Positions 1-64,000 of a stretch of DNA of 64,000 nt are shown here, piece after piece. A program made the position numbers and the translations under genes. Origin of the DNA: an uncultured Acidobacteriota bacterium. Lineage in GTDB: Bacteria > Acidobacteriota > UBA6911. The stretch covers positions 320,001 to 384,000 of the forward strand of contig CAWEJX010000004.1 in the NCBI GenBank assembly GCA_963809485.1, read 5' to 3'. The notes beneath the pieces were generated by a model. The model did not search any database, was not told where the DNA came from, and saw only the letters and a program-made list of their open reading frames with translations. How positions within the stretch are numbered: position 1 is the first letter of the stretch; every line of letters begins with the position of its first letter.

Positions 1-196
1 AACAGCTCTCGCTACGGATTACTTGTGGTATGGCCTGTTTTCAATACCTATCTGGGAGCGACGATTGGGGGATTCACAACAACATCTTCATTTCGTAGGG
101 TCGAGGACTGGCGCCATACTGCGGGGTGCGGCCTATCCGTTGGCTCCCCGTTTCCTCTGGGAGTGCCTCACTAGCCCGAAGTTAGCGTCTTACCGA

Positions 197-3052
197 TCAT
201 TGCGATTCCGCTTTGATAAGTTTCGCGTATTCCGCTTTTGCCTCCCTGAGGATGGGGATGTCGGGATCGGCGTCCTTCCACAGGGCCAGGAAATCCTGAT
301 AGGACTTGCGCGCCTTTGCCGTGTCGCCCTGCAGGGCATGGGCGCGACCGAGGCCAAGATGAGGCAGTGTGTTCCTAAGAACGTCATTAAAGTTAACCGT
401 TGGGTGATCAAGCATCTTCTGAAACTCTGCGGCGGCTTTTGCACCCTGTTGAGCTGCAAGGTAAGCTTTACCGCGAAGATAAACGGTAACCATGTTCTGC
501 ATCATTTCATACCGAACAGTTTCAGCAAGAATATCGATGGCCTCTTGCGGCTTGCCGTCCTCTAAAGCCAAAAGCGCTCGAACTGAGGGCACATAGCAAT
601 GTCGGACATAGGTGGATTCAGGAAAGCGCTTGCTCAAATCGGCAGCCAGATTCTGCGCTCCCTCCTTATCTCCAGCGAGGCACAAAGTGATCGCTGCATT
701 TCCCCGAAGATCTCTGTCGTTCGACATTTTGATAGTATTGATCGCAGCGGCCTTTGCTTCGGCAGCATAGCCTACCAAAGCCAATGTTCGAGCACCCCAG
801 GTCATTTCTGACAGCGACATTGTGTTACGTGGTAGGGCATCCCGGAGAGAAGACAGGCGGCCCCTATAAACATCATGATAAATTTCCAATACCTCAGGTT
901 TCACATATCGGAGCGCTGCCGTTTCATTCGCGGCCATCTCGGCCTTATTCTTTTGATTGAAGGCAATCAAATAAAGCGTATATGGGTACCATGGTTGGTC
1001 CATCTTTCGCGCCTGGGCCTCCTGAATCATTGCCCGCGCTTCATCCAAGCGATTCAGTGCAAGGTAGTTGTTTATAGCACCTGCATAGGAAATGACCGTC
1101 GGCTCCAGCCTGATGGATTCGAGCATCGATGCGAGAGCTTCTTCGTGTCGGCCAAGCATCCTTTGAAGGTAACCGATTTCAAATGAGGTCAGTGCCCTGT
1201 TTGGATAGGCTTGGTTGCATCGCTGTTCAATCTCAAGTGCCTTCTCCACGTCCCCTATGGCATCGCGGTAATAAACGAAGGAAACAGAATAGTTCTCAGC
1301 ATCACTGACGCGATCTCGCAGCTCATAGGCTCTCTTAATGTTCTTGAGTGCCTCATCGCCGCTTTTGCCTGTGCTCCACTGAAGGCCTCCAAGCAAGGAA
1401 TAGGCTTTGGTGAAAGTTGGATCCAGACTGATAGCCCGTTCCAGGAATGGTATTGCCGAATTGAAGTCGTTTCTGAAAAAACACTGCTCGCCACGGCTGA
1501 AAGCTTGCAGCGCCTCCAAAGAGGATGTGGTCGCCCGGACTAACGGTACATCGTGAACTTCGAGCGAAGCATGGGATTCGCCGAGTTCCGACCGCAGCCT
1601 GGATGCAGCGCTGCCCAGCGCACCTAGGACCTTTTCCTTCCCCTCGGCAGTGACCTGTTCCCGGGCGAACGTTTCCCCAGTACCGCAATTCACGGCGTTA
1701 AGGCCAACGACATACTGATTCCCGAGAGCGGAGATCGAACCCTCGATTGTCACAGTCGCGCTTACACGCTGGCATATCTCGCGGGCAACTTCGCGTGTGA
1801 GCCGTGCATCGGGCGGCTTTCCCATCAGGCGTAGAGTCTGGACGATCATGTCTCCCGAGATGATCTTGAGGAAAGGCGACTGTTCGAGCTGCGCGGAAAG
1901 ACCCTGCCGCAGCGTTCCGTCGAATACCGGATCGCCTGTTGTGTTCGTGAAATCGGCAAGGATGATGGGGTCCTTCTCCGTCAGCTTCTGCGCGCGATTA
2001 AAATAGAAATATCCGCCCGCCGCCAGCGCCAGGACTGCGATGAAGACCAATGCGCCGATTATTGCAGGGCGTTTGTTCTTCCGAAGCGGCGCCGCAGAGC
2101 GAGGAGAAGACACGACGGTTGCCGGCTCGGCAACTAATGGACGATCCGACGATTCTTCAGCCGGTTCAGCAGCACTTGCCGCACGCTTTGAATCGGAATC
2201 CCTTTTAAGTCGTTTTAAGTCAGCCCGGATTTCGGAAGCACTCTGGCAACGAAGCTCGCGGTCTTTCTCCAGAGCCTTGTTGATGATCCGCTCCAATTCA
2301 GCGGGCAAGTCGGGGTTGATGCGCACTGGCGCCGTAGGTGCTTTATGCAATATAGCGTCAAAAGTAGCTGCTGATGTTGCTCCACGAAATGGCGTCACGC
2401 CCGTTGCCATCTCGTAGAGAACCACACCAAACGAAAACAGATCAGTGCGTACATCGAGTTCTTTTCCCAGTGCTTGCTCCGGAGACATATAAGAGACTGT
2501 CCCGACGGCAGTTCCGGGACTGGTAACTGCCTCCTGCGTAGTGGCAGCAGTGGGAACATCCGTGCGGGATCTCTCGGCCAGGAGCTTTGCTAATCCGAAA
2601 TCCAGTATCTTCGCGTGGCCCCGTTTCGTTATGAAGATATTGGCAGGCTTCAAATCCCGATGGATGATTCCTTCCGAATGCGCGGCATCAAGACCATCCG
2701 TGACCTGAATGGCTATATCAAGAGTCTCATCCGTCTGGAGCGGCTTCCCCAGAATGCGCTGTTTGAGGGTCTGGCCCTCCAGATACTCCATGGCAATGAA
2801 GTGCTGGCCTTCATGTTCGTCGATCTCGTAAATTGTGCAGATATTGGGATGATTGAGGGCTGAAGCGGAACGAGCCTCTCGTTGGAATCGTTCGATTGCC
2901 TTGCGATCACGGAACAGATCTTCCGGCAGAAATTTCAGCGCGACAGGACGGCCCAGCTTGTCGTCTTCCGCCTTGTAGACGACACCCATTCCGCCGCCGC
3001 CGATTTTTTCGACGATCCTGAAGTGAGAAATCGTCTGACCAATTTCAGGCAT
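197..3052 (-). CDS. Ser/Thr protein kinase (Hanks type) with TM helix and C-terminal TPR region
   Basis: GGGGMGVVY loop, [18 protein letters not shown] and YMSPEQ motifs; TM segment [21 protein letters not shown]; TPR-like helices; GGAG upstream of ATG. Confidence 0.93.
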
Positions 3053-3449
3053 GTGTTCCTTCTCCTAAAGGAGACCTACATGCTGCTTGGTTTTGAAGAG
3101 CGAATCTTTGGATTGATTATAAGCACCGGAGGCCAATATCTAAAGGGAAATCCAAGAGTAACCGACAATAGACTGAACGGCGCAAGTACTGGAATGGATT
3201 GACTTAAGAGATCCGTTTCCCACCTTTACCGGCGTTACGATCCAGAAACGGCCATCCGGGAAATTGAGTTCTCCCGGCTGACAACATTCCCGATTGCGGC
3301 ATTGAGGAGGCATTTGATTCGCCAATATGGTAGAGCGGTTGGCTTAAGAACATTTTTGGCTAAGGGCACTGCATTCACCGCCGGTTTGGACTTCTGGGAA
3401 GGATGAACATGTAGATGTAAGAAGCACAAGGAAACGATGGTTCCACTGA

Positions 3450-3892
3450 AAAGCCAAATTTCCCCAGACTCTGGGATGCGGCGGTTTTGGTAAAAGATAT
3501 AGATAGAACCGCGAAACGTTTGAAGGAACTGGGTATCGGCACATTCGTTCAGGGGGCCTCCTGCCGGAGCCGAAGGCCTGTTTTTCCAGGGCAAGCCGTT
3601 GACGTCAAACTTCAAGGCGTCTCTCTTCCGAATCGGAAATATGCAGCTGGAATTGATACAGCCGGATGATAAACCCAATCCCTGGACAGAATTCCTGAAC
3701 ACCAGAGGCGAAGGGATACACCCTATAGGATTCCAGCTAAGCGACGTCGAGAAGGAAGTAAAACGGCTGACCAGCCCGGGCGCTGAGGTGCCATTCCATG
3801 CAAAAATGGGCTGCAAAATGGGAGCGGCATACGTGGACCTGAAAACCGCCAACCTGTTCATTGAATTTACAGGCTTTTCCACCGTAGCCTAA
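3450..3892 (+). pseudogene. VOC/glyoxalase-family protein (methylmalonyl-CoA epimerase-like), frameshifted
   Basis: VLVKDIDRTAKRLKELGIG in one frame, then ...IGNMQLELIQP...EFLNTRGEGIHPIGF in another; shift in the G-run at ~3552-3556; no clean start codon. Confidence 0.65.
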
Positions 3893-4000
3893 TCGGACCG
3901 ACAGACTCGGCAATTTTGCCTTTCGGCAGGGCCAGGCGCCTCCCTGACCATTCGAATGGCCTTGACCATGTACCTGCTTCCCTGGCGCGATAGACTTCTC

Positions 4001-4678
4001 CTATGCCCCTTTGTCGAAAACGGATGGACCGCTCCGAGATTGGATTTCGCCTATTTGAGAAAGCGGGCTTGACTCATTATTCCTGGTCGCTTCTTTGGTT
4101 TTTCGCAGAACGCCAATTCTCTTCAACAGCGGCGAAGCGGCGATATCGCCCGGGGACATGAATCGATCGCCGACTCCCTTTTTCAGATCCCTGCCAATCG
4201 CGTTGTAGGTTTCGGCCACATAATGGAAGCAGAACAGCCGTTCTTCCCGTCGCAGTTTGTCTTTTGACTGCAGATCCCGCTGGCAGAGCGCGCGAATCCC
4301 GAAAAAGAGCGTCCGCCAGAGCGCATATTCCTTTCCCAATTCCCTTTGCGCGAACTCGACCATCTGCAACCGCTGAACATCCGGAATTTGCTCGGTGCTC
4401 GTAAACCACTCCACTCGGCCATGATAGGAACGGATGTTCTGGGGAATTGGACTCACAACCACGCCCCTCCCCACAGCTTCCATGACCATGAGACGGCTAT
4501 TCCACCAGGCCGCGAGCCCTGCATGAGAATAGCGGGAGCCGGTCGCCCATCGGATGATCCTTGAGGGCAACGTGCGGCCCTGGTACATGAGCACATCGCC
4601 GCTCTTGATCTCCGACCGGCTCTTGTCGTAATCAATGGCTGGAATTGCGGCCGATGGTTTTCTTGATCCAATACGCAT
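4001..4678 (-). CDS. Permuted papain-like amidase (YiiX/YaeF, NlpC/P60-like)
   Basis: IKSGDVL...SRYSHAG (His) precedes RLFCF (Cys), the permuted catalytic order; GAAGGAG RBS. Confidence 0.75.
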   Translation of the reverse strand: MRIGSRKPSAAIPAIDYDKSRSEIKSGDVLMYQGRTLPSRIIRWATGSRYSHAGLAAWWNSRLMVMEAVGRGVVVSPIPQNIRSYHGRVEWFTSTEQIPDVQRLQMVEFAQRELGKEYALWRTLFFGIRALCQRDLQSKDKLRREERLFCFHYVAETYNAIGRDLKKGVGDRFMSPGDIAASPLLKRIGVLRKTKEATRNNESSPLSQIGEIQSRSGPSVFDKGA

Positions 4679-5002
4679 GGCGGCTCCTTCAAAAGCGGAA
4701 ATTGCAGGTCGTTTGCATATCAGGATTCTGATAGGCGAGAAATCCGCAGACGGAAGTCATTCGGGAAGGCACAGTGCATACCAGGCAGGATAACATGTCA
4801 GGGTTCCCTCGCAGACACTGGCAACGTATCGATTCTGACAGCTGAATTGCATCACGCGCTCCCCTTCCCGCTCCAGGGCAGCCCGCTGTGAGGTTGCTGC
4901 CGGATTCTATCAGTTGCCCTCCCCATGACGGCGATCATGATTCTGTTCCATGGCGTTGATCGAATTAAGGAGGCGGTTCCAATTAAATAGGTTCCTATCC
5001 TC

Positions 5003-5360
5003 TTACGCGCAGCGCAGGATGCCTCTGGCCCACAGGCAGTCGCCGTAGACGGGGAAAGGGTTACCCTGGCAATCCGCTTCGTTTTTCTCCGCGAATTCAC
5101 AGCCGCAGCAATCGGTGCAGGGGGAAAAATCAAATTATCTCACGCGCTCCCGAAAAATCGAATAGTCAGGCTGCAGCCAAATGGACTTCAGGGAATGTTG
5201 CTGCAGGTTTCCACATTCATAGCGGCGGAAAAACTTCTTCCAGCCCCTGATATAGCATGTGTACGAATGCAGCAATAAGACGCGCGGCATGACGCAGCGC
5301 CTTTCGGAACTCCACCGAAAGATGCCCTGCCTGCTTTGCCGCAGAAAACAGCACCGGGAA
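5003..5360 (-). pseudogene. C-terminal remnant of a radical SAM/SPASM maturase (resembles tungsten-oxidoreductase-associated rSAM proteins)
   Basis: Manual translation LLHSYTCYIRG...GNLQQHSLKSIW...FRERVR*FDF(P)PCTDCCGCEFAEKNEADCQGNPFPVYGDCLWARGILRCA*; internal TAA at 5135-5137 plus a frameshift; N-terminal rSAM core absent. Confidence 0.7.
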
Positions 5361-5564
5361 GACATTGATGGATAAGAAATGGAATTCGTCAAAATATCAA
5401 AACGCGCGCTATGGGATCGACAAACATTCGCAGGACAATGCCGGAGCAAATCGCGTTCCTCTGAATGTGCATTATTTCGATTCCCTTTAAATAGTAGTAG
5501 GATAGGGCGCGTCAGCTGGACTGCCTGAAAGCTAACAGGACGAATCCGTAAGTGGAGGTGCAAC

Positions 5565-7310
5565 TTGAAAAAAGAGATACGGTTGGCGACTTTGATTCTA
5601 ATAGTGGCTGCCCTATTTTCATCCGCATGTTCTTCGGGGAAGATGACGGTGGGGAAGATGACGGTATTGAATCCATCAGCGGCCAATAAAATGGTGGACC
5701 GGGTGCCGCTTTCGCCCCGCCTTGATGCATTGGAAGGGAAAACCATATTCCTGGTGGATATCGGTTGGGGTGGCCCCCAGGCAGCGCCCAGTGTTTACGA
5801 AGAAATGAAGGCCTGGCTTGCCCAAAACAAGCCCAGTGTGAAAGTGGAGATTCGGAAAATCAAAGGCTCCTACATGGAGGACCAGCCCGAGCTATGGAAG
5901 GAGATTTCCGAAAAAGGTCAGGCGGTAATGATTGGAATATCCGGCTGAGACGGCTGCACGTCGGCCGTGAGCCGTTACTGCAAAACTCTGGAACAGAAAT
6001 TTAACATTCCGACCGTGGGTGGAGCAGCATCCAACATCGTGAAATATGCCCTGGGATACGACTTTGAATTTACCAACGGCATGCCCATCCGCTACATCTC
6101 CTTCCCTTTCCCGGTGGCCGGTCAGCCGCAATCGGTTCACCACCAATACGTTTTCGACGGCAAAGATGTCGTCAGCGGAAAACCGATGATGCAGGCATTT
6201 ATCGATGCGTTGACTCTTCCTCTGACGGAAAAAGAGAAACATAAGGGAGCGGCTCCTGAGTCCGAACCCGCGCCTCGACTTCTTGGACCGGATACCGAGG
6301 ACAATTTGCAGCGCCTTTTCAAGGACCGCGACTGGACTGACTATAATCCGATCATCCTTCCTACCGAGGCAAGGGTAGCCGAGATGCTGAAAGGCACCTC
6401 TCATAAACCGGAAGAAGTCATTAAGACCGTGAACTGGCCCGGAGGCAATCGGGACCTTACCGTGGAAAAAGCCGCTATCTGCGCCGTAATGGCCGGCGCC
6501 AAAAAGGAATACCTGCCGGTTATCCTGGCTCTGGCAAAATCGGTACCGTTCGGCAACTCCACATCCTCCATGGCCAACATGATCCTGGTCAATGGCCCCA
6601 TACGGAAGCAGATCGGCATGAATTCCGGCGCCAATGTCATGGGGCCCCATAATGAGGCTAATTCGGTTATCGGCAGGACCTTCACGCTGATGTCGAAAAC
6701 CGTAGGAGGCCTGCATAGTGAAAAGACCACCTGGAGCACTTTGGGAAGCACCATGCAGTACAACAATGTGTGTATTGCCGAAAACGAGGAGGCTTTGCCC
6801 GAAGGCTGGGAGCCTTTTCATGTGCAAATGGGATTCAAGCCGGAAGACAGCGTTATAAACGTCGCCACCGGATGGACGTATATTTCCAGCGTGGGCGAAG
6901 CACAACGGAACTATCCGCCCCACATGTTGATGCGCGATTACATGAAGGCTCTTTCCGGAATGGGGTCGAGGGCCACCGTCATCATGGACCCCACGGTTGC
7001 AAGACTCCTCAAGGAAGGCCAGGGCTTTCAGACAAAGGATCAGCTGAGCCAGTGGTTTTCGGATAATGTTGAAAAACCTCTCGCCAGTTACCTGGGCAAC
7101 GGTGTGCTCTCGGGAACTCTTACCAATTACGGCGCCCAGGGAATGGAACCCTATGCAACATGGGCGAAATATCCGCTGGATAAAATGATTAAGCCGTTCC
7201 ACCAGGCTTCGGGCATCAAGATCCTTGTAGCCGGTGGGGGAATCCAGACAACCTGGTTTGTGACGGATTTCATGCTGGGCCGGGGTACGCTCATCGACGA
7301 ATGGCGCTAG
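5565..7310 (+). CDS. Predicted selenoprotein (581 aa, Sec128): lipoprotein-like signal, UGSC-family domain (G-U-D-G-C-T) and large uncharacterised C-terminal domain
   Basis: ORFs 5565-5948 and 5967-7310 are in frame, separated only by TGA 5946-5948; read-through gives UxxC; LSPRLDALEGKTI...IPTV matches UGSC family pattern; hairpin follows the TGA; GGAGG RBS before TTG start. Confidence 0.85.
5950..5975 (+). promoter_or_regulatory. Candidate SECIS hairpin
   Basis: ACGGCU-G-CACG-[UCGGC]-CGUG-AGCCGU stem-loop just 3' of the in-frame UGA. Confidence 0.55.
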
Positions 7311-7360
7311 GGCGCATCCTGATACAAATTGAGAGGCACGGCATGCCGTGCCTCTCGCAC

Positions 7361-7612
7361 TTACCATTCAAGACTGTTGCTCTGCTCCATGCTCTTCTTC
7401 AGATACTCCATATGCTTCCGAATGTAGCGCATGAACAGGATGGCGCGGTCTTCCGCAAAGAAGGTGGCGGTTCCGGCTTCCGACGTAGGGACTGGAAATT
7501 CAAAACCGCACTCGGTCGCATACCATAGCTGGCCATCCCGATAAAACCTGAACCGGACTTTCTGGTTGTTCTGCACCATTTCTTTTATGGTTCTTGTATT
7601 CAAGGCTTTCAT
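7361..7612 (-). CDS. Small hypothetical protein (83 aa)
   Basis: GGAGAGG RBS before MKALNTRTIKEMV...; globular-looking sequence FYRDGQLWYATECGFEFPVP. Confidence 0.65.
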   Translation of the reverse strand: MKALNTRTIKEMVQNNQKVRFRFYRDGQLWYATECGFEFPVPTSEAGTATFFAEDRAILFMRYIRKHMEYLKKSMEQSNSLEW

Positions 7613-7942
7613 AAATCCTCTCCTTTCTGAATTTTCGCGTTGCTTCACATGCAGGCAGAAGGGACTGCGCTGGCGGCAAAGTGCCTCAGTCTGAATTCAT
7701 CGGATCTTATGATGGTTACCCGGGCGAGAGGCGACTAAGCCGCCTTGGAATCCAGAAAGTCGTCCAGGCGGACGACGATACCTCGGACAAAGATAGAAAT
7801 ATTGCGAATAGTAGCGCACATAAGGCGACTACCTTACATGAGGACGGACCGGCTGTCAACGGTGCTGCATTTTTCCCGGCGCCCGGGATTGCCCAAAAAA
7901 CCTATTTTAAAAACCGCTCTCGATCGACTACTGCCCTCCGTC

Positions 7943-9499
7943 TTATTTCGCCTGCTCTCTGAGCCAGGAGATATAGGCATCGAATGCTTTCAGCTTGTCC
8001 AGGTTAGGCACGGGTCTGGCGCCGGGAGCCGCGTCGAAGACCATCACCTGCTGGTCGTTCTCCGCGAATGCAGGCCACCTGGGAAGACCGGGGCCGTTCG
8101 GATCGCCCGATTTGGCGAAGTTGACCCAATAGGAACTGATCCTATCGGAGAGTTTCAAATCCTCCGGTTTGGGCGCACCCTGGCGTCCGCCCAGGGTCTG
8201 GAATGCATACGGAACATCGCTGCCGTGGCCGGAGCCGCCATCGGGAGAAGCGGGATGGTAATCGAAGACGTATTCGAAGGCCTTGCCTTTCCCTTTCCGC
8301 GATTGTAGACGAGCCCAGGTCCAGGTGTTCCAGGAAAACGTGCTCTCGCGCATGATCCCTCTTGATGCCTTCGCTGCCTCGGCGTCCGTAGAATGAGGAT
8401 ACACGCTCAGAATGGCATCGGCATGAGGACCGTATTGCGATCGAATCTGTTTCTCAAATTCCTCCGGCGTGACCTTCCGACTGCCACCGAACGATGCGGC
8501 TTCATCCGAGGTGTTGCCAAGCAAAACAGGCGTATCGTTAAAGCGGCCCGCCTGGTATAGCGAGTAAAGGTCGCTTGGAACAATATACCCGTCCGCCACG
8601 GGCCGGAAACCTCCGCCTCCCATTCCGCCTGCAACGCTTTTCTGGATTTCCTCGGCGCTTAATGCCCGTGCCGCCTTGATGTCGGCAGCTCCCAATTTTT
8701 TCAGAAATTCCTCGCCTCTCGACTCTGCCAGCTTGAGAGTTGGGATGCCCATGCCCGTGCCCGCCTGGTTTGAACTCTGCAGCGGAGCAAACGATCCTCC
8801 GCTCATGCAGATAGCACGATGGAAAAGGCCCCTGGTAGCCGGGGAAGCTGCAAGCATGCTAACCGCCATGCCACCGGCCGAGTGGCCGAAAATTGTCACG
8901 TTGGAGGGATTGCCTCCAAACCGGGCAATATTCTCCTTTACCCACTTCAGCCCCGCAATCATATCCTCCAGCCCATAGTTCCCCGATCCCTTGCCGCTCT
9001 CACGGCTGAGTTCGGGGTGTGCAAGAAAACCAAAGGGGCCGACTCGGTAGGCAACGCTTACCAGCACTACTCCCTTTTTGGCAAAATTCATCCCGTCGTA
9101 CATGGGAGCGCTGGTCGAGCCGCCGCTAAAGCCTCCTCCATAGATCCAAAAGATCACCGGGAGTTTTTTGCCCGGCTTTTTGGCGGGCGTCCACACATTC
9201 AGGTACAGACAGTCCTCGCCGACCTGCGCCGTGTTCCCCATTGCGCCGGTGGCTTGCATGCAGGCGAGCCCAAAGGCATCGGCCTTTTTGATGCCGGTCC
9301 AGGCCTGCACCGGTGCGGGCGCCTTCCAGCGCAGATCGCCCACCGGACGCGCCGCAAACGGGATCCCTTTGTATATCGAGATGCCATCGGTCACGACACC
9401 CTGCACTTCTCCGCCGGTTACCTTTGCGGTTTGAATTTGGGAAAACGCAAGCTGCGCGAAAATGCTTGTCACAAAAAAAGCGATCCAGACCTTCTTCAT
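7943..9499 (-). CDS. Secreted type-B carboxylesterase
   Basis: Signal peptide MKKVWIAFF...AFS; KGIPFA, EDCLYLNVW, GGGF oxyanion, GHSAGG nucleophile, HGSD His; GGAGG RBS. Confidence 0.92.
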   Translation of the reverse strand: MKKVWIAFFVTSIFAQLAFSQIQTAKVTGGEVQGVVTDGISIYKGIPFAARPVGDLRWKAPAPVQAWTGIKKADAFGLACMQATGAMGNTAQVGEDCLYLNVWTPAKKPGKKLPVIFWIYGGGFSGGSTSAPMYDGMNFAKKGVVLVSVAYRVGPFGFLAHPELSRESGKGSGNYGLEDMIAGLKWVKENIARFGGNPSNVTIFGHSAGGMAVSMLAASPATRGLFHRAICMSGGSFAPLQSSNQAGTGMGIPTLKLAESRGEEFLKKLGAADIKAARALSAEEIQKSVAGGMGGGGFRPVADGYIVPSDLYSLYQAGRFNDTPVLLGNTSDEAASFGGSRKVTPEEFEKQIRSQYGPHADAILSVYPHSTDAEAAKASRGIMRESTFSWNTWTWARLQSRKGKGKAFEYVFDYHPASPDGGSGHGSDVPYAFQTLGGRQGAPKPEDLKLSDRISSYWVNFAKSGDPNGPGLPRWPAFAENDQQVMVFDAAPGARPVPNLDKLKAFDAYISWLREQAK

Positions 9500-9774
9500 C
9501 ACTACCTCCACTGTGAGCACTGATGGTGGTGTTCCCGGATTGATTTCAGCCAAATTCCTCCTTGGGATGAATGCGATTATATACGCTATCAGAATTTCCA
9601 TCATTACGTATCCGTCCGTTGTGAAGTGTTTTTTCTTTGCAGATAACCTGAGTTCATAAGATAAACTCCCTTCAGGTGCGAAGGGCAAGTTTCCGCCGCA
9701 GCGGCTGCGAGCGATCCTGCCCGATAAAAGGCTTTCTCCATAATTCTTTATGCCTGAGCCAATGGAGGAACACG

Positions 9775-11706
9775 ATGACCAACTGGCATGATTTCTATCA
9801 AAAACAAAACACGGCGCCACCCTGGCCCTATGATGTGGACTACGAAAAAGAGCATGAAATCGAAACGGACGTACTGGTCATTGGCGGAGGCATTGCCGGG
9901 TGTTGGGCAGCAATCAGCGCCGCCAGAAAGGGAGTCCGGGTGGCACTGGTGGAGAAGGGCGACACCATTAGAAGCGGCTCCGGAGGGCCGGGCTGTGATC
10001 ATTGGTGCCAGTGTCCGGGCAATCCGCATTCCAAAGTCGATCCGGATGAGTGGGCTAAAGTGCTGGCCCTGCACCCGGGGACCATGTCGGAGCTGCCGAA
10101 AGGCACTCCCAGGTTTTCCTATGGAAACGGCATCGGAGCTCAGATTACGTGCCGGGAAAATTACGACACACTCCTCGAACTGGAACAAATGGGGGGTCAA
10201 ATCAGGGATATCCATGAGGAATATGTTGGGGCAGAAGGCAGGTACGACGACACAAAGTTCATGATTTCACCCCGCACCAGCCCAAATCACGAAACCGAAA
10301 TTGTCTTGCGCGTCTGGGGAGTTACATTCAAACCCGCTCTAAAAAAGGAATGTCAGAGACTGGGCGTCCGAATTTACGACCGGGTTATGGTTACCAGTCT
10401 CCTGACGGAAGGAGGCATCCAGGGAGCGCGGGTGATCGGCGCGACGGGATTTAATAACCGCACCGGCGAGTTCATGATTTTTAAGTCGAAAGCTGCAGTG
10501 CTCGCAACCGCAGGGGACTTTTACATGTGGATGTTGAATACAGAGCACGCAGGGTGCAGACAGTTCCGTTCCCGCTGTGCGACTGGAGATGGATTGGCCA
10601 TGGCCTGGAAAGCAGGGGCAGAGCTCGTTTTGATGGAGCAGACAGTACCCCTGATGCTGGGCACGGGATACAAGCATAACTGGTATGGCGGCGCAGGCGA
10701 TGCCAGCTATGAAAATGTTCAAATTGTCGACGCAAACGGAAAAAAGCTGCCCTGGCCTGCCCAGGGATGGCAGGATGGCGGCGCGATGAGGCCTCCGCCG
10801 GACGTGGGGGAATCCATCCGTAAAGGAATCTTCAAAGGCGAATGGGCCCTGCCTTTCTACGGCGACTTCCCCGCAATGCCCGATATCGAGCGCCGTGCGA
10901 CCTGGGATCTCATGCTGGGACAGGAATCCACCACCAAAATCATCACCAGCACTTATGAGAGGGCTGGATTCGACCCGAAAAAACACCTGCTTCAAAACTA
11001 TGCCTTCATAGAAGGTGAAACCCATTCCCAGTGGCGGACTGCAAGGGGAGGCGGGCCTGTGGTCGATTGGGATCTGAAATCGACGCTGGACGGATTGTAT
11101 GTCGCCGGCGAACAGCTTTTCTCTCATCTCGATCACAGCTTCGCGGCAGCTACGGGAAGATATGCCGGGAGAAAAGCCGCCGATTACTCGAGGCAGGCAA
11201 ATGAATCCGGCGTGTCCCGCGAGCAGATCACCCGGGAGAAAGCCCGCATCTACGCCCCAATTAGGCGTACGGGCGGCATTGAGTGGAAGGAGCTGAATGC
11301 CGGCATCGCCAGGACGATGCAATACTTTTGCAGCGAATTCAAAACGGAGTCACTTCTTAACATGGGGTTGGACGCTCTGAAGGAAATGGAAGAGGTGTTT
11401 GTGCCGAGGCTATACGCCCTCGATCCGCACAAGTTGATGCGCAGCATCGAGGACCTGAGCATGCTGGCGCACGCCCAGATGGTCCTGAACGCCTCCCTGG
11501 CACGGAAGGCCAGCAGCGCGCCTCTCAATTTCCGCAGAATCGACTATCCTGACGTGGACCCGCCCGAATGGAATAAATACCTGACGATAAAGCTGGAGAA
11601 CGGCAAGGTCCAATCCGGCGAATTGCCTTTGTATTTTTGGGGAGACATGAAGTCCAATTACGAGGCTCATAACCGGGACTACACAGGGGTTTATAAAGGA
11701 AAGTAG
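9775..11706 (+). CDS. FAD-dependent oxidoreductase, AprA/SdhA-like flavoprotein subunit
   Basis: DVLVIGGGIAG FAD motif, LATAG, TGDG, GLYVAGE, C-terminal ASLARKAS...RIDYP; GGAGG RBS before ATG 9775. Confidence 0.85.
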   Translation: MTNWHDFYQKQNTAPPWPYDVDYEKEHEIETDVLVIGGGIAGCWAAISAARKGVRVALVEKGDTIRSGSGGPGCDHWCQCPGNPHSKVDPDEWAKVLALHPGTMSELPKGTPRFSYGNGIGAQITCRENYDTLLELEQMGGQIRDIHEEYVGAEGRYDDTKFMISPRTSPNHETEIVLRVWGVTFKPALKKECQRLGVRIYDRVMVTSLLTEGGIQGARVIGATGFNNRTGEFMIFKSKAAVLATAGDFYMWMLNTEHAGCRQFRSRCATGDGLAMAWKAGAELVLMEQTVPLMLGTGYKHNWYGGAGDASYENVQIVDANGKKLPWPAQGWQDGGAMRPPPDVGESIRKGIFKGEWALPFYGDFPAMPDIERRATWDLMLGQESTTKIITSTYERAGFDPKKHLLQNYAFIEGETHSQWRTARGGGPVVDWDLKSTLDGLYVAGEQLFSHLDHSFAAATGRYAGRKAADYSRQANESGVSREQITREKARIYAPIRRTGGIEWKELNAGIARTMQYFCSEFKTESLLNMGLDALKEMEEVFVPRLYALDPHKLMRSIEDLSMLAHAQMVLNASLARKASSAPLNFRRIDYPDVDPPEWNKYLTIKLENGKVQSGELPLYFWGDMKSNYEAHNRDYTGVYKGK

Positions 11707-11716
11707 GAAGACTGCG

Positions 11717-12019
11717 ATGGCTCAGACAAAAATAAGCGCTTTGCCCAATATCACAACTCCGAATACGCCTGTAATTTTCAACCCCGACATCTGCAAAGGA
11801 TGCAACACGTGTGTGAATGTATGCCAGGTTGACGTCTTCATTCCCAATCCCGAGAAGGGCAGTCCACCAATAATCCTGCACCCCGATGAGTGCTGGTACT
11901 GCGGCTGCTGCGTCATTGACTGCCAGCACCCTGGCGCGATTTCCTTCAATTGGCCGCTGCAACAAAGAGGCTCGTGGAAAGACAAAATTACAGGCAAGGT
12001 CATGAGGGACAACGTTTAG
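11717..12019 (+). CDS. AprB-like 2x[4Fe-4S] ferredoxin
   Basis: CKGCNTCVNVC and ECWYCGCCVIDC motifs; 10 nt after the flavoprotein gene. Confidence 0.85.
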   Translation: MAQTKISALPNITTPNTPVIFNPDICKGCNTCVNVCQVDVFIPNPEKGSPPIILHPDECWYCGCCVIDCQHPGAISFNWPLQQRGSWKDKITGKVMRDNV

Positions 12020-12043
12020 GTTTACGGTTCCCGGCGGGGCATC

Positions 12044-13750
12044 CTAGTCGGTGAGAGCGGCACCTGAGGAAGGACTCGATTGCCCCTGAGTCTGCGCACG
12101 ACCATTTGGATTTTTCGGAGATGCCAGGAACGATTCCTTGCTGATGACCTCCTGCAGGCGACAGAAGTGCCACTCCGGAGCAGTCGGCGTCCATTTCCCG
12201 TTCTTGTAGTTAACGCAGCTCTCGGGCTTTACCAAGGGATATTCTTCGAGCGGGTCGTTCATCAGGTTATAGAACGCACAACTTGCCGTTTCCGCGGTCT
12301 CAGTGCAGAGGACTTTGTATGTTGCGTTCCGTGCGGCGACCTGCCGCTGGTTGTTCTTTATGGGATTTATGGTCTCCGTAAGCAGATAGCCCTTATTGGG
12401 ATCGCGCAAGCCTTTGGCGCCCTTGAAAAGAATCGGGGTGAGGGAAACGGAGTCGAGGGCTACGGTGCCGTCGCCGGTCCTGTTGGGAACGGTTTTGGGC
12501 ACATCAAGGCCCGCCAGCTCCAGAATGGTGGAGAACAGATCCACACAATGGATCGGCTCGTCGCTTTTGGACCCGGCCTTGATGCGCGGTCCCCGGACCG
12601 CCATCGAGACTCGCACGCCGCTTTCAAAGGCCGTGCCCTTGCTGCGCTCCCGCCGGGTGATATACATGTTGTCGATGAACTCGCGTTGGGGGCCGAACAT
12701 CCACGTGCCGTTGTCGCCGAGGTAGATGACGTAGGCGTTCGGATCTATCTTGTCGACCACTTCGAGCACCTTGCCGATGATGGTATCCATCGAATTGGTC
12801 ATCGCCCGCATGAGAGCCTCTGAGGAGCAGGAACCGACGATGGCCGAACCGAATGTGCCGCCGCAGGCCTTCATCTCTTTGACGGATACCTCGTCCATCG
12901 TGTCGATGTTCGGCACAATCATCGGATTCGGTTTCTGATTGCCCGAGATATGCGACAGGTTGAACGCCAGCCAAACGAACCATGGCTTGTTGGGATTCTT
13001 CGATTCCTGCCCATTGATCCATTGGATGGCGTCGGCGGCATTCACTACCGGCGCATAGGTGGTCGGCTTAACACCGGGCAGGGATCGTGTGGGCGGCCTT
13101 TCGGTGCGATACTTGTCCGGAGCGTCCGTGCTGTCCTGGACATGATAGTCCCATTCCCAGTACGTGTCGACACCGCCATGGAGATTGCCAAGGAATAGAT
13201 CAAAACCCGCCTCTTTGGGTTTCATGCCGGGGTACACACCCAGGCCCGCCATGTGATATTTGCCGAATACCGCGGTGCTGTAGCCGCCCATTTCCTTCAG
13301 GTCCCGGACGAAGGAGTGATGGTTTTGGGACAGCCAGTTCGTATAATCCAGCACTCCCGTCTTGGCGGAATAAAGGCCGGTGAGAATCGATGTGCGCGTG
13401 GGAGAGCAGAACGGTTGTGTCCATGCCTGGGTGAACCTCATGCCTGCCCTGGCAAGGGAGTTGAGGGTAGGAGTGGACGCGGGGCGGCCGTTGATTTCCT
13501 GATATTTGGGATGATTATGCCCCGAAGGTCCGTATTGCTTGACTAGGCTGTCGATCAGGCCGGGATACATATCGGTGGTCACGTCGATGCCGATGTCGTC
13601 GCCGATGATCAGCAGGATATTGGGCCGTGGAAACTTCCCGCTGCCGCGTGTTCCCTGTTCGTCCGCCGCGGACACGGACGCTGCCGCGACCATAAGCGCA
13701 GCCAGTACCGCGAATCCACGCATTGCTATCATAACGGCTCTATTGATCAT
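12044..13750 (-). CDS. Secreted Cys-type sulfatase (paralog 1)
   Basis: RPNILLIIGDD, CSPTR formylglycine motif, GKYH, GDNG, KGTAFESG; N-terminal signal peptide; start uncertain. Confidence 0.88.
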   Translation of the reverse strand: MINRAVMIAMRGFAVLAALMVAAASVSAADEQGTRGSGKFPRPNILLIIGDDIGIDVTTDMYPGLIDSLVKQYGPSGHNHPKYQEINGRPASTPTLNSLARAGMRFTQAWTQPFCSPTRTSILTGLYSAKTGVLDYTNWLSQNHHSFVRDLKEMGGYSTAVFGKYHMAGLGVYPGMKPKEAGFDLFLGNLHGGVDTYWEWDYHVQDSTDAPDKYRTERPPTRSLPGVKPTTYAPVVNAADAIQWINGQESKNPNKPWFVWLAFNLSHISGNQKPNPMIVPNIDTMDEVSVKEMKACGGTFGSAIVGSCSSEALMRAMTNSMDTIIGKVLEVVDKIDPNAYVIYLGDNGTWMFGPQREFIDNMYITRRERSKGTAFESGVRVSMAVRGPRIKAGSKSDEPIHCVDLFSTILELAGLDVPKTVPNRTGDGTVALDSVSLTPILFKGAKGLRDPNKGYLLTETINPIKNNQRQVAARNATYKVLCTETAETASCAFYNLMNDPLEEYPLVKPESCVNYKNGKWTPTAPEWHFCRLQEVISKESFLASPKNPNGRAQTQGQSSPSSGAALTD

Positions 13751-13840
13751 GTTCCCTATCCCCCGCTTCGCGGCAATTTTACACAATGAATGCTTCTGCG
13801 CACATTATTATACTGTCAATTCCAAACAACGGAAGCATAG

Positions 13841-16231
13841 CTATTTTGAAAGAGCCTTGATCCTGCTTTCGAGCAACTCACTTTCTTCGGTGGAAAGCCG
13901 GCCGCTCTCCAGAGCGCCCTGATACAGCGTCCTGGCCTCTTTTGTCTTTCCCTGTTTGAAATAGATCTCTCCCAGCAGGGAGATTGCATCGATATAAGGC
14001 GCTTTCTGTCGAACAATGCGCTGCAATATGGAGACCGAATTCGAGCTGTTTCCGCTCTGCAGAAGGTAAAAAGCCAGCGAGTAGCCGTACTGGGGATTTT
14101 CCGGCTGCAGTCCGTAGGCACGACGCAAATAATCGATCGCGGAATCCATTCTTCCCAGCTTTGCGTGGATTACGCCCAGGTTATAGGCCGCCACGGCGGA
14201 TTCCGGGTCCAGTTCTGCAGCTTTTTGCAGATGCGAGGCGGCCTCTTCATAGCGTCCCATCTCTCCAAGCAGTAAACCGAGGTTTAGATTCGCCTCCAGG
14301 CTTTTCGGCTGCAATTCACGGGCCTTGCGCAGACTTTGAACGGCCTTGTCGTTCAAGCCGAGCCCGTTATAGGCGAAGGAGATATTGACATAAGGCTGTA
14401 TAGCGCGCGGTTGCAGCCGAATGGCGGTTTCGTAGAACGCCGAGGCTTGACCGTAGTCGCGCTGCGAGAGGTAAAAGCTGCCCATATTGTAGTGGGAAGC
14501 CCAATGATCGGGCCGGGCTTCCAGAGTTGATTTGAATTCCCCGGCAGCTTTATCAAAGGCCGCCGCAGTTCCGGCATCCAGCAAATCCCGCGGTATTGCC
14601 GCCATGGCGGAAGCGGCGCGAACGCGCACAAGCCGGGATCTATCCTGAATCGCGACGCTCAGCGCTTTCATTGTCTCATTGTCGATCCGGTCTCCCAAAG
14701 ATTCGGCGGCACTGGCGCGAACCAGTGGCGAAGGATCCTCCAGTGCCCGGATAAGTACCGGCCATTTACGGTCGTCCTCACAAGGACGGAGCAAACGGAT
14801 CAGCGATGCGGTGAAAACCGCATCATGATCCTTACGCTCCAGGTATTCCAGCATGGCCGGAAGCTTTTTCCAGTCACGCCTGCGCGCCGCATCAATGAGA
14901 GAAGCCCGATGGAGAACCGGCGCCTGATAGTCCCTGTTTCGCCACTTACGCACCCATCCATCGGCCCATGCGGCATCCCTGTCCGTATGACAGATGTTGC
15001 AGGCATTGGGGGACTTGTAAGCGATGGTCGCCGCAGGAATCGGCGGCAACATCGAATGATCGCTGCGGCGCATTCGGGCAAATTCGGTCTTCGGCATATG
15101 GCAGGAAATGCACTGACTCCCGGCGCTCCCTTCCGGATGGTGCGAATGGGCGGAGGCATTTTCCACTCTCACGGCATGACAGGGCAGACAGGCCTTGTTT
15201 TTCATATTGGCAGCGAACAGAAAACGCCCGCTCGATGTGTGGCAATGCAGGCAGTCCATCTGTCCCGATTGCGCACAAGGGCTCAACAACCACTGCGTAT
15301 AGGTGTAATTTTCACCCAGGTCCCGCCCATCGGGATAATAATCAGGCAAATCGAAAGCACCCAAGTCAAAATGGTCAAAGAAATCATCCCCGGGGATATA
15401 GGAAACTGTCAGGGGGGAAGCTTTGGCGTGGCATGAAGCACAGGAATCGCCCGCAATTTTCCTGCTATATTTCGGCGAACGGATCACATCAATTTTAAGA
15501 TCTTCGGGAGGCTTGTCCTTCGCAGCCTGGCGGCAGACACGAATATGCTCGACCGCGGATCCATGGCAGGCTTCGCAGTTAATGCCCGGCTCGCGCCAGA
15601 CGGAACTGTAGCTGTCGGTTTTAAGATCGTAATTGCGCGCAAACTGGCTGACATGGCATCCATAGCAGGAAGTATTGAAAGTGTACTCCGGATCTTTCCA
15701 TCCTACCGGCTCTTCCTCGATGTCCTGAAAATGGCGGATCCCGCTTGCCGCCGTGTCGAACCAGGATTTTCTCTGCACATCGTAAGCCAGGGGAAGAACC
15801 TGCAGGCGGCCGCGGTCCATGGGAGTAAGGAAGTAATAGACGTTTTTCCCTCCCATTGCATGAACTATCGGATATTTGCTGTTTCCTTTCGGTCCACTCT
15901 CGCTGATCCAGCCCCGTTTGCCATCAAATTCCACACCATAATCGGCGTCTCCAATCACCAGATTTTGAGGCTGAACGGTCAGCTTTGTTTGAAACAATTC
16001 CGCCGTAAAAGGCTGCATGGCCAGGCCATGATGCGAAGGAGCCCAAAGCCGGTAAAACTTTTCATGGCATTCCCGGCATGACTGCGTACCGGAATAGCCG
16101 GAGGAACCCGCATATCCATCTTTCGTACGCCCGGAAGACGGTCCATATAGCTTGAGCCGATAAAAGGCCAGGGCTGCGGCGATAAGCGCAACAACCAGCA
16201 AAGCTGTCACAATCCATGGCCTTCTCTTCAT
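13841..16231 (-). CDS. Octaheme c-type cytochrome with HEAT and TPR repeats
   Basis: Eight CxxCH motifs (CRECH, CYGCH, CEACH, CASCH, CLHCH, CLPCH, CISCH, CNICH); N-terminal hydrophobic anchor; DPSPLVRASAA HEAT repeats; TPRs. Confidence 0.88.
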   Translation of the reverse strand: MKRRPWIVTALLVVALIAAALAFYRLKLYGPSSGRTKDGYAGSSGYSGTQSCRECHEKFYRLWAPSHHGLAMQPFTAELFQTKLTVQPQNLVIGDADYGVEFDGKRGWISESGPKGNSKYPIVHAMGGKNVYYFLTPMDRGRLQVLPLAYDVQRKSWFDTAASGIRHFQDIEEEPVGWKDPEYTFNTSCYGCHVSQFARNYDLKTDSYSSVWREPGINCEACHGSAVEHIRVCRQAAKDKPPEDLKIDVIRSPKYSRKIAGDSCASCHAKASPLTVSYIPGDDFFDHFDLGAFDLPDYYPDGRDLGENYTYTQWLLSPCAQSGQMDCLHCHTSSGRFLFAANMKNKACLPCHAVRVENASAHSHHPEGSAGSQCISCHMPKTEFARMRRSDHSMLPPIPAATIAYKSPNACNICHTDRDAAWADGWVRKWRNRDYQAPVLHRASLIDAARRRDWKKLPAMLEYLERKDHDAVFTASLIRLLRPCEDDRKWPVLIRALEDPSPLVRASAAESLGDRIDNETMKALSVAIQDRSRLVRVRAASAMAAIPRDLLDAGTAAAFDKAAGEFKSTLEARPDHWASHYNMGSFYLSQRDYGQASAFYETAIRLQPRAIQPYVNISFAYNGLGLNDKAVQSLRKARELQPKSLEANLNLGLLLGEMGRYEEAASHLQKAAELDPESAVAAYNLGVIHAKLGRMDSAIDYLRRAYGLQPENPQYGYSLAFYLLQSGNSSNSVSILQRIVRQKAPYIDAISLLGEIYFKQGKTKEARTLYQGALESGRLSTEESELLESRIKALSK

Positions 16232-16528
16232 ATCAGGCTCTTTTCTTTGCCGACAGACGGCGTATTGATCCGCGGCTCTTAGGATTCCGGCATATTCCAA
16301 ATCAACCGGCGCGACGCATGAAATGCGGAGACATCGTCGATAACGGGAAACGCAGAGACCGCAGGCCAAGCCATGCGCGCGGCCTATTGTACTTCACCAC
16401 AGGGCCTTCAATCCGAAAAAATGGCGCTGCCCGATTTGTCTTGCATAAGCCCCGGTAAACCATGGATAAAGTATGTGCCGGAAGCAAAGAATCTCGTTAC
16501 GATGATCCTTGCGAGGGGGGCCTGATCC

Positions 16529-18160
16529 ATGAAATCCATCTTGAAGACGGCTTTGATTTTGGCTGCGATCTTACTCTGGATGTATTCATCTGTAGCGAAA
16601 GAAAAAGGCGGTAAAGCCGGCACCTCCGGTCGCCCCAACATCCTGCTTGTCATCGCCGACGATATCGGCATGGATACAACCACCAACATGTATCCGGGCA
16701 TGATTGACGATCTGGTCAGGAAATACGGACCTTCCGGACGCAACCACGCCGATTACGGGAAAATTGCCGGCAAACCGGCTTCTACACCCGTCATGGATAA
16801 GTTTGCAAAGCAGGGCATGAGATTCGCGCACGTTTGGGCTCACCCGTTCTGCTCTCCCACGCGCGCGGCGGTGCTTACCGGGTTGTATGCGGCTAAGACC
16901 AGGGTCACCACGTACGCGGATGCGCTGTCCCCGAAGCACACAAGCTTCGTCCAGAAACTGAAAAACGAGGGCGGCTACCGAACGGCGGTATTCGGCAAAT
17001 GGCACATGGCCGGGCTGCCCGGTAAACCCGTGGACTACCCCGGCATGAAGCCGAAGCAGGCGGGATTCGAGCTTTTCAAGGGGAACCTCCATGCCGCCAT
17101 CAATTCGTACTGGGACTACGACTACGTTGTGCAGGACGCTGACACTCCCGCTGATAAGTGGCGCACCGAGCCCATGCCGACGAAATCCCTTCCCGGCATT
17201 GCTCCGACGAATTATGCCCCGGTGGTCAAAGTAGCCGACACGATAGAATGGATACGGGCGAAAGAAGCGGAGAACCCGAACAAGCCGTGGTTCGTCTGGC
17301 TGGCCTTCAACTTGGCACACACCACGATCAAACAGCAGCCGAGCGCCATGGCCGTGCCGAATGCTGACACGCTCGACGCGGTAAGCTACAACGAGATGAA
17401 GGAATGCGGAGGCACCTTCGGATCGAACAATCCGGGCTCATGCAGCGGCGAAGCGCTCAATCGGGCTATGACCAATTCTTTGGATACGATCTTCGGCAAG
17501 CTGCTGGACGCAGTCGACGCCATGGATCCCAACACCTATGTCATCCTCGTCAGCGACAACGGCACGCCTATGTATAACAGGCCTGGCCAGGACTTCATCG
17601 ATAACATGTACCTCACCAGAAAAGGCCGCGGGAAAGGAACGGCATATGAAAGCGGCGCCCTTGTGCCGATGGCCATCAGGGGGCCCAATATAGCTGCCAA
17701 TACCCAGAGCAACGGATACGTCCACGTAGTGGACCTTTTCTCCACCATCCTGGGGTTGGCGGGGTTCACTCCCCCGAAGGCGGTCGCCGATAGCGAAGGC
17801 ACCCGTACAGTGCCGCTTGACAGCGTGTCGCTCCTGCCGATTCTCTTCAACAAGGCAAAAGCCGTACGCGATCCGAACAAGGGCTACATACTGACGGAGA
17901 CAAAAAACCTCATGACCGGCGGCACTCGGATGGTTGGAGCCCGGAACGCGACCTACAAGGTCGTCTGCACCGAGAGCCCGGACAACTGCCAATTCTATAA
18001 TCTGGTCGACGATCCGCTGGAAGAATTTCCGCTCGCCAAACCCGACAGCTGCGCCGACTATGCGAAGGGAAAGTGGACGCCCGCGGATCCGCGATGGCAC
18101 TATTGCCGGTTAACGGATGTTGTTGCCAAGGAATCTTTCTTTTCGGTAGATAGGAAATAG
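16529..18160 (+). CDS. Secreted Cys-type sulfatase (paralog 2)
   Basis: RPNILLVIADD, CSPTR, GKWH, SDNG, KGTAYESG; aligns end to end with 12044-13750. Confidence 0.9.
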   Translation: MKSILKTALILAAILLWMYSSVAKEKGGKAGTSGRPNILLVIADDIGMDTTTNMYPGMIDDLVRKYGPSGRNHADYGKIAGKPASTPVMDKFAKQGMRFAHVWAHPFCSPTRAAVLTGLYAAKTRVTTYADALSPKHTSFVQKLKNEGGYRTAVFGKWHMAGLPGKPVDYPGMKPKQAGFELFKGNLHAAINSYWDYDYVVQDADTPADKWRTEPMPTKSLPGIAPTNYAPVVKVADTIEWIRAKEAENPNKPWFVWLAFNLAHTTIKQQPSAMAVPNADTLDAVSYNEMKECGGTFGSNNPGSCSGEALNRAMTNSLDTIFGKLLDAVDAMDPNTYVILVSDNGTPMYNRPGQDFIDNMYLTRKGRGKGTAYESGALVPMAIRGPNIAANTQSNGYVHVVDLFSTILGLAGFTPPKAVADSEGTRTVPLDSVSLLPILFNKAKAVRDPNKGYILTETKNLMTGGTRMVGARNATYKVVCTESPDNCQFYNLVDDPLEEFPLAKPDSCADYAKGKWTPADPRWHYCRLTDVVAKESFFSVDRK

Positions 18161-18398
18161 CGTACATACAGGTTCCGGAACAGACACTGAGGTCAGGTAC
18201 CTCCGGCATAGCCGGAGGCTTGAAGGATTTGAACCGCTCAAAGCGATTGGACTAGTTACGCCGGTCTTGAACGCTGACTTACGCGGGCAAAAGCCGATGA
18301 GGCGCTTCCGATCCCCGCCGAACAGATCGGCGTTTGTCAGCGTATCTCAGCGTTTCAAAATACGGAGCTGTCAACTCTATGAGACCCCCGGCAGAGCC

Positions 18399-20781
18399 CT
18401 CGCTGCGGGACACAGTTGACACTGTGGGTGTTTGATGCTATACATAACCCATGCGACTGTGTGGGCGCGAGTTCAGCGCGGAGGTAATTGCCCAGATTGG
18501 AGGGATCTTGAGTGCCAATCCCTCTTTGTCTCGTTGTGCCCTGTCTCAGCGCGTTTGCGAGCTTCTGCAGTGGAAATCGCCTAACGGCAAAATCAAGGAG
18601 GTTAGTTGCAGAAAAGCGCTGCTTGAATTGCACCGCCGCGGTTTTCTCAATCTGCCGGCGGCTGCGGAATCCTGTTTCAATCGATCTAGCTCCAAGCCGC
18701 CGCCTGATCTAATGGCTGATGTGTCTGAGCTAGAATGCACTCTGGATGAACTCGGTAAGATAAGCATTGCTCCTGTCTCCAGCCGCTACAGCAAGGCGTC
18801 GAAGATATGGAATACTCTCGTGGAGCAATTCCATTATTTGGGCAAAGGGCCTCTGTGCGGCGCACAGATTCGCTACTTGGTAGAGAGTTCAGAACATGGG
18901 TTTGTTGGAGCACTGGCTTTCAGCGCTGCACAGTGGCGGTTGAAGAAACGAGATAAATATATTGGCTGGACCGAGGCAGCTCGACGTGCCAATCTGAATC
19001 TGGTTGTTTGTAATAGCCGATTTCTGATTTTGCCCGGCGTGCACGTTCCGAACCTGGCTTCGCATGTACTGAGCCAGTGTCTGGGCCGGCTGGCGGATGA
19101 CTGGGTAGACCGCTATAATTACCGGCCGGTGTTGGTCGAGACCTTTGTGGACCCGAGCCGTTTTGTCGGGACGTGCTATCGAGCGGCTAATTGGTTGCAT
19201 GTCGGGCAGACAGCGGCGGAGGATACGGCGTATCCCAACGGGAAGGTAGCAAAAGGGCCCAAAGACATCTACTTGTATCCGCTCCGTGGCGATTGGCAAA
19301 AGGTGCTAAGTACGGAGCCGAAGGTAGTGCTGGGAAACACGCCGCAGTTCGAAGCCCCAGACGACTGGACCGAAGAAGAATTCGGGCGGGTGCAGTTTTT
19401 CGATCAACGGCTCAAATCCCGGCTGTTCACGTTGGCGGCGGATTTTTTTGCGCAACCTGGGGAACTGATTCCGCAGGCATCCAGCGGCTCGAAAGCAAAG
19501 ACAAAAGCAGCGTACCGATTTTTTCAGAATGACAACGTGGATATGCAGAAGCTACTCAGACCGCACATTGAGTCGACCATTGAACGGCTGCGTACGCATA
19601 AGGTGATACTGGCGGTACAGGACACGAGTTCGCTGAACTACACCGCGCACCCACCTGAGGGAGTCGGTCCAATCAATAACAGTCAGAATAGCGCCATGGG
19701 GCTGGAGCTTCACGACACGATGGCGTTTACTCCCGAGGGCATACCGCTGGGACTGCTCGACGTGCAATGTTGGGCGCGGGATCCGAACGACGTGGGCAAA
19801 AAGCGCCGCCGCCACCAACTGCCGATCGAAGCCAAAGAAAGCAAGAAATGGCTGGTGAGTTACCGAGCCGTAAGCGAGGTACAAAAGATCTGCTCGGATA
19901 CGATGCTTGTGAGCGTCGGCGATCGAGAGGCCGACATCTACGAGCTGTTCCATGAAGCCGCACAGGATACATCAGGTGCGAAGCTGCTAATCCGTGCCGA
20001 TCGCGCTCGAAATCGAGCGGTCATCGAGGAGGACAATAAGGAAGAACTGTGGAAGAAGATGGAGGGAGAGCCCGTAGCCGGATTGGTCGATGTCGCAGTC
20101 CCGCGTCGAGGTTCGAGCCCAGCTCGGACAGCTAAGATTCAAGTGAGGTTTTCCCGAATAATGCTCAACCCACCGTCAAAAAGCAAGCTCCCAGCCTTGA
20201 GCGTATGGGCGGTGTATGCGCGGGAAGTCGACTATGGCGTCGAAGTCAAAGAACCTATTGATTGGATGCTTTTGACTTCAGTCAAGACAGAGAGCTTTGA
20301 AGATGCTTGCGAGCGACTGAGTTGGTATGCCCGACGTTGGGGAATTGAAGTATATCATCGCACGATAAAAAGCGGATGCCGTATCGAGGATCGTCGGTTG
20401 GATGATGCCGAGAGCATTCAGGCTTGCCTAGCAATCGACCTTGTGGTGGCTTGGCGAGTCTACTGGCTTACTATGGTGGGCCGAGAAAAACCGGAGACAC
20501 CGTGCAATCAAATACTCAGTGAAGATGAATGGCATGTGCTGAGCGCCTGGGCAACAGGCAAGATTGCCGATACAGTTCCCAGTACCAAACAGGCGATGCA
20601 CTGGATTGGCAAACTGGGTGGTTGGCTGAGCAGAGGGAAAACTGACAATCCGGGCACAACATGTATGTGGAGGGGGCTGGGCCGTCTGCCAAGCATGGCG
20701 CAAGGATATCGGCTGGCTCTACAGATTCATGGAGTGAGGGCTGGCCCTTGAGCCACAGTCTCACCTGTGGGGTACAGCGAG
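18399..20781 (+). mobile_element. IS4-family insertion sequence (2383 bp) with 9-bp target duplication
   Basis: IRL CTCGCTGCGGGACACAGTTG vs reverse complement of IRR CTCGCTGTACCCCACAGGTG (14/20); direct repeat GGCAGAGCC at 18390-18398 and 20782-20790. Confidence 0.9.
18451..20751 (+). CDS. IS4-family (IS50/Tn5-like) DDE transposase with N-terminal DUF4338 (DruA-like) domain
   Basis: N-terminal HYLG...NSRFLILP...NLASHVL...ETFVD...GTCYRAANW; C-terminal QDTS, GDREAD, YARRWGIEVYHRTIKSG (YREK), LGGWL.R..D..PG. Confidence 0.9.
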   Translation: MRLCGREFSAEVIAQIGGILSANPSLSRCALSQRVCELLQWKSPNGKIKEVSCRKALLELHRRGFLNLPAAAESCFNRSSSKPPPDLMADVSELECTLDELGKISIAPVSSRYSKASKIWNTLVEQFHYLGKGPLCGAQIRYLVESSEHGFVGALAFSAAQWRLKKRDKYIGWTEAARRANLNLVVCNSRFLILPGVHVPNLASHVLSQCLGRLADDWVDRYNYRPVLVETFVDPSRFVGTCYRAANWLHVGQTAAEDTAYPNGKVAKGPKDIYLYPLRGDWQKVLSTEPKVVLGNTPQFEAPDDWTEEEFGRVQFFDQRLKSRLFTLAADFFAQPGELIPQASSGSKAKTKAAYRFFQNDNVDMQKLLRPHIESTIERLRTHKVILAVQDTSSLNYTAHPPEGVGPINNSQNSAMGLELHDTMAFTPEGIPLGLLDVQCWARDPNDVGKKRRRHQLPIEAKESKKWLVSYRAVSEVQKICSDTMLVSVGDREADIYELFHEAAQDTSGAKLLIRADRARNRAVIEEDNKEELWKKMEGEPVAGLVDVAVPRRGSSPARTAKIQVRFSRIMLNPPSKSKLPALSVWAVYAREVDYGVEVKEPIDWMLLTSVKTESFEDACERLSWYARRWGIEVYHRTIKSGCRIEDRRLDDAESIQACLAIDLVVAWRVYWLTMVGREKPETPCNQILSEDEWHVLSAWATGKIADTVPSTKQAMHWIGKLGGWLSRGKTDNPGTTCMWRGLGRLPSMAQGYRLALQIHGVRAGP

Positions 20782-20911
20782 GGCAGAGCCGGGGATTTAC
20801 TAATGTAATTATGTTGGAGCGGTAGAAGGCAGGGCTGTTCCGGAGAGTCCTAATCCGTTTGCACGCTTGTCCGTTACCAGGCCGCATCCCTGTCGGCTGC
20901 CTGTTGCTTCC

Positions 20912-21418
20912 TTACTGCATCTTTTCCCAGATGAGCGTCGCGACGATCTTCTTGCCGTCGCCCGAGATTGGGCCCGGGTCTGTCGAATAAATTAGTCTGC
21001 CGCCTTCCTTTCGGACATTCCGGACTGTAGTCATACCCGTCCACGACCCGTTCCATGAAATGTCTACATGATGCTCAACTTTTTTGCCGTCAAATTTATA
21101 GGTTCCGCCATAGGCGAGCATGGAGCGGAACAGGGCCGCCTGCTGCTCGGGCGTCGCTTTTTCGATGGCTTCAGGCCTCGGCCGGTCATCCCCCGTAACA
21201 AGCACAAGCATACGACCGTCTTTGCCATACATGATGTATCCTGATGGGTGTTTTCCATAAGGGTAGGACACCTCGCCGGTGCCCAGAACCTCCCGCGAAT
21301 CGCTAACGAGCTTGTATGTGCCGGAAATATCATCCTCCGTCGCAGACACTGCAATCATCGCAAGCACGATTGACAACGTTACTGCCAATGCAGCCCAGAG
21401 GAATCTTTTCTGAACCAT
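20912..21418 (-). CDS. Secreted lipocalin-like domain protein
   Basis: Signal peptide; GTYKLVS, PSGYIMYGKDGRM, AYGGTY, HHVDISW, LIWEK pattern. Confidence 0.75.
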   Translation of the reverse strand: MVQKRFLWAALAVTLSIVLAMIAVSATEDDISGTYKLVSDSREVLGTGEVSYPYGKHPSGYIMYGKDGRMLVLVTGDDRPRPEAIEKATPEQQAALFRSMLAYGGTYKFDGKKVEHHVDISWNGSWTGMTTVRNVRKEGGRLIYSTDPGPISGDGKKIVATLIWEKMQ

Positions 21419-21820
21419 TTTTCTACCCTCCCTTTGTTTGAATGGATAGCAGCCCGCTTTGGAGTATTTAAGGACCTTTATCGCAGGGATTCAGGCGGGA
21501 AAAGGGGCACGAACGTCAGCGCCATCCCTGCGGAGCCGGAGGCTTGACTGAATGCCGCAATTATTTCTTGTGCTCGAAATATAAATGCATATTATGGGAT
21601 CATAATATTTCCAAACGCATGAGGCGATTTATCGCCTGGTTCCAGGGCATTTGTTGAGATGGATGCTTTTGACAAAGTTCGCGGGCGAGCGCCAATTCTC
21701 CGCAAAGGTCGGGAAGAGGGCTTAAGGCCACAAATTTCTTTGAAGCTCATAAAGAAGGAATTGATGAAGGAGAAATGCGGGTTGCCGGATGCTTATCGAC
21801 GCTCTCGAAAGGAGATTCCG

Positions 21821-23668
21821 ATGAAGAGGCTTTTCGAAATAATTCTGACAATGTTGGCTGTGATGGGATTGACGCTGGTTTTTGCCGCACCTCCTCAAAA
21901 GGCAGGCAAAGCTTCACCTGCGAAACAGGCTGGTGGAACCAAAGAGCCGGTGTACCAGTTCCTGAACCCGAAGGGACTTCCGGGGCCGATCAAGGTACAG
22001 GGACTGGCACCCCGTCTTGACACGATCAAGGGCAAGACGATCTACGTTGTTGCCTGCGAAGCCGGTCCGCAGACCGGGCCGTATTTGTATAACTATTTGA
22101 AGAAGCAATACCCGGATACGAATTGGGTTCACATACAGCACAATGGCATGGGCCCTACCGATCCGAAAATCGAAGGGGACATGCTGCAAAAGGCCGACGG
22201 GCTGATAGGTGGGCAATCGTGGTGAGGGGCCGCCACCAGTGTTCAGTCTGAATACAATACAAAGGTAGAGAAAGCCGGAATCCCCACCGTCAGATTTGGT
22301 TTTGCCGACCAGAAGAAATATTTCGAGCGAACTGCCCGGCTCAATAATGTGCCCCAAATGCGATGGGTAAGCATCCCACGCACGGGCCCGCCGGAACAGC
22401 GCATATATCCCATTGCGCCGGCTCTCATTGAAGCCCTGACCAAACCTCTGACCAAAGAGGAGATGTATGTGGGCACGTACACGCCGGAAATGCCGCCGAG
22501 GTATATCTTCAAGGGCACCTATGATGAAGCCATTGAATTTTTCAATGCAACCGAGCATGTGGATTCAGCGGATGCCGATATCAGCATTTACAGCGACGGC
22601 TCCCCAATCATACCGCCAACCGAAGAGAAGGTGGCGAAGATGCTCACCGGCACCAGCCTCAAGCCCGATACTGTCGTAACGGATGCAAAAGGAAATCCCG
22701 TTCGATTTTCCAGGTACGAGACGGTCACGGTGGAAAAGGTGGCCATTATCGGCGCGATGGCCGGCTGCAAGCCGGAATACATGCCCGTCCTGCTCGGGAT
22801 AGCTGAACTGGGCGGCGCCAGCACCAATTGCCCCGGCACCAGCAGTTCCGAGGGCACGCTGTATGTTGTCGACGGTCCCGTTGCCAAGGAGGTGGGTATT
22901 GGAGCCAGGCACGAATTCCTGGACTGGGGGAACCGGGCGAATGTGAGCCTTGCCAAAGCAGCCCGGCTCATGACGATCAATTTTGGCGGCTGCGTTGCGG
23001 GCATCGTCCGCACGGATGCCGGCAATCCGATATCTTCAGTCATTGCTGAGGATAGAGATGGCTTGCCTCCAGGCTGGGAAACCGTTGGAGAGGATTTTGG
23101 TTTCAAGAAAAATGACAGTGTTCTTGTTAAACTCGGAACGCGCGGTTTTGGGGTCAACGAGTTTGCCCCGGGCGCGTCCCGAAGGCTCCAGGACGGCATC
23201 GGAAGCTTAGCGGATGACCTGGGCGTGCTGGGAAAACCCGGGCCGCATAACATTCTTGCCTGGCTCGTTCCCCGCATCGCTCCTTTATACATAAACTTGG
23301 GGCACGTCTTCGTCATGGTGCCCAATCTGGCCAGGCCGGTCGGACAGATATACCCGACCAAGGCCGCTGTCTATGAATGGCTGTTCAACGATTTCAAGGC
23401 CACCATCCGCGACTATCAGCATCACGGCTGGTGGGAATTTAATACAGGGAACGGCGATCAGAAGGAAGGTACCAATAAAGAGGGTCTTTCGTTTAATCAG
23501 CTGATTGAAAAGTATGGTCTTGATTACAAAATCCCCGTCTTTGGCTCGAGAAGCCCCAAAGAAAACCTCATCATCGTGGGCGGCGGCGGAGCGGATGAAT
23601 CGATCTGGCATTTCGGCCTCCAATTTGGCGGTCGAGGCCGGGCTGTCACCATAGATAGATGGCGGTAA
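21821..23668 (+). CDS. Predicted secreted selenoprotein, copy 1 (615 aa, Sec135; W-U-G-A-A-T)
   Basis: In-frame TGA 22223-22225 between two same-frame ORFs; read-through ...GQSW-U-GAATSVQSEYNTKVEKAGIPTVRFGF has no other stop; AAGGAG RBS; signal peptide ending VFA-A. Confidence 0.88.
22239..22255 (+). promoter_or_regulatory. SECIS-like hairpin, copy 1
   Basis: GUGUUCA-GUC-UGAAUAC; loop GU at +21/+22 after UGA. Confidence 0.75.
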
Positions 23669-23975
23669 AGCAAGGCCAAATTAGCCTCAGTCATCGAATT
23701 GCGGCCGTCGAGCCGCAACCAAATTGAGCCTGCGGGTAGGTCCCGTCCGGCGGACGGGACCTACTTGGACGGATCTGGAGCAGCCGTCCGCACATTCGAA
23801 AAAGCAGGGGAGTGGAGGATCCGACCCCTTTCTCCTATCACGTCATTTACCGCCATTACAGGGCTTTGCCTTTTATTGCTTCCCTGCCCGGGGTTTCTCT
23901 GCGTCGCGTTTTCAGCGCTTCGTGCGCACCCTTTGAAGTCCGACTCACCTGATAAGAGCCTTGCGCAATTTTCCC

Positions 23976-24004
23976 TTGTGTGAAGATAACATTGCCCCTA
24001 TGAT
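23976..24004 (+). promoter_or_regulatory. Candidate sigma70 promoter of copy 2
   Basis: TTGTGT-N17-TATGAT; copy 1 has an equivalent TTGTGC-N16-TATTAT at 21568-21595. Confidence 0.4.
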
Positions 24005-24191
24005 AAGCTCATTTCCTAAACAAATAGGACGCTTCACCGTCTGTTCCACAAAATTGCTTGGTTTGGCCCTTTTGACGAAGTTCACGAGCCAACGCGAAGA
24101 AACTTCTTTGAAGTTCAAGAAGAATGAAGGGATTAAAGGGCGATACGCATTGCCGCACATATAAACTACCTGTTTCGAAAGGAGATTTCTT

Positions 24192-26030
24192 ATGAAGAGG
24201 CTTTTCGAAATTGTTTCGATGGCATTGGTTGCGGTGTGGTTGACCTTCGCTTTTGCCGCACCTCCTCAAAAAGCAGGCAAAGCTTCACCTGCGAAACAGG
24301 CAGGTGAAACTAAAGAGCCGGTGTACCAGTTCCTCAATCCAAAGGGAATTCCGGGTCCGATAAAGGTACAAGGACTGGCACCACGTCTTGACACGATCAA
24401 GGGCAAGACGATTTACGTTGTTGCCTGCGAAGCCGGCCCGCAGACCGGGCCGTATTTGTATAACTACTTGAAGGAGCACTATCCGGACACGAATTGGGTT
24501 CACATACAGCACAATGGCATGGGCCCGACCGATCCAAAAACCGAAGGGGAAATGCTGCAAAAGGCCCAGGGTTTGATCGGAGGGCAATCGTGGTGAGGGG
24601 CCGCTACAAGTGTTCAGTCTGAATACAATACAAATGTAGAGAAGGCCGGAATCCCCACCGTGAGATTTGGTTTTGCAGACCAGAAGAAATACTTTGAGCG
24701 AACTGCTCGGCTCAATAATGTACCCAAATTGCGCTGGGTAGACATTCCACGCACGGGCACACCGGAAACGAGGCTATATCCGATTGTTCCGGCTCTGATT
24801 GAAGCCTTGACCAAGCCTCTGACCCAAGAGGAGATGTATGTGGGCACGTACACGCCGGATCCACCGGAAAGGTATATCTTCAAGGGCACCTATGATGAAG
24901 CCATAGAATTCTTCAACTCGACCGAGCATGTGGATTCGGCCGATGCCGATATCGGCATCTACAACGACGGCTCCCCCATAATCCCGCCGACCGAGGAGAA
25001 GGTGGCGAAGATGCTCGCCGGCACCAGCCTCAAGCCGGATACGGTAGTAAAGGATGCAAAAGGGAATCCGGTGAGATTTTCCAGATACGAAACCGTTACG
25101 GTGGAAAAGGTGGCCATTATCGGCGTCATGGCCGGCTGCAAGCCGGAATACATGCCGATCCTGCTGGCAATGGCCGAGCAAGGCGGAGGCAGCACGAATT
25201 GCCCGGGAACCAGCAGTTCTCCAGGAGTTTTGTATGTCGTCGACGGTCCCATTGCCAAGGAGATAGGCGTTGGTGCCAAACACGAATTCCTGGACTGGGG
25301 GAACCGGGCGAATGTGAGCCTTGCCAAAGCAGCACGGCTCATGACGATAAACTATGGCGGCTGCATTGCGGGTATCGTCCGCACGGATGCCGGCAATCCA
25401 TTGTTTTCAGTCATTGCCGAGGATAGAGACGGCTTGCCTCCGGGCTGGGAAACCGTTGCCGAAGATTTTGGCTTCAAGAAAAATGATAGTATTCTAGCCA
25501 AACTCGGAACGCGTGGCTTTGGGGTCAACGAGTTTGCCCCGGGCGCGTCGCGCAGGCTCCAGGACGGCATCGGAAGCCTGGCGGATGATCTTGGCGTGCT
25601 GGGGAAATCCGGGCCGCATAACATACTTTCGTGGCTCGTTCCCCGCATCGCTCCTCTATATATAAACACGGCTCATATCTTCGTCATGGTGCCCAATCTC
25701 GCCAAGCCGGTCGGACAGATGTACCCGACCAAGGCCGCCGTGTACGATTGGCTGTTCGGCAACTTCAAAGCAACCATCCGCGATTATCAGCATCACGGCT
25801 GGTGGGAATTTCAGACAGGAATCGGCAGCCAGGTCGAGGGAACCAACAAAGAGGGTCTGACGTTTAATCAGCTGGCTCAAAAGTACGGTAGCGATTACCA
25901 GATCCCCAGGTTCGGATCGAGAAGCCCTAAAGAAAACCTCATCATAGTAGGCGGCGGCGGAGCGGATGAGTGCATCTGGCACTTCGCAGGCGGCCGAGGC
26001 CCCGCGGTCAACCTGGATAAATATCGCTAG
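24192..26030 (+). CDS. Predicted secreted selenoprotein, copy 2 (612 aa, Sec135)
   Basis: In-frame TGA 24594-24596 at the same aligned position; flanking ORFs share a frame; same signal peptide and domains. Confidence 0.88.
24610..24626 (+). promoter_or_regulatory. SECIS-like hairpin, copy 2
   Basis: Identical GTGTTCAGTCTGAATAC. Confidence 0.75.
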
Positions 26031-26195
26031 AGCCTGGTTTCATTGAGCCATTATTCATCGGAAACAGGAAGGGGGTAAATTGGTTGCCCCCTTCTCCTCA
26101 TTGGTGTGATAAGTAAATTCATAGACTTTCACAAACCGAACCGCAGATTCCATGGGTATCAGGGTAATTTGCCTATTTCGAAAGGGAGATTTCGT

Positions 26196-28040
26196 ATGAA
26201 GAGGCTTTTCGAAATTGCTGCGATGGTATTGATTGCGGTGTGGTTGACCTTCGCTTTTGCCGCTCCGCCTCAAAAAGCTGGCAAAGCTTCACCTGCGATA
26301 AAGGCAGGTGAAACTCAAGAACCGGTGTACCAGTTCCTCAATCCGAAGGGAATTCCAGGCCCGATCAAGGTGCAGGGACTCGCGCCGCGTCTTGACACGA
26401 TCAAGGGCAAGACGATCTACGTTGTTGCATGCGAAGCCGGTCCGCAGACCGGGCCGTATTTGTATAGCTATTTGAAGAAGCAATACCCGGATACGAATTG
26501 GATTCACATTCAGCACAATGGCATGGGCCCGACCGATCCGAAAACCGAGGGCGAAATGCTGAAAAAAGCCCAGGGGTTGATAGGAGGGCAATCGTGGTGA
26601 GGGGCCGCCACCAGTGTTCAGTCTGAATACAATACAAATGTAGAGAAGGCCGGAATCCCCACCGTCAGATTCGGTTTTGCAGACCAGCAAAAATATTTTG
26701 AGCGAACTGCCCGGCTCAACAATGTGCCCAAATTGCGCTGGGTAAGCATCCCACGCACCGGCCCGCCGGAAACGAGGCTCTATCCCATTGTTCCGGCTCT
26801 GATCGAAGCCTTGACCAAACCTCTGACCAAAGATGAGATGTATGTGGGCACCTATACGCCCGACATGCCGCAAAGGTATGTCTTCAAAGGCACCTATGAC
26901 GAAGCCATTGAATTCTTCAACGCGAGCGAGCATGTAGATGTAGCCGATGCCGAAGTCAGCATTTACACCGACGGATCACCCATCATCCCTCCGACCGAGG
27001 AGAAGGTGGCGAAGATGCTCACCGGCACCAGCCTCAAGCCCAATACTGTCGTAACGGATGCAAAAGGGAATCCGGTGCGGTTTTCCAGATACGAAACCGT
27101 TACGGTGGAAAAGGTGGCCATTATCGGCGTTATGGCCGGCTGCAAACCGGAGTACATGCCGGTGCTGCTGGCAATAGCCGAGCAGGGCGGCGGCAGCACC
27201 AACTGCCCCGGCACCAGCAGTTCTCACGGCACCGTGTATGTTGTCGACGGTCCCATTGCCAAAGAGGTGGGTATCGGCGCCAGGCACGAATTCCTGGACT
27301 GGGGGAACCGGGCGAATGTGAGCCTTGCCAAAGCCGCCCGGCTCATGACAATCAACTTCGGCGGCTGCATTGCAGGCATCGTGCGCACCGATGCCGGCAA
27401 CCCGCTGTTTTCGGTCATTGCAGAGGATAGAGAGGGCTTGCCTCCAGGCTGGGAAACCGTTGGCGAGGATTTTGGTTTCCAGAGAAAAGATAGCGTTCTT
27501 GTAAAACTTGGAACGCGTGGTTTCGGTGTCAACGAGTTTGCCCCGGGCGCATCCCGCAGGCTCCAGGACGGTATTGGAAGTCTGGCGGATGACCTGGGCG
27601 TGGTGGGGAAACCCGGGCCGCATAACATACTTGCGTGGCTCGCTCCCCGCCTTGCTCCTTTGTATATAAACACGGGGCATGTTTTCATCATGGTGCCCAA
27701 TTTGGCCAAACCGGTCGGCCAGTTATACCCGACCAAGAATGCCGTCTACGAATGGCTGTTCAACAATTTCAAGGCCACCATCCGCGACTATCAACATCAT
27801 GGCTGGTGGGAATTTTTCACGGGGAATGGCGAACAGATAGAAGGAACCAACAAAGAGGGTCTCTCATTCAATCAAGTGGCCAAAAAGTATGGTCTTGACT
27901 ACAAGGTTCCCGTCTTCGGTTCAAGAAGCCCTAAGGAAAACCTAATCATAGTAGGTGGTGGAGGAGCGGATGAGTGCATCTGGCACATCCATCTCCTCGG
28001 TGGCCGAGGCTTCGCCGTCAACATAGACAGATGGCGGTAG
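26196..28040 (+). CDS. Predicted secreted selenoprotein, copy 3 (614 aa, Sec135)
   Basis: In-frame TGA 26598-26600 at the same aligned position; flanking ORFs share a frame. Confidence 0.88.
26614..26630 (+). promoter_or_regulatory. SECIS-like hairpin, copy 3
   Basis: Identical GTGTTCAGTCTGAATAC. Confidence 0.75.
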
Positions 28041-28059
28041 CCGTTCATCTGGGAAAGAA

Positions 28060-28453
28060 CCTGGCAGTCCTCGAGATCAGCGGAGGGATTTGGGAAGCAT
28101 GCACCCGCACCAAGGAGGAACCGGGCTGGAGACCTGTCCTCATGCCCGAAGCCCGGACGGGGATTGCAACCGTGGATCAGGAGGCCTGCTTCCTGCCGGG
28201 CGCGAAGGCAATCAAGGACAAGACGAAGGCAACGGTCATTTTGGTAGGAGGGTTCAGGTCGTTCAGCAAAATTGAAGAGATGTTGCATACAAAGGCAGCA
28301 GATTTTGTAGCGCTTTGCCGGCCCCTCATCCGTCAGCCTGATCTTCCCAACTTGTGGCGTTCCGGAAAGGGACCGGACAAGGCGGAATGCATTTCCTGCA
28401 ATACCTGCCTTCCGATAGGCACCGCAGCTCCGGGCTGCAAGATGGATGTGTAG
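28060..28453 (+). pseudogene. 3' remnant of NADH:flavin oxidoreductase (Old Yellow Enzyme family)
   Basis: LEISGG...VILVGGFRS...ADFVALCRPLIRQPDL...CISCNTC; N-terminal part missing. Confidence 0.8.
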
Positions 28454-28628
28454 ATAGTAATCGGGCAGAGCTGCAAGGATTTTGTGATGCTCCAGCCTAA
28501 TTGCTTACGGTCTTACATGCAAAAAATGGGTCTCCATAATGCGCCCAAGGCCCGTCTTCCATGGCAAAAACTGAGTTATCAATAATCCTTTGAAGGTCTT
28601 ATCGTGGTCCGACCCATTCACCCCCCAT

Positions 28629-28847
28629 TCACCCATTCACCAATAGGGAGAAAACGAGGCCGCCCAGCCAAAAGGACAGGACAAAGGCGATTGCCAGCGT
28701 AAGCATGGTTCCAAGCACCAAAAGCGTTGCTTTGGGCTTCCGCGGCCTGATTAAAAAAGCGGCAAGGATGGTGAGGAAAAGCGAGCCTGCAACGATCGCA
28801 AAGACAATCCATCCCAACCATTCGATGTGGCCGACCTGGTTCATCAT
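28629..28847 (-). CDS. Small 2-TM membrane protein, last gene of the Mo-enzyme operon
   Basis: ATGA overlap with the NrfD-like stop; two hydrophobic helices. Confidence 0.7.
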   Translation of the reverse strand: MMNQVGHIEWLGWIVFAIVAGSLFLTILAAFLIRPRKPKATLLVLGTMLTLAIAFVLSFWLGGLVFSLLVNG

Positions 28848-30139
28848 TCCGGCTGCTCTTCCGCTTTCTCCATCTCGGTGAGAGGGATTATGGGAAAGAA
28901 TTTTGTGAACAGCATAAACAGCAGCGCCACCATGACGAATGTGCCCATCACCAGGGACCACTCCACCCACGTTGGGCTGTAGCTTCCCGGCGGATAGGGG
29001 AGGTAGGGCCGAGTCAGGGAAGGCACCACGATGAGGAACCGCGTAATCCAAAGGGTAACCACAACAAGGGCAGACGCAAAAACCGTAGTCCCTATTTTGA
29101 AGACGCGGGGAAAGACCGTGTTGAGGAAAAATATCGTAAACGCGATAAGCAACGCCGCAACCTGCACCCAATAGAGCCAGGCAAACTCAAGGTTCGACCA
29201 TGCCATCGAAACCTTAAGCTCCGGCACCGGGCCCGCATACTTTACCGTCACGAACTCCGACAGCATAAAATAGATGTAAAGAATGGACACCCAGGAAAGG
29301 AATTTCCCCATGCCCCGGAATATCCGGGGCTTTATATACTCCTGCCAACCGAATATCTGCCGACTGGCGGCGGCCATAACGACAACAGCGGCGACTCCGG
29401 ATAAAACCGCACCCACTACGTAATATGGGCCCATGATGGCGCCATACCAGCCCGGCCTCCCCACCATCAGGCCAAATACCCAGGCAACATTGGTGTGGAC
29501 CATGACCATGATCGGGAAATTGAAAACGCTTGCCCACCAGACGATCTTTTCAATTCGCTCCCGTTCGCCGGGTTCATAGGCCGGCAGCAACCGCTTATAC
29601 AGCCATTGCAGCCTGGGATGGCTATTCGCCAGCCTGGCCAGGTCCTCCCGCATCTCCAGGTATAGATAGGTAACGGAAAATATCAGGTAGGTCGCAATGG
29701 CAGTGATGTCCCAGACGAGGGGCGACGATGCCAGACGCTGAGGATAGTAAAGCAGCAGGTAAAAAATCCTGTCCGGCCGGCCGATGTCGAAAAGCAGAGA
29801 GAATCCCGCCATCAGCAGGCTGAAGACGGTTACCAGCTCGGCTATCCTGGCCAGCGGTATATAGTCTCTGAGTTTGAGCAGACGTATCGCTGAGGCGATG
29901 GCTATACCGGCGTGCGTAATCCCGATAAAGAAGATGAAGTTGGTCATATACACTCCCCAGGGCGAACCGCCGGGGATGTCTCTCATGCCCGTCACCTCCA
30001 GCCCGGTTCTAAGCTGGGTAATCCAGGCGAAAGCGAACCAGGCAAGGCCAAGGAGCAGAAGCCCCAGAAAAAGGTAGTACTTCCGGGTGGTATGGAGCAG
30101 AGGATACCAGAGCTTCTCCTCAAATGTTGCAGCGCGCAT
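28844..30139 (-). CDS. NrfD/PsrC-family membrane anchor
   Basis: PWGVYMTNFIFFIGI, DIGRPDR, SPLVWD; about 10 TM helices. Confidence 0.9.
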   Translation of the reverse strand: MRAATFEEKLWYPLLHTTRKYYLFLGLLLLGLAWFAFAWITQLRTGLEVTGMRDIPGGSPWGVYMTNFIFFIGITHAGIAIASAIRLLKLRDYIPLARIAELVTVFSLLMAGFSLLFDIGRPDRIFYLLLYYPQRLASSPLVWDITAIATYLIFSVTYLYLEMREDLARLANSHPRLQWLYKRLLPAYEPGERERIEKIVWWASVFNFPIMVMVHTNVAWVFGLMVGRPGWYGAIMGPYYVVGAVLSGVAAVVVMAAASRQIFGWQEYIKPRIFRGMGKFLSWVSILYIYFMLSEFVTVKYAGPVPELKVSMAWSNLEFAWLYWVQVAALLIAFTIFFLNTVFPRVFKIGTTVFASALVVVTLWITRFLIVVPSLTRPYLPYPPGSYSPTWVEWSLVMGTFVMVALLFMLFTKFFPIIPLTEMEKAEEQPE

Positions 30140-30146
30140 GCCTGAT

Positions 30147-30890
30147 TCACCTTTTCAGCTGGTAGGGTATCTCCTCGATCTGCCTTGCTTTTTCCGTGGT
30201 CGGCATTTTGCCCAAATAGTAAACCTTCGGCTCCGTGCCCAGTTCTTCCAGCAGGCGATGGGAGGGCTTTTGTGCCAGCAGTCTGGAGATTTCGCTGTTC
30301 GGATCTGCAAGATCACCGAAGTGCAGCGCCTGGGTAGGGCAGTTGGCCACGCAGGCGGGATTCATTCCCTTCTCCACCTTATGGACGCAGAAGGTGCACT
30401 TCTCTGTGACGCCGATGCGCTGTCCTCCCCCGGAGATATGCCTCTTATCCCTGCCGCAGGCTTCGCTCAGGTCGGGATTTTTGTAAGGAGGCACGGCGCC
30501 ACCGGTGGCCGGGAGAAGCTCTTTGTCATGCCAGTCCAGATAGTAGTTGTCAGCCGGCTTTTTCCAGTTGAACTGATTAACTCCATAAGGACAGGCCACC
30601 TCGCAGTAACGGCAACCTATGCAGCGCTCAAAGTCAGTCGATACCAGGCCATCCTCGCGCATATATCGAGCCCCTACCGGGCAGACCTTCACGCATGGGG
30701 CATTGTGGCAATGCATACAGGGCCGAGGCATGAACGCGATCCGGACATTGGGATATTCGCCTTCCTCCAGCCGGAAGACATACATCCAGAAGATGCCCCG
30801 GGGCGTGTTGTTTTCAACCTTGCAGGCGAGCATGCAGGCCCGGCAGCCCGTACATCTATCCAGATCGATCACCATTCCGTATCTAGCCAT
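30147..30890 (-). CDS. 4x[4Fe-4S] electron-transfer subunit (NrfC/PsrB/DmsB-like)
   Basis: CTGCRACMLAC, CMHCHNAPCVKVCP, CIGCRYCEVACP, KCTFC...CVANCP. Confidence 0.92.
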   Translation of the reverse strand: MARYGMVIDLDRCTGCRACMLACKVENNTPRGIFWMYVFRLEEGEYPNVRIAFMPRPCMHCHNAPCVKVCPVGARYMREDGLVSTDFERCIGCRYCEVACPYGVNQFNWKKPADNYYLDWHDKELLPATGGAVPPYKNPDLSEACGRDKRHISGGGQRIGVTEKCTFCVHKVEKGMNPACVANCPTQALHFGDLADPNSEISRLLAQKPSHRLLEELGTEPKVYYLGKMPTTEKARQIEEIPYQLKR

Positions 30891-33471
30891 TTGGCGTTCC
30901 GCTCTTATACACCCGCACCTTCACGTGATAGGACTGATCCTGCGTATTTGCCACGTAGCCCTCTCCCGAGAAGTAGAGCGTGTTGGGGGTGGGTCCTTGT
31001 CCGCTTGCCCAAGGGTGGCGGGCCACTTCCCCAAAGTGATGCGGCATGGCCACGACATCCGGCCGGATACCCTCGGTGAACGCAACCTTCACCTCAACCC
31101 GGCGAGTCTCTCCGGTGACGGCATTATGGGACTCTACCCATACCCGGTCATTATCCTGGATTTGACGCCGGCGGGCGGTCCCGGGATTTATGCACAGCCG
31201 TTGCTCCGGTGCCAGCTCCGCAAGCAAGGGAATGTGCGATGAACGCGATTCCTTGAATTCCATCATCTTGTAGGTCACAAGGTAAAGGTCATATTCGGGA
31301 GGGGAATTTTCCATGCTGAGTGACCGCCAGACAGGAAAGGCGGTGTAGTCGCGCCAATAGACTTCTTCGACGCCCCTGGCTTGCATCTCCTCCCGATAGC
31401 GCAACAGGGACTCCCCATAGAGCCGGTGGCGGAGTCCTTCAAAAGGCGGCGTCTGGGCAGAGCCGTAGAATCTCTTCGCCGGGATTGGGCCGTGAACCTT
31501 TACTCCCTTCTTCTCAAAATACCCTATTCCCTCCTCAATCCCCCGCGACCTGGCCCAGCGGTCCAGGATCTCTCTGGCCGTGGGCTTGCGATTCAAATCC
31601 AGACTGTACGACTCCCACAAAGCCAGCGCCTTGTTGATCGCATCAAGGTAGCCTCCTTCACCGAACAGGAAGCCTGCCTTATCGCACAGGTCCAGGTAGA
31701 TTTCAATTTCTCCCCGGGACTGGAATAGGGGTTCCATGGGAGGCAGGCGCAGGGTGGTGGCGTCGGTATACTGGTCCGAAACAGACAACGGTCCTTCGAA
31801 CTTTTCTATGGTGGCTGCCGGCAGAACCACATCGGCGAAGTAATCTGCGGTCTTGCTCAGCCAGGGATCGATGGTAATGATGAACTTGAACTTCTTATAG
31901 GACTCCCAGACAGCTTTTTGATCGGGAAACGTCAGCGCTCCATTGTTCATGTGGATAATGAGCACCTCAGGGACGTAGTCCACGCCATACTTTTGAGGGT
32001 TTAGCATAACCCTGGCCACCATCGAGGAGTTGCCGCTGCCGATGGGGAAATACTTGCTGCCCTCAAGTCTGATGTCGGAAGGGGGATCCTTGATCTTCAC
32101 TTCATCCAGAAGCCAGTAGTTCTCATCTACGCCCCAGGGGCCTGGAGCGCCCAGGCGCTGCCCGCCGACCGCCTCCACCGCGCCCAGGAGCATCATGACC
32201 ATAACCATGGCCCTGACTGCCTGGAAGCCCAGCTCCTGTTGGCCTGTCCGGTAGGCCATGATGGCGACTGGACGGTACGGAAGCTCGATGCCGTCCATGA
32301 TGATCCTGCTGCCTATCATGGCGTTTTCGCCCAGATCGCGGCCCAATTTGCGGATAGCGTCGGCCGACAGGCCGCATATATCAGCGGCGACTTCAGGTGT
32401 ATAGCGGGCTATGTGTTCCTGAAAGAGCTGGAAGGCGGGCTTAACCCGGGTCCCGCCCACAGTGAACTCCCCTTCCAGGGCCGGCACTGTCGCTTCGGCG
32501 TCGTATGGCTTTGCTGAGCCGGTGACCTGGTCCCAAACCTGCTCCTTATCTTTCACCCTCAGGAAATAGCCGTCTTCTTTGATCAGGAAAGGGGCGTTGG
32601 TGTATTTCTTGAGGTAGTCGCGGTCTATGGTGCCCTGCGCAATCAGGACGTGGCACAATGCGAGGGCAAGAGCCAGGTCGGTGCCTGGCCGGATGGGCAG
32701 CCACTCATCGGCGAAGGTGCCCGAGCCTCTGAGCCGAGGGTCAATCGCGACTATCTTCATTCCCCGGTCCCTGGCGTCAAGCATTTGCCGGGGCCACGTA
32801 ATCGAGCACAGCCAATTGCCCCCGCCGCCGGTGATATTCCAGCCCCAGGCCATTAGGTACCTGGTATGTCGGAAATCCGCTCCAAGCGCCCCTTGAGAAC
32901 CGACGGTATAACTGACAGCCTTCTGGGCGGCAAAAGAGCATTGCGCGCCCACACATAACATGGTTGCCCCTGAAGCCGACACGAAAGCTTCCCTGTACAG
33001 GGCTGGAGCCTTGTCCCGGCCGTGTTGCCAGACCAGAAGTCTCTTGTCCCTGGCCCGCACCTCCTTTATTTTTTCTCCTGCCAGGGTCAAGGCTTCATCC
33101 CACGATACCTGCCGCCACTGTCCCGGGACTCCCTTCTCATTGGTGCGCACAAGCGGCGCCTTCACGCGGTTGGGATCGTAGACCGCCATTATCTGGGCCA
33201 CGCCCTTGGGGCAGAGAGTGCCCCGGTTTCTTGGATGGTCCGGATGCCCTTCAAACTTGACCACCCGGCCGTCAATACGCCGCGCCAGCATGCCGCAATC
33301 CTGCTTGCCGATCCAGCAGGTGGTGGGGATCCAATCTTCGGCCAGGGCCGGCGCCGCCTCGGTACTTTGGGGTGTCCAGATCTCCATGCCCCGGAAAAGG
33401 ATCCGGCTCGCGGAAAGAGTGCCCACCGTTGCAGCGGCGCCCTTTATGAAGGTTTTCCGGCTGATTTTCAT
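30883..33471 (-). CDS. Molybdopterin (bis-MGD) oxidoreductase catalytic subunit with Tat-like signal
   Basis: SRKTFIK signal; CWIGKQDC...LCPKG; DEWLPIRPGTD; DVVLPAA; C-terminal dinucleotide-binding domain. Confidence 0.9.
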   Translation of the reverse strand: MKISRKTFIKGAAATVGTLSASRILFRGMEIWTPQSTEAAPALAEDWIPTTCWIGKQDCGMLARRIDGRVVKFEGHPDHPRNRGTLCPKGVAQIMAVYDPNRVKAPLVRTNEKGVPGQWRQVSWDEALTLAGEKIKEVRARDKRLLVWQHGRDKAPALYREAFVSASGATMLCVGAQCSFAAQKAVSYTVGSQGALGADFRHTRYLMAWGWNITGGGGNWLCSITWPRQMLDARDRGMKIVAIDPRLRGSGTFADEWLPIRPGTDLALALALCHVLIAQGTIDRDYLKKYTNAPFLIKEDGYFLRVKDKEQVWDQVTGSAKPYDAEATVPALEGEFTVGGTRVKPAFQLFQEHIARYTPEVAADICGLSADAIRKLGRDLGENAMIGSRIIMDGIELPYRPVAIMAYRTGQQELGFQAVRAMVMVMMLLGAVEAVGGQRLGAPGPWGVDENYWLLDEVKIKDPPSDIRLEGSKYFPIGSGNSSMVARVMLNPQKYGVDYVPEVLIIHMNNGALTFPDQKAVWESYKKFKFIITIDPWLSKTADYFADVVLPAATIEKFEGPLSVSDQYTDATTLRLPPMEPLFQSRGEIEIYLDLCDKAGFLFGEGGYLDAINKALALWESYSLDLNRKPTAREILDRWARSRGIEEGIGYFEKKGVKVHGPIPAKRFYGSAQTPPFEGLRHRLYGESLLRYREEMQARGVEEVYWRDYTAFPVWRSLSMENSPPEYDLYLVTYKMMEFKESRSSHIPLLAELAPEQRLCINPGTARRRQIQDNDRVWVESHNAVTGETRRVEVKVAFTEGIRPDVVAMPHHFGEVARHPWASGQGPTPNTLYFSGEGYVANTQDQSYHVKVRVYKSGTPNG

Positions 33472-33610
33472 AGCTGGTTTTGTATGAGCGCCGAAGGCGC
33501 CTTTCTAAATCGGCTTTAGCTTAATGCAACTCTTGAATTTGGCCGCCGGCCACGGGAACCGGCATTTGCGATTGAAGTCCGGCGAACCGCCGGGACGAGT
33601 AGGCTTATCA

Positions 33611-34213
33611 TCATCCCGGTGCCCCGCGTTTGAGCAGAAATCTCACCACGGGTTTGAACTGGAATTCCCCACTGTCGGTCACGATCAGCGACCTGGCAAC
33701 ATCGAAGTCCAGGGTGAGGATGCAGACTCGAGCCATGTCTATGTCGAAGGGCCGGACCTCCTTGAGCCGATTAAGGGCTACCTTGGCAGGCTTTTGCTGC
33801 CCCTTCAGCGTAACCTTCACGGACACAATGTCCAGCTGCAATCGGGTATACAAACCTTCCGCCAGCAGCCTGCCCCCTAAAACCTCCTCGCCCGCCTCGG
33901 ATTTTACAAGGTCAAAGGTCTTCGCTTCCTTGATAACAGTGACCCAGTCCGATCCCTCCTTGGCCTCTGACTTCTGTGCCTGGATATTCCTCACCGTCAC
34001 CTGAATGCTGCTCGCTCCATCGAAAGGCCGGTGCCTGACGCGCAGATGCAGGAGTCCGCTGGCGGCAACCTCCGATAAGGAGGAGGAATCGGCTGAAGGC
34101 ATGGCTGCCGAAGCAGCGGGTTGAGGCAAGGGGCTCGGCGTCGACACAGGCTCCGCGGCATGTGCCGAGATCCAGAGGAAGACCATCATCGGGATGACCA
34201 GAGGCCGGCTCAT
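33611..34213 (-). CDS. Secreted DUF4382-like protein
   Basis: Signal peptide; TFDLV...GLYTRLQL...LTLDFDVARSL...FKPVV pattern. Confidence 0.65.
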   Translation of the reverse strand: MSRPLVIPMMVFLWISAHAAEPVSTPSPLPQPAASAAMPSADSSSLSEVAASGLLHLRVRHRPFDGASSIQVTVRNIQAQKSEAKEGSDWVTVIKEAKTFDLVKSEAGEEVLGGRLLAEGLYTRLQLDIVSVKVTLKGQQKPAKVALNRLKEVRPFDIDMARVCILTLDFDVARSLIVTDSGEFQFKPVVRFLLKRGAPG

Positions 34214-34445
34214 TCTTCAAGCTCCTGCTGCAGCAATTGGCCGATAGGTTTTCGCAACGAGCGCTTCAACACGGCCCACAAGGGTCGCTTCATCAACGGC
34301 CTCATTACTTGACATCGATCTCAGTTGTCCCGGATGTTAACTCCGTGCATCGTTCCAGTCAACGTTGTTCGCTTCCAGCGCCAATCCTTCCGACGCGGCA
34401 CGGATGTCCGCGGTAACCATCTTCCTTAGGGCAGTCCTAAGATTC

Positions 34446-34754
34446 TAGCTAGTTTCTGTCGCGAAACAGGTTTGTGCCGCATAGCGGCACTATGATTTTA
34501 GCCCGGCCTTTCAAGGCCGGGAACCATGGTACAGCGAGCAGCGCGTCGCGTAGCGACGCCTGAGATTCAGCCGTCGCTACGCGACGGAAAACTTAACTCC
34601 TTTAGATCCAGGCCTTAAAAGGCCTGGCTAAATTCAGCTGGCCGCTACGCGGCCTGACTCCAATTATCGGCTTCTATGTAATATCAAATATCCTATTGAC
34701 CGCTGTAAATTTGGCTTTTTCACCAAACCCGAGTTTCGCGACAGAAACTAGCTA
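34446..34754. mobile_element. MITE-like element with 22-bp perfect terminal inverted repeats enclosing REP-like palindromes
   Basis: TAGCTAGTTTCTGTCGCGAAAC (34446-34467) / GTTTCGCGACAGAAACTAGCTA (34733-34754); internal CCCGGCCTTTCAAGGCCGGG, GTCGCGTAGCGAC, GTCGCTACGCGAC, CCAGGCCTTAAAAGGCCTGG. Confidence 0.75.
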
Positions 34755-34890
34755 ACAGCTGCAGACGTTTTTATTTTATAATAGCGAGCTAAAGACTATC
34801 TTAGGATCTCGGATAAGCATTTGAAGCCACAGATCGACCGGTCGCTGTCGTCTCGACGAAGAGGTGATGTGGTTCCAGAGAGGAAGAACT

Positions 34891-37102
34891 ATGCAGGATA
34901 AGGAGAAAATCCCAGGTTGCAGGCTTGGCCGAAGGAACTTTTTAAAGGCCACCGGCGTACTGGGCGCAGCCGCAGCCGGTGCGAGCCTCAAGCCCGGGCC
35001 GCCGAACGCCCGTGCAGTGGATGCGAAGGCCACAGGCGGTGAGGAGATCCGGCGCAGTATTTGTGACATGTGCTGCCTCGGGCGCTGCGGTATTGAAGTC
35101 TTTGTTAAAGACGGCCGGGCTACGCGTGTGCAACCGTTCAAGGATTATCCCAATGGCCCGATTTGCGTCAAAGGGAACTCGATTCTGTTTCAATTGTATC
35201 ATCCGGACCGGCTCAAATATCCCATGAAGCGCACCAGGCCAAAGGGCAGTTCCAGCGCAGGCTGGCAGCGCATCACCTGGGACGAAGCTTTAGGGACTAT
35301 TGCCGGGAAAGTTGCAAAGATCAAACAAAAGTATGGCGCCGAGAAGGTGCTCTTCTATGCGGGCGATCCCAAAGATCCCGTGCGCCCGAATCTGCAACGC
35401 CTGGCGCTTAAATTCGGCTCTCCTAATTACGGTACCGAGAGTTCCGTGTGCCATCGCGCTATCATCGTGGCTCAAAGCCTGAACGGAGCCGCCAGCACCG
35501 GATTAACACCCGCCACGAGGGCAGTGATCATCTGGGCGAACAATTCGGCATGGGCGCAGCCGCGCAGCATGGGAGAAATTTTCAGGGCCAAAGAGAGGGG
35601 AGTCAAAATCATCGATGTCGATCCCAGGCTGGCGCCCACAACGAAGCTGGCGGACATTCACCTGCAACCGCGCCCCGGCACCGACGGCGCGCTGGCATTG
35701 GGCATGTCCCGCGTGATAATCCACGAAAACCTTTATGACAAGGGATTCGTTCTCAACTGGACCGAGGGCTTCCAGGAATTCAACAAGTACGTGCAGCAGT
35801 TTACGCCGGAGAAGGTGGAGAAGATCACCGGCGTTCCGGCAGGCAAGCTGGTCGACGCCGCACGGCTGTATGCCTCGAATAAGCCCACGGGCTGGATAAC
35901 CAGCGCTTCGCCGACTGTTCACCATTGGAACGGATGCCAGAATCACCGAGCCATTTCGGCGATGACGGCCCTTACCGGCGCTGTCCCTGTGCCTGGACTT
36001 GAGCCGTCGGCTCCAGCTCTCTCTTTCCGCGACATCACCGAATCGCGCACGCTGCTTCCACCGCTTCGGAGCAAGCGTGCGGATCTCAAAGATTTCCCCG
36101 TATGGGAGCAGTTCGAGCCGGAGATTCAGATCAACCGTCTGCCCGAATATGTGAAGGACGGCATCCTCCGGGCAGGCTTGTTCGTTGGCTGCAATTACCG
36201 CATGTGGCCGCAGGACCAATTGTATGCCAAAGCCATCAGCTGACATGGAGTTTACGGCGGGTGCCGATTTCTGGCTGACTCCAACCATGGAATTGATGGA
36301 TATCGTCCTTCCAGCGGCAACCTCGCTTGAGAGGCTGGGACCGATCAACATTGCCGGGCGAACCGTTTTCCTGCCTCAGCCAGTTGTGTCGCCTGTCGGC
36401 GAAGCTCGGGGCGACATGGAATGGATGTGGGATCTGGCGAAGCACCTGGGTATGGGAGCCGAGTTCTGGAATGGGAGCGTGATGGATACCGTGGACTGGC
36501 AGCTCGAGCCGCTGGGCCTTAAGGCGGCCGATCTGATCAAAGCGCCGAAGGGCATTGTGATTCCGCCGGCACAAAAGAAGCCAGCCGGGTCTGGAGAGCC
36601 GTCCGCACAGAAGCTGGCGGGCAAGCCCGGCTTCAAGACGCCTTCGGGCAAATTTGAATTCAAATCCTCCATTCTGGAAAAGGCCGGATTCGATGGGTTG
36701 CCCACCTATCGGGAACCGCCGGAAGGTCCAGTCGCGGCACCTCAGACGGCGGAGAAATTTCCCCTCATCTTCAACACGGGATCGCGGGAGCCGATGTTCA
36801 CGCACTCGCGGCATCGGAACAATCCGCGCCTGCGGGAGCTGCAGCCCAATCCCAAACTGGACATTAATCCAAAAGATGCACAGGCGCGCGGGATCAAACA
36901 AGGTGAGGACGTCGTTGTCGAAACTCCGTTGGGACAGATCACGGTCAAGGCAAATATCACAAATCTGGCCCAACCGGGTGTGGTCCACGTATTCCACGGC
37001 TGGCCCCAGGCCGATGTAAACACAATTCTGCCACGGACCTTTGATCCGATAACGGGCTTTCCGGCTTTCAAGTCCCAGCTCTGCCAGGTGAGAAAAGCTT
37101 GA
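34891..37102 (+). CDS. Tat-exported molybdopterin oxidoreductase catalytic subunit, split by a +1 frameshift at ~36238
   Basis: GRRNFLK; CDMCCLGRC...CVKG; ESSVCH; PRPGTD; removing one A gives YAKAIADMEF...DIVLPAA. Confidence 0.85.
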
Positions 37103-37112
37103 GGAGAACGGC

Positions 37113-37673
37113 ATGCAAAAAGGTTTCTATTTAGATACGGAACGGTGTATGGGTTGCCACACCTGCGAAGCTGCGTGCAAGAACTGGAACGGCGTGGAAC
37201 CGAAGGTAACCGACAAGCCTGGCACCCAGGGGCCGAAATGGCGGCGCGTTACCAATATTGAGTCCGGTGCATATCCGAACGCGCAGATCATCAGCGTCTC
37301 CCTCGCTTGTATGCACTGCGGGGAACCCGCCTGCGTGGCTGTGTGCCCGGCCGGCGCGATCAGCAAACGGCCTGAGGATGGCATCGTGGTGGTAGACCAG
37401 AACAAGTGCATCGGCTGCCACTACTGCTTCTTCGCCTGCCCGTTTGGAGTGCCGCAGTATGGTTCTAGTGGAACCATGCAGAAGTGCAACTACTGCCTGG
37501 ACCGCACAGAGAAGGGTCAGGAGCCTGCCTGCGTCGACTCCTGCCCCGCTCAGGCCATCAAGGCAGGAACGATGGAGGAACTGGCGAAGCATACCCAGGA
37601 GAGGTTGGCCAGGAAACTGGCCGGCAGTACCCAGCCTTCGCTGTTGATTTCCAGGGAAGGACTCAGCAAGTAA
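37113..37673 (+). CDS. DmsB-like 4x[4Fe-4S] subunit
   Basis: CMGCHTCEAAC, CMHCGEPACVAVCP, CIGCHYCFFACP, KCNYC...CVDSCP. Confidence 0.92.
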   Translation: MQKGFYLDTERCMGCHTCEAACKNWNGVEPKVTDKPGTQGPKWRRVTNIESGAYPNAQIISVSLACMHCGEPACVAVCPAGAISKRPEDGIVVVDQNKCIGCHYCFFACPFGVPQYGSSGTMQKCNYCLDRTEKGQEPACVDSCPAQAIKAGTMEELAKHTQERLARKLAGSTQPSLLISREGLSK

Positions 37674-37744
37674 GGTATCTGGGCCGTGTTGGCACGGCCC
37701 TACAACGATGCCAGCCGGCGCGGCCCCAATTGACGAGGTCTTAT

Positions 37745-38713
37745 ATGGAAGGATTGCAGACGACCTGGGGATCGATGATAGCGGTCTACCTGTTCCTGGG
37801 CGGCTTGAGCGCAGGATGCTTCATTGCCACGGCGATGATCGCGCTGACTACGGGCGAACGCTTCAAGTCCACAGTACGCTTCGGTGCCTGGGCAAGCACT
37901 ATTGCCATCGTAGTGGGCACCCTGATGCTCCTCATGGAGGTCGGCAAGCCGTTCCGCGCACTGGTGCTGTTCAAAAGCTTCTCCAACATGCAGTCCTGGA
38001 TGGCGATCGGCGCGTGGCTGGTGTTCGGCGCAATTCTGTTCAACGGACTGTTCGCGCTGTTCTGGACGGAATCCGTGCTGAGGTGGGTGGGCGCCCGGGT
38101 GAAGTTCCTGGAAAAAAAGCGCAAGGTGTTCCGCACTATCCTGGCGGCGCCGGGAATCTTCCTGAACCTGGGAGTTGCGTTCTACACGGGCGTGCTGCTG
38201 GGGGTGCTGCCGTTCCGTCCCTTCTGGAATACATGGTGGCTCCCCGCGCTCTTCACGGTATCGGCACTGGACACTGGGATCGGTCTGGTCACTGCGTATG
38301 CTACCCTGCGAGAGCGAAGCGAGGGAGCAGCTCGTCTGAGGAGAATCCTGGAAGTATCTGTCATCACGCTTATCCTCATCGAGGGTGTCGTTCTCGGATA
38401 CTATCTCCACAAGATGCTGAAAGGCTCGGCGGATGCGGCGCGCGCGGCGCAATTGTTGATCAGTGGGGCGGTCAGCCCGGTCTTCTGGATCATTGTTGTG
38501 GGATTGGGGTTGGCAGTGCCGCTCCTGGTGTGTCTCAGCCAACTGAGCGGTTCGCTCAGACGCGCCGCAGTCGTTCTGCCCCTGGTGGCAATTACATCGT
38601 GTCTGCTGGGCGGCTTGGCATTGCGGTTTGTGGTACTCTGGGCCGGTATTCCAGCCTCGCTTTCGAGCCCCTCATGGATGCAGATCTTGACTGGCACACG
38701 GTTCGTACCTTAG
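37745..38713 (+). CDS. NrfD/PsrC-family membrane anchor
   Basis: WGSMIAVYLFLGG, EVGKPFR, SWMAIG, YTGVLL, RPFWN. Confidence 0.9.
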   Translation: MEGLQTTWGSMIAVYLFLGGLSAGCFIATAMIALTTGERFKSTVRFGAWASTIAIVVGTLMLLMEVGKPFRALVLFKSFSNMQSWMAIGAWLVFGAILFNGLFALFWTESVLRWVGARVKFLEKKRKVFRTILAAPGIFLNLGVAFYTGVLLGVLPFRPFWNTWWLPALFTVSALDTGIGLVTAYATLRERSEGAARLRRILEVSVITLILIEGVVLGYYLHKMLKGSADAARAAQLLISGAVSPVFWIIVVGLGLAVPLLVCLSQLSGSLRRAAVVLPLVAITSCLLGGLALRFVVLWAGIPASLSSPSWMQILTGTRFVP

Positions 38714-38879
38714 ATGATGGCGGATTTCGTTCCATGCTTCATGGCAGCAGCGCAAAGAAATTTCTTATATCTGTTCTGTGAAACTGCTCGATTTCGGCTT
38801 GGCAAAGTTTAGGAAAGCGGGCGAATCGTCTGTGGCGGAAGTCACCGGGAGCCCAAGGTGCCAAAGAAAGGAGAGCACT

Positions 38880-39554
38880 ATGCCCAAAAAAGAAGCAAGC
38901 GAAACTGAAGGAGAAGAGCCCCAGGAATCATTCAGCACCATATCGCGTAGGAAGTTCCTAAAAGACGCCGGACTGGTCGCCGGCGGGGCCTCAATGGCGG
39001 GTGCAGCTCCGATCGCGGCCGGAGTTTCGGGACAGACGGGCGCAAAAGCTTCCGCTGTCTCACCGGAGACTGCGGCAACCGGCTCGCATAAAATCAGGCT
39101 GACCGTGAACGGATTGGAATATGACGTTCTGGTCGATCCTGAAGAATCGCTGCGCGACTGCCTGCGGGAGAGGCTCGGATTCCTGTCCATTAAGGACATG
39201 TGTCTGGGCTATGGCGCCTGCGGGTCCTGTACCGTGATCATGGACGGCAGGCCAATTCTATCCTGTCTTGCACTCGCCATCGAGTGCGACGGCAAAAAGA
39301 TACAAACAGCCGAAGGTGTCGCCCTGTCCAAACACCCGCTGATCGAAACCTACGTAATGAACCACTGCATGCAGTGCGGATACTGTACACCAGGCTTTAT
39401 CTGTACCTCCAAAGCCCTGCTGGACAGGAATCCGGATCCGACGGAGGCCGATATACGAGAGGCGCTCGCGGGCAATCTATGCCGCTGCGCAACTTACATT
39501 CGGCATATCCCGGCTGTGCAACAGGCAGCCCGCGCATTGAAGGAGGGTATATAG
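38880..39554 (+). CDS. 2x[2Fe-2S] small subunit of xanthine dehydrogenase family with Tat signal
   Basis: SRRKFLK; [10 protein letters not shown]...C; QCGYCTPG; GNLCRC. Confidence 0.9.
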
Positions 39555-41911
39555 ATGCCCGTCTATACAACGCTTAATTCATATAATGCCATCGGCAAAA
39601 AGGGAGTGCGCCGCAAGGACGGCTATGAAAAGGCCAGCGGAACCGGCTTATATACAAGAGATGTATACCTGCCCGGCATGCTGTATTCCAAGATGTATCT
39701 TTGCCCACACCCTCACGCCAGGATCAAAAGTCTGGACACCAAAGCGGTCGAAGCCTATCCCGGGGTCAAAGCCGTCTTCAGGTACGATGATAAATGGCTT
39801 AAGGACAACAAGTGGCGGAACTTCACCATGTGGGTGTTCAGCCATCAAACGGAACAGCTGCTGGCCGAGGAAGCCAACTGGGCGGGAGAGCCTGCGGGCT
39901 TTGCGGTCTGCGCCGATACTCCACGGATCTGCGACGAAGCCCTGAAGCTGGCAAAAATAGAATGGGAGATCCTGCCTTTTGAGCTCGACCCGGAGAAGGC
40001 TGTCGCGCCCAACGCCGTCATCCTGCAGCCCCATGTGGATCCAAAAACGAATGTGCGGCACAGCGGAAGCCGGCTGTTCGAGGGATACGAAGTTCATGGC
40101 GACGTGGAAAAGGGTTTTGCCGAATCCGACAAGATCGTCGATTTCAGATGGAGCGAAGACGAGACAACTGTCGCGGGCGTGGAAGCTCTGAGCTGTGTGG
40201 CTGTATTCAGAGGAGAGTACCTCGAGGTATGGGCTCACAACCAGATTCCGATGCGCACGACGAACATCCTCAAACAGTACTTCGGCAATCACCTTCACAT
40301 TCATGTGCATTCTCTCTATCAGGGCGCTCAGTTCGGTCATGAAAACTGGATCGTCTACTACACCTGGTTCCCCATAATGGCATGCATCTTTGCCCAGAGG
40401 ACCAGGAAGCCGGTCAAGCTCCTGTATGACGAGAGCTATTTCCATGCGGGCGGATACGAGCACGGGGTTCACAACTTCAAGGTCGGGTTTAAGAAAGACG
40501 GCACCATCATGGCTGTGCAGGACACGCTCGGTGCGGGCAGGCGCCGAAGTTCACGGCAAGCTATGGGAAGGGACATCCATCCCCAATCTGTTCGGCACCA
40601 CCCAAATTCCATACATCAATCGCCCGGCGGCGATCAATTACAGGCACGGCATGAGATCCTGCGGCGTTGTGGAATAATGTGTTTTTCCGTGTCGCCGCTG
40701 AAACCGGGCTGGACCCGCACGTTGTCGCCATGAAAAACGACGGCTGCCGCGGACTCGCCATGTCCTGGGTGGACGAAAATGTAAAAAAACCCAAGGGATT
40801 CCCGATGGTGAATTCGCTCGAGGCCGTGTTCAAAGCCGGCAAGGAAGCCTTCGGCTGGGAGAAGAAATACCACGCTCCGGGAACCAGAGTGCTGCCGAAC
40901 GGCAAGCTGCACGGAGTAGGCATGGTACACAGCGTTGCATGGTCGCCTGATCCCAACGGTTACTTCCAGGCAAACCAGATGGGCATTAATATCCAGCGGC
41001 AGACTCCCCTGGTGAGGATCCTGGCCCGGCATGCAGACGGCGGCTGGAACCACGAGAGCACCATTTGCCGTGTGGTCGCCGATGAATTGGGCGTGAAGTA
41101 TGAGGACGTCGAGTTCAGGCCTTTCGACGATACCGGGCTGGATACGCCGGCCGGAGAAGGCTCGACCGGCCTTGTGCGCACCCTGCCTATGGCGATCGAC
41201 GCGGCGCGAAAGGTCCGGGCTCTCATCCTGGCGCAGTGCACCACTCCCACCAAATCAGGAATCGAACCTAAAATTGTCGAGGTCCCTGCCCAGTTCCCAG
41301 GCTTAAAGCCTGATGATTTGGACATCAAAGAAGGCATCGTTTTTGAGAAAGCCAGGCCGGAGAACAGAAAAACGCTTCAGCAGGTAGCCAACTATCACTG
41401 GCAAAACTACCAGCCGTTCATCGCCTTCAGCGGCAGGCAAATGTATCATGATGAAGTTTACTACATGGGCAGGCAGGCAACCTGGGTCGAGGTGGAAGTC
41501 GACCCGGAAACCGGCGAAATAGAGATAAAGACAGTCGTCAATTCCAACGATGTCGGCAAGTGTATTGATCCCGAGGGAGTCAACGGCCAGCAGTACGGCG
41601 GGACCTACATGGGATTAAGCCACGGCCGCCAGGACGCCAAAGTCTACGACCCGGCCACCGGTGTCTTGCTCAACGACAACCTGGTTGACTACAAATGGTT
41701 CTCCTTCAACGATATCACCGGACCCATGCACCAGTGCATCGTCGAAAGCGGATTGGGATACGGACCTTATGGAGTCATCGGTATCGGCGAGAGCCTGGGT
41801 GCGGTGACCGCCACACTTCTGGCCGGCGCCGTTTACAGCGCGACCGGCAAATGGATCACGAATTTTCCAATCACGCCGGACAAGGTCCTCAAAGCACTGG
41901 GGAAGATATAA
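39555..41911 (+). CDS. Xanthine dehydrogenase-family Mo-binding large subunit, two +1 frameshifts (~40537, ~40666)
   Basis: IGKKGVRRKDG..KASG...PHARI; EVEVDPETGEI; DVGKCI; GIGE; FPITPDKVL; three consecutive frames. Confidence 0.85.
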
Positions 41912-41961
41912 ATCCTCAAACGGCTTGCGGAACGAAAAGGGCTTAAGACGGCAGGTGATGC

Positions 41962-41995
41962 TGAGTCCCGCCGCCGCGATGGACGGCGGGACTCA
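41962..41995. terminator. Hairpin between convergent genes
   Basis: TGAGTCCCGCCG-N10-CGGCGGGACTCA, perfect 12-bp stem. Confidence 0.6.
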
Positions 41996-42015
41996 ATTGT
42001 TGATGGACGGTTTGA

Positions 42016-45000
42016 CTAGAACGTCAATCGCGCGACGATCATGCCTCCACGGGGGGCTCCGGCGCTTCCGGTATCGATGTAACCGAAGCCGCCCAGCGGC
42101 TTGCCCGTCGGGTCCGTAACCTGCGTTGACAGGGCATTCCCCGAAGAGGGATTGTTCGGCTGGATTCGATTGAAGATGTTGGTAAACTCTACCCTGATAT
42201 TGAGGTCGATTCCTTCCTTTATCCGGAAGATCCGTCCCAGGGACATATTCTCCACTGGACGGCGCCGGTATCTGTAATCGTCATAATATGCAGCTGCGTA
42301 TCCTATCCGGCCCGGAGGAGGATCCGCCCAGGCTTTCGGATTCAACACGAAATCCTGGTTCGGGTCGAAGCAGCTGGTGCAATTAAGATCCTTGGTAAAA
42401 TACGGCTCGCCAGGAACACGGTCTGCCCAGGGCCCGTTTAGGCCGAGGAAGGAACCAAGCCACGCATTACCAAAAAAGTTGTTGTACATCATTTGTGAAG
42501 AGTACATATTTTGCGCGCTGGGAACGCGGATGGGCCGCCCGCTCTTGTACTGGAGCATGGCGCTGATCTGCCAATCCCGAGCTATCCACGACAGCACCTT
42601 GTTGCCCCCCCATTTGGGAAAAGTATAGGTCGCGGCCAGAGTGCTCTGGAGTGGCTGCGAGAAGCTTGAAATGTGTTTGTTCAGATTCCGGTAAAGCACG
42701 TCGTTTACGTCGGCGCCAAAGCTGGCTTCATCCTCCGACCCAAGCGTAAGCTCCTTCTGCCACACAAAATTGTAGGTGAAATCGAAATTATGGGAGAACC
42801 GTTTGGTCACCCTCACCTGCAGGGAGTCGTACCAGGTGTTGCCCAGCGGCGCCCATCGGACCCCGATCGAGCCGAACTGAGGGTATGGCCGCAAGGCCTG
42901 GCCCACAGTCTCGCTCATCGGGAAACTCGGGTATGGAGCCGCAATGCGTGATTGCGCAAACATAGGAGTCGTCAGCAGGTTTCGATCGTCCGCGTTATTG
43001 ATACTGAGTCCATGAGCGGCAAGGATCTCCGGCGTCAGCCGATTGAGGTCAAGGAGGCCATTTGCCTGCCACCAGGCTCCCCGGTTCCCTACGTAGGAAA
43101 CATCCACCGCAAGATCCCTGGTAATCTCACGCTGAAATCCGATGCTCCATTGCACCTGCTTTGGGGGCCGTCCGGCGTTGTGATCGGTCAGCGTAGGGGC
43201 CGTGCCGATCAAGCCCTTAGAGACGGGTTGCTGCCCCGGATCCAAATTGGGCCACACCGGTACTATCGGTACGCCATCTTTCAGCCACATGGCGGGCTGC
43301 TTGAGCCCGGGTGAAATGAACTGGTTGTTGCCCGTAATGCCCAATGAGGCAAAGTTGTTCGTGGCCGTTTTGGAGAAGACTATGCCGATCCCGGCGCGGA
43401 ACACGGTTTTGGAGTTAATTTGGTAGGCGGCTCCAAGCCGCGGTCCGAACGCATAGGGATAGTTCTTGGCATAATCGCAGTTGCAGCGGCCTTCTCCATA
43501 GCCCTCAAATATGGTAGCCCCCGGGATGTTATCGGCCGTCGGATTGGGTGTCGTAAGCCCGAAGTTGGCCATGCGCCCGTAAGTTTCCCTCAAATACGTC
43601 TGGTAATCCCATCGGAGGCCGTAATCCAGTGTAAGCTTGCGGGTTACTTTCCAGGAATCCTGGACAAACAACGCCCAGGCTTGTTGGCCCAGGTGATTAT
43701 CAGCGGGAAGGGCGATGTTGCCACTGTTGACTGCGCCCAGGAGGAAACTGGCGTAGGGAAATCCCACGCTTTTGCCTCCCAGCCACTGATCGACAGGAAG
43801 GGCTGTCTGATTGGCGCTGATGGCAAATTGTCCATTGTTGTTATTAAGGTTCGTGGAAGGAAACCCATCCAAGGTCATTTCCGCGCCCAATTTGACGGTG
43901 TGGTTGCTTTTTACCCAGGTGAGGCTGGCATTCGCCGTTGGTCTTTCCTCCGTCATATCTGACTGCCCCATCGGACCCATGCCTACCATTCCGCCGTAAG
44001 AGCCTTGGGTCATAGACGGGAAATAAGGGAATCTGCCCTGTCCATAGGTTCCCTTCAAGCCGAGCTCTTTTTCGGTATCGAAGTTGGTGACGGGAGAATC
44101 ATCGTTAAATGTGTAATAGACCATGCCAACCCCTATGTGCAAAAGCATTGTCGGGGTTAGGGCATCGTCAAGGCTCACACGGATTGTGTTCACCGTGGAA
44201 TAATAGTCCCGCGACGACGGAATCGGCGGAGGCAGGCCATCCGCCCCTCCATATAGGATCAAATTGTGGCTTTCTGTGTTTCCATGCGAGTAGAAGCCCG
44301 ATAACTTCAGCTTGGCACTCAGCTGATAGTCGATTTTCACAGCTGGGATGGTGGTAACGGAGGGACTCTCAAATATTGGCAGGTAATTGTTGGTAAACGG
44401 GAAATCAGCCACCGAGCGGTTCGGCAGTGGAATGTAGTTCTGAATATTCAGAGCTACCGGGTCCAGTGGCGTGTAGTTCGGGCTGCCGGGATCCGTACAG
44501 ATCACATTCCGGTGCTGCCCATCACAGCCCATGAACGGCAGGCGGAATGTTTTTCCATCAACCGTCTGGGTTGTATACGGATTATATATCTGGTTTTCAT
44601 AGATGGGCTGTCCCGTCGGATCCGTCCCGATTATGTTCCCGGTCAATATGGAAGAGAAATCGCCGTTGCGATAGGCCGTTATGGGAACGGTCTGCGGCCG
44701 GTTGTTGTTGATCTGGGTTTCGCGGAACTGCTCAAAATTGAAGAAGAAGAATGCCTTGTCGTGGCCGTCATACACCCCGGGAATCCAGATCGGCCCTCCC
44801 AACGTAAAGCCGTAATCATTCCTCCGCTGCCTTGCCTTGAGGTTCGAATAGGGAGTGCTCGCGTTCAGAGCCTCGTTCACAATGTAGTCATAGGCAGATC
44901 CATGAAACGAGTTGGTTCCCGACTTCATGGTGGTGTTAAAGACCGCTCCGCCTGCCTGACCGAATTCGGCGTTATAGTTGCTGGTCTGAACGGAAAACTC

Positions 45001-45642
45001 CTGGATCGAATCCACGCTGGGGGCCGTCATCTGCGGAGTCCCGTTATACAGACCCGTTGAGGAGTCCTGGCCCTCTATCCGGAGCGCCTGGGTATTGTTC
45101 GGTGTACCGTTGACCCGGAGATACTCGTTGCTGGCCCAGCTCGATCCCGGGATTAATTGTGTTACGGCTAAGGGGTTCCGAATCCCGGACGATCCGCCTC
45201 CAACACTCACTATGGGAAGATCGTTCACGCGATCGATTTTGACGTTGTCGCTCAATTCGCTGCTTTCGGTCCTCAGCAGCGGCGCGTCGGCATTGACAGT
45301 TACGGTCTCGGCGAGGCTGCCCACCTCGAGCGGAATGTCAATGCGCAAGGTCTGCGCGACCAGAACCGTGATGCCCGTGCGGACATACTGTTTGAAGCCC
45401 GTCACCGAGGCCGTAAGCTGATATACGCCCGCCGGCAATTGAGCGAGCGTGTAGTTTCCGGTTGTTGTGCTTGCAGTCTCATACTGGGCGTCGGTTTGAG
45501 TGTTCCTCACTTCAATCTTGGCGCCGGCTACCACCGCGCCTGCAGGATCAGAGATGGTGCCGGTGATGGTACCTCGATCGCTCTGGGCAAAGGATGAGCA
45601 GGCAGCCAGAACGAAACAAACCACAATCGCGACTGAACGCAT
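42016..45642 (-). CDS. TonB-dependent receptor (Oar-like, with carboxypeptidase-regulatory-like N-terminal domain)
   Basis: Signal peptide; GTITGTISDPAGAVV; QTSNYNAEFG; KSGTNSFHGS; FVQDSWKV; C-terminal Phe; AAGGAGG RBS. Confidence 0.92.
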   Translation of the reverse strand: MRSVAIVVCFVLAACSSFAQSDRGTITGTISDPAGAVVAGAKIEVRNTQTDAQYETASTTTGNYTLAQLPAGVYQLTASVTGFKQYVRTGITVLVAQTLRIDIPLEVGSLAETVTVNADAPLLRTESSELSDNVKIDRVNDLPIVSVGGGSSGIRNPLAVTQLIPGSSWASNEYLRVNGTPNNTQALRIEGQDSSTGLYNGTPQMTAPSVDSIQEFSVQTSNYNAEFGQAGGAVFNTTMKSGTNSFHGSAYDYIVNEALNASTPYSNLKARQRRNDYGFTLGGPIWIPGVYDGHDKAFFFFNFEQFRETQINNNRPQTVPITAYRNGDFSSILTGNIIGTDPTGQPIYENQIYNPYTTQTVDGKTFRLPFMGCDGQHRNVICTDPGSPNYTPLDPVALNIQNYIPLPNRSVADFPFTNNYLPIFESPSVTTIPAVKIDYQLSAKLKLSGFYSHGNTESHNLILYGGADGLPPPIPSSRDYYSTVNTIRVSLDDALTPTMLLHIGVGMVYYTFNDDSPVTNFDTEKELGLKGTYGQGRFPYFPSMTQGSYGGMVGMGPMGQSDMTEERPTANASLTWVKSNHTVKLGAEMTLDGFPSTNLNNNNGQFAISANQTALPVDQWLGGKSVGFPYASFLLGAVNSGNIALPADNHLGQQAWALFVQDSWKVTRKLTLDYGLRWDYQTYLRETYGRMANFGLTTPNPTADNIPGATIFEGYGEGRCNCDYAKNYPYAFGPRLGAAYQINSKTVFRAGIGIVFSKTATNNFASLGITGNNQFISPGLKQPAMWLKDGVPIVPVWPNLDPGQQPVSKGLIGTAPTLTDHNAGRPPKQVQWSIGFQREITRDLAVDVSYVGNRGAWWQANGLLDLNRLTPEILAAHGLSINNADDRNLLTTPMFAQSRIAAPYPSFPMSETVGQALRPYPQFGSIGVRWAPLGNTWYDSLQVRVTKRFSHNFDFTYNFVWQKELTLGSEDEASFGADVNDVLYRNLNKHISSFSQPLQSTLAATYTFPKWGGNKVLSWIARDWQISAMLQYKSGRPIRVPSAQNMYSSQMMYNNFFGNAWLGSFLGLNGPWADRVPGEPYFTKDLNCTSCFDPNQDFVLNPKAWADPPPGRIGYAAAYYDDYRYRRRPVENMSLGRIFRIKEGIDLNIRVEFTNIFNRIQPNNPSSGNALSTQVTDPTGKPLGGFGYIDTGSAGAPRGGMIVARLTF

Positions 45643-46157
45643 GACAGGTATCCTCCTTTGGCTAAGTAAGGCTATACCGCAACGATGCAGATTCGCTCAG
45701 GCACTCTTCAGCTTTGTTGATGACACTCTATTGGAGCTTGAACAGTAAATATCGGAGAAGCCGGGCATTTTGCAGCCTCTCTTCAACACAGATGGGCTCT
45801 AGTGACTTGGTCAGAATCGCGAACAACAAAACGCTTTTGTGGCCGATCTGAAGTTACAAGATTAGGTTTGTCAAGAATTTCGCAAACTTTGAGCATCAGC
45901 CGGGCCCCTTGACTTTTAGCGCCGCGCGATCGCTATGCCATAGGGCCGTCCGCATGAGCCTGTGTGCCTCAAAACCTTCCCGGGCGCGCCTCCCTCATGT
46001 TTTCCGGAATCCGGCTGCAAATAACAGATCATTCAGGCCTAATCTCCACAGAAACCCTTCCGAAAAGTAGAAGAGAGCATCCTTTTAGGTGATCTGTGTC
46101 ACTGGATCGCAGGTTGCCCGCGCGCAGCGCATTGGCAACCGGAGGCTTTGTGCGCCC

Positions 46158-48492
46158 ATGGATCGATACGAATTAGCAGCCCAAGGTGCGGAAAATGGGC
46201 TCTGGGATTGGGATCTGACAACCAACCGGATTCACTATTCTCCCGGCTGGATCTCGATGCTGGGTTGCGCGCAGAGCGAGTGCAGCAATACCGCAGCAGA
46301 GTGGTTCAAAAGGATCCACCCCGAAGACCTCGAAACGGTTAGACGCGAGATTGCTTCCCAACTGAAAACGGCCTCCAAACAGTTTGAATTCCGGCACCGG
46401 ATGCTTCACCAGGACGGCTGTTACCGTTGGATGTCCTGCCGCGGCGTGATCACGCGCGATGACCGTGGACGTCCATTCCGTATCGCGGGCTGCCATGTGG
46501 ATATCACGGCCGAAATGGTTGTGGATGCCCTTACCGGCCTCCCCAACCGGCTTCTTCTCCTGAATCGTCTGGCACGATCCATCGAAAAGGCCAGGAAGCA
46601 GGGGGATTTCATTTACGCTGTCCTTGTTTTGGACCTTGGCCTTTCCGAACCGGGCGCCAACGCCCTTGGAGAGGCTGCACAGCGACTCCATCATGGTCGC
46701 GGCCGCCCGCCGCCTGGAGACTGCACTGAGGACCAAGGACAGCTCCGGCCAGGAAAGACGTGCGGACCTGGTAGCACGCTCCGGAGCCGGGGAGTTCATC
46801 ATCCTGCTCGAAAAATTGAACGAGCTGGCGGATGCGCAGCTGGTCGCCGAACGTCTGCTGAAAGTGATCCTGGCTCCCTTTACATTTGACGGCCATGCCG
46901 TATCGCTTTCCGCCAGTATCGGCATCGCCCTAAGCGCCACGGGCTACCGGAATTCCGAGGATGCCCTGCGGGACGCGAATACAGCCTTGCATCGCGCAAA
47001 ATCGTTGGGGAGATCGCGCTGTGAGGTTTTTGATACCGCCGTTCTGCTGTCAGACCAGACCCGGCAACAGCTGGAAAAGGATTTTCACGGAGCTTTGCAC
47101 CGCAAGGAGTTTCAGGTTTATTATCAGCCGATCCTGTCTCTGACGACAAATCAGATCGCGGGCTTTGAGGCCCTGGTCCGTTGGGAGCACCCTTCCCGGG
47201 GCCTGCTTATGCCCGGGGATTTTATCCCGATTGCCGAAAAAAACGGCTTTATCATACCGTTGAACCGATGGGTAATGAAGGATGCCTGCCTGCAACTGAA
47301 GACCTGGCAAATAGATCCCCGCATACCGAAGAATCTGTGGATTTCAGTGAACCTTTCCGCCAAACAATTCTCGCAGTCCTCCCTCGTGAAGGATATTCGC
47401 GAGATTCTGCTTGACTCGAATCTCGATGCCCAGGGCCTGATGCTGGAGTTGACGGAAGGGATTGTGATGGAAGATCCGGAGGAGACCCGAAACGTGCTGA
47501 TGCAGCTCCGCGTCATGGGAACAAGGATCGCCCTTGATGATTTCGGCACCGGATACTCTTCCATGGCCTATCTGCATCGGTTTCCTCTGGATTATTTGAA
47601 AATCGATCGCTCGTTTGTTATGAGCATCGAAAACACCCCCGACGCCCTGGAGATCGTCAAAACCATAAAAAGCCTGGCAGCTCAGTTGGGTCTGCGTGTC
47701 GTTGCCGAGGGGATTGAAAATCCCAGGCAGTTGGAACTGCTTCGATCCATGGGTTGTGAATACGGACAGGGCTTTCTGTTTTCCAAAGCCGTCCGCGCCG
47801 ACCAGGCGGAGTCACTGTTGCTGCATGGCTTTGCATCCCGCGAGGGACTCAATCTGCCGACAGAATCTGCCGAAGGACGCAGGACGAAAAATGGGATGTC
47901 GCGGGAATCCGCTTCAACACCCGGAATTCTGAATCCAGCTCGGGGATCAGGGCGAGTCTTCTCGCAAAGGCGCAAATGGGTTTCATTGGGATTGACGGCC
48001 TTGATCCTCCTGTTTGTAGGAGTTCTCCTTGCCAATTTGAACCTCTTGACCGCTCCGCCAAGTATCCCGACCGTAACCGGCAGACCCCGGGTAGCGATTG
48101 CGTCGCCTGAAATCGCGGAACCTCCCCCGGCTCCGGCAGCTCAAAAGGCACCGGCTGCTGTGCCGAAGGCTGCAAAGGCCAAACCCATCGAAATGGTTCA
48201 CACATTCCCGGTCAAACACGACCATTGGCTGGGCAGCTGCAAGGGAATTTTGAGGATTGCGCCGGATTCCATTGCTTTTGTTTCCGAAAGCAAGAACCAC
48301 AGCTTCGACTATAAGTACTCGGAGTGTTTTTATGCCTTGGACGGCGATGAACTGACCCTTAAAGCCGGATCCAGGATCTATCACTTCAGATCCGCCATAG
48401 CCTTTACAAAAGATGAGAACCGATCCCATCTCCTCGAAATATTCCAGGAAATTTCCAAATTGAGTCCCGGACCGGAATCAGGAACACGATGA
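46158..48492 (+). CDS. PAS-GGDEF(degenerate)-EAL protein with C-terminal TM and extracytoplasmic domain; +1 frameshift at ~46664
   Basis: GLWDWD/RIHPED PAS; DALTGLPNR; GAGEF in place of GGDEF; FEALVRW, DDFGTGYSS, KIDRS, AEGIE, QG. Confidence 0.85.
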
Positions 48493-48837
48493 GTGTCCCC
48501 AATCGCCCCAATCGCTGTTACTACCTGTACGCGCCGCTCGATCGAAATGGGCCGTTCCGGACAGGGTAGTCAAACCGGTGAAGGCAGGCGGAATGATATC
48601 AAACGTACACGCCCTTCTAGTCTCGGGCAGAATTGAATCGCGGAGCGCTGGATCGGAGGCTTCCGGAGAGGGTTACTTGATCGCATTATCGCCCTTCAAT
48701 GAATCCCCTTTGCGCCGCCTGTTTCGCCATTCCAGCGGCATTGCACCTGCTGTATGATCGGAACGAAGATTCAATGCGGGGACGTCTGAATCGGAATGAA
48801 CAATGACGATCCCCTGGGTCACCAGGGAAATGACGCA

Positions 48838-49002
48838 ATGGACGAGCGGCTCGAAAGCAATAAGCGCTTGTGGAACATTCTCACTGCTGCACACCTGCCA
48901 TCAGATTTCTACGACGTCGAGGGTTTCAGAGCCGGCCGCAATCAGCTTCTTCCCATTGAAGTCTCGGAGATCGGCGATGTCCGAGGCAAGGCTCTGGCTC
49001 AT
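48838..49002 (+). pseudogene. 5' fragment of a class I SAM-dependent methyltransferase
   Basis: NKRLWN...H..SDFYDVEGFRAG...IEVSEIGDVRGK..H; resemblance stops where the SAM-binding motif should follow. Confidence 0.6.
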
Positions 49003-49312
49003 CGCCTTGAAGAAATCCCCCAGCCGGCGGTGCGCAGCAATCGATTCAAAAATGTCCAGCAGAGTCCGGTATCGCGCCAGAGTACTATCCATGGCCCTAA
49101 CTATACTACGCGGGCAGGCGGCGCCGTCTTTATAATCTCTGGCGCATTCACAAGCTTTGTCCTAAGCTTACGACGGATCCATTCAAAAGTTCGTTGCAGG
49201 CTGTGATATCGGAACCGGCTGCTGCCCAAGTTATCGATCTGTTCCTTGCCAGGAATGGCTGCCGGAATCGATCTCGGCAAAATGCTGCCGAATCCATTCG
49301 GGAGGGTGCTTC

Positions 49313-52051
49313 ATGCGAAAGAAAGGAAACTCACGACCAAAGCTGCCGACTGTATACAATTGGAGGACTACGGACGAGGACGAAATCGCGCGACGCCGAT
49401 ATCGAGCACAAACAGAATCCTTGCGCGTCCGGAACCTTGATCCGCGCTTTCCAATTTTTTCGAATTTTGCCGTGAAATCGGAAAGCGGCTTAACCTATTC
49501 CGTAGAAATCCGCAGCATATCGCAGCGGCGGTTTTCCTGTAATTGCGTCGATTTCCGCATTAATGCGCTCGGAACCTGCAAACATGTTGAGGCAACGCTT
49601 CTCTATCTCGAAGCGCGCTATCGGCGGCTTTTCAGCCAGGCTCAGAAGAATGGTGCGGAACGAATCGATGTAGTGCCTGACATGGCGTCCGGGGCGTTGC
49701 GCATCGAGGAGAATAAACCCGGGCGCTCGCGGGCGCTTGCCCGCATGGTTCATGGTGACGGAATCCTGCAAACGGAAGATCCGGAAGAAGCTGTCGCAAT
49801 GCTGCAGCGCGCCGATATTCCTTCCCTGCGCATTTCCCAGGAGGTGACATGGTGGCTGGAGGCGCGGCGGCGTGAACAAGAACGGAAATCCGCGCTTCGG
49901 GAATATGAACAGAAAGTACAGTCCGGGCAATGGCCGGCCCAGGAAACGCTGGTGCCCCTATATCCCTATCAGCGCGAAGGCATGCGGCACCTGGCTTTTA
50001 GCGAGCGGGCTTTGCTGGCTGATGAGATGGGACTGGGCAAAACGATTCAGGCCATAGCCGCGTGCGCACTCCTTTACCGCCTCGGCAAGGCGGCGCGCGC
50101 GCTGGTCGTTGCTCCGGCCTCGTTGAAAACTGAGTGGGAAGATCAGATCCAGCGTTTCACGGACCTGGCCTATCAGCTGGTATATGGACCGAGGGGAAAA
50201 CGGCTGCGCCTGTATGCCTCCGCTCCCTTTTTCACGATCGTCAATTATGAACAGGTGCTGGCGGATGCGCTTGACGTCAACAGGCATCTTCAGCCGGACA
50301 TTATCATCCTGGATGAAGCGCAGCGCATCAAAAACTGGAACACCAAAACGGCTCAAGCGGTAAAACGGCTGCAGAGCCGCTATGCCTTCGTCCTTACGGG
50401 AACTCCTGTCGAAAATCGTATCGATGATATTCATTCTCTGATGTCCTTCCTCGATCCTTCGGTTCTCGGGCCCCTGTTTCGCTTTAACCGTGATTTTTAT
50501 GAATTGGATGAGCGCGGACGGCCATCCGGCTATCGGAATCTGGAGCAACTCCACAGGCGCATCAAGCCTTTCCTGTTGCGCCGGCGAAAAGCGGATGTTG
50601 AAACAGAACTGCCGGATCGAACGGATCAAAGATACTTTGTGTCCCTCAGTCCGAAACAGGCGGACAGTTACTCCGCACATGAGGCTCAAGTAGCACGGCT
50701 GGTGGCCATAGCAAAATCACGCCCGCTGACGCAGCAGGAATCCGAAAAGCTTCAACGGGAATTGGCCATGATGCGCATGATTTGCGACACCAATTACATC
50801 CTGGATCCCAAAGACACGACATGCCCCAAGCTTGCAGAACTGGAAAAGATTTTGGAGGAATGCCGCGGCAACGGCGATGTAAAAGTAATCGTGTTCTCCG
50901 AGTGGGCGCGGATGCTGGAGCTGGTCAAGGATCTCTGTGAGAAAATGAAGATTGGATACGCGCTGCACACGGGCTCGGTGCCGCAGCGGCGAAGACGGGC
51001 GGAAATCCTGTTGTTTAAAAACGATCCCGACTGCCGTGTTTTCCTGAGCACTGATTCCGGCAGCACAGGCCTGAACCTGCAGAATGCAAGCGTCGTCGTG
51101 AATTGCGATCTGCCCTGGAATCCGGCCCGTCTTGAACAGCGGATCGCGCGCGCCTGGCGGAAGCATCAGACGAAGTCTGTCACGGTGATACATCTGGTTT
51201 CCGAAAACACCATCGAACAGCGGATGCTCGAGACTCTCTCGAGCAAGCAGGCGCTTGCCGACGGGGTCCTGGACATGCGCGGCGACCTGAGCGCCATACG
51301 ATTCCGCGGCGGGAAGCAGGCGTTCCTCTCGCGGCTGGAGCAACTCGTCTCGCCGGCACCGAAACCTGCGGCGCCTGTATCCCGTAAACCCGCATTGCCG
51401 GTCGATCGCGGACTCGGATTCAATGAAATTGTCCGCAAGCTTCTAGGATCGGCCTGCATTCGCTGCGAGGAACGGTATCCGGCAGAAGGCACCCATTCCG
51501 TGATTGTTGTTGTGGTGGATCGGGATGCGCCTCTGTATCGTGAAAAACTGTCCGTACCCTTCGAGGAATTCTTCGGCAAGGATGTTTCGGATCCACTCGC
51601 CCCGGTGATGCTGGAGGTGATGGATCGATCGGCTGATGAAGCAATGGCGCGCCTCCTTGCAGCAGGCCTGATTGCCCCCAGCACCCGCGCAATCCGGGAA
51701 CTCGGCTTATCCGACGCGATATCCTCATCAAAACTCACAGAAGCAGAACGTCAGCTCGCTCAAGAGAATCGCCGGCAGGCGAGCCGCAAGTTGAAAATGG
51801 CGGCCCTGCTGGGCGGAGGCGGATTGCTGGAAGAAGAACGGGAAGCCCTGCTTCAGGCGGGACTTTGGCTGGGCAAGGCACTGAGCGTGGAGAATAAGCT
51901 TTCGGAACCGGCTTCGCTGGATGACACCCTTCGTGCCCCACATGCCCTTTTCTGGGGAGACCATCTCCCGGCCATTCGCAGCTATGCATTCGATCCTTCT
52001 GCTGCCGCCGCTCCGGCAACCATCGCAATGCGCTCCCTGATCGGGGACTGA
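49313..52051 (+). CDS. SNF2-family helicase with N-terminal SWIM zinc finger
   Basis: CNCVDF...CKH; LADEMGLGKT; DEAQ; LTGTP; LRRRK; GLNLQ; PWNP...QRIAR. Confidence 0.92.
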   Translation: MRKKGNSRPKLPTVYNWRTTDEDEIARRRYRAQTESLRVRNLDPRFPIFSNFAVKSESGLTYSVEIRSISQRRFSCNCVDFRINALGTCKHVEATLLYLEARYRRLFSQAQKNGAERIDVVPDMASGALRIEENKPGRSRALARMVHGDGILQTEDPEEAVAMLQRADIPSLRISQEVTWWLEARRREQERKSALREYEQKVQSGQWPAQETLVPLYPYQREGMRHLAFSERALLADEMGLGKTIQAIAACALLYRLGKAARALVVAPASLKTEWEDQIQRFTDLAYQLVYGPRGKRLRLYASAPFFTIVNYEQVLADALDVNRHLQPDIIILDEAQRIKNWNTKTAQAVKRLQSRYAFVLTGTPVENRIDDIHSLMSFLDPSVLGPLFRFNRDFYELDERGRPSGYRNLEQLHRRIKPFLLRRRKADVETELPDRTDQRYFVSLSPKQADSYSAHEAQVARLVAIAKSRPLTQQESEKLQRELAMMRMICDTNYILDPKDTTCPKLAELEKILEECRGNGDVKVIVFSEWARMLELVKDLCEKMKIGYALHTGSVPQRRRRAEILLFKNDPDCRVFLSTDSGSTGLNLQNASVVVNCDLPWNPARLEQRIARAWRKHQTKSVTVIHLVSENTIEQRMLETLSSKQALADGVLDMRGDLSAIRFRGGKQAFLSRLEQLVSPAPKPAAPVSRKPALPVDRGLGFNEIVRKLLGSACIRCEERYPAEGTHSVIVVVVDRDAPLYREKLSVPFEEFFGKDVSDPLAPVMLEVMDRSADEAMARLLAAGLIAPSTRAIRELGLSDAISSSKLTEAERQLAQENRRQASRKLKMAALLGGGGLLEEEREALLQAGLWLGKALSVENKLSEPASLDDTLRAPHALFWGDHLPAIRSYAFDPSAAAAPATIAMRSLIGD

Positions 52052-52273
52052 CATGGGGCACAAACAGCCGGCTGGATTGAAGGCAGGAGTAGAACAGGCG
52101 GCTGAGGAGGCAGAGCAGATATCACGCCATACTGCCGAGCGTGGAAGCGGCCGCGCAGGCCTCGGCCTGGAAGAGCAGGCGCGCGAGCTCGTACGCCACG
52201 AAGTCCGCGAAGGATTGCAGAGGACTTGAACACGGAGAACACGGAATTCTGTCCCGTGCTCTCCGTTTGATGT

Positions 52274-53404
52274 TTACGCAAGAAGGGTTTGCGCCCGAAT
52301 GAGTCTGGATTGAACGTCGACGCCGTTGGGGCACTGAACAGCGCAGGAGGAGCAGTCCCTGCACCGGATTCGGCGAACTTGCTCCGGCAGAAGCCTGAAA
52401 TTCCCCTGTGCCTGACTGAAATTACCGCCGAAATCGTTGTATGCCAGATAGCGCAATTCGTCGGTAACGGGTACGCCATTCGGGCATTTTCCTTTGCATT
52501 CGTAACACATGCGGCAGTAGCGGGAACGGATTTCCTCGCTCCGCGCATACAGCACTTTCTCATCCTCGATAGAATAGGGCTCCTGCATGGCCCGGAAATT
52601 CATCTCGAGCTCTGCAATATTCTTGGCATACGGCACCGAGGTCGAGATCATGGGATTCATCAGAACCCACTTGACAGCCGCCAGCGGCCCCTCCCCTTTC
52701 AATCTCAGCTCTTTCGGGGGGATTATGCCGGCCACTGCAATAATCACCTTCATGGCCACAACGCCGATTCCCGAGTCATAGAGCTTTTTAATAGATGCGG
52801 TGCGCAAATGCGAGTTTATGGGATAGCTGTATGTAGTCTGTACAACATCGAATTTCCCGATGCTTACAATTCTGTCGACGACGGCGTAGATGTCGTGCGA
52901 ACTCACTCCGATGAAGCGGGTTTTCCCCTGTTTCTTCAGAGTTTCGCAAGCCTCAACCGCCTCGTCCGTAATCGCATCGGGCGTGTCCCTGGAGTGCAAA
53001 TGCCAGATGTCGACATGATCCGTCTGCAGCGCCTTCAGGCTGGTATCCATATCCTTGTACACATCGGCCTTTGTCCGCGCATCGGTTTTGCTGGCCAGCA
53101 CGATCCTGTTTCGCTTGCCCCTGAAAGCCTCACCGGCAATATCCTCGCTTTTGCCATACATGCGGGCGGTGTCAAAATAATTAACGCCCAGGTCGACCGC
53201 ACGGTTAAGTACTGCCGGATCGGGCACCACACCGATGCCGCAACCAACGGCAGAAACCTTCAAACCAGTTTTTCCCAATGTCCGATAAACCATGCCGGCA
53301 GGGGCTTGCCCAAATGCATTGGAATAGTGTGAGGCAACCAAGCCTGCGGCAGGCAGCGCCAAACCGGCCTGCAGGAATTTTCTTCGCGATGTATCAAATG
53401 CCAC
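52274..53404 (-). CDS. Aldo/keto reductase with Tat-like signal and C-terminal Fe-S motifs
   Basis: GTG start after AAGGAGG; SRRKFLQ; YRTLGKTG, YFDTARMY, IGVSSH, AMK; CRMCYECKGKCP and CRDCSSCAVQCP. Confidence 0.88.
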   Translation of the reverse strand: MAFDTSRRKFLQAGLALPAAGLVASHYSNAFGQAPAGMVYRTLGKTGLKVSAVGCGIGVVPDPAVLNRAVDLGVNYFDTARMYGKSEDIAGEAFRGKRNRIVLASKTDARTKADVYKDMDTSLKALQTDHVDIWHLHSRDTPDAITDEAVEACETLKKQGKTRFIGVSSHDIYAVVDRIVSIGKFDVVQTTYSYPINSHLRTASIKKLYDSGIGVVAMKVIIAVAGIIPPKELRLKGEGPLAAVKWVLMNPMISTSVPYAKNIAELEMNFRAMQEPYSIEDEKVLYARSEEIRSRYCRMCYECKGKCPNGVPVTDELRYLAYNDFGGNFSQAQGNFRLLPEQVRRIRCRDCSSCAVQCPNGVDVQSRLIRAQTLLA

Positions 53405-53687
53405 AATCCCTCCTTTGGAGAAAAGAAACCGGTCCTCGAATACCCGATCGATCGAAAATCTCAAGGACCGTTTTCAGGGCAATTGCCATAAAAAGATTGA
53501 ATTGGGATGACACTCTTGAATCCCCGATAGCCCTGTGTCTGGCAAATACCATTAACACCGGGTGCCCTGCGATGCGCGCCAAAGAACACCGGCTTGCCGG
53601 CTCTTTTGAAATCCAGTGAGTTATGTTCCGGCTCCCTTAGTGTATTTTTCGTGCTCTTCGCCGAGAATGAGCTCAATCTCCGCATCG

Positions 53688-55139
53688 TCATCCTTTCAGG
53701 TATCTGGCTGCATTCTCCCCCGCCACGCGGCCCGAGTTGACGGCAAATGCGGAAGTTATGCCGGAGGTATCCCTCATGCTGTAGCTCTCCGCGTGGAGTC
53801 CGCCCGCATCGAGCCCTGCGACGTAGAGGCCCGCTATCGGGGAGCCGTACTCATCAACCGCCTCGGTCCTGTCGTTGATTTTGACTCCTCCCATCGTCCC
53901 CAGGAAGCAGGTGCGCGCTTTGGCCGCATAGAATCGAGGCCCGTAGAGCGGTATGAGATACTCGCGATCCTTCGCAAATTCCTCGTCGTATCCTTGCGCA
54001 CAGAATGTGTTGTATCGATCGACCGTGGCCTTGAGCACCCGGGGATCCACCTCCATCTTTCGGGCAAGCTCCTCGATGGAGTCTGCGCCGAAGAACTCCT
54101 TCGATTTGAGGGAAAGGAAGTGCTCCAATTCTTCATCCAGAGTCATGGAGCTTGCTGCCGGGGGGCACGACCGTTCCCATGCCGCGGAAAACTCCCTTCT
54201 CGATAAAGTGCTTTTTGATCGTGTCGTCGAAGAGGCAGAAGGTGTATCCCTGTTTGTACCGGCTATTCACGTTGCCCAAAGAAGTATCGTAATAGGCGAT
54301 GCCCTCATCGCAGAACCTTTCGCCCTTTGGGATCCACCCACAACACCGGCTGGATGGCCGCTCCTTCCACGGCGTTCATGAAGGGGAACTCCGGCCCGAA
54401 CGGCGCCACGCGGATCAGGTGGAGCACGCCCATGCCTTCCGCAGCAGCACCCATCTCCCAGGCCATGCGGATGCCGTCGCCCATCTTGCCCACGTTTCCC
54501 ATGGGCATCACTGTCCGGCCCAGTTCGAGGCCGGTGTACTTCCTGATCCATTCCGCGTTGTTCGCATAGCCTCCGCTGGCGATCACTACGGCCCTGCAGG
54601 CCACGACGGTGTCTTTGCCGTCCAACTCGACGACAACGCCCGATGGCCCTTTCTTCCCCTTCAGTATCTGCTTAACCGGAGCGGCGGTTCTGATGGCGAC
54701 TCCCATCTCCTTCGGCTTTGAGCGCCAGCGCCTTGACCACAGCTTGTCCCTTGCCCTTGACTACATGGTAGGTCCGGGGCGCATCGGGCATATTGATGGT
54801 CACCTCAAGGAACTCCACACCCAGAGCTTTGAGCCAGTCGATGGTGTCGGCAGATCTGTTGATGAGAGACCGGACCAGCCGCGCATCGACGCGCCAGTGA
54901 TTGTATTCCATGAAGTTCCTGAAGGCCTGGTCACGCGAGTAGGCGATGTACTTCTCCTTTTGCATGGCGCTTCCGACAGCGAACATGCCTTCGAAGAAGT
55001 TCGAGGTCCCGCCGAGGGACGGCTGCTTTTCGAAAACGACTACCCTCGCGCCTCCTTGCGCTGCCTCAAGCGCTGCGGCGAGACCCGATACGCCCGAACC
55101 GACGACGACGACATCTGCTTCCATTGGCATTTCACTCAT
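53688..55139 (-). CDS. FAD-dependent oxidoreductase (flavocytochrome c/fumarate reductase flavoprotein-like), three +1 frameshifts
   Basis: DVVVVGSGVSG, GGTS, VVIASGG, GDG, RFCDE, TMGG, GLYVAG, SGRVAG spread over four reading segments; shifts at ~54713, ~54322, ~54147. Confidence 0.8.
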
Positions 55140-55981
55140 GGGGGCCTCCGGCTCGTTCTTTCACACTCCGCACAATACTGCTGATCACAGCGCCCGAGAC
55201 ATCAACGACCGCCGCGCCCCCGTCTACCGGGATAGCGGCTCCGGTGAGAAAGGATGAGTCATCGCTCGCAAGAAACGCGCAGATGCCGGCCATCTCGTCA
55301 GGATGCGCCACGCGGGTCAGGGGAACGTCCTTCATGAAGCGGGCAAAGATGTCTTCCACGTTCGTTCCGAGCATCTGTGCAAACGCCTCCATGTTTTCTG
55401 TGAACATGTCCGTTTTCGTGGCTCCCGGGCATACAACATTGCATCGCACGTTGTAGCGGCCATAGTCCAGCGCAGCCTGCTGGGTCAGGTTGATGAGCCC
55501 TCCCTTTGGTCGCGCAAAAACCGGGCATTCTCGGAGTTGCACCTCAAGCCGGCCAGTGAGGAGATGTTTATCACGGAGCCGCCACCCTGCCTTTATCATC
55601 TGGGGGATGCATGCCTTCATCATGAGGAACGGACCGGTGAGATTGACTTCAAGCATCCTTCTCCATTCCGCAACGTCCATGTCCACAACACCCGCGGGAG
55701 GATTCTGATCCATGGCCGCGTTGTTGACGAGCACGTGGAGACCTCCTTCAAAGGAAAGAGCCGTCTTCAGTATCCGTTCCACATCCTTTTCAATCGGACA
55801 CATCAGCGGAGCAGGTCTTTACCGAGCCCTCAGGCAGAGATTTCGCCACCTCATCGAGCATCTCCTGGCGGCGACCCGCGATACACACCCGTGCCCCGCA
55901 AGCGACGAAGCGCCGCGTGATGGCCGCTCCTATGCCGGTGCCGCCCCCCGTAACGATCGCAACCTTTCCTTTCAGATCCAC
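55132..55981 (-). CDS. SDR-family oxidoreductase with several frameshifts
   Basis: GTG start after GGAGG; VTGGGTGIG, ADVS, NNAA, INISS (alternative frame), VCPG, VDGG. Confidence 0.8.
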
Positions 55982-56224
55982 AGTCTTACCTCCAGAGGTA
56001 TGCGCATCCACCCGCGAATGCCCGGTGTTCCCCAAAGCTTCAGTCCTGAGATATTACAGCGAAAATGCGGCATCGATATGAAAATTCACATGGCGGTCCA
56101 GAGTTCTGGAGGCTTCGAGGAAGGAGATGTCAGCCCCGCAAAGGAATAACTGATTGTTTCCCGGGTAACCCCTGTTGTTCTGCGGCACCCTGGCCATATT
56201 GCGCACTCGGACCGCCGGCTCTCT

Positions 56225-57502
56225 TTACCGGACCACGAGATAATCCGAATCCTTTAGACGCGGCAGTACCGGAACCTTTTTGAAAACAGGATCAAATTCG
56301 AAATTTGATTTGCCAAGCCGGAAGAGCACGAGTTCTGCTATGATCAATCCCTTGAAATTCCCTTTGTAGCGGCTGTGAACCTGCGGTGCATTCAAAAGCA
56401 GCCGCGTAAAATCCAGATTATCCTCGCGGCATCCCGCATCCTCAAGTTCGGGGATCCGCTTACCTTCCGCATAAATAGCCTCTCCCCATTGCGGCGGGGT
56501 CAGCGATAACCTGGAAGCATCCCTTGTCATGTAAGTGGAACCCGCGAGACCCGACACGAGGCGGCGGGAGAGAGGACTGTCTTTGTAGGTTGAATCGCAG
56601 CTCCTGTCCCCTAATCCCAGCAGGATGGCTTTGGAGCTGACCAGTTGGAGATTGGCCCTGTCCGCAGAACCGTTGAGATTTTTGTAGGTGATGCCGCCCT
56701 GCAGAAATATGGGGCCGGTCGAATAAATTCGGCATCCGGTTTCGGTTGCAATAACCGGCTGTTTCAAAAACAGCGTTCCGCGCACCAGAAGATCTCCATC
56801 GCACGCCACATCCCCCGTGTTGGTGAAGAAGGCGGAACCGGAGCCAGGACCGATGCCGCTTAGCCCGGGAGAACTTTTGTCGGTTTTGATATACCTGGTC
56901 TTTCCCTCTGATCCGGGAACGATGCCGAAGCGCGCTTCCAGAGTTTCGGCATCGGCCGCACCGATAAAAACGCTTTTCTTTTCGATAACTGTGGCGGGGC
57001 TCTGTTTTTGTCTTTCCAATTCCCTCAGGTATTGAGCCAGAGACCTGGCTTGCAGCGCTCGTCCATATTCGCCCGGAAGCTTCGAACCTTCCGCGGCTAT
57101 ATTAAAGTCGAACGCAGCTCGGGGAACAATTACGTTCTTGCTTATTTCGGCCGTGGCCCATCCCGTTTTGTTGGGCGCTCCTCCGAAAAAATCGCCGTAG
57201 ATATGGCCATCAAAAGTGCCGAACTTGCCGCCTCCGGCTCGATTGCCAAAAAAGTACCGATCTCCACAGCCGAAATCGGCGATAACGCTCGAGCGGATCT
57301 TTGCATGGCATGCGATGCAGGTGGGAGTGCGGACCGCCAGCGCCGGTTCGTATTCAGCGATAGCCGGATTGAGTCGATTGCTTTTTGCCTTTTCCTGCGC
57401 GAAAGGGTGTTCGCTCAAAGCCAAAAAGCATGCCGAAGCAAACACAAGCGAAAGCAGCGAGATAAAGAGTTTGTTTGGTTTCGGCAGCTTGTTCATTTTC
57501 AT
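56225..57502 (-). CDS. Secreted hypothetical protein with one CxxCH motif
   Basis: Hydrophobic N-terminal signal; CIACH near the N-terminus; no family recognised. Confidence 0.7.
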   Translation of the reverse strand: MKMNKLPKPNKLFISLLSLVFASACFLALSEHPFAQEKAKSNRLNPAIAEYEPALAVRTPTCIACHAKIRSSVIADFGCGDRYFFGNRAGGGKFGTFDGHIYGDFFGGAPNKTGWATAEISKNVIVPRAAFDFNIAAEGSKLPGEYGRALQARSLAQYLRELERQKQSPATVIEKKSVFIGAADAETLEARFGIVPGSEGKTRYIKTDKSSPGLSGIGPGSGSAFFTNTGDVACDGDLLVRGTLFLKQPVIATETGCRIYSTGPIFLQGGITYKNLNGSADRANLQLVSSKAILLGLGDRSCDSTYKDSPLSRRLVSGLAGSTYMTRDASRLSLTPPQWGEAIYAEGKRIPELEDAGCREDNLDFTRLLLNAPQVHSRYKGNFKGLIIAELVLFRLGKSNFEFDPVFKKVPVLPRLKDSDYLVVR

Positions 57503-57842
57503 AATTTGGATCTCCGATTCGCAAGCGAGAGCACCTTAACATGAATCCGCCCGATGTGCAGCGCATTTGCACAGAAATCGCCAATTCTTGTCCCCATATC
57601 TGAAGCAGGCACGATCCGGATCTGTATCCGGGGCGCTCCGGCGGCCGATGGCCAGAATAATTCCGAGGCTGTATACCAAAGCGCTTTTTATAGAAATCCG
57701 TCGTTTATCTGGCATCAGGATTCATTGCTTCCGGCAATGTCGTTCCTGAAAAGTTGAGTTTCATTGGATTCAGATCTCCTGACACACTCCTATGAAGATA
57801 TGTCCGCCTTTCTGCGAAACGCCTAACGCCGCATAATGGGTT

Positions 57843-58024
57843 TGCCGCGTAGCAGCAGCATGATCTTAGCCGGGCCTTTTAAGGCCCGGACAACGATTTG
57901 AAATAGAATCCGTCGCGTCAGCGACGGTTGAATTCAAGCGTCGCTGACGCGACGCATCCTGCTCATCGGTCACAATGCCGGCCTTAAAAGGCCGGCCCAA
58001 ATTCAATGGGCCGCTACGCGGCCG
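57843..58024. repeat. REP-like palindrome cluster homologous to the core of 34446-34754
   Basis: Same order of motifs: TGCCGCGTAGC, TTAGCCGGGCCTTTTAAGGCCCGG, CGTCGCGTCAGCGACG, CGTCGCTGACGCGACG, CCGGCCTTAAAAGGCCGG, AAATTCA, GGCCGCTACGCGGCC. Confidence 0.8.
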
Positions 58025-58295
58025 AGCGAGATATCGGTGCTACCCGCGAAAAAAAGCGGACAGGTTTTTGTCCGCACCCATGCCCGATGGATTGCAGGTT
58101 TGCTCAATTTTTGGCAGAGTATGTTAGGAGATCAGGCTCTCCTGCAGCAGGCATCCAATGGCCGAATTGGAGTCTTGGATAGGCACTGCGAATATATCAA
58201 TTGTGCAGATGTTATCTTTTGTTGACGACGGCTAAATGCTAGAATCGCTGCCACGCAGTCAGAAGTTTTGTTGAGCACAATCAAATGGAGACTAC

Positions 58296-58574
58296 GGCAT
58301 GTGCGCGGCAATGTTTCCGGGGGCTTTTGATGCCCTGGAAGCGGTGCAGAAGTGGGTCGAGGAAGGCGTTGCGCCGGATCAAATCAAGGCTACCTATGCC
58401 GAACAGGGCCGCCAATTTCGAGAGCGGGCGGGCATGCAAGATACACCCCAATCCAGGAGTCGGATCCTCAAGACACGGCCGGTGTGCCCCTTTCCGCAGG
58501 TGGCGAATTACAGGGGGAGCGGCGATACGAACGACGCAGCAAATTTTACATGCGGCAATCCGACCCGGAGATAG
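58296..58574 (+). pseudogene. C-terminal remnant of a tannase/feruloyl-esterase-family protein
   Basis: FDALEAVQKWVEEGVAPDQI...TRPVCPFPQVANYRGSGDTNDAANFTC. Confidence 0.75.
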
Positions 58575-58722
58575 TCGGGATGGAGGAGCCGGAAGTCGGC
58601 ACTCAAAAGTCATCCATCCCGCGAATGCACAGCCAATGCTGCATTAATTTTATAGCGGCGAAGCCACAGGAGTGTGGCAGCTTGCAGCCACCTTAACTCA
58701 TATCCCAATATTGAGGATAGCC

Positions 58723-59370
58723 ATGAAAGACTACGAATATCACCGCATCGGAGAACTGGCAAAGCAGCTGGAGCAAGCAGAAGTTGAATCGGGCATAATC
58801 GACCAGATTATGGAGGGTGGGAAAGATATCCTGCGCAAAACCAGCCCCGAGAAAAAGGCTGACTGGATGCGGGGAGCGATGCTCCGCATGAATAAGCTCC
58901 TCCCCATGACGATCCGGAAAGCTGTGCGTGAAGGCTGTGCCTGCTGCCTGGGCGGGAAGCGTATAAAGACATCCCAAAAAATCGCATCCGAGAACGCTAC
59001 ACTTGAAGAAAGAATCAAAGCAGCCAATGCTGCCAATTACTTGGGCAGCATCACACTGCTTACAGACGGAGAAATTGTCGCGCGCTTTAATCTGCAAACT
59101 GAGCCGCCTTACCGGTGCTACTGTCTGCCCCAAGCGAAAAAACCGCTGCCGATTACCTACTGCTTTTGCTGCGGCGGCCATGTGAAGCATCATCTGCAGA
59201 TAGCCCTTGGACGGGAACTGGATTGCACCACAATATCCTCCGCCCTATCCAGCGGGTGGCAAAAAACCTGCGCCTTTAGCTTTAAAATAAGGGGTGAGAA
59301 CCGGTATGAAAAACTACGAGTATCACCACATCGGAGAGTTGGCGACGCAGCTGGAAAAAGCCGGGATTAA
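58723..59370 (+). CDS. Cys-rich hypothetical protein (DUF6144-like), copy 1; true end probably ~59297
   Basis: CACC, CYC, TYCFCCGGH; GAGG RBS; as sequenced it overruns the next start by 65 nt. Confidence 0.7.
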   Translation: MKDYEYHRIGELAKQLEQAEVESGIIDQIMEGGKDILRKTSPEKKADWMRGAMLRMNKLLPMTIRKAVREGCACCLGGKRIKTSQKIASENATLEERIKAANAANYLGSITLLTDGEIVARFNLQTEPPYRCYCLPQAKKPLPITYCFCCGGHVKHHLQIALGRELDCTTISSALSSGWQKTCAFSFKIRGENRYEKLRVSPHRRVGDAAGKSRD

Positions 59371-59887
59371 GCGGGACATAATCGACAAAATAATGCAGGG
59401 CGGCGAAAATATTCTCCGGAAAACCAGTCCCAGAGAAAAAGCCGACTGGATGCGGGAAGCCATGCTCCGCATGAACAAGCTCCTCGACCTTAAGACCCGC
59501 AAGGCCGTCCGCGAAGCCTGTGCCTGCCGCTTGACCGGCCGGCCCTTAAAGGCCTCTCAGGCAATTGCCAGAGAGAACAAGTCTCTGGAAGACAGGATTA
59601 AGGCCGCCAACAAGGCAATTGCAGTTTTCGGGGGTTGTGTCAGGATGCAGGAAAACGGCGAAATCCTGATGCGTTTTGCCTCTGAAGGCCTTGACCATTA
59701 CCACTGCGCATGCCTCCGCGGAGCTGCTAAACCGTTGCCTGTCACCTACTGCTTTTGCTGCGGCGGCCATGTCAAGTACCATCTCCAGATCTCTCTCGGC
59801 CTTGATCTGGACTACACCATCCGTTCCACTGCCCTTTCCAGCGGTGGCAAGTTGCCCTGTACGTTCAGCCTCCGGATAAAAGATTAG
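59306..59887 (+). CDS. Cys-rich hypothetical protein (DUF6144-like), copy 2
   Basis: Tandem paralog: MKNYEYHHIGELA, CAC, CAC, TYCFCCGGH. Confidence 0.75.
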   Translation: MKNYEYHHIGELATQLEKAGIKRDIIDKIMQGGENILRKTSPREKADWMREAMLRMNKLLDLKTRKAVREACACRLTGRPLKASQAIARENKSLEDRIKAANKAIAVFGGCVRMQENGEILMRFASEGLDHYHCACLRGAAKPLPVTYCFCCGGHVKYHLQISLGLDLDYTIRSTALSSGGKLPCTFSLRIKD

Positions 59888-60248
59888 GGCAATGAAAAAT
59901 GCTAAAAGCTCCCTGCATCCCCATCATCGCCCCAAAAGGTGAGTGTCAACATTGTCTCCGGTGTCGCCGGAAGCCCATATTCTTTTTGGGATTTGGCGAA
60001 CATCTATTTCGATACAAGCTTTTCGCGCTACGCGGCTATGTTTCGCGGTAGGTTTGCGGCAGGTCAATTTTCGAGCCTCATTCAATAGCTGCGTGACTCG
60101 AGATTCAGGGGCTTTTGACATCGTCCGGCGAGCGTTTGCAGGGAATCGTGCAAAACAGGGTGCACTGCTTTATGGTGGAGATGAAACCTATTCACGAGAA
60201 GACGTAACCATCACAAGCTGGCGCAAAGACCCCTTCCCTTTAACCGGT

Positions 60249-60896
60249 CTATTTCAGGCGGTCAGCTATTTCATCGAGTTTTTCCTCTATGAACATTTGT
60301 GCTTTTAACAAATCTCTATCGTTGGGTCTGTCTGTGATATCTCCATGGAAAGTCCTGGGCATAGGATCATCAACATATTTGCCCGGGCAGCAAAAATGAC
60401 CGATGAACTGAAAACCGATATGCTCGAGTTCCAGCTCCAGCAGTTGTACCGCGGGTAGCGCTTCTTTAGGGCCGAATTCATACCCTGCGTAAGTGATAAA
60501 GACTACTGCCCGCGGGGCATCAGGACCCAGAATGATTTTATGATGGTCGAGCTTCGCTTTTCTATTCGGAGGGAGTTCAGGGATTGGTTCTGTAATATAG
60601 GGAATCGTCTCATCCCTGAAGCGTAATGTTATTCGGGGATCAAAGCCCGTCCTGAATCCCCTTAACATATTCAGGATTTCATTGTAAGGCAAATGCGCCC
60701 GGAGGCCGGAGCCGGCGCAGACGAAATCATAAGAACGTATATCGAAAGGAGGGCGGAGAATATCGTCAGCCTGTTTACGAACTTTAAAAATATCGCATTG
60801 CCAGCCGTTTCGCTCGAATGTCTCTTTGATGCTAAAAGCTACCTTTTCCGTATTTCCGGTGTAAGAAGAATACGTGACCAAACATCGCTTAACCAT
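60249..60896 (-). CDS. Flavodoxin-fold protein
   Basis: YSSYTGNTEKVA FMN-binding motif; C-terminal RPNDRDL. Confidence 0.8.
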   Translation of the reverse strand: MVKRCLVTYSSYTGNTEKVAFSIKETFERNGWQCDIFKVRKQADDILRPPFDIRSYDFVCAGSGLRAHLPYNEILNMLRGFRTGFDPRITLRFRDETIPYITEPIPELPPNRKAKLDHHKIILGPDAPRAVVFITYAGYEFGPKEALPAVQLLELELEHIGFQFIGHFCCPGKYVDDPMPRTFHGDITDRPNDRDLLKAQMFIEEKLDEIADRLK

Positions 60897-60935
60897 TTTA
60901 GCCTCGTCTTTCCTTTATCGCATGGATGGGAGATT

Positions 60936-61027
60936 TGAAGGGGGACAGTCACCCGTGTCCCCCATGGAACGCGGGAATGCATTTGTACTTCTCCTCTACG
61001 GGGGACACTGGTGACCGTCCCCCTTCA
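60936..61027. repeat. Inverted doublet of REP-like 28-mers
   Basis: TGAAGGGGGACAGTCACCCGTGTCCCCC and its reverse complement at 61000-61027 (26/28 identical). Confidence 0.75.
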
Positions 61028-61062
61028 TCACCAACTTCACACCCTCTTAAACCGACCAATTC

Positions 61063-62775
61063 CTAACTCCAGGGCTTCATCGCGGCTGCATTTCTGCCGG
61101 CGATCCGCCCAAATGCGCTTGCTTCCCCAATGTTGCCGCCTGTGACACTATAGGTTCTGCCATAGATTGAACCCAATTCACCAGCTGAGAATAACCTCGG
61201 AATAGGGACAAGCTCCGGATTTAATATTTCTGCACTTGCAGAACGACGGGGACCACCATGGGTACAGACACCGCCCGGAACTTTTGGGAAGGCATAATAC
61301 GGCGGAGCGCTCACGGGAAGCATGCTTGATACCGGCCGGCCGAAATCATCGTCCTGTTTTTTTGTGCAGAGTTCATTGTACCGATTCACAGAAGCCGCCA
61401 GATTTACCCCATCCATTCTCTTCCCGAATTCATTCTTCTTTATATTCGCTGCCAGCTCTTCAATAGTGCTCCCGGAGCGGATCCATCTCCTGTCAAGTTC
61501 TTCGACGTTATCATGGCTCCACCCATCAAATCCGCCCAGATCCGCAGGCATGATATTAAGTCCACGCTGTCCTTTCGAACCTCTTACGGAGCCCAGCGGG
61601 CCTGCCTTAAAGCCAACGGAATCGAAGATCAGCCAGTAGGGCGTGCGGGCATATGCGCATTCCTGTTCGTCCCAACCAAAAAATTGCCAAAATCCCGTGT
61701 GCGGATTATTCGCTAAAGGGTTTTTTTCATTCATAAACCTTCTGCCCAGACTATCTACATAAAGGTAATTATCACTCTTTGGCTGAAGTTGAATTTGAAA
61801 GCCGTAGCTTGGGTCGATATCCCTGAACAGAGCATTACTCGCTCCGCACATGGCATCCATATGCCACAAGTCGGCACCTGCTTTTTGTGCCATCTTGATG
61901 CCGTCGCCAGTATTGTATCGCCAGCCGTAGAATGCCGTAGGATAGGCTTTGTGGAATTGCCTCTTCATTTCTTCGTTATGCTCGAAGCCTCCTGTGCTCA
62001 TTACGACTCCCCGCTTTGCTTTGACCGCAACGATTTTCCCCTTCTTCTCCTTTCCCCATGTGCCGGATACCTCCTGCCCATATAAACCTAGAATCTCTTT
62101 GGTAGCGGGATCCTGAATTAACTCCCTTCCGGGTGTACCAAACATAATCTGGATTTTTCTGTCATGCACGTGCTTATCCAACTGTGCAAAAAGTCCGGCA
62201 CCCTGTCCTTCCGTCTGATAAAGCACCATGGAGGAAAAATATGGCAGCTTTGGATATCCCGCAATATTTTTGGCTATCGTGTATTTGACTCCCAGGCTGT
62301 CATAAAATGCCCTGTTTTTGCATACTTCCTCAGCCCAGGCTTGTATAACATCCAGCGGGGTATAATCTTCGCTACCCGCCTTCAGATATTCGATGGCGTG
62401 TTGTACATTTGTCGGGCAGACCCATTGTCCCAAACACATCCCCGTGTTGCCGCCGCCGCGGTAGGGCGCTTTTTCCATTATGATGACCCTGGCGCCTGCA
62501 TCGTGCGCCGTAATTGCAGCGCAAGCTCCGGCACCTCCATATCCTACGACCACAACATCCGCCTCGTAGTCCCATTTAGCTGGAAGCCATGGACCTGTCC
62601 TGATAGTTTTTGTCGTGGTTGCCGTTGCTCCAGCCGCCCTTGATTTTTGAGGCACCGCTCTCACACCTGTTGCACAGGCTCCTACGGCACCGGCCGCAAG
62701 CACGGATTTGCCAGCAGCCAGAAAATCGCGCCTTGAAACAAGCCCATTACCGTTTTTCATTCTCTTGTCTTTCAT
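61063..62775 (-). CDS. Tat-exported FAD-binding dehydrogenase (3-ketosteroid dehydrogenase/fumarate reductase-like)
   Basis: SRRDFL; DVVVVGYGGAG; GGNT; STGGFE; NTGDG; RRFMNE; THGG; FSAGE; FGRIAG. Confidence 0.88.
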   Translation of the reverse strand: MKDKRMKNGNGLVSRRDFLAAGKSVLAAGAVGACATGVRAVPQKSRAAGATATTTKTIRTGPWLPAKWDYEADVVVVGYGGAGACAAITAHDAGARVIIMEKAPYRGGGNTGMCLGQWVCPTNVQHAIEYLKAGSEDYTPLDVIQAWAEEVCKNRAFYDSLGVKYTIAKNIAGYPKLPYFSSMVLYQTEGQGAGLFAQLDKHVHDRKIQIMFGTPGRELIQDPATKEILGLYGQEVSGTWGKEKKGKIVAVKAKRGVVMSTGGFEHNEEMKRQFHKAYPTAFYGWRYNTGDGIKMAQKAGADLWHMDAMCGASNALFRDIDPSYGFQIQLQPKSDNYLYVDSLGRRFMNEKNPLANNPHTGFWQFFGWDEQECAYARTPYWLIFDSVGFKAGPLGSVRGSKGQRGLNIMPADLGGFDGWSHDNVEELDRRWIRSGSTIEELAANIKKNEFGKRMDGVNLAASVNRYNELCTKKQDDDFGRPVSSMLPVSAPPYYAFPKVPGGVCTHGGPRRSASAEILNPELVPIPRLFSAGELGSIYGRTYSVTGGNIGEASAFGRIAGRNAAAMKPWS

Positions 62776-63296
62776 AGTTTCCCGCCTCTCCATCCGCATT
62801 AGTAAAGGTGAAATATTCCCCCTCCAGGATTAAGGGTCCTCTCTTCAGTATCGGGCAGCCCTTTCAATTTCTGATCTACATCCCAATCCTACAACCGACG
62901 CAAGCCGGCTGGAAAAGGAAATACGTGCAAATTCCTCGTATAATCTTTCAAGTTTCGTCCCATGCTTCTCGTCATTGATGAAGCGCATTGCGTCAGCCAG
63001 TGGGGCTATGATTTCCGCCCCTCATATCTGGTGTTGTCCAATGTCGTATTATTGGAAGTAGAACATGGCGGGCAACAGATTTAATTGCCGGTGTGACATT
63101 CGAGCCAAAGCATTTCCGGCGCATCTGCCTCAAAACGCTGAAACCATGAGGGTTGTTGAGCGTCCGGAGCGGGGATCGCCTCAAAGCTGCAGCCGGCGGA
63201 ACAGACTCCCTTTCCGGCGATGGCACAAGGTCGCTTCATCGGCCTAATATTGCTAAAATGCATTTGGCGGGCGGAAGAGACGTGGGAGGCATTCCT

Positions 63297-64000
63297 ATGA
63301 AGCGCCACATCTATTTATACCTGTTTGTGTGTTTGCTTGCGGCTTTTACACTCACATCGGTTCGGGCGAGTGCACAGCAATCTTGCGAGAGCTTAACCTC
63401 CGTCCGGATGCCCCATGGGACTGTTACCTCAGCTACAGCCATCACTCCACCGTGGGAGATCCCTCCCACTTCAGGCACGTTCGGCACGCCCGCAGGGCAA
63501 ATGGTAAACGTCTCCTTTTGCAGAGTTGAGGGTTTTTCTGCTCCAACCAGTGATTCTCATATTGGATTCGAAGTATGGCTTCCCCTTGCCGCAGAATGGA
63601 ACGGGAAGCTTCTCGCTGTGGGCAATCCCGGATTTATCGGCGGCGTTTCCCGGGGCGCCCTTTCAGGCATCGTTCAGAGGGGATATGTCGCCGTATCCAC
63701 CGACACCGGACACACCGAAGAGGGATACTTTTGGGCTGTGGGGCATCCGGAAAAGCTCATCGATTGGGGCTCCCGGGCGGTTCATGAGACGGTTATGGCA
63801 GCCAAACAGCTTATTCAAAGCTATTACGGAAAGCCCGTTCGGTATTCTTACTGGAGCAGTTGCCATAATGGCGGCAACCAGGGTCTCAATGAGGCGCAGC
63901 GTTACCCGGATGATTTTAACGGCATTGTTGCCGGCGATCCCGCTTATTACGTTTCCCGTCTGCAGGCAGGTTCGCTGTACATTGGCTGGGTATCCCTGAA
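63297..64000 (+). CDS. Secreted tannase/feruloyl-esterase-family protein (partial, runs off the window; absent from the ORF track)
   Basis: GGGAGG RBS; MKRHIYLYLFVCLLAAF...; FCRV, FEVWLP, WNGK, STDTGH, YSYWSSCHNGG, AQRYPDDFNGIVAG. Confidence 0.85.
   Translation, partial: MKRHIYLYLFVCLLAAFTLTSVRASAQQSCESLTSVRMPHGTVTSATAITPPWEIPPTSGTFGTPAGQMVNVSFCRVEGFSAPTSDSHIGFEVWLPLAAEWNGKLLAVGNPGFIGGVSRGALSGIVQRGYVAVSTDTGHTEEGYFWAVGHPEKLIDWGSRAVHETVMAAKQLIQSYYGKPVRYSYWSSCHNGGNQGLNEAQRYPDDFNGIVAGDPAYYVSRLQAGSLYIGWVSL

What the first reader, a model, noticed from the sequence alone, without database searches (positions are those of the whole stretch)
21821..28040. Tandem array of three secreted, UGA-recoded selenoproteins with a non-canonical U-G-A-A-T active site
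Seen: three ~614-aa paralogs, each split in the ORF track by a single TGA at codon 135 (22223, 24594, 26598). The stretch after the TGA is stop-free and conserved as protein (GAATSVQSEYNTxVEKAGIPTVRFGF), has no RBS, and shows synonymous changes, so it behaves as coding sequence. The TGA aligns with the U of the UxxC paralog at 5946. Known: the UGSC family carries U/C-x-x-C at this site, followed by E..GIPTV. Unusual here: the resolving Cys is Ala, the UGSC domain is fused to a large uncharacterised domain (PIIPPTEEKV...TVEKVA...MAGC.PEY), all copies have Sec-pathway signal peptides, and the gene is amplified. Inference: an undescribed periplasmic selenoenzyme in which Sec acts as a lone nucleophile or metal ligand, or pairs with a distal Cys (VACE, AGCK, TNCPG and GGC are conserved in all three).
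Basis: partly seen in the sequence, partly recalled or inferred. Interest (0 to 1): 0.92.

Follow-up and report, generated by a model that had tools for sequence, protein, structure and literature searches.

The report
Tandem exported single-selenocysteine UGSC-like proteins
Three neighbouring genes encode exported proteins that each read one stop codon as selenocysteine, and they are an unusual branch of a large, unstudied protein family that this bacterial genus has multiplied to dozens of copies.

Summary
Three tandem paralogs (87-88% identical, 612-615 aa) each carry one in-frame TGA at codon 135 in W-U-G-A-A-T. The genome has selA, selB, selD and tRNA-Sec. dN/dS is 0.08-0.23 on both sides of the TGA. 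A 7-bp hairpin with a GUC loop follows each TGA. In 13 other assemblies every ortholog keeps TGA plus GAAT.

They are not isolated oddities. They belong to a widespread, uncharacterised two-domain family (2372 representatives). It has an N-terminal UGSC-type alpha/beta domain and a ~390-aa C-domain with no Pfam model and no PDB fold match. This genome holds about 53 full-length members, 39 with one TGA, and most look exported. The fusion, the signal peptides and the amplification are therefore family traits.

What is special is the motif. The three genes sit in one well-supported clade (30 Sec, 3 Cys, 1 neither) that lost the +3 Cys but kept Sec. They score below the UGSC cut-offs. Orthologs are usually followed by a Tat-type Mo-bisPGD oxidoreductase and an FeS subunit.

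Function is inferred: a single-selenol redox or nucleophile site, with Cys316 as a candidate partner. I rate it a new variant of a known kind, of moderate to high interest.

The parts
21821..23668 (+). Gene A: 615-aa read-through selenoprotein (stop TAA)
21807..21816 (+). Shine-Dalgarno-like GAAAGGAGAT before the gene A start
21821..21886 (+). Predicted Sec-type signal peptide of gene A: K/R n-region, ~18-aa hydrophobic core, V-F-A then A-P. A low-complexity linker follows.
   Evidence: Kyte-Doolittle heuristic; helix 2-21, then pLDDT below 50 at 22-37. No dedicated signal-peptide predictor was available.
21950..22495 (+). N-terminal UGSC-like alpha/beta domain of gene A (about residues 44-225)
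   Evidence: weak UGSC matches at residues 89-186; alternating beta-alpha pattern
22223..22225 (+). TGA = Sec135 of gene A, at the N-terminus of predicted helix 136-151
22239..22255 (+). SECIS-like hairpin of gene A: 7-bp stem, GUC loop, stem starts 13 nt after the UGA
22496..23665 (+). C-terminal ~390-aa domain of gene A with no Pfam model and no PDB fold match. It holds the DG.P..PPT, TVEK and MAGC(316) motifs.
24192..26030 (+). Gene B: 612-aa read-through selenoprotein (stop TAG); RBS at 24177-24186
24594..24596 (+). TGA = Sec135 of gene B
24610..24626 (+). SECIS-like hairpin of gene B
26196..28040 (+). Gene C: 614-aa read-through selenoprotein (stop TAG); RBS at 26180-26190
26598..26600 (+). 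TGA = Sec135 of gene C
26614..26630 (+). SECIS-like hairpin of gene C
34864..37102 (+). Mo-bisPGD oxidoreductase, 74-82% identical to the gene that directly follows the orthologs in L013, L015, L017 and G001. Here it is read in two frames (apparent frameshift near 36230-36324).
37113..37673 (+). DmsB-like 4Fe-4S subunit, partner of the Mo enzyme above
28844..33471 (-). Psr/Phs-like operon lying between the array and the Mo enzyme above. NrfD 28844-30139, 4Fe-4S 30147-30890, Tat Mo-bisPGD subunit 30883-33471. The same arrangement is seen in L012.
5565..7310 (+). Distant paralog (28.6% identity) of the same family with the canonical U-D-G-C motif; TGA at 5946-5948

Best explanation
SHOWN:
- The three genes are intact tandem paralogs under purifying selection.
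- UGA135 is followed by a conserved SECIS-like hairpin, in a genome that encodes SelA, SelB, SelD and tRNA-Sec. The genes are therefore most likely translated as about 65-kDa selenoproteins.
- They belong to a widespread, uncharacterised two-domain family. The N-terminal part is a UGSC-type alpha/beta domain whose Sec or Cys sits at the N-terminus of a helix. The C-terminal part is a ~390-aa domain with no Pfam model and no solved fold.
- Within that family they sit in one clade that lost the +3 Cys of U/CxxC once and has kept Sec (or rarely Cys) since.

INFERRED:
- An N-terminal Sec-type signal peptide sends them to the periplasm. The closest relatives are Acidobacteriota.
- Sec135 works as a single redox-active or nucleophilic selenol. 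It would form a selenenyl-sulfide or Se-substrate adduct, resolved by an external thiol or by a Cys elsewhere in the protein rather than by a neighbouring Cys. The best candidate is Cys316, at the N-terminus of helix 318-332, the only Cys conserved across the clade.
- They act together with the Tat-exported Mo-bisPGD/FeS oxidoreductase encoded directly downstream in orthologous loci, as a redox partner or substrate carrier.
- The substrate is unknown.
For: Recoding:
- selB scores 391 bits against a cut-off of 242. selA scores 565 against 268. selD scores 346 against 125 and itself holds one TGA. tRNA-SeC with anticodon TCA is present.
- dN/dS is 0.08-0.23 before and after the TGA.
- An RBS precedes each ATG only, not any start after the TGA.
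- TGA plus GAAT is kept in L012 and L013, in 10 metagenome loci (8 at 70-87% identity, 2 at 39-40%) and in G001.
- The hairpin bases are identical in the three copies while flanking synonymous sites vary. Orthologs change it G-U to A-U.
- A SECIS-like hairpin follows 64 of 84 dereplicated TGA members against 5 of 50 non-TGA members. By sequence cluster it is 28 of 35 against 5 of 23, Fisher p = 2.6e-5. Mean folding z is -1.01 against -0.19 at equal GC.

Family:
- 2372 representatives at E <= 0.001.
- Full-length relatives carry CGSC, CGTC or CSTC, or lone-Cys motifs (CGGM, CGAS, CGNA), at the site.
- The Pfam UGSC model hits 57 places in this genome over its cut-off.

Clade:
- All 30 lone-Sec sequences, 3 of 5 lone-Cys sequences and one with neither form one clade with support 0.98 in a 153-sequence tree.
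- Cys316 is present in 33 of 34 clade members. It is also present in 105 of 109 database relatives at 38% identity or more that were found without the biased pattern.

Export:
- n-region, hydrophobic core and A-x-A-like site are conserved in the orthologs.

Partner:
- The orthologous Mo enzyme and FeS subunit lie downstream on the same strand in L013, L015, L017 and G001. They are also present 6.8 kb downstream in the window.

Structure:
- Sec135 follows strand 127-131 and starts helix 136-151.
Against: - No protein-level evidence exists.
- Each hairpin alone is weak (z -0.5 to -1.05).
- RNAalifold on a gapless alignment found no consensus structure.
- Rfam has no SECIS match in this region.
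- The three proteins miss the UGSC cut-offs: 15-19 bits against 25, and 22-23 bits against 125.
- Cys316 is not coupled to the redox site across the family (Fisher p = 0.26). It also occurs in 30 of 32 CxxC members and 24 of 43 members with no redox residue.
- I could not read model coordinates, so the distance between Sec135 and Cys316 is unknown.
- The metagenome loci were fetched with a pattern containing Cys316, which biases the figure.
- The Mo link is imperfect. In the window the Mo gene looks frameshifted and is separated from the array by another operon. L014 shows no Mo enzyme in its 1.1-kb flank.
- Genome-wide, family members are not enriched near bisPGD enzymes (3 of 41 loci within 10 kb against 2.1 expected).
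- Some members of the clade (the WUHGA group) have no signal peptide.
- The signal peptide call rests on a hydrophobicity heuristic only.
Confidence: 0.78

Rival explanations
1. They are real selenoproteins, but Sec135 is a ligand rather than a catalytic residue. On this reading the proteins are exported binding or carrier proteins for a metal, a metalloid or a sulfur/selenium species. They would hand it to or take it from the neighbouring Mo enzyme, much as single-Cys periplasmic sulfur carriers serve polysulfide reductase (that analogy is recalled, not tested).
For: - The N-domain weakly resembles periplasmic binding-protein, LacI-type and flavodoxin-like alpha/beta domains.
- The family is multiplied like solute-binding families, mostly exported and sometimes lipoprotein-like.
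- One Cys-form relative lies beside TRAP-type transporter genes. I judged those from their sequences and did not run them against a family library (L039).
- Exported substrate-binding selenoproteins are listed in the table of a 2026 review (PMC13188914, passages seen).
- Loss of the resolving Cys fits a ligand role.
Against: - The ancestral motif is a classic redox U/CxxC at a helix N-terminus.
- No conserved His/Cys/Asp cluster accompanies Sec. Clade-specific conserved columns are only D67 and A328.
- Sec is strongly preferred over Cys in the clade (30 against 3), as in redox selenoproteins.
- No transporter genes are conserved next to the WUGAAT genes.
Confidence: 0.13
2. The TGA is a true stop. 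Each locus then makes a 134-aa exported N-terminal protein, and a separate 440-456-aa protein is started downstream.
For: - Gene callers split the homologs this way. Most database relatives are 456-490 aa and start after the TGA.
- No read or peptide evidence here bridges the TGA. The RNA-library contigs do not cover it.
Against: - No RBS or conserved start follows the TGA.
- The 22-45 codons between the TGA and the first possible start are under the same purifying selection.
- Those codons align with the continuous domain of full-length Cys homologs.
- The stop would cut a predicted alpha/beta domain in the middle.
- SECIS-like hairpins are specific to TGA members.
- The Sec machinery is present.
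Confidence: 0.03
3. They are pseudogenes or an assembly artefact: a nonsense mutation copied by duplication.
For: - The assembly is a MAG-like draft with 7.3% contamination.
- Neighbouring Mo-enzyme genes look frameshifted.
Against: - The same TGA occurs at the same codon in independent assemblies at 70-87% identity.
- dS between the copies is 0.28-0.54 with dN/dS below 0.25.
- The frames contain no other stops or frameshifts.
Confidence: 0.01

Closest known systems
UGSC family (seleno)proteins (Pfam PF24696, NCBIfam NF041046). 'UGSC-containing protein' in Zhang & Gladyshev 2008 (PMC2398784, passages read) and in the reviews PMC13188914 and PMC9312934 (passages read).
   Same: - The N-terminal alpha/beta domain is homologous. 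The three match the models weakly at residues 89-186.
- They are full-length homologs (E about 1e-46 to 1e-20) of paralogs that score 27-105 bits on PF24696.
- Sec lies at the same position, followed by the E..G.P.V motif.
- Sec is strongly preferred over Cys.
- No function is known for the family.
   Different: - The motif is U-G-A-A, not U/C-x-x-C.
- Scores are below both curated cut-offs.
- The proteins are 615 aa with an extra ~390-aa domain, against about 150 aa for the NCBIfam equivalog model.
- They carry a signal peptide.
'UGSC/Unknown_1 fusion' mentioned by Zhang & Gladyshev 2008 (PMC2398784, main-text passage and the legend of Figure S1A seen; the figure itself is in a closed supplement)
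   Same: A UGSC-type selenoprotein domain fused to a conserved domain of unknown function that contains a conserved Cys.
   Different: I could not see the alignment, so I cannot tell whether Unknown_1 is this C-domain. The passages seen do not mention a form lacking the +3 Cys, export or large paralog expansions.
UxxC paralogs of the same family in this genome (for example window 5565-7310)
   Same: The same two-domain architecture, a TGA at the aligned codon, a SECIS-like hairpin and a mostly signal-like N-terminus.
   Different: - 25-32% identity.
- They keep the +3 Cys and mostly have Ala instead of Cys at position 316 (33 of 42).
- They pass the Pfam UGSC cut-off.
Single-Cys redox proteins such as 1-Cys peroxiredoxins and monothiol glutaredoxins (a recalled analogy, not tested)
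   Same: They derive from a two-residue redox motif that lost the resolving residue but kept the reactive one.
   Different: No sequence or fold relation is claimed. The predicted N-domain is beta-alpha alternating and flavodoxin-like, not a thioredoxin fold.

Membership tests
Bacterial selenoprotein gene (SelB/SECIS-dependent UGA recoding) | In-frame UGA conserved in orthologs, with coding-type conservation on both sides | tested here: met
   TGA plus GAAT is kept in L012, L013, 10 metagenome loci and G001. dN/dS is 0.08-0.23 on both sides.
Bacterial selenoprotein gene (SelB/SECIS-dependent UGA recoding) | Homologs with Cys aligned to the UGA | tested here: met
   There are 32 CxxC and 5 lone-Cys sequences among the 153 examined.
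Bacterial selenoprotein gene (SelB/SECIS-dependent UGA recoding) | Stem-loop shortly downstream of the UGA with G/U in the apical loop. The consensus criteria are recalled from the bSECIS literature. | tested here: met
   The hairpin has a 7-bp stem and a GUC loop starting 21 nt after the U. The feature occurs in 64 of 84 TGA members against 5 of 50 non-TGA members. Single-sequence z-scores are weak, RNAalifold found nothing and Rfam has no match.
Bacterial selenoprotein gene (SelB/SECIS-dependent UGA recoding) | selA, selB, selD and tRNA-Sec present in the genome | tested here: met
   All are over their curated cut-offs. tRNA-SeC(TCA) is on contig C19.
Bacterial selenoprotein gene (SelB/SECIS-dependent UGA recoding) | Selenium shown in the protein (75Se labelling or mass spectrometry) | not testable with these tools
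   None. The RNA-library contigs do not bridge the TGA.
UGSC family (PF24696 / NF041046) | Score at or above the curated cut-off of the family model | tested here: not met
   19.1, 15.3 and 15.1 bits against a cut-off of 25; 22.7, 22.4 and 23.1 bits against 125. The three are absent from the 58 genome hits.
UGSC family (PF24696 / NF041046) | U/C-x-x-C motif (UGSC-like) | tested here: not met
   the motif is U-G-A-A in all three.
UGSC family (PF24696 / NF041046) | Homology of the domain around the Sec site | tested here: met
   There are full-length alignments to paralogs that pass PF24696, and the three nest inside the family tree.
Glycine/proline reductase selenoprotein B (PF07355 GRDB) | Match to the family model | tested here: not met
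   One search shows no match at E <= 1; the only genome hit lies elsewhere (C20:1216512).
Thioredoxin-fold thiol/selenol oxidoreductases | Thioredoxin fold around the redox motif | tested here: not met
   the predicted order is beta-alpha-beta-alpha-beta-alpha-beta-alpha-beta; the best fold matches are flavodoxin-like or binding-protein-like domains, all weak (whole-model TM <= 0.17). This rests on a predicted structure only.
Sec-pathway exported protein (signal peptidase I type) | Positively charged n-region, hydrophobic core of 15-20 aa, small residues at -3 and -1, no lipobox, no twin-arginine motif | tested here: inconclusive
   All features are visible and conserved in the orthologs, but no dedicated predictor or experiment was available. 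An uncleaved membrane anchor is not excluded.

The most novel reading that the evidence does not exclude
The lone-Sec clade is a new class of exported selenol-based partner proteins for periplasmic molybdoenzymes. Sec135 would form a covalent Se-X adduct with the Mo enzyme's substrate or product (a sulfur, selenium or arsenic species, or an organic electrophile) in a domain with no solved fold, and Cys316 would resolve it. The wider family (11-55 copies per genome in this genus, mostly Sec-containing and exported) would then be an unrecognised battery of extracytoplasmic selenoenzymes. It would also give these Acidobacteriota selenoproteomes near the largest reported for bacteria.
Probability: 0.15. 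Interest if true: 0.85.

Novelty: new variant of a known kind. Interest (0 to 1): 0.62.

Why it matters
UGSC proteins are among the commonest predicted prokaryotic selenoproteins in aquatic metagenomes, yet none has a known function (PMC2398784 and PMC13188914, passages read). This locus shows three things.

- The UGSC domain is usually the head of a ~600-aa two-domain protein whose second domain has no solved fold.
- One lineage has kept Sec for a long time after losing the neighbouring Cys. The selenol therefore does something that does not need the classical U-x-x-C pair.
- One genus has expanded the family to dozens of mostly exported Sec-containing copies. This genome holds 39 intact members of this one family. 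The largest bacterial selenoproteomes quoted in the 2026 review hold 57 and 63 genes in total.

The conserved adjacency to a Mo-bisPGD/FeS enzyme gives a concrete pairing to test at the bench.

Tried and rejected
- **Single-sequence folding of 68 nt after each TGA.** The z-scores were -0.5 to -1.05, not significant alone.
- **RNAalifold on a gapless 28-sequence alignment.** It predicted no pairs. The hairpins of different subfamilies are 1-2 nt out of register, so this is uninformative.
- **Rfam at E <= 10.** There was no SECIS family match, only two sub-threshold unrelated hits.
- **Promoter and terminator scans.** They found no more sites than the shuffles did.
- **Pfam and NCBIfam on the three proteins.** They gave nothing for the C-domain.
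- **Profile search of the PDB with A1.** It gave only weak N-domain matches (best E 0.009).
- **Foldseek against the PDB.** The whole model gave TM <= 0.17. The confident C-domain model gave best E 2.1 and TM 0.13. No usable fold relative emerged.
- **ESM Atlas with P0004.** It returned only unnamed clusters, one with UGSC on 32% of its members.
- **Pfam on ten long relatives.** It found only surface-type modules: Cu_amine_oxidN1, CBM96 and disaggregatase repeats.
- **Neighbour clustering around 54 paralogs.** There is no single conserved partner.
- **Permutation test for nearness to Mo/W enzymes.** Any Mo/W enzyme lies within 10 kb of 16 of 41 loci against 7.9 expected (2 of 2000 simulations reach this). 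For bisPGD alone it is 3 against 2.1, not significant. Both gene sets sit in the same islands, so I do not lean on this. For the test I collapsed 53 paralogs to 41 loci. I used 34 of 37 XDH rows, 24 of 24 AOR rows and 16 of 22 bisPGD rows, dropping second pieces of one gene.
- **Family-wide coupling of Cys316 with a redox residue at 135.** Fisher p = 0.26, so I rejected it.
- **Sequencing runs.** No run held half of the words. The one RNA library gave three short contigs (one of 200 nt with 2 differences), and none bridges the TGA. This is only a weak hint of transcription, and I make no habitat claim.
- **An alternative genetic code.** I rejected it because TGA ends 13 of 37 long ORFs in the window.
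- **Sampling limits.** Tree and motif counts used only + strand HSPs spanning query residues 125-420, own paralogs of 500 aa or more, and 31 full-length database proteins, with identical sequences merged. The metagenome loci are the best 80 of 584 and were found with subfamily-derived patterns, so motif-type proportions are not population estimates.
- **Tools and files not available.** Supplements were closed, so Figure S1A of PMC2398784 was not seen. `complex prediction` was not used, because neighbouring genes alone did not justify a job and the pair exceeds the size limit.

Full report
**1.

Under table 11 each of three + strand loci appears as a 134-188-aa ORF ending in TGA, followed in the same frame by a 438-456-aa ORF. 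Reading TGA as U gives single frames of 615, 612 and 614 aa: 21821-23668, 24192-26030 and 26196-28040. Each has U at residue 135, in GGQSW-U-GAATSVQSEYNT.

- The three proteins are 86.9-87.9% identical.
- Nei-Gojobori dN/dS between the copies is 0.11-0.23 before the TGA, 0.08-0.22 over the first 60 codons after it and 0.11-0.16 over the rest. dS is 0.28-0.54, so these are old duplicates that are all maintained.
- A GAAAGGAGAT-type ribosome-binding site lies 5-8 nt before each ATG.
- The first in-frame start codons after the TGA (22-45 codons on) have no such site. The ATG at codon 80 has a purine run abutting it with no spacer.
- TGA is an ordinary stop in this organism: 13 of 37 window ORFs of 250 aa or more end in it. 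The three genes end in TAA, TAG and TAG.

**2. These are selenoprotein genes**

The genome is 6.04 Mb in 21 contigs, 95.7% complete with 7.3% contamination. It encodes:

- SelB, 391 bits against a cut-off of 242
- SelA, 565 bits against 268
- SelD, 346 bits against 125, with one in-frame TGA of its own
- a tRNA-SeC with anticodon TCA

Thirteen nucleotides after each UGA lies a 7-bp hairpin with a GUC loop. Its bases are identical in the three copies, while nearby third-codon positions differ.

Taken singly the fold is not significant (z -0.5 to -1.05). RNAalifold on a gapless alignment found nothing, because the hairpins of different subfamilies are 1-2 nt out of register. Rfam has no match.

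The family-wide comparison is decisive.

- Among dereplicated family members from this genome and the fetched loci, nt +4 to +50 fold better in 84 TGA members than in 50 non-TGA members. Mean MFE is -13.0 against -10.2 kcal/mol, and z is -1.01 against -0.19, at equal GC of 0.56 (Mann-Whitney p = 2e-6).
- I scored a hairpin as SECIS-like if it had a perfect stem of 5 bp or more, a 3-7-nt loop with G first or GU inside, and a loop starting 17-31 nt from the U. Such a hairpin occurs in 64 of 84 TGA members against 5 of 50 non-TGA members.
- Counted by sequence cluster it is 28 of 35 against 5 of 23 (p = 2.6e-5).
- The commonest loops are GUC, AGUU, GGUC, AGUUG and GUU.

Orthologs in other assemblies keep the TGA and the GAAT context. 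These are L012 and L013, titled uncultured Acidobacteriota MAGs (87% and 76% identity), and eight metagenome loci at 70-87% plus two at 39-40%. G001 also keeps them, at 78%.

**3. What family this is**

Pfam and NCBIfam see only a weak, sub-threshold UGSC match at residues 89-186. Scores are 15-19 bits against a cut-off of 25, and 22-23 bits against 125. But tblastn of gene A against its own genome finds about 60 further frames at 25-32% identity.

- Of 53 frames of 450 aa or more, 39 have exactly one TGA and 14 have none. Among the 49 of 500 aa or more placed in the tree set, 34 are U-x-x-C, 3 are U-G-A-A and 12 have no Sec.
- The Pfam UGSC model hits 57 places in the genome above its cut-off. 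Almost all are N-terminal domains of ~600-aa frames, and 41 of the 58 listed rows contain TGA. The three genes of the finding are not among them.
- An exhaustive HMMER search finds 2372 representative proteins at E <= 0.001 and 1029 at 1e-10 or better.
- The word-indexed search lists only 'hypothetical protein' names (plus one 'ThiS' label) and no Pfam domain. Most hits are 456-490 aa, that is, ORFs called after the TGA.
- Full-length non-Sec relatives carry various motifs at the Sec site: CGSC, CGTC, CGAC or CSTC; single-Cys forms CGGM, CGAS or CGNA; and non-redox forms WSTAS, SSSTT or SGAA.
- Literature: 'UGSC' as a whole word occurs in 17 papers of the library, 10 of them on selenoproteins.
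- The passages I read list UGSC only as a small 'UGSC-containing protein' with a UxxC motif and unknown function.
- One 2008 remark mentions a 'UGSC/Unknown_1 fusion', whose figure is in a supplement I could not open.

**4. Structure**

With a 36-sequence alignment the full-length model reaches pLDDT 76.8 and pTM 0.79.

- Residues 2-21 form a helix and 22-37 are disordered.
- The N-domain alternates beta and alpha elements. Sec135 lies between strand 127-131 and helix 136-151.
- Foldseek against the PDB gives only weak flavodoxin-like, B12-binding-like or binding-protein-like matches (whole-model TM <= 0.17). That does not fit the thioredoxin-like fold suggested in 2008.

The C-domain alone, with 80 sequences, models at pLDDT 94.3 and pTM 0.93. 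It has no PDB match (best E 2.1, TM 0.13) and no sequence-profile match. Family-wide conserved residues include D259-G260, P266-T267, E305, M313-A314-G315, P322, G352-P353, N374, E410 and W419.

**5. What is special about the three**

I built a FastTree (LG+gamma) tree of 153 full-length members: 49 own paralogs, 73 locus-derived proteins and 31 database proteins, with identical sequences merged.

- All 30 sequences with Sec but no +3 Cys fall in one clade with support 0.98. So do 3 of the 5 with a lone Cys and one with neither residue.
- The clade includes WUGAAT, WUHGA[IV], [YF]UGG[AKS] and FU[AG]NAA types. The +3 Cys was therefore lost once, and Sec has been kept through deep divergence (down to about 28% identity).
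- Cys316, in the motif MAGC at the N-terminus of helix 318-332, is present in 33 of 34 clade members.
- That sample was partly fetched with a pattern containing this Cys, so I rechecked on hits found without it. There, Cys316 is present in 105 of 109 relatives at 38% identity or more, 58 of 64 at 33-38% and 55 of 81 below 33%.
- By contrast, 33 of 42 UxxC members have Ala at position 316.
- However, 30 of 32 CxxC members and 24 of 43 non-redox members also have Cys316. There is thus no family-wide coupling (Fisher p = 0.26).
- Cys337 is confined to the WUGAAT subgroup. Cys391 occurs in that subgroup and five others. Cys79 occurs in 9 of its 11 members.

**6. Location**

The three N-termini (M-K-R, an ~18-residue hydrophobic core, V/A-F-A then A-P) are conserved in kind in the orthologs.

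- By a simple hydrophobicity screen, 40 of 53 paralogs were flagged. One flagged window lies inside the domain, leaving about 39.
- Some of these have lipobox-like or twin-arginine-like motifs.
- Other members of the lone-Sec clade are lipoprotein-like (L021, L022, L033) or lack any signal (the WUHGA group).
- Long relatives carry surface-type modules.
- Export is therefore likely for these three, but it has not been tested with a dedicated predictor.

**7. Context**

- Upstream lie a DruA-domain/Tn5-type transposase ORF and a lipocalin-like gene.
- Downstream on the opposite strand is a Psr/Phs-like operon: NrfD, 4Fe-4S and a Tat Mo-bisPGD subunit. Its best partial match is PhsA, at 225 bits against a cut-off of 694. 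L012 shows the same arrangement.
- Beyond that operon, at 34864-37102, lies a second Mo-bisPGD gene, followed by a DmsB-like gene at 37113-37673. These are 74-82% and 66% identical to the genes that directly follow the single U-G-A-A gene on the same strand in L015.
- The same pair follows in L017, L013 (Mo gene only; the contig ends) and G001.
- In the window this Mo gene is read in two frames, an apparent frameshift.
- L014 shows no Mo enzyme in its 1.1-kb flank.
- Genome-wide, family loci are about twice as often near some Mo/W-pterin enzyme as random positions. Both sets share the same islands, and bisPGD enzymes alone show no enrichment.

**8. Distribution**

- All 12 of 12 same-genus genomes searched have 11-45 UGSC-domain loci, and this one has 55 at the same threshold.
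- Of 8 other genomes of the class, 2 have one small stand-alone copy each.
- U-G-A-A orthologs were found in 2 of the 12 same-genus genomes with this query: G001 with one copy, and G006 with two in tandem at a contig start.
- A 2026 review gives 57 and 63 genes as the largest bacterial selenoproteomes. This genome has 39 intact candidates from this one family alone.

**9. Verdict**

The sequence observation is right, and the genes are almost certainly real selenoprotein genes. That peculiarity is a conserved clade that keeps Sec without the neighbouring Cys and no longer meets the UGSC model cut-offs.

The mechanism is inferred, not shown. I read it as a single selenol at a helix N-terminus, possibly paired with Cys316 and possibly serving the adjacent periplasmic Mo enzyme. 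I class the finding as a new variant of a known kind. The wider family (no solved fold for the C-domain, a genus-wide expansion of exported Sec-containing copies) is the more interesting lead.

Noticed in passing
whole genome G000 (for example C12:46-205 kb, C4:67-423 kb, C20:437-1347 kb): One family is massively expanded. There are 53 frames of 450 aa or more, 39 with exactly one in-frame TGA at the conserved site, plus about 10 fragments. This family alone brings the genome close to the largest bacterial selenoproteomes quoted in a 2026 review (57 and 63 genes). Same-genus genomes have 11-45 loci each.
   Followed up: partly
window 22496-23665 (and the equivalent parts of genes B and C): The ~390-aa C-terminal domain models at pLDDT 94.3 and pTM 0.93, yet it has no Foldseek match in the PDB (best E 2.1), no Pfam model and no PDB sequence-profile match. 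It may be an unsolved fold.
   Followed up: partly
window 18451-20751 (+): A 766-aa ORF combines a Druantia DruA-like domain (PF14236, 123 bits) with Tn5-type transposase DNA-binding and dimerisation domains. It lies just upstream of the array, next to a lipocalin-like gene at 20912-21418 (-).
   Followed up: no
window 34864-37102 (+): The Mo-bisPGD oxidoreductase that is syntenic with the selenoprotein in other genomes is split here between two reading frames near 36230-36324. This may be a pseudogene or an assembly error.
   Followed up: partly
window 38778-41911 (+): A xanthine-dehydrogenase-type enzyme is encoded here: a [2Fe-2S] subunit at 38778-39554 and a Mo-binding subunit that appears as two overlapping ORFs, 39555-40733 and 40667-41911. 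A 1208-aa TonB-dependent-like outer-membrane protein follows at 42016-45642 (-).
   Followed up: no
window 27974-28453 (+): A 159-aa ORF overlaps the end of gene C. To my eye its C-terminal half looks like the end of an old-yellow-enzyme/dienoyl-CoA-reductase-type flavoprotein (a recalled resemblance). Pfam gave no hit at 1e-4. It may be a gene remnant.
   Followed up: no
L013:3051-3740 (-), L017:1981-2706 (-), L020:2095-2790 (-): A DUF1573 / OS_HP2 (seleno)protein-family gene (78 bits against a cut-off of 100) lies just upstream of the U-G-A-A ortholog on the opposite strand in three loci. An MFS transporter lies beyond it in L013 and L020. This neighbour is not present in the window.
   Followed up: partly
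G000:C8:80982-81905, C20:1207473-1208783, C8:304903-305502: Other candidate Sec genes were seen in passing: selD with one in-frame TGA, a Mo-bisPGD enzyme with one TGA and an AOR-type frame with two TGA that may instead be broken.
   Followed up: no
G000:C12:202421-204229 and C4:293828-295591: Two UxxC paralogs have twin-arginine-like N-termini (one reads S-R-R-x-F-F-K) rather than Sec-type signals. Several others have lipobox-like Cys. The family may therefore use more than one export route.
   Followed up: no
window 12044-18160: Two sulfatase genes (12044-13786 on the - strand and 16529-18160 on the + strand) flank a multihaem-cytochrome/TPR/HEAT protein at 13841-16369 (-).
   Followed up: no
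window 22730-22929: One contig from a metatranscriptome library matches gene A with 2 differences in 200 nt. Two more contigs match with 18-19 differences, and none covers the TGA. This is a weak hint that the gene, or a near-identical one, is transcribed somewhere.
   Followed up: partly
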